Assembly: GCA_000165345.1 (NCBI GenBank)
Contig: CM000433.1
Location: 288,001 to 352,000 of the forward strand
Length of the DNA: 64,000 nt
Reading direction: 5' to 3'
Part shown: positions 1 through 64,000 of the stretch, piece after piece
How the letters are laid out: each line of letters begins with the position of its first letter
Position numbering within the stretch: position 1 is the first letter of the stretch
Translations under genes and position numbers: made by a program
The notes under the pieces: generated by a model
The model's database searches: none
Told to the model about the DNA's origin: nothing
What the model saw: only the letters and a program-made list of their open reading frames with translations

Positions 1-1287
1 AAGCGAATAAGCATATTTAATATTAAAAGGAACATTAGATTCGAATGATTTTGAATTATATACAGTTACAAAATGGATATTTGCATTTTCATATTTACCA
101 ATTTGAAAATATGCATCTCCTAATGTCAAATGTAAATCAATAAAATCTTCTAAGCTGTTATATTCATTTATAATTTTAGAAACTTGGAGTGCGGGAATGT
201 AATTTCCAAAATTAAGATTTGCCACTGCATATTTGGTTGCAATATCAATTGGAACGTTTTTCAAAAATTGATTATCAATTATTTCATTAGTATTATGTTG
301 AGTTAGTTGATTAAATATCGAATTAAAATCATTTGATTGAGTATTCATTTTTCCAAAATAATTATGAATTAGATCAACACACTTCTGGTATAATTTCAAA
401 TCAATATAAACTTCGCATAACATATTAACGATATTTATGTCATCACAATACTCTATACAGCTTTCAAGAATTTCCGCTGCTAAGCTCAACTTTCCAATTT
501 TATGATAGCATCTAGCAAGCTCTTTCCCCAAGAGTGGGTCGCCAGGGTGCCTCCAAAATAATATTTTTAGCTGTTGTATACACCTATTAATATCATTTAC
601 TGAATAATATGCACTACTAAGTTCAAACCGTATTTCATCTTCTAATTGTGCAGCCGATTCTTGCCCACCTAAATTCTCAGAGTATTCTATGTTTTTAATA
701 CATTTAGAGTAACAGTATATTGCTCTGTTCCAATCTTGAATTTCAGCACTCATTTGTCCTATTCTTCTCCATAAAAAAAAATCGGTGCTTACTAGGTGAG
801 CAGCAACTAAGTAAAATCCAATTGCCTTTTCTTTATCATCTAGTTCTTGTTCATATATAAGACCCAGCATATGGAAAGGGTCATGTAATCCTGGAGCTTT
901 GACAACGATTTCTTCGAGTATTTCGATTGCTAAGATGAATTTTTTTTCTAAATAAGCATCATTAGCTCGTTGCAACAATTTCTCGATTTCAGTTGAAACA
1001 TTTTGTTGTGACTTAGTTTTTTTTCGATGGCTTAAGTCTCTTCTTCTTTTCCTTTCATTTGAATATTTCGAAGTGCTAAATTCAAGTGAAAGCATGTTCT
1101 CAGAATCAGATTCGTCTTCCGAAAAATTATCAAAAAATTGGCTTAAAATATTTGAACTTTGACCATTTTTAAGCCCAGAATCACCAAATTTTAATAATTC
1201 ACCCATGTATGGCAGCTCTAATATATTTTGTTCATCATCGCCAATTTCATTGCTAAGTGAAGATGTAGTTGGATGAATTGTATTCAT
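1..1287 (-). CDS. TPR-repeat protein, TFIIIC subunit Tfc4/GTF3C3-like; 5' part only, the ORF runs off the window start
   Basis: Open frame from ATG at 1287 to position 1 (429 codons, no stop). Acidic/Ser-rich N-terminus, then TPR-like helices including '...KEKAIGFYLVAAHLVSTDFFLWRRIGQMS...', which resembles the AAHL...W motif of TFIIIC TPR subunits. Absent from the ORF track because no stop lies in the window. Confidence 0.45.
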   Translation of the reverse strand, partial: MNTIHPTTSSLSNEIGDDEQNILELPYMGELLKFGDSGLKNGQSSNILSQFFDNFSEDESDSENMLSLEFSTSKYSNERKRRRDLSHRKKTKSQQNVSTEIEKLLQRANDAYLEKKFILAIEILEEIVVKAPGLHDPFHMLGLIYEQELDDKEKAIGFYLVAAHLVSTDFFLWRRIGQMSAEIQDWNRAIYCYSKCIKNIEYSENLGGQESAAQLEDEIRFELSSAYYSVNDINRCIQQLKILFWRHPGDPLLGKELARCYHKIGKLSLAAEILESCIEYCDDINIVNMLCEVYIDLKLYQKCVDLIHNYFGKMNTQSNDFNSIFNQLTQHNTNEIIDNQFLKNVPIDIATKYAVANLNFGNYIPALQVSKIINEYNSLEDFIDLHLTLGDAYFQIGKYENANIHFVTVYNSKSFESNVPFNIKYAYSL

Positions 1288-1440
1288 AATTATAAGTTTA
1301 GTATATGCCGCATTTTAAAAAATATGTATTAAAAAAAACCAAATAAAATTTCAAAAAAACACTTGAAATTGTTTACTCATGAAAATAATCACATCCCATT
1401 TTCTTTGGGATAAACAAACATTTTAGTAATAGCCTGGAGT

Positions 1441-4360
1441 TCATTCATTAAAATATTTTGTTTTCAATACTTCTGCGCAAGACCAGTTGAAGTCTAATTT
1501 TGTATCTTGGAATTGCTTGCACTTATTGGAAAGACTGATAGTACTTAAGTCATTTTCGAATGGTCCCAACTGATTAATTTTTTCAATGTAAAATAGGGAT
1601 CTCTTAAAATCCTTGTTAATGAAAAATATCAATGCTTTAGTATGAAATTTAGATTTTAAAAGCGAAATCGGATCGGAATCATTTACAGTATTCAATACAT
1701 GATAAATTACTGTAGGGTTGCTTTTCCCTTGCACAACAACAACATCCAATGGGCATATTACAAACCTTTTCTGCACTTCTTTATTTACGAAGACATTGTT
1801 ACTTATTATTATGTCTGCAGAATAACGCCTAGTTAAAGATTCGATTCTACTGGCCAAATTAACTCCATCACCCATAATTCCGTACTTCATTCTTTTACTG
1901 CATCCAATGTTCCCAATCAGGACGTGATCTGTATGAATTCCACACTTAATGTTAATTTCTGGAATGTAGTTATTTCCGAAAGATCTAGATTTTAATTTTA
2001 ATTGCTTTTTCATTTTTAAAGACGCAGCTACCGCAGCTGCTGAATGGTTTTTAACAGCCATAGGTGAATTCCAAATTACTAGGATTGCATCTCCAGCAAT
2101 TTCTAGTAGGTTACCATGAAATTCTTCGATTATTTTAACCATTTCATCAAAATAATTAGTTAATAAGTAAAACAGTAATAATGGGTCAATCCTTTCTGCA
2201 ATACCAGTAAAACCAACAATATCTGAAAATAGAATTGTTATTTCCTTATACTGAGGACTAAGTGTTGAAAAGTCAAACTTCCTTAAGAGTGACGCTGCGA
2301 CACCTTGCGGAAGATATTTAGAGAGCGAATCCACATATTTTTTCAGAGATTCTGCGCAATGATTGGATAAAAACTCTGATAAATAGTCATTCATTGATAA
2401 ATTAATCTGAGAATTATCTTCATTAGAAAAAGACAAATTCTTTTCAGCTAACTTCAAATTACCATAAATCAAATCATACTTGTTTATTATTCGATTGTAA
2501 CTTTTCAATGATGAAGAAAAATACATCTGATCTACTTTAAGATGAAATATTGAACTTAAAAAAATAATCAGAAAATAAAAGTATTTCTGAATTATAGATG
2601 CAGTACAGTTGGCTTGAGAATATTTGTTGCCATAACTATTAATGATCGTCTCTATAGTAGAAATGAAAGTTACTGCTGCGAAAATAAATAATGTAATGTT
2701 GTAAAACGATTGTTCAAAAATAATTTTTCTATTCAAAAGTAAGCAAGACCCATTAGTAATGTCAAATAAATTGGTGTGGCAATCAATTCTATTCAATAGC
2801 TTTTTTTTGCAGTCCAAAGAAACTAATAACATCTCAAAATCTTCATAAGTTAGTTTTTTCTTGTTTGAAATGTATTCCTGATAACTTGAGATGCCAGTTT
2901 TCCTGTAAAAGCATATAAAACCATTAAATTCCTTACTGAACAGCCTCGGCAACCTGCGATCATTAAACTTCAGAGAAATAAAGAAAGATTTAAGAATAGC
3001 GAGTATCTGTGACTTACAAAATAAACAAAGTTTAAGGTAAACTAGTTTAAAATGTGAATAAAATTGATTATAAATTAGCATGAAACGTTGATTATTATTT
3101 GAATTTTTTGTAAATTTTCGTTCCTTTAAAGATAAAGTGGGAATATTGTATTCTAACCCGAAGAATTTATTTTGAATCCAATCAAAATTTTGAAACAAAA
3201 TATGTATACAATGATTGGTTAACCAGATTGCTTTGATCAAAAATATCGATTCCTAACTTTGTACAAATACTTTCGAATTCGGAAGATGAAATCATTGAAC
3301 TTATATCATTGCTAATAGAATAAAAAATTTGCTTGAGCTGAGTCCTGATAATTTCCGTAACTTGGAATTTATTATACTTGTTAGTAAATTTGCACTGAAG
3401 AATGAAAATAATACGATAAATATATGAATAATATAAAAGTTGAGCATAAATATTAAAAAATTCTTTAATTAGGCCCTCACTGCCATAAAAGTATAGAGTT
3501 GTTAAAATCAAATGGATCATTTCTATAGCCATGCCCATTTTTGGTATAGATTTCCAATTAAAAATATAGAAAAATATATCGAAGCAAATATTAATTACAG
3601 ACAAAGCAATAATTATAATCTCTGAGAGATGATTAATGGATATATATTTGCTTCTCAATATATTTATGTTCATAATGCGTATAACTTGAATTGCTAACTC
3701 TATTAATGATTTGCTACAAATTTTATAATATTCATTCAAAAACTTTAACAGGATAATTGAAACTTTATTATTTTCATGATTTGAAAATAACTGGACACCT
3801 TTTTTTAAACCAAAAAAATTATTAATGTCGTGAATAATATACTTATCAATATTTTTAATCTCAATACCAGGTGATGAATGATCTTGCCTCAAAGTATTAA
3901 GATTTTTTATATGTTGAAAATTTAAATCAGAAAGTTGTAACCGATTAACATGATTAATTAGTAAGTCAAATAACGGTAAGATACAGTTTCTGTGCGTTTT
4001 TATATTAATTACTCGACGCAGACGCCTTTGTTCCTTTACCAAATGCTGATTTTCATTTATGTATATTAATTCCAAAAAATCAAAATCTTGATAGGTCGAT
4101 AAAGATTTAGTGCTATTCAATATATTTTTAAAAGAGCATAAAAAATTGATTTCCTTTCTAAACGAGAGTTTTTTCAAATTAGTATTACATTTTTTTAAGT
4201 AATTTTCTTTCCGATTGGGACTTTGTGTAAACGCAAAAAAGTCTAATTTCGTCCCGGTTCTAATTATAGTTTCAACATTATTGCCCAATAAATTGGTGAA
4301 AGTTGAGTTTAAATTATTGGAATAAAATTTAATTCTATAATTACTATGGTTAATCTGCAT
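1441..4360 (-). CDS. Class III adenylyl/guanylyl cyclase with an N-terminal polytopic, ion-channel-like domain. Encoded as two overlapping ORFs (4360..3182 and 3240..1441) in frames differing by +1.
   Basis: ORF 1441..3240 carries a canonical cyclase homology domain ('ILFSDIVGFTGIAE...EIAGDAILVIWNSP...GIMGDGVNLASRIESL'). ORF 3182..4360 has several hydrophobic helices and a basic 'RRLRRVINIKTHR' segment. Both frames are open across 3182..3252. Deleting one T from the T5 run (plus-strand A5 at 3239..3243) fuses them: ...KLGIDILIKAIWLTNHC.... No credible GT..AG intron lies in the overlap. Confidence 0.7.
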
Positions 4361-4453
4361 ATATTACATATTTGCCACTAAGTTGCAGCTATTAAACAAA
4401 TACTTGATTATGCGGTATCAAATAAAAATACAAAATATGTGGTTAATTATATA

Positions 4454-5278
4454 TTAAAGTTCTTCTCTAGCTGTTGAGATTACATCATTTTCGAAGCTGT
4501 CGGTATTATTAAGAACGTTTGATGTCTTTGTTCCATTAGATATGCTTGAATTTGCTGTCAAATTTTCATGTTTTTCCTTCATTTCCCACCAAACGTGCAT
4601 ATTTGGAATTTTTAGTTTTTGGTCCTTCAATAATCTTGGCCAAATAGTATTAGGCTCCTTCTTAACTAGAGTGCAGGATAGCTTTCCAACAGATCCAAAT
4701 GACCATTCAGATAAATCTGAATCAATATTATCGAATAGCTCGAGTTTAAGAACATATTTTTTTTTTTCGTGTGAATGCGATCCCATTGCAGAAAAAAAAA
4801 ATATATTATCACGAATTGAGACAGTTTCATTTTCTATTTTCAATGCACCCGGAGCATTCCATCTGTAAGTAAACTTTATGTTCAGATATACTTGATCAGA
4901 TGATTGTGCCCATTGAAATGCAGGGGATAATGTTGCAATCTCACTGTGTTTTTTGTTTAATAATCTAGTTAGTTCATTTAACTCTCTTCTAATTGAGAGT
5001 TCCACAGAACGAACAACTGGACTTAAATCAATACCCTGCTCATGCGTTTTAATAATTAATTTCCTTGAGAGTATCCACCAACCTCTCGAAATTGAAGTAT
5101 TTAAATCATCTGCAATTATATTTCTTGTTAATTTTTCAAATATCTGTATTGCATCTGCTTCAGTTTGAGAACTAGCAAAGATAGATGTGTTATTATGCCC
5201 TAGCTGTTCACAGAAAGTAAAGCTACCTAGGAATACAATTAGAAACAAAGAGAAAAAGTAAGTTAGCATATTTTTCAA
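4454..5278 (-). CDS. Secreted protein with a possible CS/p23 (HSP20-like beta-sandwich) domain
   Basis: 274-aa ORF with an N-terminal signal peptide (MLTYFFSLFLIVFLGSFTFC). Middle region 'WAQSSDQVYLNIKF...VSIRDNIFFFSA...KKKYVLKLELFDNID...WSFGSVGKLSCTLVKKE...W' loosely fits a CS-domain pattern. Confidence 0.4.
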   Translation of the reverse strand: MKNMLTYFFSLFLIVFLGSFTFCEQLGHNNTSIFASSQTEADAIQIFEKLTRNIIADDLNTSISRGWWILSRKLIIKTHEQGIDLSPVVRSVELSIRRELNELTRLLNKKHSEIATLSPAFQWAQSSDQVYLNIKFTYRWNAPGALKIENETVSIRDNIFFFSAMGSHSHEKKKYVLKLELFDNIDSDLSEWSFGSVGKLSCTLVKKEPNTIWPRLLKDQKLKIPNMHVWWEMKEKHENLTANSSISNGTKTSNVLNNTDSFENDVISTAREEL

Positions 5279-5466
5279 TATTCTGAAGAAATTCCAATAT
5301 TACCGCAATTTTATCATCAAGCCTAAATTTCATTTAAAAACAAATTAATAAATTAATATCCAATATGGAATTAAATTAACGATATTTTTGTACTTAAGCT
5401 AACCAATTAATCTTATTTTATTCTTATGAAATTTTTATATACTGAGTGCGGATAAACTTTTATTAA

Positions 5467-6769
5467 ATGAATAAAGTTCTGGTAGTAGATAATGGCTCAT
5501 ACACCATTAAAATTGGATATTCAGGTGAAGAATTACCTAGGTAAGTTGAATTTCTTACCAAAAATATTTTAATTCTCTTAGGCATTGCTTCCCAAATTGT
5601 ATCGGAAAAGTTCGAAGAAAAGATAAAATTTATACATCTGATCAAATTTACAGCTTGAATGAATATTTTTCTTATTGTCCATTTTCTGAAGGCTTACTAA
5701 TTGATGTTTCAATGGAAAATGATATTTGGGAATATATTTTTAATAAAATGAATATTTCTCCAGGGGATATTGGTTTATTAGTCACTGAACCATTTCTAAA
5801 CCCATCCTCACTTCAGCATTCTCTTTTCGAAATAATCTTTGAGCAATTTGGTTTTAATAAGGCAATAGTTACAAATCCTCCTGCAATATCACAGTTTGCA
5901 TTCAATCCACAGCTAATTCCCAATACTGAGCAGCAAGTAATTAATCCTTGCTATTTGATTTTAGACTGTGGCTATCAGTGTTGTTTTAGTGTCCCATTTT
6001 TTCAAGGCTCACCAATTTATAAAGCTTGTAGAAGATTGGATATTGGCGGATATCACTTGGATCTTGCATTAAAAAATTTTCTTTCACTCAGACAAGTTGA
6101 TTTATCTAGAAGCTCTTTAATTGTCTCAAAAATTAAAGAAAGTTGCTGCTATATTTCTAAAAATTTTGATCTTGATATTAGCAGGTCGCCAGGAAATAGT
6201 CCTGATAATTTGGTGGAGCAGATATATCAACTCCCTGAATTAAAACCAAACAGTAAGAATTCAAACTTCTACTCTCAGGAGTGTATATCTCCAGATAATA
6301 TTGAACTTGAGAATTTCAATTTAAAAATGGAATCCGAATCTAGCGTGAATTGCGACCCTAGCAGAATCATTAAACTTTATTCTGAAAGGATTACTGTTCC
6401 GGAACTTTTATTTAGTCCTTCAAACGGAGGTTATAACTTTACAGGAATTGCCGACATGGTATCAGAGTCAATCTTATCATCCCCAAAGCATCTCCAAGAG
6501 CTTCTAGCGAATAATATATTGTTAATAGGAGGCTCTACTAAATTCAGAAATTTCGAAGCGAGATTAAATAAGGAGCTTTCCTCTCTACTACCTTCGGTAA
6601 GTTTAAAACTTAAACACTATCATTCAACTAACTTAAGAAGTCGTGGAAAATAAAAACAAGAAAATGCAATCAAAGACCTGACTTCACAACATGGGCAGGT
6701 GGCTCAATTTGGGGAGAAACAAACTTTGATACATATGCACTTTCAAAAAGTAAATACAATGAAATCTGA
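5467..6769 (+). CDS. ARP6: Actin-related protein Arp6, 3 exons: 5467..5540, 5582..6596, 6638..6769
   Basis: Exon 1 'MNKVLVVDNGSYTIKIGYSGEELPR' ends at a GTAAGT donor. A 41-nt intron and AG acceptor put exon 2 in the frame of ORF 5655..6653 ('HCFPNCIGK...LLIDVSMENDIWEYIF...LLVTEPFLNP...LILDCGYQ...'). A second GTAAGT donor at 6597 and an AG at 6636-6637 join an unannotated 3' exon encoding the actin-fold C-terminus 'KSWKIKTRKCNQRPDFTTWAGGSIWGETNFDTYALSKSKYNEI*'. Block-by-block similarity to human ACTR6. Confidence 0.8.
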
Positions 6770-6841
6770 CAAAAATTTTGTAAACATTACAATTGTTTGA
6801 TATAAATCAATTTATTTGAATTATTTAAGCGGCCCAAAAAA

Positions 6842-6866
6842 GTTCCCCGTCGCACGCGGGGATAAC
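6842..6866 (+). promoter_or_regulatory. GC-rich imperfect palindrome (CCCCGTCGCACGCGGGG) about 50 bp upstream of the RRM gene ATG
   Basis: It is an isolated GC island in an AT-rich intergenic region with CCCCG...CGGGG arms, so it could form a hairpin or be a cis element. It is of the same class as the other upstream GC motifs listed here. Confidence 0.3.
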
Positions 6867-6913
6867 TTTCTGTTTTTTCTACCCATTTATACTTTTCACA
6901 TTTCCTTCGTAAT

Positions 6914-7675
6914 ATGCCAGAGGCAAAAAAACGGGGAAGAAAACCAATTTTTCGAAAAATGGAGGAGGATAATTCTGAGCCACAAACATGCCAAGCTGAA
7001 GAAGGCAATAGCCAAACCCAACATGAATTGGAACAGGCTGAACCAATTCAAGAAGCTACAAATGCGGAGTCAGATGAGAAGAACCAAGTAGCCCCTCAGA
7101 TTGAACGAAGTAATGATCCTTCATGTACACTCTATGTTTGCAGGCTTTCTTTAAAAACAAAAGAAGATGACTTACGCCGGCTATTTGAGGATTATGGTGA
7201 AGTAACTGATTGTCATTTAGTTACTAATCCATTATCTGGCGAAAGCAGGTGTTTTGGGTTCGTAACTATGGGTAATGAGGAGGAAGCAGCGCGTGCAAAA
7301 GATGCACTGGATGGGAAAGAATATCAAGATGCAAGTTTGAAGGTTGAGACAGCAAGACGTGCTAAGCCATATGATCCCACTCCAGGAGAATATAAAGGGC
7401 CCCAATATCGATCAATTAAATATAATTCAAGAACTGGGTATTCTCGTTCTTCACATCGTGGCAATTCATTTAGACATTCTACTAGGAGTAGATATGACTA
7501 TCCACCGCCATCTCATTCGAGGGGTGATCAATACAACAGACACAATGATGACTATTACAACAGATACTATGATAGCAGATACCCTAGACCGGATGATTAT
7601 CACTCCTCTAGGTACCACTCACCGCCACGTTATTCTAGAGCAGATCCGTACGACTCAAGATATAGCAGACGATAA
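6914..7675 (+). CDS. RRM-containing RNA-binding protein with a C-terminal RS/RY-rich low-complexity tail (Tra2/SR-protein-like)
   Basis: RNP-type RRM ('LYVCRLSLKTKEDDLRRLFEDYGEVTDCHLV...CFGFVTMGNEEEAARAKDALDGKEY'), followed by an Arg/Ser/Tyr/Asp-rich repeat region (RSRYDYPPPSHSRGD...RYHSPPRYSRADPYDSRYSRR). Confidence 0.7.
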   Translation: MPEAKKRGRKPIFRKMEEDNSEPQTCQAEEGNSQTQHELEQAEPIQEATNAESDEKNQVAPQIERSNDPSCTLYVCRLSLKTKEDDLRRLFEDYGEVTDCHLVTNPLSGESRCFGFVTMGNEEEAARAKDALDGKEYQDASLKVETARRAKPYDPTPGEYKGPQYRSIKYNSRTGYSRSSHRGNSFRHSTRSRYDYPPPSHSRGDQYNRHNDDYYNRYYDSRYPRPDDYHSSRYHSPPRYSRADPYDSRYSRR

Positions 7676-7837
7676 AGTTATTAATCAAACTAAAATTAAC
7701 TAAATTTACTGTTTTTACAATATCCAGTCTAGAATAGAGTTTTGTACATTTCAAATTTTCCCGTCTTCTTATTCAGATTCCGCTTATTTCCCGTATTTTC
7801 CCCTTTTGTTCCCCCTTTTATTTTTATTTTATGAAAG

Positions 7838-8659
7838 ATGCAAGAAATTGATTACAAGTTGGTGAATGGAACTCATAGTCTCTTGACAACTTACTTTCTC
7901 GTCTCGACTGTTGCTGTAATTTTTTCCAGCGTGGTCCGGTTTGCTAATTTGATCACGACTCACGGTAAACTTCGCAAGAAGAATTTATCCTCAGAGAATA
8001 TTGGAAGTACCTCAACTGATAAGGTAATTTATTTAATATTGGGGTTGAGCGTGAATAAAGGGTGGTTTCGTTATTTCTATCTAGTTGGGGTATTCACAAC
8101 ATTAATTTGCGTATATTTAGGCTATCCAAATTGCCACAGATTACTTTTTTTTTTAATACATGTGATTAGAAGGCTATATGAAGAAGTATTTATTTCATAT
8201 CATAACACAAATTATAGTAAAATGAGTATTTTTGTATTTTTATTTGGTATATCATACTATATTATAATGCCTATAACATTATTGGCTACCCAAGATTTCT
8301 ATGGGAAATTTGTAGTTTTGCAATATATATCTTTCGCAGCATTTTCTTTAGTTCAATATAAAAGTCATGTTAAACTTTCAAACATTAGGAGAGCAAATTC
8401 CGAGGAGTATGGTATTCCTTATGGTGGTATGTTTAAATTTGTTAGTTGCCCACACTATTTCAGCGAGATTGGAATATATATATCATTATTTTTTGATGCT
8501 ATTTTTAATTCAAATAATTTGCATATTGCGGCCGCTCTATTATATATTATTAGTTGTATGTATTTAAATGCAATACGAGCACATAAATGGTATATTAACT
8601 ATTACAAGGAGTCATACCTATCTCTAAATCGCAAAGCAATTATTCCATATATTGTTTAA
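7838..8659 (+). CDS. Polyprenol reductase / steroid 5-alpha-reductase family membrane protein (SRD5A3/DFG10-like)
   Basis: Polytopic 273-aa ORF. It has the N-terminal 'HGKLRKK...VNKGWFRYFY' and the C-terminal catalytic-region signature 'YGIPYGGMFKFVSCPHYFSEIGIY...H.WY..Y' typical of the SRD5A/TECR family. Confidence 0.7.
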   Translation: MQEIDYKLVNGTHSLLTTYFLVSTVAVIFSSVVRFANLITTHGKLRKKNLSSENIGSTSTDKVIYLILGLSVNKGWFRYFYLVGVFTTLICVYLGYPNCHRLLFFLIHVIRRLYEEVFISYHNTNYSKMSIFVFLFGISYYIIMPITLLATQDFYGKFVVLQYISFAAFSLVQYKSHVKLSNIRRANSEEYGIPYGGMFKFVSCPHYFSEIGIYISLFFDAIFNSNNLHIAAALLYIISCMYLNAIRAHKWYINYYKESYLSLNRKAIIPYIV

Positions 8660-9051
8660 TTTTCTGATAATATCATTTTTAGGCGTCCATCCTTCCAAGA
8701 TTCATACGGATTTCTGATTATTCTAAATTCAATGTCATTTAAACTTAAATTTGGTGCATTAAGATTAACACCTAGAATGTGAAACAACCAATAATTATTC
8801 TGTAATCTTTCTGCGAGCTTCCATTCATTGAAAGAAATACGAAAAAAGTTCTTTTCTTTTTTTGATGATGATTTAACTTCAACAAATATTTCCTCCTTTG
8901 TTCCTCTTGTTTTATCCATGAAAACTAAAATAATGTCGTAAGGAAGACCCGATTCTGCTGTTTCATTAACCCAAGTTATATTGAAATAATCAATTCCAAG
9001 CTCGTTACTAAACTTTTCTTTCAAGGAATCAAAGGCTAGTTTTTCTCCCAT
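8656..9051 (-). CDS. DUF3883-like (PD-(D/E)xK restriction-endonuclease-fold) domain ORF. It is probably the frameshifted C-terminal domain of the upstream giant gene.
   Basis: 131-aa ORF 'GEKLAFDSL...WVNETAESGLPYDIILVF...EEIFVEVKSS...FFRISFNEWKLAERLQNNYWLFHI' matches the DUF3883 pattern (G-E-x-L-A; WV..E; YDI; [VI]EVK[ST]; F.[IL]S.NEW..A). Its frame is open upstream of its ATG. It sits 11 nt after the stop of ORF 9063..15161, in the +1 frame. Confidence 0.6.
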   Translation of the reverse strand: MGEKLAFDSLKEKFSNELGIDYFNITWVNETAESGLPYDIILVFMDKTRGTKEEIFVEVKSSSKKEKNFFRISFNEWKLAERLQNNYWLFHILGVNLNAPNLSLNDIEFRIIRNPYESWKDGRLKMILSEN

Positions 9052-9062
9052 CTTACCTATTT

Positions 9063-12000
9063 CTAAAATATCTTTTTTGGACAGTTAGTATTATATTCTA
9101 TTTGAAGTTCTTCGTTTAATTGAACATCATTGCTCAATTTAAGAGCAGCATTATCCACATAATCAGATAATAGAAAATACTTTAGATCAATTTTAATTCC
9201 AATTTCTATTTCTATCTTCTTAATCCAATTAATTATAAATTTATCCCAAGCCATTTCATTTCTCGAAGATTCGAATTTCTTGATTGCATCTTTGAATATA
9301 TGTTTTGTTACCATGATGCTTTTTAAGTTTGGATAATATTTTGGAAAGAAAGAAGTAATAAATGTGAGGATAGATAAAAGTGCCTCTTCAATCTCATCAC
9401 CACCTAATTTATTTTGGTGTTTAACATACAGCTTATTTGTTTTAAAATCGAATAGAGCAGGAGTATAAAATGATTTTTCCAAGCATTTAATAGAAATATT
9501 CGTATTAGAAACCACTATATTGCTTTTTGAAATTAATTCGCTCCAATTTTTTCTTTTTTTAACTTTATCCTTAATAGATTCTTCATACAGTGGCCCAAAT
9601 ATATTAATAATTATTTCAAAATAAAAGGTTGAATCTAAACTGAGCTCAGTATTAGGATAAATATCTAAACTTAGATCTTCTGAATTCTTAAATAATTGAA
9701 AACAAATAGTATTCCAATCGTGGGTTAGTTCATCAAAATCTAAATTTTGCATATTTAAACTTGGCTGCATAATCGTAAACATGATAGGGGACCATACGAC
9801 TTTTTTTTCTGAAAAAAACCTATATGCAAAATGATGAAATAACATGGAATTTGAAAATATAACTTCATTATTATCTCTAATTAAATCTGCATTTAACCAT
9901 ATACAATAATTATTTTTTTTAATAGTTGGCAAATTTAGTAAACCATATAGAATAGTTTTGTCATATTTATATAGTTGAGTAACAATACTTACATATGTCA
10001 ACAATTGTTTTGAGTCTGCTTCAATTCGCTTTATTTTATATATTTCTATTAAATGAGCGATTAGATGCTTTCTTTCAGGATTTAAGGGAACTCCAAGTAA
10101 TAAAAAGAAACTTAAAATATCATTGATTGAAATACTTAATTTGTAAATATTAGAAAATTGGTAAAACAAGGAGTGGCTTTTTGGTAATATATTCTCATCA
10201 CTCCAATATAACTCCTCTAGATTCTTCCAAATTAAATTCTTGCATTCATCTTGAAAAGGAAACCGCAAATTTTTCCTTAAAGTGTCTAAAGAATTCATTG
10301 ATATGTTTGATTTAGATTCTTTAATTATTAATTCTAGCAATGAAATATATGAACTTGGATTTATTTGATTTAAATTATATAAACTTATTTTGTAGAAGCT
10401 GGGATTATGTAAAGCTTCAATTAATGAACATAAATACTCCAAGCTAATTTCTGTTATAGTAGAAAATGCATCTGATAAGGTAATCGACATGTTTTTTTCT
10501 GTATTATCCAAAATTAAAAAATTTACAAATTTTGATATTACTTTGTGATGCTGAGTATTAGTATATAACGTCAACATTTTTGGTGGACAAAGGTGTTGAA
10601 AAATGAAATTGTTGTTTGATAGGTATTTCGAGACAAAAATTGGATATGATGAAAACTGAAGCTGTACAAATGAAGGCTTTTTTATAATTTCATGAATATT
10701 GATAGACCAATATATTTGAATTTCTTCCCAGAAATCGCAAACACAATTTATTATTTGATTTGATATTGTCGTTAGTGTCTCTTCAAAATATTCATTTCCA
10801 GTATTTTTTGATAACATATCATTCATTATTATTGCCAGTGACTCTATTCCATGACAGTAGAAATCTGTTATTGATATAAAATTTGATTTTTTAACATTAT
10901 AAATAGATTCAATATGTTGATCTATTAACTCACTATTGTTTAACTTACTAACTGACCTGAGATGCTCCTGATAGTCATTTAAATTATTAAATTCAACTTT
11001 TTCAAAATAGAAAGGTAAAATTGACACTCCAAACTTGCTAAAATATGAGTTCCAAAATGATTCATCAGCATACTGGAGATATTTTTTGCTAAATGCGTGA
11101 TAAGAAAAATTGTTAATTAAATCCTCATTTTTACTATCCAAAATCCGTTTAATGTTTTCAATTAGCGAATACTTCTTGCTGGTAACAAATAAATGAAAAT
11201 TTTTTGGTGATATTGGTAATAATTCATCATTTGAGTCAGCTGCAAGTGTCTGTTTATTGCTGGTCGGACTATAATTTGATTTTGCAAGTAAAAAAGTAAA
11301 GAAAATATGATCATCTGTGCTAATGTCGTTGCAGTCAGCAAGACTTTCATAAATTATTTCATAATACTCATCAACTTTAAGGAATGATGGCCCAAGAATT
11401 TGAATAAAATTAATTATCTTGCTATAAATAAATAGTTCATCTTTAAAAAACTCTTTTAGTTGAGAAATAAAGTCTCTCTTAATAAAGTGTATTCCCAACT
11501 TTGAAATTGAGGGCATATCCTCTTCCATAATAAATAACTGTTTTTTAGAATTAGTATCAATTGGTTCTATATATCGACCTTCTTCTGTTAGAAACAACGG
11601 TAAGCGTTTTAGCTTTTGCAAATCAAAATTAATATCTGCATAAGAATCAATTAAATTTTCAATCAAAAGAAAAAGATTAAAATACCATTCATAATTTCTG
11701 CCAAAATAAGAATAATCAGAAATTATTCCTTTAATTATATCAACCAAAATATCTATATTGAATTCAGTTATTCCTAAATCTCTCAATAAAATATTCTCTG
11801 TATTATTTGCGAATGCATTATTAATTAAAAACTTATTAGAATATTTTTTTAACAAATAAGAAAATTCATTAATATTTGGAAAAATATCTAATAATATTTT
11901 AAATGTCCTTGAGTCATTATTTATAAAAACAGAATTTGAAGGTTGTATGAATATTTTTTCGCATGTATAAATACATTTTTCATTTATTAAAGCTTTATTA

Positions 12001-15000
12001 ATTTTGGGAATTATTGGTATGAAAAATTCGTCTATATTATCAGCTTTTGTTGGTAATATTCCTAGAAACGACTTCTTTAATAAATGAAAACCATTTGTTT
12101 CACGTAACTTTGATATTAAATAAATAATTGCATTAGGTATAATTTCGCGAATATAAATGTTCCAATTTGAATCAATTGATATTGATTCCCTAGATGATGT
12201 AAGCTCGAAGTCTGCTTGAAGTATAAATTTCAATCCATATGACCTAATAGGCAAAAATGAAAACACCTCTTTATTGTCATAATTACATTCTCCATCAAAT
12301 GTATCTGATTCGTTATTTATTTCTATTCCAATAGCCAAATTGTTTAATTTTTTATTTTTAACCAAGTTTGAAATATTTTTGGGAATTTCAAAATTATAAT
12401 TCACAATTAAAAATGATTTTGTAATATTTCTATTGGATGAAAGTTTTCGCTTCTTATTTGTGGGATCACACATTATGTGTTTAAAAATATTTACCAAGAT
12501 TAAATCTTTTGAAATTAACTTTTCAGATCTTGTTATTACCGTAACCCTATCATTAGTAATTAGTTTAATTCTTTTTAATTTATTTGTAAATAGGATTATA
12601 TTATCATTTAATTTTAAATCTTCAAAAATTATATCTTCTTTATAAGGGAGCCAAAATTTAGTTTTATAAGTAGAAACTTCTATTTCATACTCATTATGAA
12701 ATTTGTGATTTGGAATTAAATTATATAATTCTTCATCAACCCATTCCGGAAAAATATAGGATCCATGCTTTGAATTTAAGTTGAACTTGAAACAATAGCC
12801 ATTACTAAAAATAAATGGAGTGTTTGTAATTAAAAATACGCTTTTAAATCCGATTCCAAAGCAACCAATTTTCTTTTCATTAAAAACTTTTGAGCTATTT
12901 CCAATATCACAAATTGAACTAATATCTCCTTCAGTAAATCCAATTTCATTATTAATTACAAGCACACCATTTTTGTGAAATACAAAAATAATTGAAGGTA
13001 TTTTTCCAATACAAGAACAATACTGGTTATCATCAGCATTTTGTATCAACTCGAATATAAAGTGATTAATTTTCGTGTAAAGTTTAATTGATAGATTTTT
13101 GCATGATTGATTTATTATACTAGTGTAATTTTGAATTATCTGGTTATAATCTTTATCAAGAGCTTTTTCTGAAATACCAAATTTTTGTTTTTGAATAGAC
13201 AAAATAAAACTTTTACAGTCAAAAATATTTATGGACTTATAGTTTGAACAATATTCACATCTTAACTCTTCAAAAATAAATTCATCTTCAGTAGACATTT
13301 TTACTAAGCATTCATTTTCTTCCAAACTATCTTCAACTTCAAGCGATATTGTTAAGTTTAAAGAATTGCAATAAAACTTGTTATAAAAATCATTTCTGAT
13401 TTTGGAAGGTAAAACCTGAATTAACTTATTTAGTTCAGAAATATTGTTATTTTTTGATATGCTTTCAGATAATGATTTAACAAATTCGTCTCTTTCAACC
13501 TTTAAAACAAAAAGAATTGTCATTAATAAGTAGTCCCATAAGTCCAAATATAGAACTGGAGGGCAAATTCGCAAAATGCAAGAAAAAAAATCAATTAAAT
13601 TAAATGATTTACAAATACATGATGATATATCAGTTCTTAGTATTTCTTTTGGAAATAATTTAATAAAGTTTTCAACTCCATTTTCTTGAATACATCCGCC
13701 TATAAAATAATTTAAAGTGTTAATCTCATTACATTGAGCTATTGAATCAATCATCAAGGAATAATAAGCATGTGCTGTAGAATATTTTTCACTATTAGGC
13801 TTTAAAATTTTATATATGCATATTTGGCAATTATTAATTTTTACGTTTGTTGATTTAGGCTTATTACCATTTTTTGAAAATTTGATAAAATTAAAATGTC
13901 TTAATAACTCGTTATCAATATTCTTATCTAAAAATTCTGTTAACTCTCCATATCTAATATGGTTATTTGCTGAATACCAAAATAAATGATCATATAAATC
14001 AATTAATATTGGTGCTGAATGAATAATTTTTACTAAATTATTTGAGAAAAAACCATCGTTAAGAGAATCATTTAAGCTTGAAATTAATAAGTCAGTCTGA
14101 TTAATTTTAAGAGATAGTAAATCAACTACTCGATTATTTTGTTTTACATTGCTTTCGACAAGAAACGCTTCTCTAGTCATATCTTCAAGGCTTAAACCTA
14201 ATAAGTCTAAATCTAATCCAAATTCCTCTATTAAAATTAAATTAATTGATTCTTTGATAAATTTTTGATCAGTTTGATTTAAATATCTTTTAACCGTTTT
14301 AAAGATTGTATGAAAAAATTTACAATCAAATTGATCAGACTTTTTGCCTAATTTTTCATCTTCAAATCGTAAACAAATACCATATGTCGAAAAAAACTCT
14401 AAAATTCCACTAGTTAATATTTCTTTGTTTGTATTTGATATTGTTTTTTGACTAAAAATCTTACTTAGAACATAAAAAATACTGGTAGAATTGAAAATTC
14501 CTATTCCTTCCAAAGAACTTGACTCTATTGCCTGAAGAAAGTCAATAATTGTAGAATAATCGTTTCTATTAATATTTGATAATGAAAAATTTATCGAGTT
14601 CAATAACGAGTCTACTTCAATCGAATTTCTCATATGATTTGCATAATTAATTGAATTAATAAAATTGTCATCTTTTGTTTTTATTAAATGATATCTCCAT
14701 GAAATTGAGCTTAGAGATTTTAAAATAGCATAAAGTACTCTTTTATATCTTTGTTTTGATTCTAGAGAGAACAGATCTTGATTTTCTAGAAAATTATTGA
14801 AATGAAAAAGTCTATTTATTGATTTCAAAAACAAGTTGAAATGATTTTCTGCCTTATCATAGCATGATGCAAATGAATTTTTTGTATTAATATCGTTTAA
14901 TATTGAATATATGTTAAATATCTCGCGACTATATCTCGATTGAAATTTTTTTGAGACTGCTCTAATATGTGAACAAAATGACTTATCTTTGCTTGGGCAA

Positions 15001-15161
15001 GTACACTCAAAAAGAAGCATATCTACAATTCGATAATCTGTGCTGAATGAGCAAACATTATAAATATCTGGGTCTTTATCACAAAGCATAATGCCATGGG
15101 GGTTTTGAGTAATAATATCAACTTTCTTATTCATTGTTTCGAAAGTTATCACATTTTTCAA
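9063..15161 (-). CDS. Giant (2032 aa) SWIM zinc-finger plus sacsin/NO VEIN-type GHKL ATPase (HATPase_c_3) protein
   Basis: N-terminal SWIM-type motif 'CTCPSKDKSFCSHIRAV'. Central sacsin-repeat/GHKL signature 'FIFELIQNADDN...GCFGIGFKSVF'. Single uninterrupted ORF. Terminates in an A6 run (plus-strand T6 at 9073..9078) immediately before the DUF3883 ORF. Confidence 0.7.
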   Translation of the reverse strand: MKNVITFETMNKKVDIITQNPHGIMLCDKDPDIYNVCSFSTDYRIVDMLLFECTCPSKDKSFCSHIRAVSKKFQSRYSREIFNIYSILNDINTKNSFASCYDKAENHFNLFLKSINRLFHFNNFLENQDLFSLESKQRYKRVLYAILKSLSSISWRYHLIKTKDDNFINSINYANHMRNSIEVDSLLNSINFSLSNINRNDYSTIIDFLQAIESSSLEGIGIFNSTSIFYVLSKIFSQKTISNTNKEILTSGILEFFSTYGICLRFEDEKLGKKSDQFDCKFFHTIFKTVKRYLNQTDQKFIKESINLILIEEFGLDLDLLGLSLEDMTREAFLVESNVKQNNRVVDLLSLKINQTDLLISSLNDSLNDGFFSNNLVKIIHSAPILIDLYDHLFWYSANNHIRYGELTEFLDKNIDNELLRHFNFIKFSKNGNKPKSTNVKINNCQICIYKILKPNSEKYSTAHAYYSLMIDSIAQCNEINTLNYFIGGCIQENGVENFIKLFPKEILRTDISSCICKSFNLIDFFSCILRICPPVLYLDLWDYLLMTILFVLKVERDEFVKSLSESISKNNNISELNKLIQVLPSKIRNDFYNKFYCNSLNLTISLEVEDSLEENECLVKMSTEDEFIFEELRCEYCSNYKSINIFDCKSFILSIQKQKFGISEKALDKDYNQIIQNYTSIINQSCKNLSIKLYTKINHFIFELIQNADDNQYCSCIGKIPSIIFVFHKNGVLVINNEIGFTEGDISSICDIGNSSKVFNEKKIGCFGIGFKSVFLITNTPFIFSNGYCFKFNLNSKHGSYIFPEWVDEELYNLIPNHKFHNEYEIEVSTYKTKFWLPYKEDIIFEDLKLNDNIILFTNKLKRIKLITNDRVTVITRSEKLISKDLILVNIFKHIMCDPTNKKRKLSSNRNITKSFLIVNYNFEIPKNISNLVKNKKLNNLAIGIEINNESDTFDGECNYDNKEVFSFLPIRSYGLKFILQADFELTSSRESISIDSNWNIYIREIIPNAIIYLISKLRETNGFHLLKKSFLGILPTKADNIDEFFIPIIPKINKALINEKCIYTCEKIFIQPSNSVFINNDSRTFKILLDIFPNINEFSYLLKKYSNKFLINNAFANNTENILLRDLGITEFNIDILVDIIKGIISDYSYFGRNYEWYFNLFLLIENLIDSYADINFDLQKLKRLPLFLTEEGRYIEPIDTNSKKQLFIMEEDMPSISKLGIHFIKRDFISQLKEFFKDELFIYSKIINFIQILGPSFLKVDEYYEIIYESLADCNDISTDDHIFFTFLLAKSNYSPTSNKQTLAADSNDELLPISPKNFHLFVTSKKYSLIENIKRILDSKNEDLINNFSYHAFSKKYLQYADESFWNSYFSKFGVSILPFYFEKVEFNNLNDYQEHLRSVSKLNNSELIDQHIESIYNVKKSNFISITDFYCHGIESLAIIMNDMLSKNTGNEYFEETLTTISNQIINCVCDFWEEIQIYWSINIHEIIKKPSFVQLQFSSYPIFVSKYLSNNNFIFQHLCPPKMLTLYTNTQHHKVISKFVNFLILDNTEKNMSITLSDAFSTITEISLEYLCSLIEALHNPSFYKISLYNLNQINPSSYISLLELIIKESKSNISMNSLDTLRKNLRFPFQDECKNLIWKNLEELYWSDENILPKSHSLFYQFSNIYKLSISINDILSFFLLLGVPLNPERKHLIAHLIEIYKIKRIEADSKQLLTYVSIVTQLYKYDKTILYGLLNLPTIKKNNYCIWLNADLIRDNNEVIFSNSMLFHHFAYRFFSEKKVVWSPIMFTIMQPSLNMQNLDFDELTHDWNTICFQLFKNSEDLSLDIYPNTELSLDSTFYFEIIINIFGPLYEESIKDKVKKRKNWSELISKSNIVVSNTNISIKCLEKSFYTPALFDFKTNKLYVKHQNKLGGDEIEEALLSILTFITSFFPKYYPNLKSIMVTKHIFKDAIKKFESSRNEMAWDKFIINWIKKIEIEIGIKIDLKYFLLSDYVDNAALKLSNDVQLNEELQIEYNTNCPKKIF

Positions 15162-15173
15162 ATTAATTTAATA

Positions 15174-15187
15174 TTCCGCGCTAAATA
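15174..15187. promoter_or_regulatory. E2F-like GC motif ATTCCGCGCTAAAT (reverse complement TTTAGCGCGGAAT) in the 42-bp divergent intergenic between ATG 15161 (-) and ATG 15204 (+)
   Basis: It is the only GC-rich element in the 42-nt spacer between two head-to-head start codons and matches the E2F site class TTTSGCGCS. Confidence 0.35.
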
Positions 15188-15203
15188 ATATTTAATATTA
15201 ATC

Positions 15204-16028
15204 ATGAGAGCATATTCGATTATTATTTGTAACGAAAATGATGAAAGCAGTGTTAAAATACTGTCATCCTGTTATTGTCTTTCTAGGTACGGTGAAATAC
15301 CCCCATTTTAAACATTAAATTTGCAAGATTAGATTTTCCTATTTTGAACGAAGTTATATTAAAGAAATTTTTATTTTTATTGTAAAATCCATTACTCCAA
15401 AGGTAAGTAAATTATTATCTTTATATCCAACATATTTTCCATAGCTAAATTCAGGAGTGCAGGAAATAATTACCCATGATGAGTATACAATATTTTCATA
15501 TAAATGGAGTGATGGACTTTCAATATCTATGATATGTGACGATGACTTCCCTGCAAGGTAAGTATGAATTAAAAGACTTAAGTAAAACTATATTCTTTAG
15601 GATTGCATTTTCATCTATATTTGAAGCTTATATGAACATTAAAGATAAAAATCAACATGAATTGTCTTTATTAGACGATAAATTAATTTACAGAACAATT
15701 TTTACAATACTGAATAAATATAAAGTAAGTTGAATAAGTAGTAATTGATACTTCAAACTATTTGAATAGGAACCTCTAATTTCAGACGCAATTACTGAAT
15801 CTCAAATAAAAATTGACAAGGCTCGAGTAAGTTTTTTTTTTCTTAATTTATTCCCTTTCCATTTTATTTTTTCTACAGGAAGCTATTAATGTTTCACTTA
15901 AATCTTTTTTAGATAGAGGAGAAAATTTGGATGAGCTTATACAAAAAAGCAACGATTTGTCTGACTCATCGAAGAAATTATTCAAAATGTCTAAAAAAAC
16001 AAAGAGGCCATGTTGTAGTCTTCAATAA
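15204..16028 (+). CDS. YKT6: Longin SNARE YKT6, 6 exons: 15204..15286, 15333..15402, 15445..15557, 15601..15724, 15770..15826, 15879..16028
   Basis: Spliced product 'MRAYSIIICNENDESSVKILSSCYCLSRFSYFERSYIKEIF...SISMICDDDFPARIAFSSIFEAYMNIKDKNQHE...EPLISDAITESQIKIDKAREAINVSLKSFLDRGENLDELIQKSNDLSDSSKKLFKMSKKTKRPCCSLQ*' aligns along its length with human YKT6 (longin domain, SNARE motif, C-terminal CCxxx lipidation box). Donors are GTACGG/GTAAGT. Introns are 46, 42, 43, 45 and 52 nt. The exon-4 frame matches ORF-track entry 15536..15733. Confidence 0.8.
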
Positions 16029-16118
16029 TATTGCATGCTGCATGTAACTTAATTATTATTGCATGTGCATGCATTCCTTTTTATTTTCGTTTTCAAATAA
16101 ATTGATAGGTATTATTTT

Positions 16119-17313
16119 GTGCAGATAGCAAAAATGTTTTTTAAAGAGAAATCTGTAAAAGAAGTCCCAACTGCTCCAGCTAGCCCTTCGATATTACCGT
16201 TGAGAGATGCCAATCTCCCTGAAACCGTAATAAAGGAAGTCAGCAAAATATTATATTTTGGTTTTGGAGGTTTTTTAACCATTTCAATAATTTCACTTGC
16301 AGTGCTTCAGGCTAATACAAATGCAGTTTGTGATCGGGTAAGTTCTAATAAAAAGTTTAATCGACAATTTTAAATCGTGTAGAATCTCGATGAAACTAAT
16401 GGGTTATCTGCAATATTTTCACTTTCAATGTCTCTGGTCTGTTCTCTCATGCTTTTATTACCGGATCAAAGAGACGCGTTGATCAAGGCATTTAAATATA
16501 ATGAATTTCCTTCCATGAAAAAAATATCAATTTGCAGCTGGGCTAGTATTATTTCGTTTATTTTGGTTCCTGCAGTTGTGATAATGCATGATAGTAAGTA
16601 AAAAGCTATAATTAAAGAATTATAAAAACTTTTATAGTTGGTGGATTCATAAAAATTTCTGAAAGTAACTCTTGTAAATATACTGCACCGGGACTATATA
16701 TTGGTACGTTAACTTAATAATGGTTATATATCTATATTAATAATTTCAGGAACTTCAATTGTGCTGAGCTTTCAATTGCTAATCATACTCTTATTAACTA
16801 TGGCACTTTTTTCCTCTAATTTAATGGACTTAATTAGTTCGCTTCCATCCATAAATTTAGAAAAAATTAATATATTCATTGATCATTTGGCAGGATTTTT
16901 CAGCTATACAAAATCCATATTTAACTGGATGATAAATCAATCAATTGATTTTATAAGAAAGCATTGTTTCTCAAACTGTGCCGAACTATATTCAAAATTC
17001 GTGACAAATTTTAAAAATCTGGGATGTTTGCTTTCTTCAATTACCAGAAAATTTACTGAAGCATCCAAAAATGTTGGCAGCAAGCTTCAAACTTTACTTG
17101 AAAATATTAGTAGGCTAAGCAAAGATACAATTGAAAAAACTAATCTTTTCGGTAAAGAATTGTGTGTCTTTGGAAAAGAAATATTCATAAAAGTCAAATC
17201 AGCCATATTGGCTATAAAAGAAGGATCGGCAGGTAAGTTTTTAGAAGTATATTTGGGACAATTTACCTTTTTTAGGTTTCAACTTAGAGACTATCCCGCT
17301 ATTACCAAAGTAG
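16119..17313 (+). CDS. Polytopic membrane protein of unknown family, 5 exons: 16119..16337, 16383..16593, 16638..16703, 16750..17232, 17276..17313
   Basis: Exons join ORF-track entries 16119..16373 and 16761..17333 through GTAAGT/GTACGT donors and AG acceptors. Introns are 45, 44, 46 and 43 nt. The product has at least 4 predicted TM helices (ILYFGFGGFLTISIISLAVL; LSAIFSLSMSLVCSLMLLL; ISICSWASIISFILVPAVVIM; TSIVLSFQLLIILLLTMALF). The last intron is optional; left unspliced, the ORF ends at 17333. Confidence 0.5.
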
Positions 17314-17392
17314 TATGCAAACTAGTCTGTTAATCATTATATTTAATTAAAAGTATTTGCGCAAATATTTTTTTTCTAAATGCTTTAAATCC

Positions 17393-18457
17393 TCAAGGTA
17401 AAAATGAGTCGGAATTTGCTTCAGCAAAAACAGAAGAAAATTCAATACATTCTTTAAATTCGATGTTATTAATCTGACCCCTACCTAAATTATGCAAACT
17501 TTCTTTATGATAAATCGTCTTATTGCAATAAACTTTTCCAAGCTCATGAATGATGCTTGAGATCTCATGAAGATAACTATTAATATATTGCCAATACTCC
17601 AATCTTGCCAAATTTATTTCACTAATGTATAATTCTGGATATTCTGCAACTTTCCTCCATTTATTCAATAATTGTTTAATTTCAGTGCTAGGGTCAAGAT
17701 CGATATTATTAGAAAAGCAAGATAAATTATTAGATTCTTCCCAACGTAAATTTGATTTATTAATATTGAAACCCTTCCCAAGCAAAGGTTTGTTTTCTAA
17801 TTGAGGTTGAATTAAAAAGTTTTTCGTATTTTCAGAATCGTGTATGCATTTTAAACTTTTTTGTTTGGTTACCCCACTGTTTCTGTCATGTGATGTGATT
17901 ATTTCCAAATTAGTAATTTCGTCATTTTTATTGCCAGAAAACATTGAGCTTTTAGCTGTGTTTTCAGATTCAGAAGTTGTTTTTTCAACTAATTTTACAT
18001 TAGGATATTTGTTTAAATTAATTCCTCTCGTGAAAGGAAGCGTATATATTCTCTCCTGCCTTCTTTCTGCAAGTCCATGAATTAAATGGCAGTAGTAAGT
18101 TTTGCATTCGCCTTTTTGAAATGCTGTGCATAATTCTGACTTATAAATTAACGGATGATAAATTACTTCTTCCATCGAATGAGAATATGGACAATACCCT
18201 CCCCTGTTGCAAAAGTTTGCAACTTTTCCAGTTTCATGATCTAAAATTGTAATATCTGGGCAAATATCAGGTAGATATCTTAATGCAGATCGGTCGGATA
18301 AGTAAAATGGGCATCTTCTTGGCCAGTAAACATTATGAGAATATTGGCATCTTAGTGGGCCGAAATCGCAACCTTCCCTAAGACTTCTACGACATAACTT
18401 AGTCCGAAATCTAGTAAGCTCTTCAATACTCAATAATGCGTTTGCCATAATTTTCAA
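17393..18457 (-). CDS. CCCH-type zinc-finger protein
   Basis: 354-aa ORF with repeated C-x7-C-x4-6-C-x3-H motifs in the N-terminal half (CRRSLREGCDFGPLRCQYSH; CTAFQKGECKTYYCHLIH; CNRGGYCPYSH). The C-terminal half is low complexity. Confidence 0.6.
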   Translation of the reverse strand: MKIMANALLSIEELTRFRTKLCRRSLREGCDFGPLRCQYSHNVYWPRRCPFYLSDRSALRYLPDICPDITILDHETGKVANFCNRGGYCPYSHSMEEVIYHPLIYKSELCTAFQKGECKTYYCHLIHGLAERRQERIYTLPFTRGINLNKYPNVKLVEKTTSESENTAKSSMFSGNKNDEITNLEIITSHDRNSGVTKQKSLKCIHDSENTKNFLIQPQLENKPLLGKGFNINKSNLRWEESNNLSCFSNNIDLDPSTEIKQLLNKWRKVAEYPELYISEINLARLEYWQYINSYLHEISSIIHELGKVYCNKTIYHKESLHNLGRGQINNIEFKECIEFSSVFAEANSDSFLP

Positions 18458-18990
18458 AACCTATTTATGTAGCAATATTTAAATAAAAATCAACTAACAA
18501 CTCATATGGATATTGTCGCTATTAAATAATTGTGTATTGGATTAATACACACGGTCATTTTTTCTTGAATCATTTTCCTTAACCCCTCTTCTTTCAAGTA
18601 TTTCTCCAGCCAATTAAATTTATATATCGTTGCAACGATAAAACCAGTGGCGTGATAGACATAACGTTGAAGATTGAAGTAGTTTAGATTAATAAAATTA
18701 ACGTGATATAAATTAGGAATATGAAATAAAAATAAATGAAATATAGCCTAAGTATTTATTGAATAGATACCTCAGCTCTTCTCAACTCAAGAATTTGAAA
18801 ATATCCTACTATACTTGGCTTTTCAACTTATCTTTTTGAATTTAATGTCATAAACTTGACGTGATATTTATCTTCATTTACTTTTTTCTACAATTCGTAG
18901 ACTTCTAGCATATTATATTTGATTATTCTTTTTTTATTAAATTAATTTTTTCTAACAAAAAAATAAGTTGCGGTATTTGCTCTAATACTG

Positions 18991-29400: not shown

Positions 29401-31303
29401 TCAAAAGTTGGCGAGACAACTGATTGTTATAGAGAAGGTTGTTGATAAACGACTTGCAGATTTAAATGAAATGTGGGATAGTACCTACTCGATTGAATAT
29501 TCAATTCAATGGGAGCTAAGAATAAAGGATATGCAGGACACTTATCTATATTTAAACAATGAATATAATAAAAATGCAGAGTTTATTGCAAGGCAACAGC
29601 TTCGTCAATCTCAGCTTCAAATAGGTAATCCTCAGTATCAACAGTTATTAAGTGAGACAAATCAATCAATAGAGATTGCTACTGATGAAATGAAAAAGTT
29701 ATTGAAATTAATGAACGAGCTGAGGCAGAAGAGAAATGAACTAGATACACTTGTTGAATCAGATTTATCAAGAAATTATGCGGAAAAAATAAATACTCTA
29801 AGGAGAAATTCAAAATTATTAGAGGACAATATAAGCAACGATATTAGTATTTTGCAGAAAAAAAATGAAATTTCTCAATTACAACTTAATAGGGACATAA
29901 AATATTTTGAGATTACAAATATGAGATCAGCTCTTTCTGAAAGGCAGAAAAAGAGCGAGGGGCTCATCGAGGCAAATATGTGGCTAAATACCAAGAATGA
30001 GCAATTATTTTCTGACTTTGAATCTAAGTTAAATGATGATTTGAGTTCTTTGACATACTCCTTTGAAAAGCCTGAAAAACATGGAGCATATTTAGCTTCA
30101 GAAGAAATTCCAAACGAAGCATTATCGGAGCTTAATAAATATAAAGAGCAACTCAAGATTAGTTTATTTAACGTAATGTTCTATAATGAGAACATAAATG
30201 ATAATGACATGCAACATATAAGTCAATTTGAATCAATGGATTCAAATATATTGGCTTATAAAGAGATATTTGAATCAGAAGGTGAAATAGATGATGGAAC
30301 ATTGTATGGTGAATTGAGTACTCTGGAGTGGAATATCATTCAATCTAGATGGGAGCTACTTAAGATGAAACATTTTTATATAGAAAAAAAAGAAAAAATA
30401 TTGATGGAGTGCGCAGAAATGAGAAACTCCTTAGACGAATTAATGCTGCAAAAGTATGGGATGATACCTATTACGAAGTCAAAAAATGTTCCCAGCAAAG
30501 CAAGCATTTTGGCTATGAAAGGAATAGGTATTAATCTAGGCGATGAGCTGGGAGTTTCTGATGAGAGCAATAACCTTAGCTATGATAGTAAAGTTCTTAA
30601 ACTTGTGCAAAAAAGACTCGAAGATGCAAACTCCGTGTTCGAACAAGAGCTTTCGAATAGATTGAGTATTCTAGATGAAAAAATAAGAGAAGGGAGAATA
30701 AGATTACATGAAGCTGCAAGAGAAGTTGTCTCAAATTGGGAGTTGCAACAGTCAACAGCTTCATTTAGATTTGCTTCTCCTCAAAATAAAGACAGAATGA
30801 GAGAAGCATTTGTAAGAGAGCGTGATAAGGTGACAAAAGATGAAATTAAAAAAACGATACCGATAAAACTAGAAAAACATATATTGCTTCAGCAACAAAA
30901 GGATCGTGCGTTACAATTCAAACGTGACATAGATTGGATACATACGCCTGGAAGGGTAGCGAGCCAATTAATGAAATTTGAACAAAAAATTAGAATTTTC
31001 CAGAAAAAAAGACATGATCACTATGAGCGAACCTTGAGGTTTCTTACATTTCAAGCAGAGCAAGTCGATCGAATCAAACAAATCGATGAAGAACTGAATG
31101 CCGATGAAACAAATAGTTCAAGGTCCAATGGACTTGGTATTCCACAAATCAATATTCAAGAACTAAGGAGAGAAAGAGAGAAACTAGAATCAGATCTTGC
31201 TCAAAAAAGGAGAGAGTATCAACTGCAACTTTCTAGTTTTCAAAATGAAAGAGATGCACTTTATGACGTGTCAAAAAATCTTAAAGATGATGAAAATAGT
31301 TAG
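26498..31303 (+). CDS. Large (1601 aa) signal-peptide-bearing protein with a roughly 500-aa N-terminal region and a roughly 1000-aa Glu/Lys/Leu/Gln-rich coiled-coil C-terminal region
   Basis: Uninterrupted ORF. N-terminus MKITFLVLFFGCVFVSVYSG is a typical signal peptide. The long heptad-like, charged-residue-rich C-terminal two-thirds predicts extended coiled coil. Family unknown. Confidence 0.6.
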   Translation: MKITFLVLFFGCVFVSVYSGEEKAFDNTKTQWDFILSAIKSYPNIKCKNLPKEVPGGFYSHGETKFFPETNEKIRILTENCVGALSSLLELHLPRSQRKYSFKFSDINEVDKTLKSFCSDTASRYFSFSGFIQSIKTENPIGTKSMGGRADRNLLNSSEDSFSKCEGINNQIPLRKKNIFFQGKTTKEKKFSANQLGFSKTPSELTTEGLEYNASEYEQFESEGTPISKYKTPKVLTTILKSVLDESKEDLPALEITISQLPKQVQNRVLTFFRSKDVDGIVESLNKLPRQIVESFINSIELEKKQIKFQLGSNSEQLEFSIPLFEDEWRAIIDFMSDPSSPIQYEKKINPYEQIKIPKEFKYSNGVLKKFIQYCRRGIRSLAYERYISEDGVTYYSYNENNLNGILIAGNDSDHRKEQVEAFCYMVFEKLYGKKEKEMMNKRHLKALEIKKSWEDGGVKGAVIDQLLKGFSDEINDERLQWLFLVESASIPNPLVYSTDLPKHTIPISFTSKPTDAATEITGKIRSFVYNCRNALMTLGVEKFPGTKSPLNKVHLGLDKVQGLIKFCKSVAHRYMGRLVEWFNIIQASLDDDIIKLIDMKNPEFRCPDYYEYEDESKLADNCSKTILMMINENKKAEENRRAKVWKGLKINSQPNHVNHQIRLFCNSVANERPEIRIASVDELSEQGIGGELSSVEEIQGYNKEQQALEIVEERLKTIESKQIEEKANSAYKLDKWNQLQDFMVENRRIREKLDKHSRRQFQKLFEIEDAQKDLLLSLLSEDIINEKKKETIRDLIDKYSSDLLSMRTEWADLLFQISNNNRKITEAEIEIMNFVHQALDYIAISHRIELVNSSTMANMIHWEETLIEKERTYINSKMLEYSSRLDSDQKIQKLKDMHYKRRQLFEKNLYRILPRKLWNRIHSLAAKGLHPLILAKISEKELKERKSLIVKLHEEKNNIIAKYDSEGQKLARQLIVIEKVVDKRLADLNEMWDSTYSIEYSIQWELRIKDMQDTYLYLNNEYNKNAEFIARQQLRQSQLQIGNPQYQQLLSETNQSIEIATDEMKKLLKLMNELRQKRNELDTLVESDLSRNYAEKINTLRRNSKLLEDNISNDISILQKKNEISQLQLNRDIKYFEITNMRSALSERQKKSEGLIEANMWLNTKNEQLFSDFESKLNDDLSSLTYSFEKPEKHGAYLASEEIPNEALSELNKYKEQLKISLFNVMFYNENINDNDMQHISQFESMDSNILAYKEIFESEGEIDDGTLYGELSTLEWNIIQSRWELLKMKHFYIEKKEKILMECAEMRNSLDELMLQKYGMIPITKSKNVPSKASILAMKGIGINLGDELGVSDESNNLSYDSKVLKLVQKRLEDANSVFEQELSNRLSILDEKIREGRIRLHEAAREVVSNWELQQSTASFRFASPQNKDRMREAFVRERDKVTKDEIKKTIPIKLEKHILLQQQKDRALQFKRDIDWIHTPGRVASQLMKFEQKIRIFQKKRHDHYERTLRFLTFQAEQVDRIKQIDEELNADETNSSRSNGLGIPQINIQELRREREKLESDLAQKRREYQLQLSSFQNERDALYDVSKNLKDDENS

Positions 31304-31383
31304 GTAGAATGAACAATATAGCGGCTATAAATCAACATTTAAAATATCTTTTCTTGTTTACACCCGTTCTGTGAAAGTTAAAA

Positions 31384-32532
31384 TTAACTGCCCATTGATA
31401 TTTTACATATCTGTTCTATTTTCTCTCTTTGATAAACTTCCCTCATTAGCGCAGGATTCTCAGATTTTATTATTTCTATACATTTTTGAACTAACTCTCT
31501 CCCGTTTGGTAAATATTGGGTTGAGATCTTTACTGCCATCTTCTTAGTGAAAATAAGGCTGTTGAACAATGAATACTCTTTTTTCTTAATTGCATCAATA
31601 CTTTTCACAATGTTCAAATACCTCATTTTGATTTCTGTACCGCTTACTTTAATTTCAGGAACTTTAGGTAGATCAGTTATCTGAATTGCTTTTGGTAGAA
31701 TATCTGAATTTCCCCGTATGGATTGAATATTTTCTTTAATAAAACTAATAATTTTTGATATATGATGATCCCAAGATTGCATTTCAATAAAATAATTATT
31801 TTTTATTACATTTTTGCAGATTATTTCAAATATTCCCTTGCTAATTTTTTGGGTTAAGAAAAGAGTATCGTGTATATTTGCTTCTGTAAAGAGATTTACA
31901 CACTCATCATACTTTAGTGGGTCAATTAGTAACTTCGGATGTAATTTGAGCTTGAAGTCTATTTTTTTCTGAAATTGATTGTTAATTTCGTTTATTAATG
32001 CATATAAAAATCCATATCTTAATAATCCTATTGCATTTTTTTTTGTACCATTGGGGCCGAAGAGTTTATTAACTAGATTTGCAGGTGAATAATGATTTTC
32101 AGAATCAATAATCCCACTTCTGATTCCGTCAAGAGAGTATTTAAATGATAGTTCTCCCAGTATCGCTGTGCTTTTACCCATTATTGGCGAGATCAATAAA
32201 TTTGAAAATGTAACTAGATTTTCACTTAACTCTGAACTACCATCGTAGTGTGGAGGATCTGTAAGATTAAAGTTTGAACGTTCATTCGTTTCTTGGTTTA
32301 TATTTATGCTATTTTCAATGCTGTTTAGTAAGCCACTATTAATAAAACTACTACTTGCTTCTGAACTCAATATTGTACTTTGGTATTCGTTTTTATTTTG
32401 CTCATACAAATCGAAAGTGCGACTATCAAGAATGTTTGGGGATTCTATGAAGTTTGAGAGATCATTTGCTCCAAAAACTCTATTTATTCCCAAAATGCAG
32501 TAACACAAAAACACAAATTTAGCAAATTCCAT
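31384..32532 (-). CDS. Secreted hypothetical protein (382 aa)
   Basis: ORF with signal peptide MEFAKFVFLCYCILGINRVFG. No recognisable domain. Confidence 0.5.
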   Translation of the reverse strand: MEFAKFVFLCYCILGINRVFGANDLSNFIESPNILDSRTFDLYEQNKNEYQSTILSSEASSSFINSGLLNSIENSININQETNERSNFNLTDPPHYDGSSELSENLVTFSNLLISPIMGKSTAILGELSFKYSLDGIRSGIIDSENHYSPANLVNKLFGPNGTKKNAIGLLRYGFLYALINEINNQFQKKIDFKLKLHPKLLIDPLKYDECVNLFTEANIHDTLFLTQKISKGIFEIICKNVIKNNYFIEMQSWDHHISKIISFIKENIQSIRGNSDILPKAIQITDLPKVPEIKVSGTEIKMRYLNIVKSIDAIKKKEYSLFNSLIFTKKMAVKISTQYLPNGRELVQKCIEIIKSENPALMREVYQREKIEQICKISMGS

Positions 32533-32568
32533 TTTATAGTAATCAATTTATAGATGCATTTCTTAAGT

Positions 32569-32585
32569 ACAAGGCGCCATTATGG
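32569..32585. promoter_or_regulatory. E2F-like motif ACAAGGCGCCATTATGG about 40 bp upstream of the minus-strand ATG at 32532
   Basis: It contains the GGCGCC palindromic core in an otherwise AT-rich divergent intergenic region (32533..32825). Confidence 0.3.
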
Positions 32586-32732
32586 TAAATTTTACTTAGG
32601 GCAAGTGAAATAAATTCATCAAGGTATTAAAATTAGGTAATAACAAATCGATACTAACGGAGATTTAATTTGAAAAAAAACTATCATTTCAAGACAGTAA
32701 TAACAAATTAATTATTGCACAAACGCATACTG

Positions 32733-32747
32733 TTTGGCGGTATTTTT
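32733..32747 (+). promoter_or_regulatory. E2F-like motif TTTGGCGGTATTTTT about 80 bp upstream of ATG 32826
   Basis: Same motif class as 35995..36008 and 47827..47839. Confidence 0.3.
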
Positions 32748-32825
32748 ATGCGTTTTTGGGTGTAGTTAAATTTTGATTAATACTAGTGGCAAATCAATTT
32801 AAGATGAAAAGTTTCATTCAAAGTT

Positions 32826-34973
32826 ATGAAAAATAATGTGAGGATACTATTATTAACTACATGCATTAAATTTTTATTATCTATTTATCTTGGAGAATCT
32901 TTAAAAGTACTACCTACAAATACCACCGATGAAAGAGATACTTCAAAAAAGAGTTCTACTCTATTACTCCTATATGATGTTGACAATGTCATCCTAAAAC
33001 ATGTGGGCCCAGGAAAAACCTATATTAATCCGGAAATAGTGCCATTGCTTGCATCCATGTATAATTTACGTAAATCGAATGATCCCAGAATACTTTTACC
33101 TAGGATTTTTTCCCATGGATGCGGTACTGCAGCAAAACTTTCCGAAAGCAAATTAGCCAAGCCAAGAATATTTGATTCCAACCAGAACTTAGATAACAAT
33201 TATGATTTTCATAGCTTTTCAACCAAAATCTATGATATTGGAGATGCATACTTATTTAATGGAGTTTATTACCTTAAAAAATATGGGCAGTCAGAAACTA
33301 TTCACCATCCAATCGATATATTTAAAATCTTTTTTGCAGATGAAAATGAATTGGAGACAGGGATCCCATCTATTATCCCATTTAATCGGGTTTTGGAGAG
33401 AAAATCAATATACTTTGATAGTATAACTTCAGGGCTTAATAGCCAAGAATCATTATTTTTTAAAAAGTATATCCAAAAGGCTAAAAGAACAATCGAGGGA
33501 CGGCCTTTCCTTTTAGATTTCGTTCATAATGGTATGGATGAAGCACAGGGGAAAACTTTTTTAAAAAAACTATTCACAAAAATTTCTTCTTTCCCCAAAG
33601 TTTGGCCACTTCATCTAAGAAGTGAAGAACTACCTTTTATCAAAGACCTTGTTAAATATCGTAGTTATATAAATGGGAATATTCAATTCGGAACTACTAT
33701 CTTGCTACTTGATGATTTGGTAGCTCACTTTAATTTTGGGTGTGTTCATGAACACTTTAGTGAAGAATACAAAGTATTCATAATTGTTATCAAAAAATTC
33801 ATTCCAAATAGCGACCAAGAAAATTTATCACGAGAATTTCAAAAATCAATCCCTGTTCCTATTGGTACAACCCCATACAGCCCATTTGATATTAGAGAAG
33901 TAAATGTAAAAATGAATAAAATACTTCAACACTTCCCAGTTGATACTCATCCAGATCATTTCTATAGGGAGATTCGAAATGAGTTTGTTTATGATAGCCC
34001 TACTTACCCTAAATGCGGCTATGACATTTCAAAGCCCTTTCCGTTTTATTTTTTAGTCATAGTGGAGTGTGATATCTTGTACAATTTAATAAAACTATTT
34101 ATAGATGATCGGATGGCAGAAGAAGTTACATATTTATTAAATATAGCGTCATATATTGCAGTGATTACTGGTAGAAAATCCTGCGAATATGCATTTTCAA
34201 TGGTTAAACATCTCATTGCATCAGGATTTTATCAGTGGTCCGATAAAATCATGCCACTTGCAATGATAAAAGGAAGAAATACAGATGATAGCAGCGAATT
34301 CTCACCACCATTTTCTCAATATCTAAAAAAGAGCATTAAAGACTCCACCCAGAATTCAAACCAGGACAGACACATTTTCATGTCAAAACTCTATTCCAGG
34401 ATGCCAAGAAGTAGAACGATGGTCCTAAGACTTGATTATCACGGAGATCCAAGTGCAACTCAGTATTCTGATTATACGTGTTTCCTGAATGCACCTCCTA
34501 ATAGAAAAGAGCTCATCAACTTTCCATCAAAGTCTACCAAATATAGGCAACTACTAAACCTTCAATCTGACTCTAAGCTATCAAAGTTTTTTGGAGTACC
34601 GCCAAATGGGGAGATAAAGACTATCATCATACTCCAGAAACTAATAGCAGTATTCAATAAGGTGGATGGCGTGTTGGAATCAACCATGAAAGCATCAAAG
34701 AATACGACAGATAACGCAGAAAATAGCTACCAGCCTCCAAACGCCATACAATTCGATGAAGAGTACGTAAACCCCGCAGATGAAGGTATAGATGCAGAGC
34801 ACATTCTTACACAGATTACTCCACCAAAGACAAGTGGGCACAGACACCCAGCGCCTCCTACCGTCTACCCCCAAGCCTCGTATTCATTCTTATCAATTTT
34901 TTATACTATCGTAGAAGCTCTAAAAGTTCAATTCCCAAAAGAATATAAATTCTGTGTAGGCTCAGTAAACTAA
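32826..34973 (+). CDS. Secreted hypothetical protein (715 aa)
   Basis: ORF with signal peptide MKNNVRILLLTTCIKFLLSIYLG. No recognisable domain. Confidence 0.5.
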   Translation: MKNNVRILLLTTCIKFLLSIYLGESLKVLPTNTTDERDTSKKSSTLLLLYDVDNVILKHVGPGKTYINPEIVPLLASMYNLRKSNDPRILLPRIFSHGCGTAAKLSESKLAKPRIFDSNQNLDNNYDFHSFSTKIYDIGDAYLFNGVYYLKKYGQSETIHHPIDIFKIFFADENELETGIPSIIPFNRVLERKSIYFDSITSGLNSQESLFFKKYIQKAKRTIEGRPFLLDFVHNGMDEAQGKTFLKKLFTKISSFPKVWPLHLRSEELPFIKDLVKYRSYINGNIQFGTTILLLDDLVAHFNFGCVHEHFSEEYKVFIIVIKKFIPNSDQENLSREFQKSIPVPIGTTPYSPFDIREVNVKMNKILQHFPVDTHPDHFYREIRNEFVYDSPTYPKCGYDISKPFPFYFLVIVECDILYNLIKLFIDDRMAEEVTYLLNIASYIAVITGRKSCEYAFSMVKHLIASGFYQWSDKIMPLAMIKGRNTDDSSEFSPPFSQYLKKSIKDSTQNSNQDRHIFMSKLYSRMPRSRTMVLRLDYHGDPSATQYSDYTCFLNAPPNRKELINFPSKSTKYRQLLNLQSDSKLSKFFGVPPNGEIKTIIILQKLIAVFNKVDGVLESTMKASKNTTDNAENSYQPPNAIQFDEEYVNPADEGIDAEHILTQITPPKTSGHRHPAPPTVYPQASYSFLSIFYTIVEALKVQFPKEYKFCVGSVN

Positions 34974-35035
34974 ACAATTTGCAAACTAATAAAACCCCTG
35001 TTTGACAGTCAGCGAATTAAATTACATAACTAGAT

Positions 35036-35704
35036 CTACTCAAAATACACAAACTGGTCTATTGCTCTTTGATATGAGTAAATTTCATCTGGGCTGAACC
35101 AGAGGAAGATTTCAAGATTGGCATTCTCAACTGAATCAGATGCGTGAATAAGATTTCTCTCAGTTTGCATTCCAAATTGTGCGCGTAAGGTCCCCATCTC
35201 TGATTTCTTTGGATCTGTAGAACCCATAAATCTACGGAACTCTGATATTACGTTCAAACCTTCAAGCACCATTGCAACAATTGGTTGATTGGTTGTTCTA
35301 GAAACTAAACTTTCAAAAAACGGCTTTCCTGCATGATCGGAATAATGAGCTTCGATCTGCTGAGCAGTAGCAACCAAAAATTTCATTGCAGCAATCTTAA
35401 AGCCTTTGCGCTCGATTTGGGAGAGGATCTCTCCAATGAGACCTCTATGAGTAACTTCTGGTTTGAATAACACTAAAGTTCTCTCAGCAAATGGATTCGT
35501 GGATTGTGGGCTAGTTTCCGCTACGGTTTCTACAGCAGTTTCATTGGTAGATGTTTGTTCTTGAGTATCAGAAACCAAATCTTCACTTGATAATGACGAT
35601 TCAGTCGAGTTGCTAGGGGCAGGAACTTCTTCTGAGTGAGAGCTTCCAACAAAAATTGAGCAAAGTAAGTACAAGAATGTTAAAAACAACAAACTCTTCT
35701 GCAT
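35036..35704 (-). CDS. Nucleoside diphosphate kinase with an N-terminal signal peptide and an acidic Ser/Thr-rich extension
   Basis: The C-terminal 150 aa match the NDK fold and active-site region throughout ('LVLFKPEVTHRGLIGEILSQIERKGFKIAAMKF...PFFESLV...PIVAMVLEGLNVISEFRRFMGSTDP...GTLRAQFG...RNLIHASDSVENANLEIFLWF'). The N-terminus MQKSLLFLTFLYLLCSIFVGSSHS is a signal peptide. Confidence 0.85.
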   Translation of the reverse strand: MQKSLLFLTFLYLLCSIFVGSSHSEEVPAPSNSTESSLSSEDLVSDTQEQTSTNETAVETVAETSPQSTNPFAERTLVLFKPEVTHRGLIGEILSQIERKGFKIAAMKFLVATAQQIEAHYSDHAGKPFFESLVSRTTNQPIVAMVLEGLNVISEFRRFMGSTDPKKSEMGTLRAQFGMQTERNLIHASDSVENANLEIFLWFSPDEIYSYQRAIDQFVYFE

Positions 35705-35994
35705 TGTAACTAAACCAAAAAAATGAGAGGCTCCGTAACAATTTATCCACTAAATTAGAGAGCGGAAAAGTTTGAGACACAGGATATATTTAGTTTGTGA
35801 AAAGCGGTACATACTGCTACCGCGCTTAAAGCTGATTGCATTAATATTTGTGATTAAATAATTTGCATAGTAAAATGTTACATTTAAGCGATGTTATTTC
35901 CTTACTATTAGCGTCGAACTTCCATCTGTCTGATTGCATTCCTCTATGCATTAAACTTTTTATATTTTTCATAGTCAGTTTTATGATCTAAATA

Positions 35995-36008
35995 TTTTGG
36001 CGGCAAAA
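35995..36008 (+). promoter_or_regulatory. E2F-like motif TTTTGGCGGCAAAA about 50 bp upstream of ATG 36059
   Basis: Near-consensus TTTSGCGCSAAA-type element. It is the only GC-rich island between the NDK gene and the giant Cys-repeat gene. Confidence 0.4.
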
Positions 36009-36058
36009 CACATGCTTTTATATTTTTTGTTGACCTTTGCCAATGAGCACAATCTAAC

Positions 36059-39000
36059 ATGCATTCTATAACAATTACAGTATTATTTTGTTTACTAATT
36101 CTGTGCTTTAATAGTGTTCTAATCTTCTGTAATAGTTCATTGGAATCCATTCCCAGATTTCAGCTTGAAGATTTACAACTTGATCCAGAAAATTTATCTG
36201 AAAATTTTATTCGAACTCAAAATGGTTGGAATAATGGAGGTGAAAAGCTAAAAGATGAACAACTAAGTATTCTTCCTGGATATATGAGAGAAATTACTGG
36301 CTCTAGTTCGTCTTGCCCTGCTTCTAGATCATGTAATGTTAATAGGAGTGATGTAGATGAATTAGCTGAACGTGTATTTATTCTCCAATCAGAAATATCT
36401 GAACTTTCAGTCGACTTATCTTGGTATAAAGTTTGTGCATTTTCTATTTCAATTATTGATACGAAAACATCTTTTATGAGCCATTGCAGAAGTTCTGGAA
36501 TTTCATTTTTACTTTCAAGACCTGTCACTAAACTGTTGGAGCAATCAATTGTTAGGTTATGCCGCAATATGCCACAATATTCTACGTGCAATGGAGTTGA
36601 CTTAGCACTTGACTCTTTAACTGAAGAGTTGTTTACAGCAACAATACCACATGTCTTGCCAATTGCAAAAAAATCTCTCGCATTTACACACTTTTGTTTT
36701 GTTTCATCAAGAAGTATAAGAGCAAGAACTCGCGAGGAATACTTAGAAATTTGCCAAGATAGTATACTTTTACTTCTAAATTTGCATGAAATGTCGGGAT
36801 CACAAATTACTTCCTCTATTGCTGAACAAATTTGTAAATCTACATGGATATTTAATACAGAATGTAATGGGTTTAGCAATACAAAATTGATATCTGAAAT
36901 CGCGTTTGAAATGTTTGTCTTAATAAGAAAAGAAGGAATTCCAAACATTGATATGAATAATGTTTGTCAATTGCTGACAAAAATTTCTCCCACCCTGCGT
37001 ATACCATCCGATACAAAAACTCCAATTTCAAGTAAAAAGAGATATCTGTATGAGTGCGCAATGTACCTTACTTCAATGATAGAACATGAAAAGTTGGCCA
37101 ATCATTCTGACAATAAATATGAATCAATGGAGAAATTTTATTCTCGTGGGGAAATCGTTAAACGCTTTCATGATATTGCAACTTCAATTTGTACTTCTGT
37201 TTCATTTTATCAAAAAAAGAGTAAAAAGAAGATTTTTATTCCGGGATTTAAAAAAAAGAAGATAATGGAAAAAAAACAGGGTGAGTCGATTCTGGAACTA
37301 TTTATGAATTTGATGCAATCAGTTAAAGCTACGTCTAGAAGAGTGCTTGGTTGGACAATTGAACTACCTTTTCCCGGTAGCGACGAATCAAAAGCAATGC
37401 TCATGTTGGGCTATTCATTAAATACTGTAGATGTTAGATCTATCCAAAATCCACAATATATTAGGATGTTAGCCATTCTGCATTCGAAAAAATACATCTT
37501 ACCAAAAACTGCATACAATATTTGGAGAGATTCTGTACTGTCAATAGGAATTGAAATTTTGCCACCATTCACTCCAAGTCTCACACCTGGAATTATTGCA
37601 AGGCCGGAGAAAGATATAGTTGACTTAAAATTAAATTGTGGAAGCAATAACGAGGATGTTGACGCACTTGCACTTGAATTACTAAGTGTTTCGCATGAAA
37701 ACAATTTAACAAATCTAAAATTTTATCAATTTTGTAAACCATCTGAATCTCTTGTTGGTGTTAGGAGTGAGGATTTCTATTCATCATGTATCGAGGCATT
37801 AAAGTATATACCAGAACTCGATATTCATACAAACAAAATTACAGGAAAATACTTGGCAATTCCACTTCACAAAATTTCAAAACTATGTCAAGATACTCCC
37901 AGATGGGAATCAACTTCATCAGGTCTGTCTTATGCATCTTTAATAATTCAGGATAATTTGAGGAAGAAAGACGAATTTAATAAAACAATGAAACCTTATT
38001 CAAAATTGAGTATGTTAACAGACAGAGATATACACTCATATGTAATAAAGACAGCAGCCAGGTCTGCTCTAGAACGTTCAGCTGCATCTGAACAAATTTG
38101 TAAACAGTTAAAACCAGTATATTCTGAAGAAGATAATAGTTTCCAGTTCAATACCCAAATAGATCCAGATAATCTTCAAAGCATTGCAAATATATTGTTT
38201 AGGAAAGCAGTATCGTTATTAGACGAAGATAAACAACTTGCCCTTTCTCTGTCTGGAAATATAGTAAAAGGGTCAAACCCAGTCACATTCGAATCATTCT
38301 GCTCCCTTGTGCTTGCTCTCTCAAAAGTTGAAAAAAAGTATTTCAATTCTGAATGCGCCAGAAATCTGAGATTGATGTTCAGACAAAAGGTGGTTATTAA
38401 TGGCAATGTAAGACTTGCGACAATTAAATCTAGAACCATTACCAAAATATGTATGTCTTCACCACTGTTTGAAAAATGTGGAAATTACAAAAATAATGAG
38501 ATAGATGAAATATCGTATGATCTATTACTGGGTGCCCAAAAACTAAGATTTACTTCAATTACTTATCGTCATATATGCAGCGTCGTGAAGAACATAAGGA
38601 GAGGAGAAATTAAAAGTTTAATTCCCAAGGGGCAAACAAATAATACAAATATTAGTAGCTTTTTTAATAGCGATTGTATTTATGGGTTAAGAACGCTTTC
38701 GATCGGTGCTAGACATGCAGAAATAATATGCAGTGCAACAAGGTTTTGGGTTATGTGTGGGAGCCATATGGACTCAGAAGTTGATGCACTGGCATCACAA
38801 ATATACTCTGAGGTTGTTCAGAATACTGGCCTTGCAAGGTTCATAACAGTATCTTTATTTGAGTTAGTGGACTTTTGCCCAATTGCTGAAGCTCTATTAC
38901 ATGAAGTGGATTTAAGGTTTTTCAATCGTGAATGTGTAAATGCGCTCGCAGCTATGTCAATAAGTAAGGAATATGGAATGTCAATTTGTCAAAGTTCAAG

Positions 39001-39763
39001 ACATTGGCAGGGTACATGTATTGGAACTTTAGATGAACATTCATCAATCATTGAACAGATAGATCCAATTGCAGGTGCACTATACAAATCCTCACAAGAT
39101 TTGGGATACTTGGATATTTTATTTAGCGACTTTTGCGATTCAGCAAAAGAGCTATTTTCTATCAAAGAAGTTACAGAAACAGGAAAAGTTTTGGAAGGTC
39201 ATGAAACATCAATGTTTCATACTGACTGTCCAAAAATAGTCAGTAATATGCTACATTCATTATCAGAAGAACATTCAATTGGGGTAACAAAGTTCAAAAT
39301 AAATAGTAGGACCATCAGATCTATTTCTTCTGAAAACTTTGAGAAGGCCGAAATGATTTGTCAGAACTTCTTTAATTATTTTGATCCTAACTATGGTGCA
39401 TCTCAAGTAGAAGAATACGATGAAGCAGACTTTAGGAGGAATGAAATAGAAAGGTTTAGTGTGAGAAATCCTGGGGAAAATACCAACCCTAATACTGTTT
39501 TCTTTCATGGCAAGTCATATAACCAAAGAATGGCTGGAAATAGCTACTATGGTAGGCACTATAGATATAATTGGGCTAATTTACTGGGCCAAAAATTCTT
39601 TATACCTAGCAACAGAATTAATGACGAATTTCGTGAAGAAATTCTTGAAAATAATAATCGAGCAGAAGGATACAAAGACTTGCAATATTTACCCTATGGA
39701 ACAAATCTTGAACATATTCAAAATACTGTATATAAGGGAAAGGAATACAATTCAGGGACCTGA
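36059..39763 (+). CDS. Giant (1234 aa) secreted protein built from a recurring Cys-containing module; paralogue of the downstream gene
   Basis: Signal peptide MHSITITVLFCLLILCFNSVLIFC. Repeated motifs are FxxFC-hydrophobic ('FTHFCFVSS', 'FESFCSLVLAL', 'LVDFCPIAEAL'), YFNxxC ('YFNSECARNL', 'FFNRECVNAL') and IC-x5-7-W-x2-C ('AEQICKSTWIFNTEC', 'AEIICSATRFWVMCG', 'MSICQSSRHWQGTC'). Single uninterrupted ORF. Confidence 0.7.
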   Translation: MHSITITVLFCLLILCFNSVLIFCNSSLESIPRFQLEDLQLDPENLSENFIRTQNGWNNGGEKLKDEQLSILPGYMREITGSSSSCPASRSCNVNRSDVDELAERVFILQSEISELSVDLSWYKVCAFSISIIDTKTSFMSHCRSSGISFLLSRPVTKLLEQSIVRLCRNMPQYSTCNGVDLALDSLTEELFTATIPHVLPIAKKSLAFTHFCFVSSRSIRARTREEYLEICQDSILLLLNLHEMSGSQITSSIAEQICKSTWIFNTECNGFSNTKLISEIAFEMFVLIRKEGIPNIDMNNVCQLLTKISPTLRIPSDTKTPISSKKRYLYECAMYLTSMIEHEKLANHSDNKYESMEKFYSRGEIVKRFHDIATSICTSVSFYQKKSKKKIFIPGFKKKKIMEKKQGESILELFMNLMQSVKATSRRVLGWTIELPFPGSDESKAMLMLGYSLNTVDVRSIQNPQYIRMLAILHSKKYILPKTAYNIWRDSVLSIGIEILPPFTPSLTPGIIARPEKDIVDLKLNCGSNNEDVDALALELLSVSHENNLTNLKFYQFCKPSESLVGVRSEDFYSSCIEALKYIPELDIHTNKITGKYLAIPLHKISKLCQDTPRWESTSSGLSYASLIIQDNLRKKDEFNKTMKPYSKLSMLTDRDIHSYVIKTAARSALERSAASEQICKQLKPVYSEEDNSFQFNTQIDPDNLQSIANILFRKAVSLLDEDKQLALSLSGNIVKGSNPVTFESFCSLVLALSKVEKKYFNSECARNLRLMFRQKVVINGNVRLATIKSRTITKICMSSPLFEKCGNYKNNEIDEISYDLLLGAQKLRFTSITYRHICSVVKNIRRGEIKSLIPKGQTNNTNISSFFNSDCIYGLRTLSIGARHAEIICSATRFWVMCGSHMDSEVDALASQIYSEVVQNTGLARFITVSLFELVDFCPIAEALLHEVDLRFFNRECVNALAAMSISKEYGMSICQSSRHWQGTCIGTLDEHSSIIEQIDPIAGALYKSSQDLGYLDILFSDFCDSAKELFSIKEVTETGKVLEGHETSMFHTDCPKIVSNMLHSLSEEHSIGVTKFKINSRTIRSISSENFEKAEMICQNFFNYFDPNYGASQVEEYDEADFRRNEIERFSVRNPGENTNPNTVFFHGKSYNQRMAGNSYYGRHYRYNWANLLGQKFFIPSNRINDEFREEILENNNRAEGYKDLQYLPYGTNLEHIQNTVYKGKEYNSGT

Positions 39764-39893
39764 GCGTGTTAAAAAGAACTAAGGCTTTTATTACAATTAT
39801 TAATTATGGCTGTTTGGCATTTTATATTTGGTTTTTAATAAAATTTTTTTCATCATTTCATTAGCAAAGAAAATATGCCTTAGTTGTGGGGTG

Positions 39894-39905
39894 CTTTGGC
39901 GCTAG
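39894..39905 (+). promoter_or_regulatory. E2F-like motif CTTTGGCGCTAG about 130 bp upstream of ATG 40032
   Basis: TTTGGCGC core in an AT-rich intergenic region. Confidence 0.3.
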
Positions 39906-40031
39906 TTATCTAAGTATCGAAATCACACTTGCATAAGGCTACTATGTAGATTATGAAATACTAAAACTTAATTCTCTTCAGAAAATATAGGTTTATTCAA
40001 ATATTAATAGTTGTTCTATTAATGTATAAAT

Positions 40032-43000
40032 ATGTTATTTATCCGACTGTTACTTACCTATTCTCTTTTATTCACTTTTCTTGAAAGTGTAATATTTTGC
40101 CAGGAAATTGACAAGAGTAGGATTATTTTGGAAAGCATTCTGAATGAATTGCATGGCTTGGGGTATTCACAAATTAAACAGGACAACCTAATAAATCCTA
40201 TTCAAGAAATTTATAATGGAGATTTGGACCACTTTAATTCATTTTGTGTAAATTCGCTTTTAAATTACTACAGAAATTCGCCCAGTGAAATATGGGTAAA
40301 TGAGCAGGTTGGTCAAGTCTCAATTGATAAGATTATTCACAACTTTATATTGGTTTGCAGAGAGCTACCAGAATGGCAAAATGTTTGTCAAAATCAACCT
40401 TCTATAGATAGTTTAATTGCAACTGACATTCATTTAGCAGCATTATTAACGATGAATGAAAACCATGAGCTAAGCAATGTTCCAATTGATACATTTTGTA
40501 ACTTGAATTTAAATTTTTTTAATGAAGATCATTCAAATTATAATCATTTATGCGTCGAAAAGCTAATATCTAATCAAGTAAATTTTGAAAAAATTACTTT
40601 TAAAATTAGGGACGCTTTAACAATTTGCTCAATGACAACATTTTGGTCAAAAATTTGTATTAAAAATAACTCCAATAACTATGATCTTCCAGAGTTGCAT
40701 TTGCTTGCATCTTCTCTATTCTTTGAGGTTTCTAAGCATGATAAATATTTATCTAGTTCAAATGGTTTAGAAGGATTAACACCTATAGAATTTTGTGGGT
40801 TATCTGAGAAAATGATCTTAAAAGGAGATGTATTGAACTACTTTAATATTATTTGCGTTGATGAATTATCAATATCTTCTAAGCTTGTTTTGGGAAGATC
40901 TTGGTTACCTTCGACAAAGAACATAATTGATATTTGCAGAAATAATCCTTTATGGATAACATGCGACCTTAATTTAAATTATAAAAACTTCGATACTATT
41001 AATTCACTCTCAGATAATAAAGAATCTGGCTATATATCCATTATTGATAAAACTAGTTTACTTGCCACAGCATTGTTACAGCAGATACACCTGCTGCCAA
41101 CTTATATGTTTAGCTCATTATATTATCAATTCGCGGATATTGATAATCTATGCTATATAACAAGCATAATTCAAAATGACATAAGTCTAATACAAAACGA
41201 AGAACTTTCTACTCATTCGCAAATAAACTTTGGACAGTTTTTCAATTCAATATGCTGGCGAATTCTTTCAACTTATCCTATTACTTTTAAAACGAGTATC
41301 GGAATCATTTCTCAGCCAATAAAAACTCTTGAAGCAGTTTCAGTGTGTAGTTCTTCCGTACTATTTTGGGTTAACGATTGTGTAACTGAAAGCTCTGAAG
41401 ACTTAATTTATCTGCCTCAAATAAGCATTTTATCACAGGAACTTTTGATTTCATCAAAAAAATATTATAATTTGCCTGCGAACACATTTTGTATTGCTGC
41501 TAAAAACATAATTTCAAACCTGAATAAATTAAATAGTGGGCTCGGATCTTCTGCTAAAAGACTTGAAGACTATTCAATCAGTTGGGTTCTAAATAATATT
41601 AGTAAAATAGATTCATACGCTCAATTTAATGGAATAACGTCAGGATATTTTAACAGAGAATGTGTAAGAGAACTTATAGGAAGTAATGAAAGTAACAGTG
41701 AGTATATCCCAATGAATTTTGCGATTTTTATCTGTAGTAGTTCATTAAGATGGGAAAAATGTCCGGTAAAAGGTAGTATTAAAAGTAAGTTTTTGACAGA
41801 ATTTGTAGCATCCGAATTCTACTATGGATTATTAGCAGAAATGGACTTCAATTTCCAATTCAACTGGAATGATATTTGCTTGATATCAGAATCAACCATA
41901 CCTGAAGAGTATGATAATTTAGACTCAATCCCTAATATTCCTTATTTCAACCATTTTTGCTCTTTAAGTTTTATCAAAAACCTAAAACTTATAAGAAAAA
42001 ACGCAAATATTTCATTCAGTGAAAACAAACAATATATATTTACTAATTTTATTAGAGTTTGTGTTCACAATTATTTTTGGAGGGTGCCATGTGGAGAAAT
42101 TGTTGAATTAGATTTGCTTGCAAACAGTTTACTTTTTGGCTCACATCAATTTGCATCTATGCAAAATATATCTGAACCTCAATTTTGTAAAGCAGCAAAC
42201 AATTTATTAGACGTGGACCCAACAAAATTTGAAATTGAGTGTATGAGGGAACTCATGAAAATTGGTACTCAATTCACTTCAGAAATAGCTCAAGGGGCTT
42301 GCACAGTAACGCACCGTTCTCAAATATGCCATGGGTACCCGGAAGAATATTCTCATATTGCTGGTACGCTATTCTCAGCTATGTATCAATATTTTCCAAT
42401 TTCTGAAATTCCGAGTTTTATTGAATTTTGTGAAATTGTCCATTCGATATTCACAGATAATGAAATAAACGATTCACCATATTATTTTAATGCTATATGC
42501 GCAAGACACATTCACAATTCTAACTTGAATGCATCATTTTTGACTATATCTGTCCTTTGCAGCCATATATCTCCAAACAACATTTCCAATGAAGATTATA
42601 CGGAATCTCTTTTGGTTTCTGAATTTTTTAAAAAAAGTAAAAGCATAAATTCACTAAGAAAGTGGGAATTACATTATTTCTATCCATTGGCCAAACAAAT
42701 TTTAGAAAGTATAGAAAAAGATCCAAAGGATATTTCTAATTTTAATTATAAGTGTGTTGCAATAACAAGGAGTATAATATCTACCGATTCATTTACATTA
42801 AAATTGGATGATGCAATTTCATTATGCAGCGGTTCAATTGCATTTAAAATTTACTGTAAAAATCAAAATCAAAGTATTCAACACTTAGTATCTGAAATAA
42901 TTCAAGGGATAATGTTAAATTATGGGTTAGACATAATTGAATATTCTGAAATTCAATCAATTTGTAGTGCTGCAAAATTAATTCATGATGGGTCAGTAGA

Positions 43001-46000
43001 AAAACAACCGATCTCGAGAAATTTACCTGGAATAACCAAATATCCATATTTCTTAAATTCTTGTATCGAGGTGTTAACTTCAGGAATAATACTACCTACT
43101 AAATTTGTCGAAATTTCTACAGACAATGCTATTTCAATATGCACTCAATCTTTGCGCTCTTCAACACCATGTAAGAGCGAGAAGGCTATTGTATCTGCTA
43201 TTGCTGTGGGGCTTTATTCAGAAATGCAAAATTTCCCTGAAATGGCCAAATTACAAGTAACTGAATTATGCATTTTTGCCTCAAAACTTGCCGAAAGTAA
43301 TACAGAAGACTATTTAGAAACATGCTCTAAATATTTAAGTAATTTTAAGTCATATATTCCAACAATTGAAGACCTAAATGTAAATCTTACTGAAATTCAA
43401 AAGCAAAGAATTTGTACGAAGCCGTTTATGTGGCCCAAATGCAATGTTGATGAAAATTTGGTGCGTGGGGTTCACTCAGTTCAAATAGAAAAGCTCGCTT
43501 CAAAGCTAAAAGCAATATTCAAATCAAATGATATTAATATTTGGAAGTTCGAAAGGTATTGTGTCTTTGCAGAAAAACTCCTGAATGATAATGGCGAAAA
43601 TGATTTTATAAAATGTAATAATTTGCTTAAAGACTTCGAATATATTGAAATAATCAAACAAAGTTCGAATATAGTGGAAAACCCTCTGTTTTTATTTTAC
43701 AAACTTGAAGATAAAACTATTAACAAAGTTTGCAGTATAATCTCTTCTCACTCAAATTGCCTCAATTCCAGAAATGGGCTATCAGGCCTACTTGCATCAA
43801 ACTTTTTTTCTATTTCAACAAAATATTTGGATTTGAATTCAATAAAGAGCTCGGACTTTTGTATAATTTCGGAATTATTACTACAGAGAGGTAGTTTAAA
43901 GGAGATTAAGGAGAGTTGCCCTTATTTGCTGTTACAAATAACTAATTTGGAACACTGGCCTAAAATAATGTTAACACCGGAGCTCAGTCAAGTAATCTGC
44001 GATAGTTTAAGTATTACAAATTTGAATTGCATTATGCCCAACATAAATCAGGGTATTACAATTGAAATTTCGTCTGCTATTAATGATATAGCAATCGAAT
44101 TGTTTTTCATTAGAAAAAAATATGTTCCAAGTTTTAATCCTGAATCGAGCTGCATAATGGCAGAATCATTAATTCAGTTTGGAATAAAAAATGAGTATTT
44201 CAATCGCCTTTGCATAAACTTAATTTCATACGACATTTGGAATTTTTCAGGAAATTTTGACAAAAAATATAGTCAATATTGGAGTATTAGCCGTGAAGAT
44301 CCCATGACTTTCATTAGTTTTATTAAGAGTGAAGCTTCACGATTCTGTGAAGAATTAGAAGGGAGACTTTCAGAAATATATATAAAAAGTCATAATTTTA
44401 TTTCAAAAAAAAAACGTGATAATAAGCTAGACAATAAAATTTACTATCAAAAGGTCCTCAGAAGAACCTTTAATCCATTAAATTTTGGTAAAACTAATGA
44501 ACATGATCTTTCGAATAAACTTACGAAAAAAGAAGAAAGAATCGAACTGAAAAAGAAGTTGAGAATTATTTCTAAAGCTAAAGGGTATGTTGCATTAAAC
44601 GACGAGGCTGTCAAGGAATATTCCCCAGAAATGGTGGATTTTAAGTTAGCAAAGAAGTACTATGCCGACTTCCCTAAAGATATTTACAAATCTATAGATA
44701 ATTCAAATTTTGTATTTAAGATGCCAGAATTTAACTGGAATTTGTTCTCAGAAAAGCTTGTGTTTACTTCAAAGAATTTTCTTGGAATTTCAATAAAGGT
44801 TTCTGATCCAAAATACGGTGGTATTGCAGGGCTAATTCAAAAGTGGGGATATACGCCTCAAGGCACAGTGCAAGGTGCGCAGTATATTTATCGAGTGTCT
44901 AGATATATAAACAAATATATGATAAGCCCAAAAAAAGCATATTTAATTTGGAAAGAGACTCTTATAGCAATGAATTTCGCTATTCTCCCGAAATGGCGTG
45001 ATTCATGGCAAGATGAGATTAGGAAACCAAGTCCATTAGATGAGCAACCTTTGCCTTCATGTGAAGGAGTTAAATCAAGCAAAGTATTAAAACAGTTGGG
45101 AATGGATAAGAAAAAAATAAGTATGGTGGCACTTGCAAATATTGACTCCTTCGTCGCACAGATGACGGAGGCAGCTCATGATTTGAAGTTATATAATGTC
45201 AAATTTAACGATTTTTGCCTTGTCGGGATTATATTGTTTAATACTAAATCTTATTCGAGAACTGAATCTTTTAACTATCAGTGTACTAAATGGGTTAAAG
45301 AAATTGGGTATGTTGAAGAGTATGTTGAAAATGTTAATTTTGCTGAAAATGAGCACAAACTTTCAAAAAAAATCGTAAATCGTCTTAAAAATAATGTTAG
45401 AAAGCAAATACCTGCTATTTTAGCTAGAAAAATATGTGCAAGCACAAGCCGTTGGATGAGTTGTAACAGTGGAGTTGGAATCGATGAAAAACTAAACATT
45501 GATAATCTCGCAACCGAGTTAGTCAGGCTTTCAAGAATTGCTGGACTTGAATTTCGTGATATGTGTGAAGTCGCAATTCAAATCGCTAATGCTCAAGACT
45601 TCAATCAGAAATGTCCAGTCATACTTCAGCAGGTAATTGGTAATTATAATAGGTCATATCAAGTTTGTAAGTCCACTAGTTCTTGGAAATCGTGCCAATA
45701 TTCAAAGGTAGTATTGGATCCAAAGTTAAAAGAACATTTGGATACATTAACAACTGAATTAACAATTGGACTAAATGAAGTTTTCCCAAATATCTTTACT
45801 TTCGAGGAAATATGCTACTTGAGTGAAAAGTTTGTTGCTTCTGAATACTTTAAAACCGATTGTACTAGATCATTATTTGATTTTTTGGTTGCCCAAAGGT
45901 TTATTAAACCAACGTTAAATATTTATGGAGACGTAAAACCTTCAAAGTCCTTTAAGCATATTGTATCAGTTGCGCTTGCAATTTGCTATGACACATTAAG

Positions 46001-47810
46001 GTGGCAACAAGCAACTTGTGTCTTGGAAAGTGAAGGTTATTACTCACTTCATGAAAAGCAATGGGTTGATTTAGTTTCAGAAGAAATATTAAAAGAAATG
46101 ATGGAGTTAAGTAAACTTGATCCACAAATATCCATATTTTTTAAGAATGCAGAAAGGGAGCAGCTTTTGGAGCGTTTTAATCTTGAGAATAATAACAAAT
46201 TTAAAATAAAACTTCCTCCTGTAATCAAGTATCATGATATTTGTAACCATGTGGCCAAAATAACAAAAACAAGATACTTTAATATTAATTGTATCCAAGT
46301 AACCACTGACATTTTTCAAACTCAATTAACAAAGATCAAGCTAGAAAATGAACGTGCTAATAATTTTGAGGAAATTAATTTATATGGAGGTATCATAAAG
46401 GTTCCAAATTCAAGCACAATTGAGGGTATTTGTAAAGGAAGCATTTTTTGGGAAACTTGCTCAAATAAACATTTGCAGCCACTCTTTAAGTTTGATTTGG
46501 AAAATGCAAAAAAAGAGGATGTCGACATTATTGTCAATGACATCATGGTCTCTATTTTACAACTTAATCAAAATGGTTTTGAAAGCTCCGTTGATATTAA
46601 AAAAGAACTGCATGATTTAGACAATATACACAAACTAGCTTCAAAGACGGTTGATTCACTAGACTATCTTGATTTTTGCAAGATTGGGATTTGGTATTCG
46701 AAAGAAATATCAAATTTAGAACAAAAAGAGCACTCTGAGTTACAGAATCTTCTTTCAACAAAGATTCTCTTCCTCATTCTTGAAAGCATGTATCCCAATC
46801 GTAAGCTAGAAAAGGATCAAGTAACCGAAGAATCTGAAAATGAGGAGCTTGGTACACTTGATCAATACATTGAACAATCAATAATCAAACTTCCGACAAC
46901 AGCTCCAAAACTAGTTAAACCACCCAGTTCTATGTTCAGAAATATAACAAGTATTGAGACAGTATTATTACATCAAAGCGATGACTACTCAAGCAATATT
47001 TTCGCGGTGAATCTATCTGGTTTTCCTATGTTTCAAGACTTTTATGTGAAAAGAAATATTTCAACCATTGATAGAGATATCTATGGGAATACTCTATATG
47101 TTAAGCCTAAAGCTGGGCTTATGCTTTCAAGTTATCAACTACCCGATGGATCGCAGAAGCTCTCTAAATACGTAAATTTAGAAAAAGGTAGAAATATAGT
47201 TGAACCTAAGATCAATCAACTCGAAACGGAACGAATATTACACATAATAAAGCAGAACCCAAATAATTTTCATTCTTCAATTCTACCTCATGCTACAAAA
47301 GAAATCATTGGTAAAAAGAAACCAAATCCTTCCGAAAAGAAAATAAAAAAAGAATGGTACAGAAATATTAAAAAAGAGTACTATTACAAGAAAGGAAGAG
47401 AAATTGCAAAGAAAGAATGGGAATCGAGGCAAATTGCGTTTAGTAACAACAATGGAACCGGAGAAATTATATGGGAAACTGAAAAGAAGAAGATTCCAAA
47501 CCTTATCCATGCGTTATTTAACTCTGAATTGAGAAAGCAAAGAAAAGAAGGGAAATTATTTAATAAAGGTTTATATAAGGCAAGAGTTCATCAATTTCTT
47601 CTTGAAAAATTTGATAATGACTTAAAATTGAGAAAAGAAAACGAGAAAACAGGAAAGATTATAATCAAATCAAAATATAAAAACAATATCCATACAAAAA
47701 ATGGCGAAATTAACAACCTTGAAAAAATTTATAGTGAACAAGAAATCAATGTTGTTACAAATATAGCAGCATTAATAGGCTATAACCAAATTGCAGTTGA
47801 TTTGCTTTAG
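40032..47810 (+). CDS. Giant (2592 aa) secreted protein of the same Cys-module family (about 15 or more module copies), with a Lys-rich low-complexity insert and tail
   Basis: Signal peptide MLFIRLLLTYSLLFTFLESVIFC. The modules recur as, for example, 'ALTICSMTTFWSKIC', 'IIDICRNNPLWITC', 'AVSVCSSSVLFWVNDC', 'AIFICSSSLRWEKC', 'FIRVCVHNYFWRVPC', 'ARKICASTSRWMSC', 'ALAICYDTLRWQQATC', 'EGICKGSIFWETC'. Each follows 'FxxFC'/'YFNxxC' helices. Single 7.8-kb ORF. Confidence 0.7.
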   Translation: MLFIRLLLTYSLLFTFLESVIFCQEIDKSRIILESILNELHGLGYSQIKQDNLINPIQEIYNGDLDHFNSFCVNSLLNYYRNSPSEIWVNEQVGQVSIDKIIHNFILVCRELPEWQNVCQNQPSIDSLIATDIHLAALLTMNENHELSNVPIDTFCNLNLNFFNEDHSNYNHLCVEKLISNQVNFEKITFKIRDALTICSMTTFWSKICIKNNSNNYDLPELHLLASSLFFEVSKHDKYLSSSNGLEGLTPIEFCGLSEKMILKGDVLNYFNIICVDELSISSKLVLGRSWLPSTKNIIDICRNNPLWITCDLNLNYKNFDTINSLSDNKESGYISIIDKTSLLATALLQQIHLLPTYMFSSLYYQFADIDNLCYITSIIQNDISLIQNEELSTHSQINFGQFFNSICWRILSTYPITFKTSIGIISQPIKTLEAVSVCSSSVLFWVNDCVTESSEDLIYLPQISILSQELLISSKKYYNLPANTFCIAAKNIISNLNKLNSGLGSSAKRLEDYSISWVLNNISKIDSYAQFNGITSGYFNRECVRELIGSNESNSEYIPMNFAIFICSSSLRWEKCPVKGSIKSKFLTEFVASEFYYGLLAEMDFNFQFNWNDICLISESTIPEEYDNLDSIPNIPYFNHFCSLSFIKNLKLIRKNANISFSENKQYIFTNFIRVCVHNYFWRVPCGEIVELDLLANSLLFGSHQFASMQNISEPQFCKAANNLLDVDPTKFEIECMRELMKIGTQFTSEIAQGACTVTHRSQICHGYPEEYSHIAGTLFSAMYQYFPISEIPSFIEFCEIVHSIFTDNEINDSPYYFNAICARHIHNSNLNASFLTISVLCSHISPNNISNEDYTESLLVSEFFKKSKSINSLRKWELHYFYPLAKQILESIEKDPKDISNFNYKCVAITRSIISTDSFTLKLDDAISLCSGSIAFKIYCKNQNQSIQHLVSEIIQGIMLNYGLDIIEYSEIQSICSAAKLIHDGSVEKQPISRNLPGITKYPYFLNSCIEVLTSGIILPTKFVEISTDNAISICTQSLRSSTPCKSEKAIVSAIAVGLYSEMQNFPEMAKLQVTELCIFASKLAESNTEDYLETCSKYLSNFKSYIPTIEDLNVNLTEIQKQRICTKPFMWPKCNVDENLVRGVHSVQIEKLASKLKAIFKSNDINIWKFERYCVFAEKLLNDNGENDFIKCNNLLKDFEYIEIIKQSSNIVENPLFLFYKLEDKTINKVCSIISSHSNCLNSRNGLSGLLASNFFSISTKYLDLNSIKSSDFCIISELLLQRGSLKEIKESCPYLLLQITNLEHWPKIMLTPELSQVICDSLSITNLNCIMPNINQGITIEISSAINDIAIELFFIRKKYVPSFNPESSCIMAESLIQFGIKNEYFNRLCINLISYDIWNFSGNFDKKYSQYWSISREDPMTFISFIKSEASRFCEELEGRLSEIYIKSHNFISKKKRDNKLDNKIYYQKVLRRTFNPLNFGKTNEHDLSNKLTKKEERIELKKKLRIISKAKGYVALNDEAVKEYSPEMVDFKLAKKYYADFPKDIYKSIDNSNFVFKMPEFNWNLFSEKLVFTSKNFLGISIKVSDPKYGGIAGLIQKWGYTPQGTVQGAQYIYRVSRYINKYMISPKKAYLIWKETLIAMNFAILPKWRDSWQDEIRKPSPLDEQPLPSCEGVKSSKVLKQLGMDKKKISMVALANIDSFVAQMTEAAHDLKLYNVKFNDFCLVGIILFNTKSYSRTESFNYQCTKWVKEIGYVEEYVENVNFAENEHKLSKKIVNRLKNNVRKQIPAILARKICASTSRWMSCNSGVGIDEKLNIDNLATELVRLSRIAGLEFRDMCEVAIQIANAQDFNQKCPVILQQVIGNYNRSYQVCKSTSSWKSCQYSKVVLDPKLKEHLDTLTTELTIGLNEVFPNIFTFEEICYLSEKFVASEYFKTDCTRSLFDFLVAQRFIKPTLNIYGDVKPSKSFKHIVSVALAICYDTLRWQQATCVLESEGYYSLHEKQWVDLVSEEILKEMMELSKLDPQISIFFKNAEREQLLERFNLENNNKFKIKLPPVIKYHDICNHVAKITKTRYFNINCIQVTTDIFQTQLTKIKLENERANNFEEINLYGGIIKVPNSSTIEGICKGSIFWETCSNKHLQPLFKFDLENAKKEDVDIIVNDIMVSILQLNQNGFESSVDIKKELHDLDNIHKLASKTVDSLDYLDFCKIGIWYSKEISNLEQKEHSELQNLLSTKILFLILESMYPNRKLEKDQVTEESENEELGTLDQYIEQSIIKLPTTAPKLVKPPSSMFRNITSIETVLLHQSDDYSSNIFAVNLSGFPMFQDFYVKRNISTIDRDIYGNTLYVKPKAGLMLSSYQLPDGSQKLSKYVNLEKGRNIVEPKINQLETERILHIIKQNPNNFHSSILPHATKEIIGKKKPNPSEKKIKKEWYRNIKKEYYYKKGREIAKKEWESRQIAFSNNNGTGEIIWETEKKKIPNLIHALFNSELRKQRKEGKLFNKGLYKARVHQFLLEKFDNDLKLRKENEKTGKIIIKSKYKNNIHTKNGEINNLEKIYSEQEINVVTNIAALIGYNQIAVDLL

Positions 47811-47826
47811 AATTTAGGAAAATATG

Positions 47827-47839
47827 TTTGGCGGCATTT
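47827..47839 (+). promoter_or_regulatory. E2F-like motif TTTGGCGGCATTT about 80 bp upstream of ATG 47917
   Basis: Same TTTGGCGGCA core as at 35995..36008. Confidence 0.35.
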
Positions 47840-47916
47840 GATAAGATCTATTTTTTAATATTATTTGTTCACTTTTTTTATCACTAGGTTAAGAGCGACT
47901 TTAACACTACTTTCAT

Positions 47917-48798
47917 ATGGTATCGATTGTTTCTACTGCACAAGCTAGTCTTTTAGATGAAGATGCATATAACAAAAAACTCCGAGTAAATAATCGGGCA
48001 TGTGGAGTTTGGGGAAAGGCGTTTTGCTGCTTAAACTTGAAAGGGAGCGTAATTGCGATCGCAATTATATATGGGTCAGCATATATACTTTCTAATATAG
48101 GTAAGATATTCATTCCCATTGAGTAACATGTTTAATTCATTTTTTTAGGTATTTTATTACTGGGAACAATAATTCATATTGATAGCAGTAATCTTTTGAA
48201 GTTACTGCCAGTAAAAAACTTATTACTTATCATAAATAACCTTGGGAAGAATTCATTTGGAAATATTGACAACTCCAAATTCCTTTCACAAATATTCGTA
48301 GAAACATATTTACTGAAAATTTTGCTGAAATTTCTTGAAGTTTCTAGTTATACTAATGGAATTATTTTCATTTTTGGAATTCTTGTAGGGATGCTCAACT
48401 GGTTCTGGTTAACCGCTATTCTGCTTATGACGCTATGGATTGAATCTATCAAATCAATTTCTTCGATAATATATATTACATACCTTTTATTATTTATCAT
48501 TGAAAATTGGCTTCCCAAAATAGTTACTACACTTATTTCAGTTATTTTGTTGATAATAACATGTTTATTCTCATACTATTCTATTCAAATAGTTTATTCG
48601 CTGTATCTGGTTCAATTAGCAGGAGGAAGAGGTGATGAATATGTTGCGTACTACAAGCTAAGGAGATTAATCCAAAATTCCAGAATTGATAACTCCAACA
48701 AGTTGTCAAATTCAGTCATGGAGAAAAATTTAATAAGGAATACGGATGAAAATTCATCATTAATTCGAGTTAGTCAAGACTCACACTCGAATGTATAA
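47917..48798 (+). CDS. Small polytopic membrane protein, 2 exons: 47917..48100, 48149..48798
   Basis: Exon 1 'MVSIVSTAQASLLDEDAYNKKLRVNNRACGVWGKAFCCLNLKGSVIAIAIIYGSAYILSNIG' ends at a GTAAGA donor. A 48-nt intron and AG acceptor join it in frame to ORF-track entry 48196..48798, which has several hydrophobic helices. Family unknown. Confidence 0.5.
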
Positions 48799-49034
48799 TA
48801 TTTGTAATCTTTTTTAATAGATTCTATATAAATATATCAGACTTGAAGGAGATTCACGCTAAAATTATCAACAACCGGGTTTATTAATAGTATTATTTAA
48901 TTTATTTTAAATTAAAGTTTCTCTTTTCTAAATTGGTATTAAATACATCCATTAAACAATAAATTATTTCGAATAATTCGTCAGCTATTGTATTTAAGAC
49001 AAATATTGTGTTAAAATTGGAATTTAAATTTTTA

Positions 49035-51266
49035 TTAGAATTTAGCAATTTCATGGATCCTTAATAATTCTTCTAGTTTATGTATTTCTGCTAATTTACT
49101 CTTGATTTCATTTTCAAAATTTCTTATCTTAATTCTACTAACCCTGACATCCTCTTTAAGATTTATGCATCCATTCAAGTATTGTTCTTCAATAGATTTT
49201 AACTCCTCACTTTCTTTGTTCATTTTTTTCTTAATTTCTTCAAGGGAATTTTTTTCATTTTGAAGCATAAATTGAATTTCATCGCTCTTATATCTTGTTA
49301 AAAGTAATTCTCTTGCCTTTTCTGCCAACATAATTTTTCCTTGTAATTCAGATATTAGATTGTTATAATATTCCATATTCTCTTTACTTTCATCTGAATT
49401 GTTTTCACTATTCATCCATCTATCAAGTTCTTTTTTGGCGTATTCGACTTGTGGTTCATAAACTTCTTTAACAGCCTTTATAGTTGCCCAGCAAATTGAA
49501 TCTTTATATTTTGATGGGTTATCTAAAAACTTAACTATTAAATCAATTGGATCACACTCATCAGCATGTTTGTTATTTTCAATGGATTCCTTTTGATTAT
49601 TTATATCTTCAATTCGGATTTGAGCAGAAGCGAATAGCTGTGCCAATTGTGGATCAGACTCTACAATAGGTAAGCTCCCATTCAATTTTTCAAGTGTTCT
49701 TTGACTAAACTCAGTTAATTTATTATTTGGTTGTTTAATGTCAGTGAGCGAGTTTATTAATTTTTTTTGTGGAGAAAATTTAAATTTCTCACTTTTTTCA
49801 AAATTGGTTAAATAATCATTACTTGCTTCAGGATCATCAATAAATGGAATCAATTTTTCAAATGATTTAATACCAATGTTAGAATTTTCTTCAAAACTAT
49901 TATTATATTCTGTTCCTGCCATATTTTTATTATTTTTTATTTCATTCAATGTAAAACTTTGTAAATTGTGATTATTAGAAATATTTGAAATTTCTTCTTT
50001 TACTGGACCATAATCTTTAATACGTGTCGGTTCTTTAGTCATATTTGCATATTCTGATGTGTAAACTTCATCGGATTTATCTTTAATATTTGGGTCATAA
50101 CCATCTGTTTTATGAATGACTTCAATGGGTCTTTCATCAAATCTAGTTGGATCGGTATTATTTGATTCAACGGAAATATATTTATTTATATTTTTTCCAA
50201 AAAATTCTTCATTTTGAATATGGTTTTTCCGATTTGAATCGTTTGACTCTATTTTAGTCTTTTTATGTGACTCTAATTTACTCTCATTTTGATTGTGTTG
50301 TGCATCAACAAATATATTATTTTTTGGTGAAAATGAAATCTCTATATGAATTGTTTTTTTTGATTTCTTTTTCTTTTTTTCTATTTGACTATTTTCATTT
50401 TTCAATTTATTTGACAAAAAAACGAATTTGTCTATATCATTTTTTATACCAGAAATATCAAAGTTCGAAGTCTTCTCATTATTTGTTTTATTTATTGTAT
50501 CAAAGTCTAATTCATGACATGTATTGGGGGTGTTGTCAATATATTTTTCTAGTATGGAATTTCCATATTCAAATTCATTTTCATTTTCGATTGAATAGCT
50601 CTCGAGTTCTTTTTGAGATTGATCACTTTTGGTAGTATGTGTAGATTTCTGGTCTTCAAGCTCAATGTATTTTATTTTTTCATCAGAGTCTTTAAAAAAT
50701 TCTGAGTAATTATTTATTTCCTCAATTACACTAATTTTCTTTTCTTCAAAATTACTATCTTGAGGAATTCTTTTTTCAACAAAACTTTTATCGGAATTAT
50801 TCTGATTTAAGTTCCCATCTGTAGTTAGAATAGGTGGTTCTGTGTAATTCAAACTATTTGGTTTGGGTGTGGCCACTATTGATGTAACTAGCTTAATTGG
50901 TGAATTACAGTTTGAAAACATAATATTTGAAGATGCTTCGGCAATTGCAGAACCAGTTGGAGTATTTAATAAATTGGAAACTTTTGTCTCAACAAATGTA
51001 ATTGGAGTAATATTGAAATACTGACCTGGATCATATTTTGTTCTATATATAGAATTGTTCTTGGAATTAAATCCTTGATAAGTTTGATTTTTATTCATTC
51101 TATTATTAAAAACTAACAACTCTATTTGGCTATTGTAACCTTCATTGAGATCAATTGGCTTTGGAACTTTGTTAATTAAGTCACAATCTTCATTACGCTC
51201 ATCATTTGATCCATCTTGTAAATTATTTCCCATACAACATTTAAAAGGCATATTAATATGGCACAA
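49035..51266 (-). CDS. Hypothetical protein (743 aa), Asn/Ser/Lys-rich with a C-terminal coiled-coil segment
   Basis: Uninterrupted ORF. The C-terminal roughly 150 aa are heptad-like (…LQGKIMLAEKARELLLTRYKSDEIQFMLQNEKNSLEEIKKKMNKESEELKSIEEQY…). No recognisable catalytic domain. Confidence 0.45.
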   Translation of the reverse strand: MCHINMPFKCCMGNNLQDGSNDERNEDCDLINKVPKPIDLNEGYNSQIELLVFNNRMNKNQTYQGFNSKNNSIYRTKYDPGQYFNITPITFVETKVSNLLNTPTGSAIAEASSNIMFSNCNSPIKLVTSIVATPKPNSLNYTEPPILTTDGNLNQNNSDKSFVEKRIPQDSNFEEKKISVIEEINNYSEFFKDSDEKIKYIELEDQKSTHTTKSDQSQKELESYSIENENEFEYGNSILEKYIDNTPNTCHELDFDTINKTNNEKTSNFDISGIKNDIDKFVFLSNKLKNENSQIEKKKKKSKKTIHIEISFSPKNNIFVDAQHNQNESKLESHKKTKIESNDSNRKNHIQNEEFFGKNINKYISVESNNTDPTRFDERPIEVIHKTDGYDPNIKDKSDEVYTSEYANMTKEPTRIKDYGPVKEEISNISNNHNLQSFTLNEIKNNKNMAGTEYNNSFEENSNIGIKSFEKLIPFIDDPEASNDYLTNFEKSEKFKFSPQKKLINSLTDIKQPNNKLTEFSQRTLEKLNGSLPIVESDPQLAQLFASAQIRIEDINNQKESIENNKHADECDPIDLIVKFLDNPSKYKDSICWATIKAVKEVYEPQVEYAKKELDRWMNSENNSDESKENMEYYNNLISELQGKIMLAEKARELLLTRYKSDEIQFMLQNEKNSLEEIKKKMNKESEELKSIEEQYLNGCINLKEDVRVSRIKIRNFENEIKSKLAEIHKLEELLRIHEIAKF

Positions 51267-51709
51267 TATGAATAATAAGTTTAAAACCTAAATTGATCGG
51301 ATTAATTGATGCAAAATTCAAATAATAAATTTTTTATGTTGATTATTTTTAATGAAGAAAATATACAAAGGTATGTTTTGTCAAATCTTTACAAAAGAAA
51401 AAATTTTTCATTTAATTTGATAAATTCCTATCCTCTTTTTTTAAAATATGGATTGCATAATAAATATTGATTATTCTAATATAATAAGAGCTATTATAGT
51501 TCAAGGCTAGATTGCAGCAAAAAATTGTTATTTTCTGTAAATTCTGAAAGTTGGGACTAAGTTCATAAATTTGAAAATAGATTAATATGAATTAGTTAAT
51601 GCTAGAATCCGCTTTAGGATTAAACTTTTTTCTCTTTCACATTATACAGAAATAGAAGTATTTTTTCAAAATAAAGATGAATAGAAACATTAAATGCTTG
51701 ATGAATCAA

Positions 51710-64000: not shown

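Follow-up and report, generated by a model that had tools for sequence, protein, structure and literature searches.

A split gene in the 2004 Iowa II sequence of Cryptosporidium parvum appears to encode a single membrane-anchored class III nucleotidyl cyclase distinct from canonical ACα

One gene annotated as two

The window analysed, the whole stretch of 64,000 nucleotides, is from C. parvum, in keeping with the apicomplexan origin for which the original prediction had seen a clue in the protein. Its minus strand carries an open reading frame of 392 aa that starts with an ATG (4360..3182) and a second of 599 aa, open from a TTG (3240..1441), the two overlapping by 59 nt just as first described. 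Together they constitute one intronless gene of 972 codons (4360..1441), seen here in the 2004 assembly version of the Iowa lineage (Table 1). With a single base of 3197..3200 left out, codon-by-codon comparison gives identity at 972 of 972 codons to QOY41564.1 (CPATCC_0023100; P0055) of C. parvum IOWA-ATCC, which lies at the same locus between the same neighbours and has also been deposited as WKS77783.1, WRK32275.1 and KAL5368559.1 (‘membrane associated adenyl cyclase’, 972 aa). The single 972-aa protein is encoded in five other C. parvum assemblies and is present on 24 contigs, including those of 3 NCBI assemblies and of independent short-read assemblies. That the two frames form one gene, as had been proposed, is further borne out by the orthologues of other Cryptosporidium species, which have 955-978 aa and are collinear from end to end.

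The window represents the original Iowa II version, being tied to the 2004 record by exact protein identity to XP_626079. There the gene is split into XP_626079.1 (EAK88118.1), a protein of 392 aa annotated as hypothetical, and XP_626078.1 (EAK88117.1), of 546 aa and annotated as ‘membrane associated adenyl cyclase with 2 transmembrane regions’. These older models arise from the extra base that distinguishes the window from CPATCC_0023100. The products of this gene on record are XP_626078/9 and XP_665945/XP_664857. Both the gene and the artefact are already known, the latter having been fixed in newer public assemblies; a literature search by the identifiers of this gene returned nothing. Taken as a whole, the explanation of the locus as one split gene for a membrane class III cyclase that is not ACα is highly probable.

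Table 1. Features of the cyclase gene in the window
Feature	Position in window	Strand	Remarks
Whole CDS, 972 codons and stop (TGA 1443..1441)	1441..4360	-	Intronless; one base in the window judged spurious
N-terminal hydrophilic region, aa 1-212	3725..4360	-	Genus-specific, poorly conserved; holds RRLRRVINIK (aa 112-121)
Four hydrophobic helices H1-H4, aa 213-325	3386..3724	-	At the position of the S1-S4 voltage sensor of relatives
EF-hand-like motif 1, aa 340-372, LKQIFYSISNDISSMISSSEFESIC	3245..3343	-	Sub-threshold Pfam matches
T5 run (coding strand; plus-strand A5)	3239..3243	-	Unchanged in all other assemblies; not the error site
Frame break, T4 run (coding strand; plus-strand A4)	3197..3200	-	T3 in all other assemblies of C. 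parvum
EF-hand-like motif 2, aa 490-520, ISNKKKLTYEDFEMLLVSLD	2800..2892	-	Paired with motif 1 in a low-confidence model
TM5 and TM6, aa 551-607	2539..2709	-	Loop of about 12 aa between them; no pore loop
Linker between TM6 and the catalytic domain, predicted to be helical, aa 608-701	2257..2538	-	Aligns with relatives from about aa 633-672 on
Class III nucleotidyl cyclase catalytic domain, aa 702-883	1711..2256	-	PF00211
Putative metal-binding D713, D757	2221..2223, 2089..2091	-	Aligned to 3R5G and 2W01
Putative base-specifying E753, G827	2101..2103, 1879..1881	-	Aligned to Cya2 residues in 2W01
Putative transition-state N834, R838	1858..1860, 1846..1848	-	Aligned to 3R5G and 2W01
C-terminal extension, aa 884-972, helical, TPR-like, ending NWSCAEVLKTKYFNE	1444..1710	-	Kept in relatives

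Site and origin of the frame break

The break sits between the codons for Y387 (3202..3200) and L388 (3198..3196), and all five of the other assemblies (L001-L005) have one base fewer in the plus-strand A4 at 3197..3200. The true junction reads GIDIFDQSNLVNQSLYTY followed by LFQNFDW (in its longer form, KLGIDIFDQSNLVNQSLYTY followed by LFQNFDWIQNK); Y387, L388 and F389 are invariant among the orthologues, whose proteins run gap-free across it. The additional T is therefore best explained as an assembly or sequencing error, assigned to the window rather than to the newer assemblies because independent assemblies agree with one another and the sequence is conserved, and it is because of this base that XP_626079 and XP_626078 were annotated as two proteins. 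The original prediction had instead traced the error to 3239..3243. The T5 run noted there exists, but it is not the place to repair, since the five assemblies keep A5 there and differ at 3197..3200. Deletion of a T from the run does open the frame, but the resulting junction contradicts all orthologues, and in the junction peptide that had been proposed, containing KLGIDILIKAIWLTNHCIHILFQ, 14 residues are wrong.

Comparison of the window with CP044418.1, the IOWA-ATCC chromosome, over 61,863 bp revealed 0 substitutions and three 1-bp indels, the third of them within 20000..20015; in positions 1..14360 there were 0 mismatches and 2 one-base indels (at 3200 and 9070/9071) relative to assemblies L002 and L003. 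All three indels fall in coding sequence, each disrupting a conserved ORF that is intact elsewhere. Three ORF-breaking 1-bp indels in the absence of a single substitution are typical of faulty base calling or assembly and not of mutation, and they uphold the earlier view of one gene broken by a single-base artefact, not a pseudogene. The companion break that had been placed at 9073..9078 does have a 1-bp indel nearby, but this is at 9070/9071 (TA-TC versus TAATC), adjoining the run. Similarly, of the suggestion that indels are systematically associated with homopolymers, the assembly or sequencing artefact stands but the association does not, as two of the three fall outside any run of at least 4 bases.

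Were the frameshift real in the Iowa II stock, the gene would be a strain-specific pseudogene or would give two separately expressed products, in line with the split in the deposited sequence and its annotation as two proteins. This is very improbable given that the three coding indels are seen against 0 substitutions in 61.9 kb of another Iowa-lineage assembly. In addition, the split products (P0058, P0060) were each found on one contig only within a collection of 15 billion proteins, and the downstream half has no sensible start, its annotated Met lying inside conserved sequence. The chance that a short intron or programmed ribosomal frameshifting within the 59-nt overlap restores the frame is negligible; the overlap itself is all that points to it, the extra base is absent from the other assemblies, the collinear orthologues show no gap where the two frames meet, and neither device is necessary given that the other assemblies read through. 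For the old C. parvum Iowa II sequence the three indels in 62 kb amount to about 1 frame-breaking 1-bp indel per 20 kb here, and split models, such as XP_626078/XP_626079, are not to be taken for pseudogenes or separate proteins.

Catalytic domain and predicted substrate

The cyclase motifs FSDIVGFT, EIAGDA and GDGVNLASRIES, named in the original prediction, are all present, and aa 702-883 match the Pfam family Guanylate_cyc (PF00211) with E=2e-23 and 83.4 bits against a cut-off of 21.9. Among 52 PDB cyclase matches to the domain, the best solved structure is that of the class IIIb enzyme CyaB from Pseudomonas aeruginosa (3R5G, E=4.9e-28), with which the catalytic residues all align. CyaB has Lys/Thr at the specificity positions, whereas the Cryptosporidium protein has Glu/Gly. 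Glu/Gly is also found at both base-specifying positions of the class IIIb guanylate cyclase Cya2 of Synechocystis (2W01, phmmer E=8.5e-24), a homodimeric single-domain enzyme with a C-terminal extension, as is envisaged for the protein described here. Cya2 differs in being bacterial and regulated through a periplasmic CHASE2 sensor, and its activity has been measured, whereas that of the Cryptosporidium protein is predicted from sequence. The gene product is a class III nucleotidyl cyclase anchored in the membrane, with one catalytic domain per chain, and is nearest to the bacterial class IIIb enzymes. D713, D757, E753, G827, N834 and R838 are all invariant in 9 orthologues, and the enzyme is predicted to be active because all six catalytic residues are present and invariant across the genus. 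The C-terminal tail is conserved in gregarine, stramenopile and many bacterial class IIIb cyclases (99% query coverage), some of them with PF07719.

E753 lies four residues ahead of the second metal-binding Asp, at the position where the E488K variant of Cya2 (6FHT) has Lys. Cya2 is a guanylate cyclase, and the E488K substitution turns it into an adenylyl cyclase (PMC5995499). A preference for GTP, or at least a non-canonical specificity, is therefore predicted, since the Glu/Gly pair is as in Cya2 and the exchange of Glu for Lys converts Cya2. The name ‘adenyl cyclase’ is based on homology alone, and the base-specifying residues are of the guanylate cyclase type; the ‘adenylyl’ label is accordingly unproven, with the prediction of specificity drawing on two residues. 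Among the best 119 non-Cryptosporidium matches, the pair is Lys/Thr in 101 and Glu/Gly in 12, and the recorded Glu/Gly example is the top non-Cryptosporidium match (P0063).

The N-terminal region compared with ACα

The original prediction had filed the gene as ACα, the fusion of a channel with a cyclase. There are clear likenesses to ACα of Plasmodium and to the Paramecium/Tetrahymena fusions, namely a polytopic N-terminus, a single class III domain and a TPR-like C-terminal tail, together with a distribution confined to alveolates and stramenopiles and a presumed topology with both termini inside. The details of the membrane region differ. The protein has six hydrophobic segments, and the basic segment RRLRRVINIK that had been pointed out is not an S4, lying in a non-conserved hydrophilic stretch about 100 aa ahead of the first hydrophobic helix, with RSPRREINIK as its counterpart in C. 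hominis and KCVRPVTNTK and RCECPVRSIN in other species. The search for S4 periodicity that the original prediction had suggested found 1-2 basic residues in helix 4 (YSYIYRIIFILQCKF) across 11 orthologues, of which R315 is Cys in C. felis. The K+ selectivity filter that was also to be looked for did not appear, as all 11 of 11 orthologues lack a GXG motif (G.G) within 75 aa past TM6, and the loop between TM5 and TM6 measures about 12 aa.

Profile searches gave a similar picture. None of 8 orthologues matched Ion_trans (PF00520) at E<=10, and hmmsearch of the PDB with the N-terminal profile likewise had no match at E<=10. When the N-terminal 680 aa were searched exhaustively with HMMER against 1.84 billion representatives, a set with one possibly truncated representative per 50% cluster (for example P0071 for the 90% cluster of the gregarine protein), the matches were to Cryptosporidium proteins only. 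The pLDDT of H1-H4 is 60-77 in a predicted model; the AlphaFold2 model of the full protein from a 9-sequence alignment (pLDDT 36) was unusable, with even the cyclase domain unfolded.

Comparison of the cyclase domains also separates the two. The specificity pair is Glu/Gly here and Lys/Ser in ACα-like (Chromera-type, Family 2) proteins, and in a neighbour-joining tree the clade holding the cyclase of this protein and the ACα-like clade are not sister groups (4 of 100 bootstraps). We tentatively take Family 2 to be ACα from its architecture, the inclusion of a Chromera member and class IIIb features. The ACα homologue listed for Cryptosporidium is moreover another gene, since Prole & Marrion (2012) give XP_626352 of C. 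parvum and XP_666311 of C. hominis as the AC/K+-channel homologues.

It is thus improbable that the locus holds a genuine ACα, with a K+ channel joined to an adenylyl cyclase and the frame broken by an extra T in the run at 3239..3243. Its polytopic N-terminus, single class III cyclase and TPR-like tail do resemble the description of ACα in PMC5746546, Ion_trans S1-S4 are present in proteins related to the cyclase module, and six-TM cation channels are abundant in weak fold-search lists. Against this, the T5 run is identical across assemblies, which differ at 3197..3200, and the orthologues keep the upstream frame through FDQSNLVNQSLYTY; Ion_trans, GXG and S4 periodicity are all missing, as is room for a pore loop; the specificity positions have Glu/Gly and not Lys/Ser; the genes named as Cryptosporidium ACα homologues are different ones; and the cyclase clades are not sisters. 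The protein would therefore seem not to be the canonical alveolate channel-cyclase ACα.

A further difference from ACα is the EF-hand-like insert between helices 4 and 5. Pfam EF-hand_7, EF-hand_6 and EF-hand_1 all score below threshold against motif 1 (E 0.12-1.4), the loop of which reads DNDMSLMISSSE in most of the species; that of C. parvum is SNDISSMISSSE, where Gly at position 6 is missing. The gregarine homologue has VDEDLDGFINDLQ at this position, with the near-canonical loop DEDLDGFINDLQ. Motif 2 gives a weak BLAST match to gregarine YSFNDFERRLVGAD (E=0.036), and in the low-confidence model aa 357-358 form a beta-bridge with aa 502-503.

Relatives in gregarines and stramenopiles

The closest eukaryotic proteins with the Glu/Gly pair (Family 1) are from Triparma columacea (GMI38202.1), T. 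laevis (GMH57832.1) and Polyrhabdina sp. (GHVP01003676), with three of metagenomic origin (P0185, P0203, P0206). Over the cyclase domain and tail the relatives have 35-40% identity at 99% coverage (E 1e-72 to 1e-55), sharing the motifs F(S/T)DI.GFT, LLE.(I/A/V)GDAIL and KYG(V/I)(L/M)GDGVNLASR and the ending W..(A/S/G)E(V/I)L..K.F, and the eukaryotic Glu/Gly cyclase clade that includes Cryptosporidium, Polyrhabdina and Triparma was obtained in 87 of 100 neighbour-joining bootstraps. The layout is collinear in the gregarine and stramenopile relatives, with four helices, two helices, linker, cyclase and C-terminal tail. The gregarine member is of similar length (949 aa) and has an EF-hand-like motif after helix 4, as in Cryptosporidium. 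In the stramenopile members, on the other hand, S1-S4 are detectable by Pfam as Ion_trans, S4 is rich in Arg and the TM5-TM6 loop has about 130 aa. Ion_trans S1-S4 were found in the Triparma and metagenome members, the S4 of the relatives being TRAGRIVRLVRLxR.

The Cryptosporidium helices have no significant similarity to S1-S4 of these proteins. In hhalign the probabilities of the N-terminus against Triparma-type and gregarine N-termini were <3%, and <1% against the voltage-sensor profile of the relatives, and hmmsearch against the gregarine N-terminus gave 1.4 bits, a score reached by 7 of 400 shuffles. It is therefore a serious possibility, if one that we tend to doubt, that the polytopic N-terminus is unrelated to voltage sensors and is a lineage-specific anchor, gained independently and joined to a class IIIb cyclase of bacterial type; in bacteria, the cyclase domains nearest to this one are indeed combined with other sensors (CHASE2, PAS, HAMP). 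An anchor of separate origin would, however, leave unaccounted for the collinearity of helices, linker, cyclase and tail with the gregarine and stramenopile relatives, the EF-hand-like motif directly past helix 4, as in Polyrhabdina, and the clustering of the cyclase module with proteins that bear voltage sensors. A degenerate channel-type ancestry of the N-terminus is plausible but unproven.

A broader proposal, tentative and in its entirety on the unlikely side, is that Cryptosporidium, gregarines and some stramenopiles share a new family of homodimeric cyclases, combining a voltage-sensor-derived domain with a Cya2-like Glu/Gly site and distinct from both ACα and the P4-ATPase guanylate cyclase. 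The sensor of the Cryptosporidium member would be degenerate and interrupted by the EF-hand pair, and the ‘adenyl cyclase’ might supply the parasite with cGMP from a second source, possibly one modulated by Ca2+. Motility and egress of apicomplexans depend centrally on cGMP/PKG signalling, which is also a target for drugs. Such an additional cGMP source, here predicted from two residues, would matter if true; the residual biological interest of the locus is modest.

A model for the membrane-anchored enzyme

Hydropathy suggests a cytosolic N-terminus (aa 1-212) followed by four helices (213-325) and then, after H4, a cytosolic insert of about 225 aa that would contain the degenerate EF-hand-like pair. 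Two further helices (551-607), connected by an outer loop of 12 aa, would lead through a helical linker of about 95 aa into the cyclase domain and the TPR-like tail. The most economical reading would be that the Cryptosporidium N-terminus derives from a voltage sensor that has lost its gating charges. Such a degenerate sensor would now serve not as an ion channel but as a membrane anchor and a dimerisation or regulatory module, possibly responsive to Ca2+. In homodimeric class III cyclases two copies pair, forming two active sites across the dimer interface. In a homodimer of the Cryptosporidium protein D713 and D757 of one chain would be expected to hold the metals, with E753 and G827, for base recognition, and N834 and R838, for the transition state, coming from the other chain.

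The frame break in the cyclase gene

The two long minus-strand ORFs of the cyclase gene (972 aa when joined) were located exactly where the original prediction had placed them, in an AT-rich window (G+C 25-37%), with a 59 nt overlap, and the downstream one contains the complete class III cyclase domain that had been described (Pfam PF00211, E=2e-23, aa 702-883). The upstream ORF is letter-for-letter the same as XP_626079.1/EAK88118.1, titled 'hypothetical protein [C. parvum Iowa II]', and XP_626078.1/EAK88117.1 (546 aa), titled 'membrane associated adenyl cyclase with 2 transmembrane regions...', is the downstream ORF begun at an internal Met. In a cluster look-up each of these split products was found on one contig only (1,080,900 bp), and newer C. 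parvum assemblies encode a single 972-aa protein (P0055; QOY41564.1, CPATCC_0023100). A search with the joined protein gave full-length orthologues of 955-978 aa in species that include C. hominis, C. ubiquitum, C. canis and C. felis. Public databases already contain both the gene and an intact model of it.

Positions of the features discussed (window coordinates)
Feature	Position	Strand	Description
Upstream ORF	4360..3182	minus	392 aa from ATG
Downstream ORF	3240..1441	minus	599 aa from TTG
Base-specifying E753	2101..2103	minus	alignment to solved structures
Base-specifying G827	1879..1881	minus	alignment to solved structures
Indel 1	3200	minus (gene)	breaks cyclase ORF
Indel 2	9070..9071	minus (ORFs 8656..9051 + 9063..15161)	breaks 2,159-aa SACS/NOV_C protein
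Indel 3	20007	minus (ORFs 20003..20701 + 19687..19983)	splits gene, single 337-aa ORF in newer assemblies
Actin-family ORF	5655..6653	plus	332 aa

In the protein alignment the orthologues keep the upstream frame through FDQS.LV.QSLYTY and follow the downstream frame from LFQNFDW, which places the frame change close to the overlap's 3′ end rather than at the T5 run. That run is present at 3239..3243, but removing one T from it, as had been proposed, gives 14 wrong residues. Comparison of the DNA with five other C. parvum assemblies (CP044418.1, CP029784.1, CM109965.1 and two short-read assemblies) settled the site at 3197..3200, where the window has four T in the coding strand (four A in the plus strand) and all five have one base fewer; once one base of this run is skipped 972/972 codons agree with P0055.

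Further pieces of CP044418.1 (IOWA-ATCC chromosome, about 309.8-373.8 kb) brought the length compared to 61,863 bp of the 64,000-nt window. The only differences over this length are three one-base indels, without a single substitution, and all three disrupt ORFs that stay whole in other assemblies. At indel 2 the window is one A short (plus strand TA-TC vs TAATC in five other assemblies), splitting the protein into a 2,032-aa ORF and a 131-aa NOV_C ORF; at indel 3 it has an extra A in TATACTT relative to CP044418.1, outside any homopolymer. Three frame-breaking indels with no substitutions bear the mark of error in sequencing or assembly, so the general conclusion of the original prediction, error rather than pseudogenes, was right. 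The cyclase frame break is best read as an error in the old public assembly, within a real gene. To call the indels homopolymer-associated was too strong, because only the first lies in a run of at least four bases (1/3); the second does break the frame, as had been claimed, but adjoins the run at 9073..9078 rather than falling within it.

Three assemblies from other isolates (L001, L004, L005) differ further from the window at 2302 and 340 (T vs C), the difference at 2302 being synonymous and inside the cyclase gene. The actin-family gene is annotated as longer than its ORF in newer assemblies (381-405 aa, extending beyond the ORF), which suggests an intron or upstream exon in an otherwise intron-poor region.

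The catalytic site

Residue-level alignment to solved structures assigns D713 and D757 to the metal sites, N834 and R838 to the transition-state sites and E753 and G827 to the base-specifying positions. At the latter CyaB (3R5G), a class IIIb adenylyl cyclase, has Lys/Thr, whereas Cya2 (2W01), a guanylate cyclase that becomes an adenylyl cyclase in the E488K variant (6FHT; PMC5995499), has Glu/Gly as in Cryptosporidium. Both residues are invariant in 9/9 Cryptosporidium orthologues, and the pair is common to the gregarine and stramenopile relatives. Among the 119 best non-Cryptosporidium relatives Lys/Thr is found in 101 and Glu/Gly in 12, the recorded example of the latter being the top non-Cryptosporidium match. 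Given the match to Cya2 rather than CyaB, the 'adenyl cyclase' annotation is one derived from homology, and a Cya2-like preference for GTP is predicted from these two positions.

The membrane region

By hydropathy, aa 213-325 contain four hydrophobic helices and aa 551-607 a further two, and none of the sequence methods tied these to ion channels. The protein had been labelled ACα, the alveolate K+-channel/adenylyl cyclase fusion, with a K+ selectivity filter and S4 periodicity to be looked for; neither was found in 11 orthologues. In all 11, helix 4 carries one or two basic residues only, a GXG motif is absent after TM6 and the TM5-TM6 loop, at about 12 residues, has no room for a pore helix and filter. 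Ion_trans gave no Pfam match at E<=10 in eight orthologues, a profile of aa 1-679 had no PDB match at E<=10, and when 1.84 billion representatives were scanned exhaustively with this profile in HMMER only three clusters matched, all from Cryptosporidium. The basic segment RRLRRVINIK, previously singled out, sits in a variable hydrophilic stretch of the orthologue alignment. On Ion_trans, GXG and helix 4 the ACα label is not supported. The Cryptosporidium AC/K+-channel homologues reported by Prole & Marrion (2012), XP_626352 (C. parvum) and XP_666311 (C. hominis), differ from the products of this gene (XP_626078/9 in C. parvum; XP_665945 and XP_664857 in C. hominis TU502), so there is a separate canonical ACα candidate in Cryptosporidium. 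The family to which the present protein does belong is related to ACα and consists of membrane cyclases confined to alveolates and stramenopiles.

Relatives and cyclase families

A profile of the cyclase and C-terminal tail found relatives at E 1e-72 to 1e-55 (35-40% identity, 99% query coverage), whose full-length cluster mates are eukaryotic. They comprise proteins of the stramenopiles Triparma columacea and T. laevis, several from metagenomes and one of 949 aa from GHVP01, the transcriptome of a eugregarine, Polyrhabdina sp. In the stramenopile-type members the Pfam Ion_trans match covers S1-S4 alone, and their S4 is Arg-rich in the textbook manner. The Polyrhabdina protein bridges the architectures: its four helices are followed by a near-canonical EF-hand loop (VDEDLDGFINDLQ) and an insert, and then TM5 and TM6, separated by a long loop, precede the cyclase. 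At the equivalent position Cryptosporidium carries an EF-hand-like motif, IFYSISNDISSMISSSEFESIC, with a second such motif at aa 490-520. Direct tests of homology between the Cryptosporidium N-terminus and those of the relatives were not significant, and the reading of its four helices as a degenerate voltage sensor is therefore plausible, though unproven. The Glu/Gly signature and a degenerate sensor with an EF-hand insert, both predictions, merit the notice of specialists in apicomplexan signalling.

Further searching revealed a second family of like architecture with different catalytic motifs, including Chromera velia Cvel_811. Family 1 (Cryptosporidium, Polyrhabdina, Triparma; P0197, P0205, P0203, P0206, P0185) has FSDIxGFT, E-x-x-G-D-A-I-L and KYGxxGDGVN, and Family 2 (P0208, P0212, P0213, P0209, P0210) has FCDIRxFT, K-N-I-G-D-A-F-L and ASYLSPNVN. 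In a neighbour-joining tree (228 columns, 100 bootstraps), built without named ACα sequences, 87/100 bootstraps gave Family 1 with Cryptosporidium inside it and 100/100 gave Family 2; the two came out as sister groups in only 4/100. ACα as described in the literature (PMC5746546) is matched by Family 2, which has Lys/Ser. The listed proteins of both families share the architecture of sensor, two TM helices, cyclase and TPR-like tail and a nearly identical S4 (TRAGRIVRLVRLxR). Their cyclase domains, Glu/Gly in one family and Lys/Ser in the other, fall apart in the tree, and Family 2 members carry the Pfam family PF26726.

Follow-up and report, generated by a model that had tools for sequence, protein, structure and literature searches.

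The data are best explained by a single minus-strand gene on chromosome 5 of Cryptosporidium parvum Iowa II that encodes a 2159-aa protein of the NO VEIN/TmtA family and that was split in two by a missing T in the 2004 Sanger assembly; we give this explanation, taken as a whole, a probability of roughly 85%. The locus is a real, conserved, and uncharacterized gene, and its division is artifactual. With the T restored, the gene occupies 8656..15134 of the window (the whole 64,000-nucleotide stretch of that assembly under analysis), running from an ATG at 15134..15132 to a TAA stop at 8658..8656, and specifies a SWIM / sacsin-GHKL / NOV_C protein. All of the features described below lie on the minus strand. 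The gene appears to tie the plant developmental factor NO VEIN, the sacsin-type GHKL domain, and a bacterial Tiamat protein into one family, and it represents a large protein kept genus-wide in a parasite whose genome is very compact.

The split reading frame

A first-pass annotation of this DNA had described a minus-strand ORF at 15161..9063, followed by a second at 9051..8656 that starts 11 nt past the TAG of the first and in a different frame, with an A6 run at 9073..9078; these coordinates were confirmed, and the motifs that it had quoted (CTCPSKDKSFCSH, ELIQNADDN, GCFGIGFKSVF, and PYD...EVKSS...NEW) are all present. The first ORF comprises 2032 codons counted from TTG, or 2023 aa from its first ATG at 15134, and terminates at TAG 9065..9063; the second encodes 131 aa. 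The two products match EAK88112.1 and EAK88113.1 exactly, bear the GenBank names "superfamily I helicase" and "hypothetical protein," respectively, and are each found on one contig only. That both ORFs belong to a single gene, as had been proposed, is close to certain: the frame is uninterrupted in other assemblies and in orthologs, and the product obtained by restoring one base matches P0015 (C. parvum KAL5368564.1 / WKS77788.1) exactly, as it does the IOWA-ATCC and IOWA-BGF ORFs. The predicted contiguous protein of about 2170 aa was thus correct in its contiguity, the actual length being 2159 aa. The existence of two independent genes was rejected in view of the contiguous orthologs and the intact P0015 contigs.

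The break had been placed in the A6 run (T6 on the plus strand), and here the first-pass annotation was mistaken. The run is of equal length in all assemblies and therefore is not the error site; the missing base is a T just 3' of it. Other assemblies read GATTATTTTAG and the window reads GATATTTTAG, one T having gone at about 9069-9071, so that at the 1-nt deletion site (9069..9071) GAT-ATT in the record is set against GATTATT in all other assemblies, a difference private to the record. With the missing T located in GAT[T]ATT, 3' of the run, the correct junction is ...NTNCPKKIILEIGKMGEK..., which reads PKKIILE and not PKKDILE and yields the 2159-aa protein. Loss of this one base generates the false TAG (9063..9065) that terminates the 2023-aa EAK88112.1 and thereby splits the gene. 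Because the indel affects the T of a TT dinucleotide and is not an A6 slip, the addition of an A to the run, as had been suggested, restores the frame but leaves one wrong residue (D for I at residue 2022). This A6-to-A7 homopolymer repair was rejected, as the other assemblies keep A6 and carry an extra T instead.

The break is very probably an assembly error and not a real variant. The extra T is present, and the ORF is 2159 aa, in the DNA of IOWA-ATCC (GCA_015245375.1) and IOWA-BGF (GCA_035232765.1), which are later re-sequencings of the same isolate (PMC8744675, PMC12179316); the T is also found in another C. parvum genome and in 21 read assemblies, and in every other respect all of these agree with the window at this locus. 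Comparison of the window with L002, L004, and L005, which takes in IOWA-ATCC and IOWA-BGF, gave 0 mismatches and 1 gap across 9-12.5 kb, and P0015 is encoded on 23 contigs, 21 of them read assemblies. The published list of variants between IOWA II assemblies (PMC12179316) makes no mention of the locus. A real deletion, that is, a private and very recent frameshift in the Iowa II DNA of 2004 that severed the nuclease domain, is improbable: it would account for the GATATT of the record itself and for the loss of a T from a TT dinucleotide, a non-classic error context compared with a long homopolymer, and the comparison rests on assemblies rather than on raw reads, but the T is present in two re-sequencings carried out independently on that isolate lineage and in all 23 P0015-encoding contigs against the single contig with truncated products, and the downstream domain displays no decay, with 0 nonsynonymous changes relative to C. 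hominis. As to the earlier suggestion of either a homopolymer indel error or a very recent truncation, the sequence error stands, whereas the homopolymer does not, and truncation is unsupported, the re-sequenced genomes of the same isolate being intact.

The A6 run, with the A that precedes it and the G that follows, also forms an A_AAA_AAG heptamer in the zero frame, and a programmed -1 ribosomal frameshift at this site would join the two ORFs to give exactly a ...PKKDILEIGK... fusion. The heptamer lies close ahead of the stop in the right phase, and the second ORF is read in the -1 frame; however, the frame break occurs in no other assembly or species, PKKIILE being read in a single frame, and the heptamer simply represents Lys-Lys codons. 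There is nothing to shift, because all other assemblies and species are in a single frame, and we consider this explanation to be vanishingly improbable. The error in the reference still distorts annotation, with the nuclease domain missing from listed products: the GenBank records for IOWA-ATCC and IOWA-BGF contain intact DNA but give a "partial" product of 2022 aa without this domain, and the CDS in CP044418.1 and CP141122.1 needs extending to the 2159-aa ORF.

An intact, uninterrupted protein is encoded by 12 other Cryptosporidium species or genotypes, including C. hominis, C. meleagridis, the chipmunk genotype, C. ubiquitum, C. canis, C. felis, C. ryanae, C. bovis, C. muris, C. andersoni, and C. 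serpentis; the orthologs found range from 2139 to 2286 aa, and the comparison with related genomes that the first-pass annotation had advocated revealed a single frame in all relatives found. Between C. parvum and C. hominis, dN/dS is 0.19 overall, and the segment past the false stop carries 4 synonymous and 0 nonsynonymous changes. From these sequence comparisons, the gene is conserved across the genus and under purifying selection. Word-indexed searches with the Cryptosporidium and Babesia alignment, and with the Babesia bovis protein alone, yielded no further apicomplexan members and returned no Theileria, Plasmodium, or Toxoplasma protein, a result that does not imply absence, as such searches score only those candidates that have exact words in common with the query. 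Literature searches by gene identifier found no paper on the Cryptosporidium gene, and biochemical, localization, phenotype, or expression data on the C. parvum protein were not found in the literature.

Domain architecture of the restored protein

The protein can be divided into four parts: an apicomplexan-specific N-terminal module, a putative SWIM-type zinc finger, then a genus-specific linker, a body of about 1,500 residues that is collinear with TmtA, and a C-terminal NOV_C domain. The SWIM-like module (aa 1-110; 14805..15134) is the best-conserved N-terminal segment and is common to the Babesia orthologs. Its CxCx8CxH motif, CTCPSKDKSFCSH (aa 44-56; 14967..15005), is invariant in 10/10 aligned Cryptosporidium sequences, and the CxCx7-8CxH form occurs in C. 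muris and five Babesia species. The SWIM assignment made in the first pass gains from this conserved CxCxnCxH signature but misses the Pfam threshold: PF04434 (SWIM) scores 14.6-15.5 bits in C. parvum and 16.4 bits in Babesia bigemina against a gathering threshold of 19.6, and every member falls below it. The model is matched at an E value of <=1 by 9/10 family members (best, 4e-4), and several orthologs are labeled "SWIM-type domain-containing protein" in UniRef. An AF2 model of aa 1-660 from a 9-sequence alignment had a mean pLDDT of 49.7, which was too poor for a fold search, and values of 31-44 over aa 1-100; a profile search of PDB sequences with the SWIM module gave no meaningful match, and the N-terminal profile (aa 1-660) retrieved no plant protein from the representative library. 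The linker (aa 111-640; 13215..14804) comprises about 530 Cryptosporidium-specific residues that are mostly helical in the low-confidence AF2 model; no relative of this segment was detected outside the genus, and the Babesia matches end at about profile position 116. Set against the NO VEIN architecture, only the SWIM module appears from these searches to be lineage specific, to Cryptosporidium and Babesia.

The body opens with a sacsin-type GHKL domain of the Hsp90/MutL-like kind, followed by a long middle region. The nucleotide-binding core (aa 683-781; 12792..13088) contains ELIQNADDN, NNEIGF, and GCFGIGFKSVF and is recognized by Pfam SACS (PF25794; 50.8 bits versus a cutoff of 32.8) and by NCBIfam NF047352, the sacsin "ATP-binding-like" domain (69.2 bits versus 50); in a PDB sequence search, the sacsin GHKL (5v44-5v47) was the sole structure match (E value of about 2e-9; aa 729-783). 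Of the GHKL motifs, I (ExxxNAxD) and III (GxFGIGF) occur without variation. Motif II reads NNExGF, with Asn for the Asp of DxGxG, and does likewise in sacsin, in plant NOV-like proteins, and in one metagenome TmtA-type protein. The Asp of the canonical GHKL DxGxG motif contacts adenine, and ATP binding and hydrolysis are uncertain because this residue is Asn in the C. parvum protein.

The C-terminal NOV_C/DUF3883 domain (8764..9048) matches PF13020 with 73.3 bits versus a cutoff of 22.1 and lies on the same polypeptide as GHKL in all intact assemblies and orthologs. The HMM check that the first-pass annotation had recommended therefore places SACS and DUF3883 both above cutoff, and the sacsin/NO VEIN arrangement of GHKL with a C-terminal DUF3883 holds by Pfam. 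The domain has the alpha-beta-beta-beta-alpha-beta core fold of the PD-(D/E)xK superfamily; its identification as a nuclease fold was sound, and the D...ExK...E residues are conserved. All four catalytic-type residues are present. These candidate catalytic positions, D2067 (8935-8937), E2086 (8878-8880), K2088 (8872-8874), and E2104 (8824-8826), are conserved columns, invariant from Cryptosporidium to Babesia and, in an alignment of C termini, in plant NO VEIN-like proteins and the TmtA-type metagenome protein P0035. By motif, they correspond to D1084/E1104/K1106/E1121 of HmaA, the NOV_C domain of which is an Mn2+-dependent DNA nickase of supercoiled DNA (PMC11232893) and represents the only experimental NOV_C activity that we found. 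We judge the odds that the C. parvum NOV_C is an active nuclease to be about even; if it is active, the protein would give a practicable way to study in a eukaryote how the Tiamat/NOV proteins operate.

The GenBank product name would make this protein a superfamily I helicase, and the sole point in favor is that several Cryptosporidium records use such a name. No helicase or P-loop model was matched in Pfam (E<=0.1) or NCBIfam (E<=0.01), and a Walker A motif is absent across all 2159 aa. The name is unsupported because no helicase domain is detectable, and a helicase identity is scarcely credible.

Relationship to NO VEIN, Tiamat, and other GHKL proteins

Membership of the gene in the NO VEIN/Tiamat (TmtA) family is highly likely. 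Residues 641-2145 (8701..13214) are homologous end to end to TmtA, with PADLOC model PDLC03972 matched at an E value of 2.5e-75 over positions 4-1286 of the 1302 in the profile; another six PADLOC TmtA models also match the C. parvum protein, and the plant NO VEIN-like protein P0009 displays the same end-to-end pattern, with about 1290 profile positions covered in both proteins. The first-pass annotation had likened the protein to a surveillance machine, an intuition that fits the end-to-end match to a Tiamat defense protein, but it had also regarded the combination of ATPase, nuclease fold, and SWIM finger as an unusual eukaryotic architecture, when GHKL with NOV_C is the standard NO VEIN layout, found in plants and a mollusc.

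Arabidopsis NOV and the plant NOV-like proteins (P0009-P0011) share with the C. parvum protein the sacsin-type GHKL, about 450 collinear residues after it, and the C-terminal NOV_C, and the plant NOV-like proteins are its best nonapicomplexan matches; by BLASTP, P0009 is 28% identical over aa 633-1199 (E value of 2e-49) and 33% identical over aa 2027-2156. The plant N terminus of about 950 residues is, in contrast, unrelated to the 640-residue Cryptosporidium N terminus, aa 1-632 giving no significant alignment to P0009; the plant NOV-like proteins lack the CxCxnCxH motif, and the middle regions can be aligned at the profile level only. TmtA (PDLC03964-03972), which on its own makes up the Tiamat anti-phage system of bacteria, has the same order of GHKL and NOV_C, but in TmtA-type proteins GHKL starts about 40-60 residues from the N terminus, whereas the Cryptosporidium protein carries a 640-residue SWIM-bearing extension. 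The TmtA analogy adds homology and not mechanism.

Sacsin resembles the C. parvum protein in having the NNxxF form of motif II as well as a GRFGIGF motif (GCFGIGFKSVF in C. parvum) but differs in its repeated GHKL modules, its HEPN domain (PF05168), and its lack of NOV_C, the similarity being limited to about 100 residues; sacsin also contains a DnaJ domain. MutL and MORC/paraMORC follow the same logic, a GHKL nucleotide-gated dimerization module coupled to an endonuclease, but belong to another GHKL subfamily and use another nuclease fold, and they gave no sequence match to the C. parvum protein. The anti-phage protein HmaA of Halomonas, a Snf2 helicase with NOV_C (PMC11232893), shares the C-terminal NOV_C with D...ExK...E; its motor is Snf2 and not GHKL, and homology is confined to the C-terminal domain.

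Possible function

We suggest that the SWIM module and the middle region may recognize a nucleic acid or protein target and that GHKL could act as a nucleotide-gated dimerization switch, as in MutL, MORC, and Hsp90, which would license metal-dependent DNA nicking or cleavage by NOV_C. The protein would then act in the nucleus, in DNA surveillance, repair, or chromatin, and would derive from a prokaryotic defense-type nuclease. This ATP-gated mechanism, drawn by analogy, is put forward tentatively.

A nonenzymatic role of the kind proposed for sacsin, in which the protein is a scaffold or acts much like a chaperone, with a GHKL-like domain that does not hydrolyze ATP and a NOV_C that merely binds nucleic acid, is rather doubtful. 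The replacement of the adenine-contacting Asp of motif II by Asn, as in sacsin, and the name "ATP-binding-like" given to the NCBIfam model speak for such a role; PMC11232893 likewise cites plant NO VEIN as known by developmental phenotypes and not by enzymology. However, GHKL motifs I and III are invariant, the four metal-binding or catalytic-type NOV_C residues are invariant in Cryptosporidium, Babesia, and plant NOV-like proteins and in one metagenome TmtA-type protein, which is the pattern expected of an active site, and nickase activity is established for a NOV_C domain from bacteria (PMC11232893).

A bolder version of the nuclease reading is that the apicomplexan SWIM-NOV proteins of Cryptosporidium and Babesia are active descendants of a prokaryotic immune nuclease of the Tiamat type, with SWIM targeting, a GHKL switch, and a live nickase directed against foreign or aberrant DNA, and that the whole eukaryotic NO VEIN family is a cross-domain survivor of Tiamat. 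We consider this speculative and unlikely; a link between the NO VEIN family and Tiamat was not stated in the literature searched. If this reading is correct, parasites whose genomes are very small would possess a genome surveillance or defense function.

Genomic context differs between the two settings. The metagenome protein P0035 (1283 aa; SACS and NOV_C by Pfam) lies in a prokaryotic-type defense island and adjoins KAP NTPase and Dnd-like genes; the PADLOC scan covered P0012 and P0013, both of which gave strong TmtA matches, and not P0035. The Cryptosporidium gene, unlike its TmtA counterparts, lies not in a prokaryotic defense island but on a eukaryotic chromosome, where housekeeping genes surround it; its neighbors are synaptobrevin/longin, steroid dehydrogenase-like, RRM, and actin-like genes.

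One gene divided by a missing base

On the minus strand of the window, a long ORF (15161..9063; 2,032 codons from a TTG, stop TAG at 9065..9063), whose first ATG at 15134 gives a product of 2,023 aa, is followed 11 nt past its stop by a 131-aa ORF in another frame (9051..8656), and an A6 run (plus-strand T6) can be read at 9073..9078; all motifs quoted in the first-pass annotation are likewise present. In C. parvum Iowa II, the long product is matched exactly by EAK88112.1 ("superfamily I helicase") and the short one by EAK88113.1 ("hypothetical protein"), both encoded on one contig only (1,080,900 bp); the window thus belongs to chromosome 5 of the 2004 reference assembly. An uninterrupted C. 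parvum protein of 2,159 aa (P0015) is encoded on 23 contigs, 21 of them independent read assemblies.

Alignment of the window with three C. parvum chromosomes over 9 to 12.5 kb gave no mismatches and a single gap, the other chromosomes reading CCAAAAAAGATTATTTTAGAA against CCAAAAAAGAT-ATTTTAGAA in the window. The 1-nt difference that had been proposed is therefore borne out, but not its site: the A run is A6 in every assembly compared, and the absent base is a T of the TT dinucleotide directly 3' of it, at approximately 9069-9071. The true junction is ...NTNCPKKIILEIGKMGEK... and not ...PKKDILEIGK..., and the single frame envisaged at about 2,170 aa is present in intact C. parvum genomes at 2,159 aa. 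Comparison with orthologues, which had also been suggested, revealed one intact frame of 2,139 to 2,286 aa, with both the sacsin-type (SACS) GHKL and NOV_C domains, in all those found (C. hominis, C. meleagridis, the chipmunk genotype, C. ubiquitum, C. canis, C. felis, C. ryanae, C. bovis, C. muris, C. andersoni, C. serpentis, and one further source). Compared with C. hominis, the whole C. parvum gene has a dN/dS of 0.19, and the 137 codons past the false stop contain four synonymous and no nonsynonymous differences; by these sequence comparisons, this is one gene, not two, and it is under purifying selection. Because other C. parvum genomes and the orthologues are intact and the downstream codons are conserved, an error in the 2004 record is almost certainly the source of the break, as one of the two original suggestions held (the other being a very recent truncation), although it is not a homopolymer error. 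A private variant really present in the 2004 DNA preparation is very improbable, since two of the three chromosomes aligned, IOWA-ATCC (GCA_015245375.1; PacBio and Illumina) and IOWA II-BGF (GCA_035232765.1; Nanopore and MiSeq) (PMC8744675, PMC12179316), are later resequencings of the same isolate and are open from the annotated start for the same 2,159 aa as P0015.

A slippery heptamer of the X_XXY_YYZ type, A_AAA_AAG, lies in the zero frame directly 5' of the false stop (9072-9079, minus strand), and a -1 slip there in the window sequence would yield exactly the fusion first proposed. The frame is unbroken in all relatives; the heptamer was therefore judged to be coincidental and programmed frameshifting was rejected.

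Public databases already contain both gene and domains, with automatically assigned names, and the DNA has been corrected in later assemblies; the exact nature of the record error is, on our sequence comparison, new. Two GenBank annotations still cut the coding sequence at the legacy position despite the corrected DNA: CP044418.1 (IOWA-ATCC; QOY41569.1) and CP141122.1 (IOWA-BGF; WRK32280.1) both list the gene, at 1501-7566 of the loci compared, as a 2,022-aa "Superfamily I helicase, partial." Both products end ...CPKKI, while the DNA of both is open for 2,159 aa, through NOV_C, which indicates that the truncation is inherited from the legacy gene model. The helicase name itself is unsupported, as no helicase or P-loop model of Pfam or NCBIfam matched and the protein lacks a Walker A motif.

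Domain architecture and relatives

The order of domains is SWIM-like module, linker, GHKL, TmtA-type middle region, and NOV_C. Residues 1 to 60 are among the best conserved of the protein, and CxCx8CxH at aa 44-56 is invariant in all 10 aligned Cryptosporidium sequences. The N-terminal SWIM motif that had been claimed is thus present, but Pfam SWIM scores for the C. parvum protein (14.6 to 15.5 bits) fall below the cutoff of 19.6; PF04434 was matched at an E value of ≤1 by 9 of 10 family members (best, 4e-4), and the AF2 model has a pLDDT of <50 here. A profile of aa 1-660, searched against 1.84 billion representative proteins, had no matches beyond Cryptosporidium, five species of Babesia, and two further sequences. 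The Babesia matches are confined to the first ~110 positions, where both genera share the SWIM-like pattern Y.V.S.S...R.VDM..F.C.CP...CSH..A; for aa 111-640, no relatives outside Cryptosporidium were detected. Four of the five Babesia proteins (2,257 to 2,877 aa) contain both SACS and NOV_C, and the Babesia sp. Xinjiang entry (1,014 aa) contains NOV_C only; UniRef names four of the five "SWIM-type domain-containing protein." We thus describe, from sequence, a new apicomplexan-specific SWIM(-like) extension common to Cryptosporidium and Babesia. NCBI lists the Babesia bovis protein XP_001608749.1 as a "DnaJ-like protein subfamily C member"; Pfam detects only SACS and NOV_C in it, and the name probably derives from similarity to sacsin.

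Pfam searches bore out the sacsin/NO VEIN-type GHKL domain (PF25794, aa 683-781 of the long ORF, 50.8 bits against a cutoff of 32.8) and the C-terminal DUF3883 (NOV_C; PF13020 in the short ORF, 73.3 against 22.1 bits). GHKL motifs I (ELIQNADDN) and III (GxFGIGFKSVF) are invariant, and motif II is NNExGF, with Asn replacing the Asp of canonical DxGxG, a variant found also in sacsin, plant NOV-like proteins, and one metagenome TmtA-type protein; ATP binding is therefore predicted to be plausible. Among solved structures, sequence searches detected sacsin Hsp90-like domains alone.

Residues 641 to 2145 match PADLOC model PDLC03972 for TmtA, which on its own makes up the Tiamat anti-phage system, across positions 4-1286 of 1,302 (E value, 2.5e-75), and six more TmtA models also match. 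This end-to-end relationship is new, and no paper in the literature searched links Tiamat with NO VEIN or sacsin. A plant NO VEIN-like protein shows the same pattern (E value, 9e-131; its aa 958-2481) and by BLASTP is alignable with aa 633-1199 (28% identity; E value, 2e-49) and 2027-2156 (33%) of the C. parvum protein, but its N-terminal region is unrelated to that of Cryptosporidium and lacks a SWIM signature. Eukaryotic NO VEIN proteins therefore seem to consist of a TmtA-type body to which each lineage has its own N-terminal extension, the SWIM(-like) module sitting in the apicomplexan version. Metagenome proteins of 1,425 and 1,553 aa start right at the GHKL domain and match PDLC03972 very strongly; P0035 (1,283 aa; SACS and NOV_C) is a third of that type. 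On its scaffold (L008; 490-14778 of an ENA metagenome entry), the P0035 gene adjoins a KAP NTPase, an HTH regulator, and a Dnd/Dpt-like cluster (cysteine desulfurase-like, DUF4007, BrxC/PglY-like, PAPS reductase-like, and DndB-like), by gene content a typical defense-island context. SACS and NOV_C are also combined in a 3,138-aa protein of the mollusc Physella acuta, and NO VEIN-like proteins are thus not limited to plants and protists.

Proposed function

Steczkiewicz et al. 2012 (PMC3424549) placed DUF3883 in the PD-(D/E)xK superfamily. D2067, E2086, K2088, and E2104 do not vary among the Cryptosporidium and Babesia proteins, nor do their columns in plant NOV-like proteins and P0035, so that the nuclease-type active site is intact; their motif counterparts are D1084, E1104, K1106, and E1121 of HmaA, a Halomonas anti-phage protein whose NOV_C is an Mn2+-dependent nickase needed for phage defense (PMC11232893). 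We put the probability that NOV_C is an active nuclease at about 0.5. The SWIM module and middle region may recognize a target, and the GHKL module, as a nucleotide-dependent dimerization switch, would tie recognition to nicking or cleavage of DNA by NOV_C. Other pairings of GHKL modules with nucleases provide precedent for such coupling. ATP gating is a more tentative proposal than nuclease activity, and the main functional rival, a nonenzymatic scaffold resembling sacsin, seems rather unlikely. As a gated nuclease, the protein could serve in DNA surveillance, repair, or chromatin function.

Genomic surroundings

The best homologues of the product are from Cryptosporidium only, and neighboring ORFs are eukaryotic (actin-like, RRM, steroid dehydrogenase-like, and Tcf25). 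ORFs at 26498-31303 (+; 1,601 aa) and 40032-47810 (+; 2,592 aa) matched no Pfam family at an E value of ≤0.001. The stop codons of the gene (8656..15134, minus strand) and the convergent steroid dehydrogenase-like gene (7838..8659, plus strand) overlap in TTAA at 8656-8659, and there is thus no intergenic spacer between their 3' ends. The upstream synaptobrevin/longin gene (approximately 15200-16030, minus strand; 607-1431 in the IOWA-ATCC locus, L004) probably has an intron, since its annotated 198-aa product is too short for the 825-nt span; the product differs among gene callers and assemblies (184, 198, or 271 aa). Upstream of the gene, a C/T substitution at 16121 is the sole other difference from one of the read assemblies (L001; DRR729228) in 12.5 kb.

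Follow-up and report, generated by a model that had tools for sequence, protein, structure and literature searches.

Three head-to-head gene pairs in a 64,000-nucleotide stretch of DNA (contig CM000433.1, positions 288,001 to 352,000; hereafter the window) raise the question of how two divergent genes can be served by a common upstream region of only a few tens of base pairs, and whether such an arrangement is exceptional. The initial annotation had placed 42-59 bp between the start codons of the three pairs, had concluded from this that the 5' UTRs must overlap or be nearly absent and that cis elements must be shared, and had regarded the arrangement as extreme even among compact protist genomes.

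The window belongs to chromosome 5 of Cryptosporidium parvum. Its DNA has an identity of at least 99.99% to the C. parvum chromosome CP044418.1 and of 99.97-100% to all C. parvum loci that were retrieved, and the Tcf25-family protein encoded at 20745-22721 (658 aa) has a residue-for-residue match on both CP044418.1 (GCA_015245375.1) and CP029784.1, which are 1.09-Mb chromosomes; in one source this protein is listed as CPHLJ_5g1410 of Cryptosporidium parvum. With a G+C content of about 30% the window is AT-rich, and both of its strands are densely filled with open reading frames. A comparison with at least three further C. parvum assemblies reveals three single-base indels in the window (3197, 9070 and 20007), each of which breaks an open reading frame. 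The indel at 3197 disrupts a 972-aa guanylate-cyclase gene (1441-4360), one A is missing at 9070, and an additional A is present at 20007. These indels probably go back to mistakes in the sequencing or assembly of the source of the window; otherwise they would be strain-specific pseudogenising changes.

Two of the indels affect genes of the pairs under study. The minus-strand member of the first pair is a giant NOV/sacsin-like gene (8656-15134, 2159 aa), which is a single open reading frame in other C. parvum assemblies and uninterrupted in two other annotated C. parvum loci. In the window, the deletion at 9070 splits it into two open reading frames (9063-15134 and 8656-9051) and thereby detaches the tail with the NOV_C domain. 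The stretch 8656-9051, which had been listed as a gene of its own, is thus only the C-terminus of the giant protein, an exon-like fragment that results from the frameshift in the window. Pfam assigns a SACS and a NOV_C domain to the giant protein, and the SWIM domain after which the gene had been named was not detected by Pfam at E <= 0.5. Its plus-strand partner is a YKT6-type longin SNARE gene (15204-16028), a multi-exon gene with short introns that is annotated with 198 aa and has Longin and Synaptobrevin domains. The second pair consists of a minus-strand gene for a 337-aa protein without Pfam domain (19687-20701), which is split in the window by the extra A at 20007, so that 20003-20701 represents only its N-terminal part, and of the plus-strand Tcf25-family gene (Pfam Tcf25, E = 1.6e-41). 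In the third pair, a minus-strand gene named eIF2B-beta by the sources (60397-61422, annotated 341 aa, Pfam IF-2B) faces a conserved plus-strand gene for a 321-aa protein without Pfam domain (61491-62456).

The distances within these pairs depend on the start codons. For the second pair, both starts given by the initial annotation (20701 on the minus and 20745 on the plus strand) are ATG codons, and the 43-bp spacer (20702-20744) with the sequence AAGTTGCGGTTAAA inside it was described correctly. In the other two pairs, the proposed minus-strand starts at 15161 and 61431, from which gaps of 42 and 59 bp had been calculated, are TTG codons. To our knowledge, TTG is not a eukaryotic start codon. 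Such codons appear in the open reading frame list as bacterial-style alternatives, and they were rejected, as the organism is a eukaryote and both the annotation and the cross-species conservation begin at an ATG. The annotated and first in-frame ATGs lie at 15134 for the giant gene and at 61422 for the eIF2B-beta gene, and the spacers therefore comprise 69 bp (15135-15203) in the first and 68 bp (61423-61490) in the third pair. With genes on opposite strands, in head-to-head orientation and with much less than 1 kb between the starts (69, 43 and 68 bp), all three loci are divergent promoter arrangements by the usual definition, and protein-coding genes that diverge from a very short spacer are indeed present at the three places where the initial annotation had seen them.

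All six ATGs agree with the annotated ends of the coding sequences in several independent assembly annotations. In comparisons of four to five Cryptosporidium species, each of the six proteins is conserved from its first methionine on, whereas the DNA directly upstream of the ATGs has diverged. The giant protein, for example, begins with MNKKVDIITQ, MNKKVEIISQ, MNKKVETILQ, MEKKVDIICQ or MNTKAEDISS in five species, and the Tcf25-family protein with MVSKQFKRLL, MVSKQFKKLL, MVSRQYKKIQ, MVARQYKKIV or MASRQYKKLL; the N-terminus of YKT6 is likewise kept across five species. An in-frame stop codon closes each frame 2-22 codons upstream of the ATG, without any intervening ATG. Even over the deepest divergence within the genus, the two partners without recognizable domain have remained conserved, the 337-aa protein having an orthologue in C. 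andersoni with 30% identity (E = 3e-13) and the 321-aa protein one in C. serpentis that has 32% identity and aligns from residue 1 (E = 2e-50). By N-termini, upstream stops and conservation, both partners of each pair pass as genuine genes with well-placed starts. The very short upstream regions are thus shared between real, conserved genes, and these comparisons make it unlikely that translation truly begins at more internal positions of the open reading frames.

The head-to-head order of all three pairs is kept in every species examined. The spacer of the first pair has 69 bp in C. parvum, 76 bp in C. ubiquitum, 63 bp in C. felis and 75 bp in C. xiaoi, and 222 bp in the gastric species C. 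andersoni; that of the second pair has 43, 42, 44 and 50 bp in the same four species and 112 bp in C. andersoni; and that of the third pair has 68 bp in C. parvum, 67 bp in C. felis and 55 bp in C. bovis, and 128 bp in the gastric species C. serpentis. Tight spacing (42-76 bp) is therefore a trait of the intestinal-clade species, as compared to the 112-222 bp in gastric species. As the pairs are conserved everywhere and the spacer length is conserved within the intestinal clade, the sequence comparisons indicate that the arrangement is under selection, i.e. functionally constrained. In the gastric species, the same head-to-head pairs are separated by spacers that are about 2-3 times longer than those of the intestinal clade (positions 1656-1877 and 9889-10000 of the retrieved C. 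andersoni locus and 9873-10000 of the retrieved C. serpentis locus).

Hardly anything of the spacer sequences is shared between the species, except for one G/C run in each spacer. In the first pair, this is CCGCGC (15176-15181), the only run of at least four G/C in the spacer, which lies within TTCCGCGCTAAA (15174-15185). As this 12-bp element matches the E2F consensus TTTSSCGC at seven of eight positions on either strand, it has the character of a dyad, and the earlier statement that the only GC element of this spacer is an E2F-like motif seems to hold. In the second pair, the only G/C run of the spacer is a GCGG core (20728-20731; CCGC on the other strand) within AAGTTGCGGTTAAA (20723-20736), which fits TTTSSCGC at six of eight positions when aligned by hand and thus shares only the SCGC core. 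Judged by sequence, “E2F-like” appears to be a fair label for the element of the first pair, and the resemblance of the second seems to be limited to the core. The spacer of the third pair has a single G/C run, which is of another type, a G-box-like GAGGGG (61453-61458, plus strand) that fits the published C. parvum G-box 5'-G.GGGG-3'.

The orthologous spacers contain comparable cores. In the first pair, CCGCGC of the window corresponds to CCGCGG, CGGCGG, GCGCG and GGCGG in the other species, all at similar relative position, and in the second pair GCGG of the window corresponds to CGCGG, GCCGC, CCGC and GCGCC. For the third pair, C. felis and C. bovis have retained C-runs (CCCC and CCCCCCCCC) that are equivalent to GAGGGG on the plus strand of the window; a C-run counterpart was not evident in the C. 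serpentis spacer. In the first two pairs, a CG-containing G/C run was found in 8/8 tight spacers from four species at similar relative position, and it is the sole run of at least four G/C in seven of them, the spacer of the first pair in C. xiaoi having a second one (CGCC). When the tight spacers were shuffled, such a CG run arose by chance with a frequency of 0.03-0.26 per spacer, although the eight spacers are not independent cases, because they are orthologous.

Two E2F-like motifs, DTTGSCGCCH and TTTGGCGGGAAV, with the cores SGCGCS and GGCGGG, have been published for upstream regions of C. parvum genes, together with the G-box G.GGGG and the ApiAP2 motif BGCATGCAH, and it is of interest where such motifs occur in the window. 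Exact TTTSSCGC sites are found three times as compared to 2.5 expected occurrences, and in total there is thus no excess above chance, but all three (36000-36007, 39895-39902 and 56572-56579) lie in promoter-containing spacer, which makes up only 8% of the sequence. If up to one mismatch is permitted, the density is 3.5/kb in promoter-containing spacers, 1.1/kb in genes and zero in convergent spacers. The strict cores SGCGCS and GGCGGG occur 14 times in promoter spacers with a combined length of about 25 kb and only twice in genic sequence totalling about 184 kb, totals that were summed by hand over all retrieved loci, which are in part orthologous to one another.

How would such regions function? 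In our view, the three regions are very probably ordinary short bidirectional RNA polymerase II promoters, as they are widely used in the compact 9-Mb genome of this parasite. The organism, the gene models, their starts and distances, the conserved arrangement, spacing and cores, and the higher density of E2F-like sites in promoter-containing spacers were established in the analysis; from these, we infer that an E2F/DP or a G-box factor binds, that the promoters fire in both directions, and where transcripts begin. Mechanistically, the single GC-rich element in the AT-rich spacer (the CG core in the first two pairs and the G-box in the third) would mark one nucleosome-free region, which would have to reach into both flanking coding regions, and polymerase would start from this marked region in both directions. 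As there is so little room between the ATGs (43-69 bp), the leaders should either measure only some tens of nucleotides or begin in the first codons of the partner gene, and in the latter case the divergent transcripts would overlap. That the 5' UTRs overlap or are very short and that elements are shared, much as the initial annotation had assumed, is therefore a reasonable inference, since there is a conserved cis element in each region, and it agrees with the published overlap of C. parvum UTRs and with bidirectional, E2F-rich peaks in chromatin accessibility data.

The latter data stem from ATAC-seq with C. parvum sporozoites, in which 888 of 984 peaks were of the upstream regulatory type, bidirectional promoters accounted for more than half of these 888, and E2F1 was the top motif (Xiao et al. 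2025, bioRxiv 10.1101/2025.01.17.633476). C. parvum UTRs have also been published to overlap extensively regardless of the strand, which is a major difficulty for annotation. The three loci resemble the known bidirectional promoters of C. parvum (Xiao et al. 2025; Oberstaller et al. 2013, PMC3734150) in having head-to-head genes with a short common upstream region, an E2F-like CG core that is flanked by T/A runs or else a G-box, and an implied overlap of UTRs. There is no difference in kind; the three loci lie at the short end of the local distribution (43-69 bp) and are described here by their sequence. With respect to the E2F/DP sites of metazoa and plants (TTTSSCGC, or the 12-bp TTTSGCGCSAAA), the element of the first pair has a similar CG core, similar T- or A-rich flanks and a similar dyad character, and the enrichment of E2F-like sites upstream of genes is a further similarity. 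With seven of eight matching positions in the first and six of eight in the second pair, the elements are candidate sites for the C. parvum E2F proteins cpbgf_1001560 and cpbgf_6001430 and their DP partners.

Among 113 Cryptosporidium gene starts, ATG triplets are only about 0.67-fold as frequent in the 0-59 nucleotides upstream of the start as they are further upstream, but some control triplets behave in the same way, and this depletion is too weak a proxy for leader length to place transcription start sites. A search of the literature did not yield usable figures on the length of C. parvum 5' UTRs. It also needs to be considered that a shared spacer need not mean shared regulation or co-expression, since neighboring genes of C. 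parvum are, according to earlier RT-PCR work cited by Li et al., as a rule not regulated together.

A more far-reaching idea would be that a spacer of 43-70 bp with one quasi-palindromic E2F-like core (or a G-box) already represents a complete, minimal and symmetric bidirectional promoter, the length of which has been fixed by selection across the intestinal clade (42-50, 63-76 and 55-68 bp), and which gives rise to mRNAs that are nearly leaderless or overlap head-to-head. We consider this possible but rather doubtful, and propose it only tentatively. If it were true, one factor site would suffice to position polymerase both ways, which would be of modest interest to specialists and useful for the building of constructs.

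What alternatives exist for a shared promoter? Each gene could in principle be driven from inside the coding sequence of its partner, with crossed transcripts, and the GC element would then be incidental or serve only one of the two genes. The published strand-independent overlap of UTRs and the reported general lack of co-regulation of adjacent genes (the earlier work cited by Li et al.) would fit to this, and two independent pre-initiation complexes presumably cannot be accommodated within 43 bp. [quoted passage not shown] It is even far less probable that the tight spacing is an annotation artefact, with starts further inside the genes or in an upstream spliced exon, or with a partner that is not real, so that the spacers would exceed 43-69 bp: two of the initially proposed starts were wrong, two partners lack a Pfam domain, and frameshifting indels distort the boundaries of open reading frames elsewhere in the window, but the corrected six ATGs coincide with those of independent annotations of several assemblies, protein conservation sets in exactly at the methionine and not in the diverged DNA before it, the domain-less proteins are conserved from C. 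parvum to the gastric C. andersoni or C. serpentis, and in-frame stops shut the upstream frames.

With ordinary bidirectional promoters being the best explanation, it can be asked how unusual the spacers are in their surroundings. Annotated coding sequence extents were mapped onto the window for this purpose, which resulted in 33 genes within 64 kb, with 90% of the window inside gene spans. The 32 spacers have a median of 122 bp, and 14 of them are shorter than 100 bp. The ten divergent spacers comprise 43, 68, 69, 93, 197, 211, 293, 354, 517 and 542 bp (median about 200 bp), the three studied loci being at the short end and the gap between the four smallest (43-93 bp) and the others (197-542 bp) giving a slight hint of a separate mode at about 40-95 bp; tandem spacers range from 70 to 657 bp (median 144 bp) and convergent spacers from -4 to 563 bp (median 79 bp). 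The published genome-wide mean for C. parvum spacers is 504 bp. The three pairs are thus the tight end of a continuum and not outliers.

The convergent neighbors are as tightly packed, with coding ends that overlap or nearly abut at two places. At 8656-8659, a steroid-dehydrogenase-like gene (7838-8659, plus strand) and the giant gene on the minus strand overlap by four nucleotides, and the two genes are annotated with the same overlap in two other C. parvum loci (10001-10822 and 10819-17298). The overlap of the stop codons had been noticed before and is real, whereas it consists of the four nucleotides TTAA within GTTTAATT and not of the palindrome TTTAAA. The second convergent pair, a PRELI gene (18991-19677, plus strand, stop codon 19675-19677) and the 337-aa gene (minus strand, stop codon 19687-19689), is separated by nine nucleotides (19678-19686), and here sequence and annotation agree with the initial description. 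With a 4-nt overlap and a 9-nt gap, the 3' UTRs of these genes would have to extend in antisense orientation into the neighboring gene. Canonical polyadenylation hexamers (AATAAA or ATTAAA) downstream of the stops were uninformative for sizing this 3' UTR overlap, as most genes are without such a hexamer nearby.

In microsporidia and nucleomorphs, the mean spacers are genome-wide about as short as the spacers described here, or shorter. Microsporidia are a different lineage, and the spacers of C. parvum with their average of about 500 bp and their broad spread differ from those of microsporidia and nucleomorphs. Giardia promoters are AT-rich initiators that adjoin the ATG and are not known to have an E2F-type element, whereas the Cryptosporidium spacers of this study carry a discrete GC core. 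Giardia lamblia is similar in being a protist with a compact genome whose short AT-rich promoters work in both directions (Teodorovic et al. 2007, as cited in PMC7840661), and a similarity to microsporidia is that the compaction causes transcripts to start or end in neighboring genes and leaves very short 5' leaders, microsporidial transcripts being described as overlapping and their 5' UTRs as among the shortest known (Williams et al. 2005, as cited in PMC3629993). Considering these overlapping transcripts and short 5' UTRs of microsporidia and the bidirectional promoters of Giardia, and also the 14 of 32 spacers below 100 bp and the median of 122 bp in the window itself, the view that the pairs represent extreme compaction even for compact protist genomes was overstated.

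The three pairs are real, functionally constrained as far as the comparisons between species can tell, ordinary for C. parvum, and of a type that is already known, since both the compaction and the promoters that work in two directions are documented for this organism. As the feature has been described genome-wide, no new principle is added. What is added are corrected coordinates, sound starts, and the conservation of spacer length and of a single core within the intestinal clade. A practical value may lie in compact promoter cassettes, as a fragment of 43 or 69 bp with one conserved core could drive two transgenes in genetic work with Cryptosporidium, and the spacers offer a simple substrate for testing whether the E2F/DP factors of the parasite do act at such motifs and for finding the minimum length of a functional 5' leader.

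Some further spacers of the window deserve mention. A 93-bp divergent spacer between a 227-aa gene and a Yip1 gene (56529-56621) contains long T-runs that flank a TTTGCCGC site. These T-runs recall a poly-T motif that has been reported beside E2F in C. parvum ATAC-seq peaks. YKT6 and the gene after it are separated by a 105-bp tandem spacer (16029-16133) with a cluster of GCATGC/TGCATG (attGCATGCtGCATGtaac...ttGCATGtGCATGCatt) that is of the ApiAP2 “AP2_1” type (BGCATGCAH), and an E2F-like core was not found there. This spacer is also one of five by which same-strand genes are only 70-106 bp apart (62457-62526, 53735-53816, 4361-4453, 16029-16133 and 47811-47916). A 3' end, a promoter and a leader would all have to fit into these 70-106 bp. 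The respective gene pairs are candidates for polycistronic transcripts, which have been reported for C. parvum (Xiao et al. 2025, bioRxiv 10.1101/2025.01.17.633476).

Follow-up and report, generated by a model that had tools for sequence, protein, structure and literature searches.

What are the two giant proteins encoded side by side at this locus of Cryptosporidium parvum, how are they built, and in which compartment and stage of the parasite would they act? The window analyzed here is a stretch of 64,000 nucleotides (contig CM000433.1 of assembly GCA_000165345.1, positions 288,001 to 352,000), and all features described below lie on its plus strand. The initial annotation described two uninterrupted same-strand genes of 1234 and 2592 aa, and an ORF check reproduced their coordinates and lengths exactly. 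The first, at 36059-39763, is cgd5_1480 and matches the deposited protein EAK88102.1 exactly; the second, at 40032-47810, is cgd5_1490, the "large cysteine rich protein" (EAK88100.1/Q5CRU0/CPATCC_002151), and likewise matches its deposited protein exactly, both entries being from C. parvum Iowa II. Published qPCR primers for the two genes map to 37566-37587 and 40281-40303, respectively, and the product names are those of the PMC3542205 supplement. The genes are not unannotated: names containing "cysteine rich" were given to both in the 2004 genome annotation and have been kept since. Our literature search found no mention of either gene or its accessions in the main text of any paper covered, and no localization, knockout, or binding data for them. 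The proposed position inside a cluster of signal-peptide genes was borne out by the hydrophobicity heuristic, with six consecutive genes, cgd5_1440 to cgd5_1490, possessing hydrophobic leaders.

Both proteins are tiled with the same recurring cysteine module, with the consensus hDxLAxxL ... FxxFC ... YFNxxC ... AxxIC-x5-7-W-x2-3-C, and the five motif examples quoted in the initial annotation are all present in the proteins. An HMM search located 8 copies in cgd5_1480 and 18 plus a partial 19th in cgd5_1490, and the seed HMM reached E = 1e-5 to 1e-15 for copies from which it had not been built. The module is far above chance level. A profile built only from cgd5_1490 recovered all eight cgd5_1480 copies (159 bits, E = 5e-49); conversely, a profile of the cgd5_1480 copies searched against cgd5_1490 gave 213 bits, whereas the best score in a shuffled control of 400 sequences was 7.3-8.9 bits. 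Together with a direct BLASTP match between the two proteins (E = 1e-11), these cross-validated profiles establish the suspected paralogy. Two details required correction: the repeat itself stands, but its length is 77-147 aa rather than roughly 100-130 aa, and the tryptophan described as conserved follows the third cysteine in only about 15 of the 26 copies, with an aromatic residue in most. A structure model of a single module is all-alpha, the "W..C" tail being its sole low-confidence part.

Cysteines make up 2.7-2.9% of the residues (36 in the 1234 aa of cgd5_1480 and 71 in the 2592 aa of cgd5_1490, or about 1 in 35). What stands out about them is their regular spacing, at four per module of about 100 aa, and not their density. 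Invariant cysteines account for 70/71 in cgd5_1490 and 33/36 in cgd5_1480, compared to an overall invariance of 26% and 47%, respectively; the non-invariant ones of both proteins all lie within the signal peptides, and every cysteine of mature cgd5_1490 is invariant across seven species. When we compared C4 of one module with C1 of the next, both were present at 25 junctions, both were absent at 6, and none was discordant. The junction pair between modules 8 and 9 of cgd5_1490, for example, is lost in the intestinal species and kept in C. serpentis (C868/C900). Because of this bookkeeping of presence and absence, the "IC..W..C" motif, which is indeed present, appears to span a domain boundary rather than to form a unit of a single module, its last cysteine being assigned to the next domain, and each domain would hold two internal disulfides. 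In each domain, the cysteine after the tryptophan would pair with that of "FxxFC", and the "YFNxxC" cysteine with that of "xIC" (in cgd5_1490, for instance, C1047 with C1080 and C1098 with C1128), a scheme derived from presence/absence logic rather than from distances in model coordinates. All cgd5_1490 cysteines can be assigned to intradomain pairs, with none obviously free for cross-linking. Under the same scheme, C86 of cgd5_1480 and C23 of cgd5_1490 would be unpaired within the chain, either as free thiols or linked to another molecule.

The modules are interrupted by a second domain common to both proteins, which is central and cysteine-free and had been missed in the initial annotation. 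Its invariant positions are GY, QYI, AYxIW, and D; its HMM detects all orthologs of both genes at E = 1e-37 to 1e-68, and profile-profile comparison with hhalign revealed no relation between the module and this domain. In cgd5_1480, a predicted signal peptide (aa 1-24, 36059-36130; Kyte-Doolittle maximum 2.7-3.2 at the N-terminus) contains the three cysteines that are the only non-conserved ones of this protein. Modules 1-3 follow as an N-terminal array defined by hmmsearch domains (aa 91-385, 36329-37213), with C92 lying just ahead of the first helix as the putative partner of C126. A basic linker (aa 386-409, 37214-37285; 46% K+R, net +9) then leads to the central domain (aa 410-526, 37286-37636), which was delimited by BLASTP, the central-domain HMM (E = 6e-61), and alignment and is homologous to aa 1565-1676 of cgd5_1490. 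Module 4 (aa 527-621, 37637-37921; hmmsearch domain and cysteine bookkeeping) opens with C527, probably paired with C559, and lacks a cysteine after its tryptophan. It is followed by a degenerate segment (aa 622-718, 37922-38212) with one conserved cysteine, C681, which would pair with C748 and corresponds to C690 in the C. serpentis ortholog. The C-terminal array of modules 5-8 (aa 719-1107, 38213-39379; HMM domains) is the most conserved part of the protein, and an N/Y/G/R-rich tail (aa 1108-1234, 39380-39760) is poorly conserved and has no Pfam match.

The larger protein has a similar plan. Following a signal peptide predicted by the hydrophobicity heuristic (aa 1-23, 40032-40100), with C23 at its probable cleavage site and a cysteine at or near this position in every cgd5_1490 ortholog inspected, 14 modules delimited as HMM domains form an acidic N-terminal array (aa 24-1441, 40101-44354; net -42). 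The basic linker (aa 1442-1564, 44355-44723; net +12) is of low confidence or disordered in the AlphaFold model, while the HMM-defined central domain (aa 1565-1676, 44724-45059) is modeled as all-alpha with pLDDT 85-93. The C-terminal array of modules 15-18 (aa 1677-2146, 45060-46469; HMM domains) opens with an orphan cysteine, C1677, the putative partner of C1729; conservation within this protein is highest in this array and the central domain. The partial 19th HMM domain (aa 2147-2235, 46470-46736) consists of the first helix and "FC" only, and its C2216 would pair with C2143. Finally, a lysine-rich tail (aa 2236-2592, 46737-47807; net +15) is mostly poorly conserved and has no Pfam match, but contains a conserved C-terminal motif, YNQIA[VS]D[LM]L.

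Signal peptides had been proposed for both proteins, and both N-termini are strongly hydrophobic, while a hydrophobicity scan found no internal transmembrane-like segment in either; the signal-peptide and GPI predictions are heuristic. Since these leaders are accompanied by a near-total invariance of the mature cysteines, a secretory fate is strongly implied for both proteins.

The expectation of a lineage-specific family was also upheld, as seven cluster representatives among 1.84e9 were recovered, all of them from Cryptosporidium. The family has three members, and the third paralog (P0050/P0051) carries both domain types, with 6-7 weaker module copies and a central domain detected by the seed HMM at E = 1e-9. 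Both domain families, the module and the central domain, are absent from Pfam and PDB. Pfam searches with both full proteins (E <= 1) returned nothing except one spurious match at 0.78, the 26 single modules matched no recurring family, and the central regions and tails (E <= 10) gave nothing meaningful. Sequence and profile searches of PDB with the module, the center of cgd5_1490, and the central-domain alignment yielded nothing below E = 0.15. The module thus has no Pfam match that would place it among the known cysteine-repeat families (EGF, TSP1, Apple/PAN, 6-Cys s48/45, SRS, and LCCL), as the initial annotation had judged for EGF, TSP1, and SRS, and neither of the outcomes that it named as refuting, a clean match to a described Pfam family or a lack of pairwise similarity, was observed. 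The best fold matches, all non-significant, were the Nab2 N-terminal domain, HAD cap domains, the RIFIN V2 region, and spider-silk repetitive/terminal domains. For the central domain, restriction to Cryptosporidium is judged only by its absence from Pfam and PDB.

The gene order NDK-cgd5_1480-cgd5_1490 is syntenic in the gastric species C. serpentis, whose cgd5_1480 ortholog is 47% identical and has the same 8 modules and central domain. Between C. parvum and C. hominis, both genes are strictly syntenic single-copy orthologs with 97-98% identity, at least that of the neighboring housekeeping gene NDK, which points to purifying selection. Because they are as conserved as this neighbor, the two proteins, which the initial annotation had put forward as candidates for host interaction, are unlike diversifying antigens.

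Published expression data place the two genes in asexual growth. Transcripts of both are close to nil at 2 h and present by 6-12 h in asexual culture, and that of cgd5_1490 peaks at 36 h, at about 100 times the level of cgd5_1480 (PMC3305300). Between female and asexual cells, cgd5_1480 is flat, with a logFC of -0.23 (PMC6877471), and in in vivo females it is lower, not higher. The typical invasive-stage secretory gene cgd1_140 falls by -3.8 in cultured females, a drop that cgd5_1480 does not share; since it is not down in cultured females and is lower in in vivo females, cgd5_1480 does not clearly follow a simple "zoite organelle cargo" pattern. At the protein level, cgd5_1490 is abundant in an oocyst proteome, with at least 20 unique peptides, and Tandel et al. 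include it in an 85-gene signature from what the authors call the oocyst wall proteome. However, the same signature includes enolase, actin, and ribosomal protein L3, and because such cytosolic proteins are listed too, the listing is uninformative on compartment.

With confidence somewhat short of even, we favor a reading in which cgd5_1480 and cgd5_1490 form a tandem pair of ancient origin within a Cryptosporidium-restricted, soluble secretory-pathway family that serves as a non-enzymatic structural or adhesive scaffold (matrix) of invasive stages. In each protein, small four-helix domains would follow one another in a chain, two disulfides inside each domain would hold it together, and about nine residues (C-x5-7-W-x2-3-C) would lie between the last cysteine of one domain and the first of the next. 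Since this gap is so short, the arrays may be expected to act as stiff strings of beads, flanking a basic linker and the cysteine-free helical domain, with a poorly conserved tail at the end. Synthesis of the proteins would accompany invasive-stage assembly, starting at approximately 6-12 h of merogony, and sporozoites/oocysts would carry them within a secretory compartment or on or around the parasite.

One alternative, which we consider unlikely, is constitutive secretion at the interface of the intracellular stages (parasitophorous vacuole, feeder organelle, or a dense-granule-type route) by asexual and female parasites alike, with no storage for invasion. The flat profile of cgd5_1480 in sorted asexual and female cells would suit it, as would the silence of both genes at 2 h followed by expression through 12-48 h, and a genus-specific family parallels the unusual epicellular niche of Cryptosporidium. 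However, the abundance in oocysts/sporozoites fits pre-packaging better, we found no export motif or evidence of host targeting, and many interface effectors lack the high conservation seen here.

It is also conceivable, though we would not expect it, that the three family members build an extracellular or luminal polymer specific to Cryptosporidium, made of stiff, disulfide-pinned helical-bead rods that self-assemble electrostatically, the two domains being truly new folds/families. Assembly would be driven by the acidic N-terminal array on one side and by the basic linker, central domain, and tail on the other, and the unpaired cysteines (C86 of cgd5_1480 and C23 of cgd5_1490) might also take part. 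Such a structure would be without equivalent in other Apicomplexa and could belong, for instance, to the attachment zone/feeder-organelle interface or to a zoite organelle matrix.

A place in the oocyst wall, for which the initial annotation had kept room under "wall structure," is improbable. Cysteine cross-linked proteins of the wall, inner wall, or suture would share the signal peptide, the lack of a transmembrane segment, the conserved cysteines, and the "cysteine rich" names, and cgd5_1490 is in the 85-gene signature. However, that signature is not wall-specific, COWPs possess a cysteine every 10-12 residues (PMC12548878) compared to about 1 in 35 here, and no cgd5_1490 cysteine is obviously available for cross-links. 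Moreover, expression of COWP and other wall genes is strongly restricted to females, and crystalloid-body genes are female-specific too (PMC6877471, PMC10233709), whereas cgd5_1480 is flat and both genes are already expressed at 6-12 h in asexual culture instead of showing the late-rising 48-72 h pattern. More improbable still is a role in the matrix of the crystalloid body of sporozoites, comparable to that of the CCp/LAP proteins, which are likewise large, secreted, and multidomain. Proteins of this organelle have signal peptides along with complex interaction domains (PMC10233709), and cgd5_1490 is abundant in oocysts/sporozoites, but the genes concerned are reported to be female-exclusive and the organelle to be absent from merozoites (PMC10233709), our two genes are transcribed in asexual growth, and a Pfam search of the full proteins found no LCCL or other CCp-type domain. 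Given the transcript onset at 6-12 h in asexual parasites and the lack of female specificity of cgd5_1480, the proteins are probably components of neither structure.

RIFIN-like variant or immune-evasion surface ligands are hardly credible: the RIFIN variable region (V2) was the top Foldseek match, but neither it nor the other matches, among them unrelated helical bundles, reached significance, and strictly syntenic single-copy orthologs at 97-98% identity are the opposite of a variant family. We give next to no credence to RAP-domain RNA-binding proteins, proposed only by the name "RAP domain-containing protein" that UniRef automatically assigns to the C. hominis orthologs, as PF08373 is not matched (full proteins, E <= 1; central regions and tails, E <= 10), the RAP domain has an alpha/beta restriction-endonuclease-like (nuclease-like) fold whereas the sole non-repeat folded domain here is predicted to be all-alpha (pLDDT 85-93), as are the modules, and a signal peptide with a putative 35 or so conserved disulfide pairs is unfit for an organellar RNA-binding protein. 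A RAP domain, a COWP-like wall protein, a crystalloid-body protein, and a RIFIN-like variant antigen were all rejected as candidates.

Cryptosporidium ranks among the leading causes of death from diarrhea in children, and neither a vaccine nor a fully effective drug exists against it. Genus-only, highly conserved, predicted secreted proteins that are abundant in oocysts/sporozoites are candidates for diagnostics, vaccine antigens, and markers of parasite structure, and testable disulfide and domain boundaries are now available for expression constructs. Our analysis also flags the UniRef "RAP domain" label as probably wrong and narrows the likely location of the proteins away from the oocyst wall and crystalloid body.

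The two proteins resemble three known systems in part. The neighboring gene cgd5_1440 (window 26498-31303, with its primer mapping to 28602), which is labeled as a CpLSP and is the sole CpLSP compared, is likewise large and Cryptosporidium-specific, with a signal peptide and a similar 12-h onset, but lacks both the module (E = 0.14) and the central domain; cgd5_1480 carries no CpLSP label in the CryptoDB-labeled tables examined. COWP1-9 are also Cryptosporidium proteins with a signal peptide, no transmembrane segment, tandem cysteine-containing repeats, and a presumed structural role. However, their cysteines recur every 10-12 residues and their expression is restricted to females (PMC12548878, PMC6877471), while our pair has four cysteines per all-alpha domain of about 100 aa, is not female-specific, and shows no sequence similarity to them. 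Finally, the CCp/LAP (LCCL-domain) proteins, on which transmission stages of other Apicomplexa depend, are similarly conserved, very large, secreted multidomain proteins without a transmembrane anchor, but they combine known adhesive domains that several phyla share, and their genes are female-specific, whereas cgd5_1480 and cgd5_1490 are built from two domains known only from Cryptosporidium and are transcribed in asexual stages.

We found that the two adjacent ORFs of 1234 and 2592 aa claimed at 36059-47810 are exact in coordinates and length (36059-39763 and 40032-47810, both on the forward strand). The window lies on chromosome 5 of Cryptosporidium parvum Iowa II. Since the qPCR primers published for cgd5_1480 and cgd5_1490 fall inside the first and second ORF, respectively, and product names in the supplement of PMC3542205 are consistent with this assignment, the two genes are cgd5_1480 and cgd5_1490. 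Both have previously been annotated, as cysteine-rich, and we found no mention of either in the main texts of the papers searched. A 243-aa antisense ORF inside cgd5_1480 (36217-36948, reverse strand) probably arose by chance, the coding sequence being AT-rich.

The initial annotation had proposed that the same Cys-containing module tiles both proteins, and every motif example that it quoted is present in them. Tiling with a seed HMM gave 18 module copies in cgd5_1490 and 8 in cgd5_1480, and copies left out of the seed were recovered with E values of 1e-5 to 1e-15. The consensus of the 26-copy alignment reads hDxLAxxL ... FC ... FNxxC ... AxxIC ... W. A profile built only from the cgd5_1490 copies recovered 8/8 cgd5_1480 copies with 159 bits, and the reverse test scored 213 bits, compared to a top score of 7.3-8.9 bits for 400 shuffled sequences. 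Pairwise similarity between the two proteins is also significant (BLASTP E = 1e-11). The module repeat is real, and the cross-profile scores bear out the proposed tiling of both proteins; a window-wide check found the module in no other ORF.

Pfam searches with the full proteins, the 26 separate modules, the central regions and the tails assigned no family, and sequence and profile searches of the PDB gave no match below E = 0.15, which upholds the claim that the module is unclassified. AlphaFold2, run with a 72-sequence alignment of paralogs and orthologs, predicts a four- to five-helix bundle for the module (pLDDT 81.4, pTM 0.73). Foldseek returned nothing at E ≤ 0.001, the top match being a RIFIN V2 domain (E = 1.1, TM 0.31). 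The model of the central-domain core of cgd5_1490 (aa ~1565-1674) is likewise all-alpha, with pLDDT 85-93, while confidence is low in the basic stretch upstream. The module and the central domain are two unclassified helical domains. UniRef names the C. hominis orthologs (P0002, P0004, P0009 and P0012) 'RAP domain-containing protein', but this label is unsupported because there is no Pfam RAP match and the predicted folds are all-alpha; it is probably an automatic mis-annotation.

Both proteins have a common layout. A hydrophobic leader comes first and a poorly conserved tail last; between them, an N-terminal and a C-terminal array of modules flank a basic linker and, after it, a Cys-free central domain. 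The top BLASTP segment between the two passes through the central region. Each ortholog of either gene has one central domain (E = 1e-37 to 1e-68), with GY, QYI, AYxIW and D as invariant residues, and profile-profile comparison found it unrelated to the module. In cgd5_1490, the N-terminal array (aa 24-1441) carries a net charge of -42, while the linker (+12) and central domain (+6), together aa 1442-1676, and the tail (+15, aa 2236-2592) are basic, as is the first C-terminal module by itself (+9). Speculatively, this segregation is compatible with electrostatic self-association. Outside short motifs, the cgd5_1490 tail is poorly conserved. The motifs 'EYYYKKG', 'YKARVHQFL' and, at the extreme C-terminus (window ~47760-47807), 'YNQIA[VS]D[LM]L' are conserved from C. 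parvum through to C. serpentis and could be sorting or interaction motifs.

An HMM search without word index against 1.84 billion cluster representatives found the module in only 7 clusters, all from Cryptosporidium, in agreement with the suggestion of a lineage-specific family. These clusters comprise cgd5_1490 orthologs (including that of the gastric species C. serpentis), cgd5_1480 orthologs and, as a third paralog group, proteins of ~1,880 aa found in chipmunk genotype I, C. muris, C. andersoni and C. serpentis and absent from the window. The third paralog starts with a signal peptide, carries two central-type domains in tandem close to its N-terminus and continues with ~6-7 degenerate modules. 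Together, these findings show a genus-restricted family of three members. In C. serpentis, the locus order is the same as in C. parvum (a 728-aa gene, the nucleoside diphosphate kinase (NDK) gene, a 1267-aa gene and a 2673-aa cgd5_1490 ortholog), and the 1267-aa protein matches cgd5_1480 at 47% identity over its full length, with the same eight modules and central domain. Since locus tags also place the two genes next to each other in C. ubiquitum, C. ryanae and C. meleagridis, the tandem pair is older than the gastric/intestinal split, an ancient syntenic arrangement. On one 389-kb contig of C. felis (P0046, P0048, P0049), two gene models of 328 and 1864 aa divide the cgd5_1490 ortholog, and the cgd5_1480 model is truncated at 828 aa, which probably reflects breaks in assembly or annotation and not biology.

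Across seven species, 70/71 Cys of cgd5_1490 are invariant compared to 26% of residues overall, as are 33/36 Cys of cgd5_1480 compared to 47% overall. All non-invariant Cys lie in signal peptides, and Trp invariance is 81-89%. C. parvum and C. hominis are 97.2% identical in cgd5_1480 and 98.0% in cgd5_1490, with 97.1% for the neighboring cgd5_1460 and 95.5% for NDK. Both genes have conserved, single-copy orthologs and are not diversifying antigens.

With each Cys assigned to a class by HMM state (C1 in 'FxxFC', C2 in 'YFNxxC', C3 in 'xIC' and C4 after the conserved Trp), C4 of one module and C1 of the next are both present at 25 junctions, both absent at 6 and discordant at none, a count that takes C681 of cgd5_1480 as the partner of C748. 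C4 is missing from the last module of every array (module 14 of cgd5_1490; modules 3, 4 and 8 of cgd5_1480), and an orphan Cys stands at the right distance before arrays that follow non-repeat sequence (C92 and C527 in cgd5_1480, C1677 in cgd5_1490). The terminal partial domain of cgd5_1490 holds this pair alone (C2143 and C2216), and the third paralog ends in the same way, with only the C4/C1-type pair. At the junction of modules 8 and 9 of cgd5_1490, both Cys are gone in intestinal species and both are kept in C. serpentis (C868, C900). The alternative, pairing within the module (C1-C2 and C3-C4), gives 7 discordant modules and leaves 5 orphan Cys. The single-module model is of low confidence in one stretch only, the 'W..C' tail, and has the N-terminal Cys within a confident block.

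This pattern of Cys presence and absence suggests that the structural domain would begin at the Cys after Trp, with two internal disulfides, Ca-Cb and Cc-Cd. The motif 'IC-x5-7-W-x2-C', originally read as part of one module, is indeed present, but under the pairing across junctions it would instead be a short inter-domain connector fixed at both ends. Since such a connector would be short and doubly anchored, the arrays would be stiff and rod-like. In this phase, all 70 mature Cys of cgd5_1490 find a partner. Two Cys fall outside the pairing: C86 of cgd5_1480 (window ~36314-36316), which is kept only in intestinal species and absent in C. serpentis, and C23 of cgd5_1490 (window ~40098-40100), which is at the predicted signal-peptide cleavage site, with a Cys at or near there in every ortholog inspected. 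Each might remain a free thiol or form a link between molecules.

Hydrophobic leader peptides occur on six consecutive genes, cgd5_1440, 1450, 1460, 1470, 1480 and 1490 (26498-47810), and on two further reverse-strand genes (53003-53734 and 53817-55199). Adjoining cgd5_1480, here and in C. serpentis, is the signal-peptide protein cgd5_1470 (35036-35704, reverse strand), with a clear N-terminal hydrophobic leader, a ~50-aa Ser/Thr/Glu-rich spacer and an NDK domain (Pfam E = 4e-52). It is uncommon for an NDK to be secreted. Expression of cgd5_1470 is ~14 log2 units, among the highest genes, in the first sample group of one supplement table (file 5) of Tandel et al.

In a culture time course from 2 to 72 h, with transcript given relative to 18S rRNA (PMC3305300), cgd5_1480 is close to zero at 2 and 6 h, ~1e-6 at 12-48 h and ~1e-7 at 72 h, and cgd5_1490, also close to zero at 2 h, rises from 6-12 h to a maximum at 36 h (~4.5e-4) and is down by 72 h. 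Both genes are transcribed from mid-merogony on. In sorted cells, mean log2 CPM of cgd5_1480 is 8.11 in asexual, 7.88 in female in vitro and 6.80 in female in vivo samples (PMC6877471). The cgd5_1490 protein is abundant in oocysts, being part of an 85-gene signature whose members have 20 or more unique peptides in the oocyst proteome of Truong and Ferrari (PMC6877471); this signature also lists cytosolic proteins and is therefore not wall-specific. The suggested role in wall structure is disfavored by the transcription from mid-merogony and by the female-versus-asexual logFC of -0.23 for cgd5_1480 (PMC6877471). Oocyst-wall and crystalloid-body genes are female-specific (PMC10233709, PMC12548878) and the crystalloid body is missing from merozoites (PMC10233709), which argues against both locations for cgd5_1480 and cgd5_1490.

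We infer that both proteins are secretory and act as non-enzymatic scaffold or adhesive proteins of invasive stages or of the parasite surface or interface. The nearby cgd5_1440 (1601 aa; primer at 28602), labelled 'CpLSP gene family', differs in having no domain in common with either of them. The pair belongs to a familiar category, the lineage-specific secreted repeat proteins of apicomplexans, and its module is unclassified.
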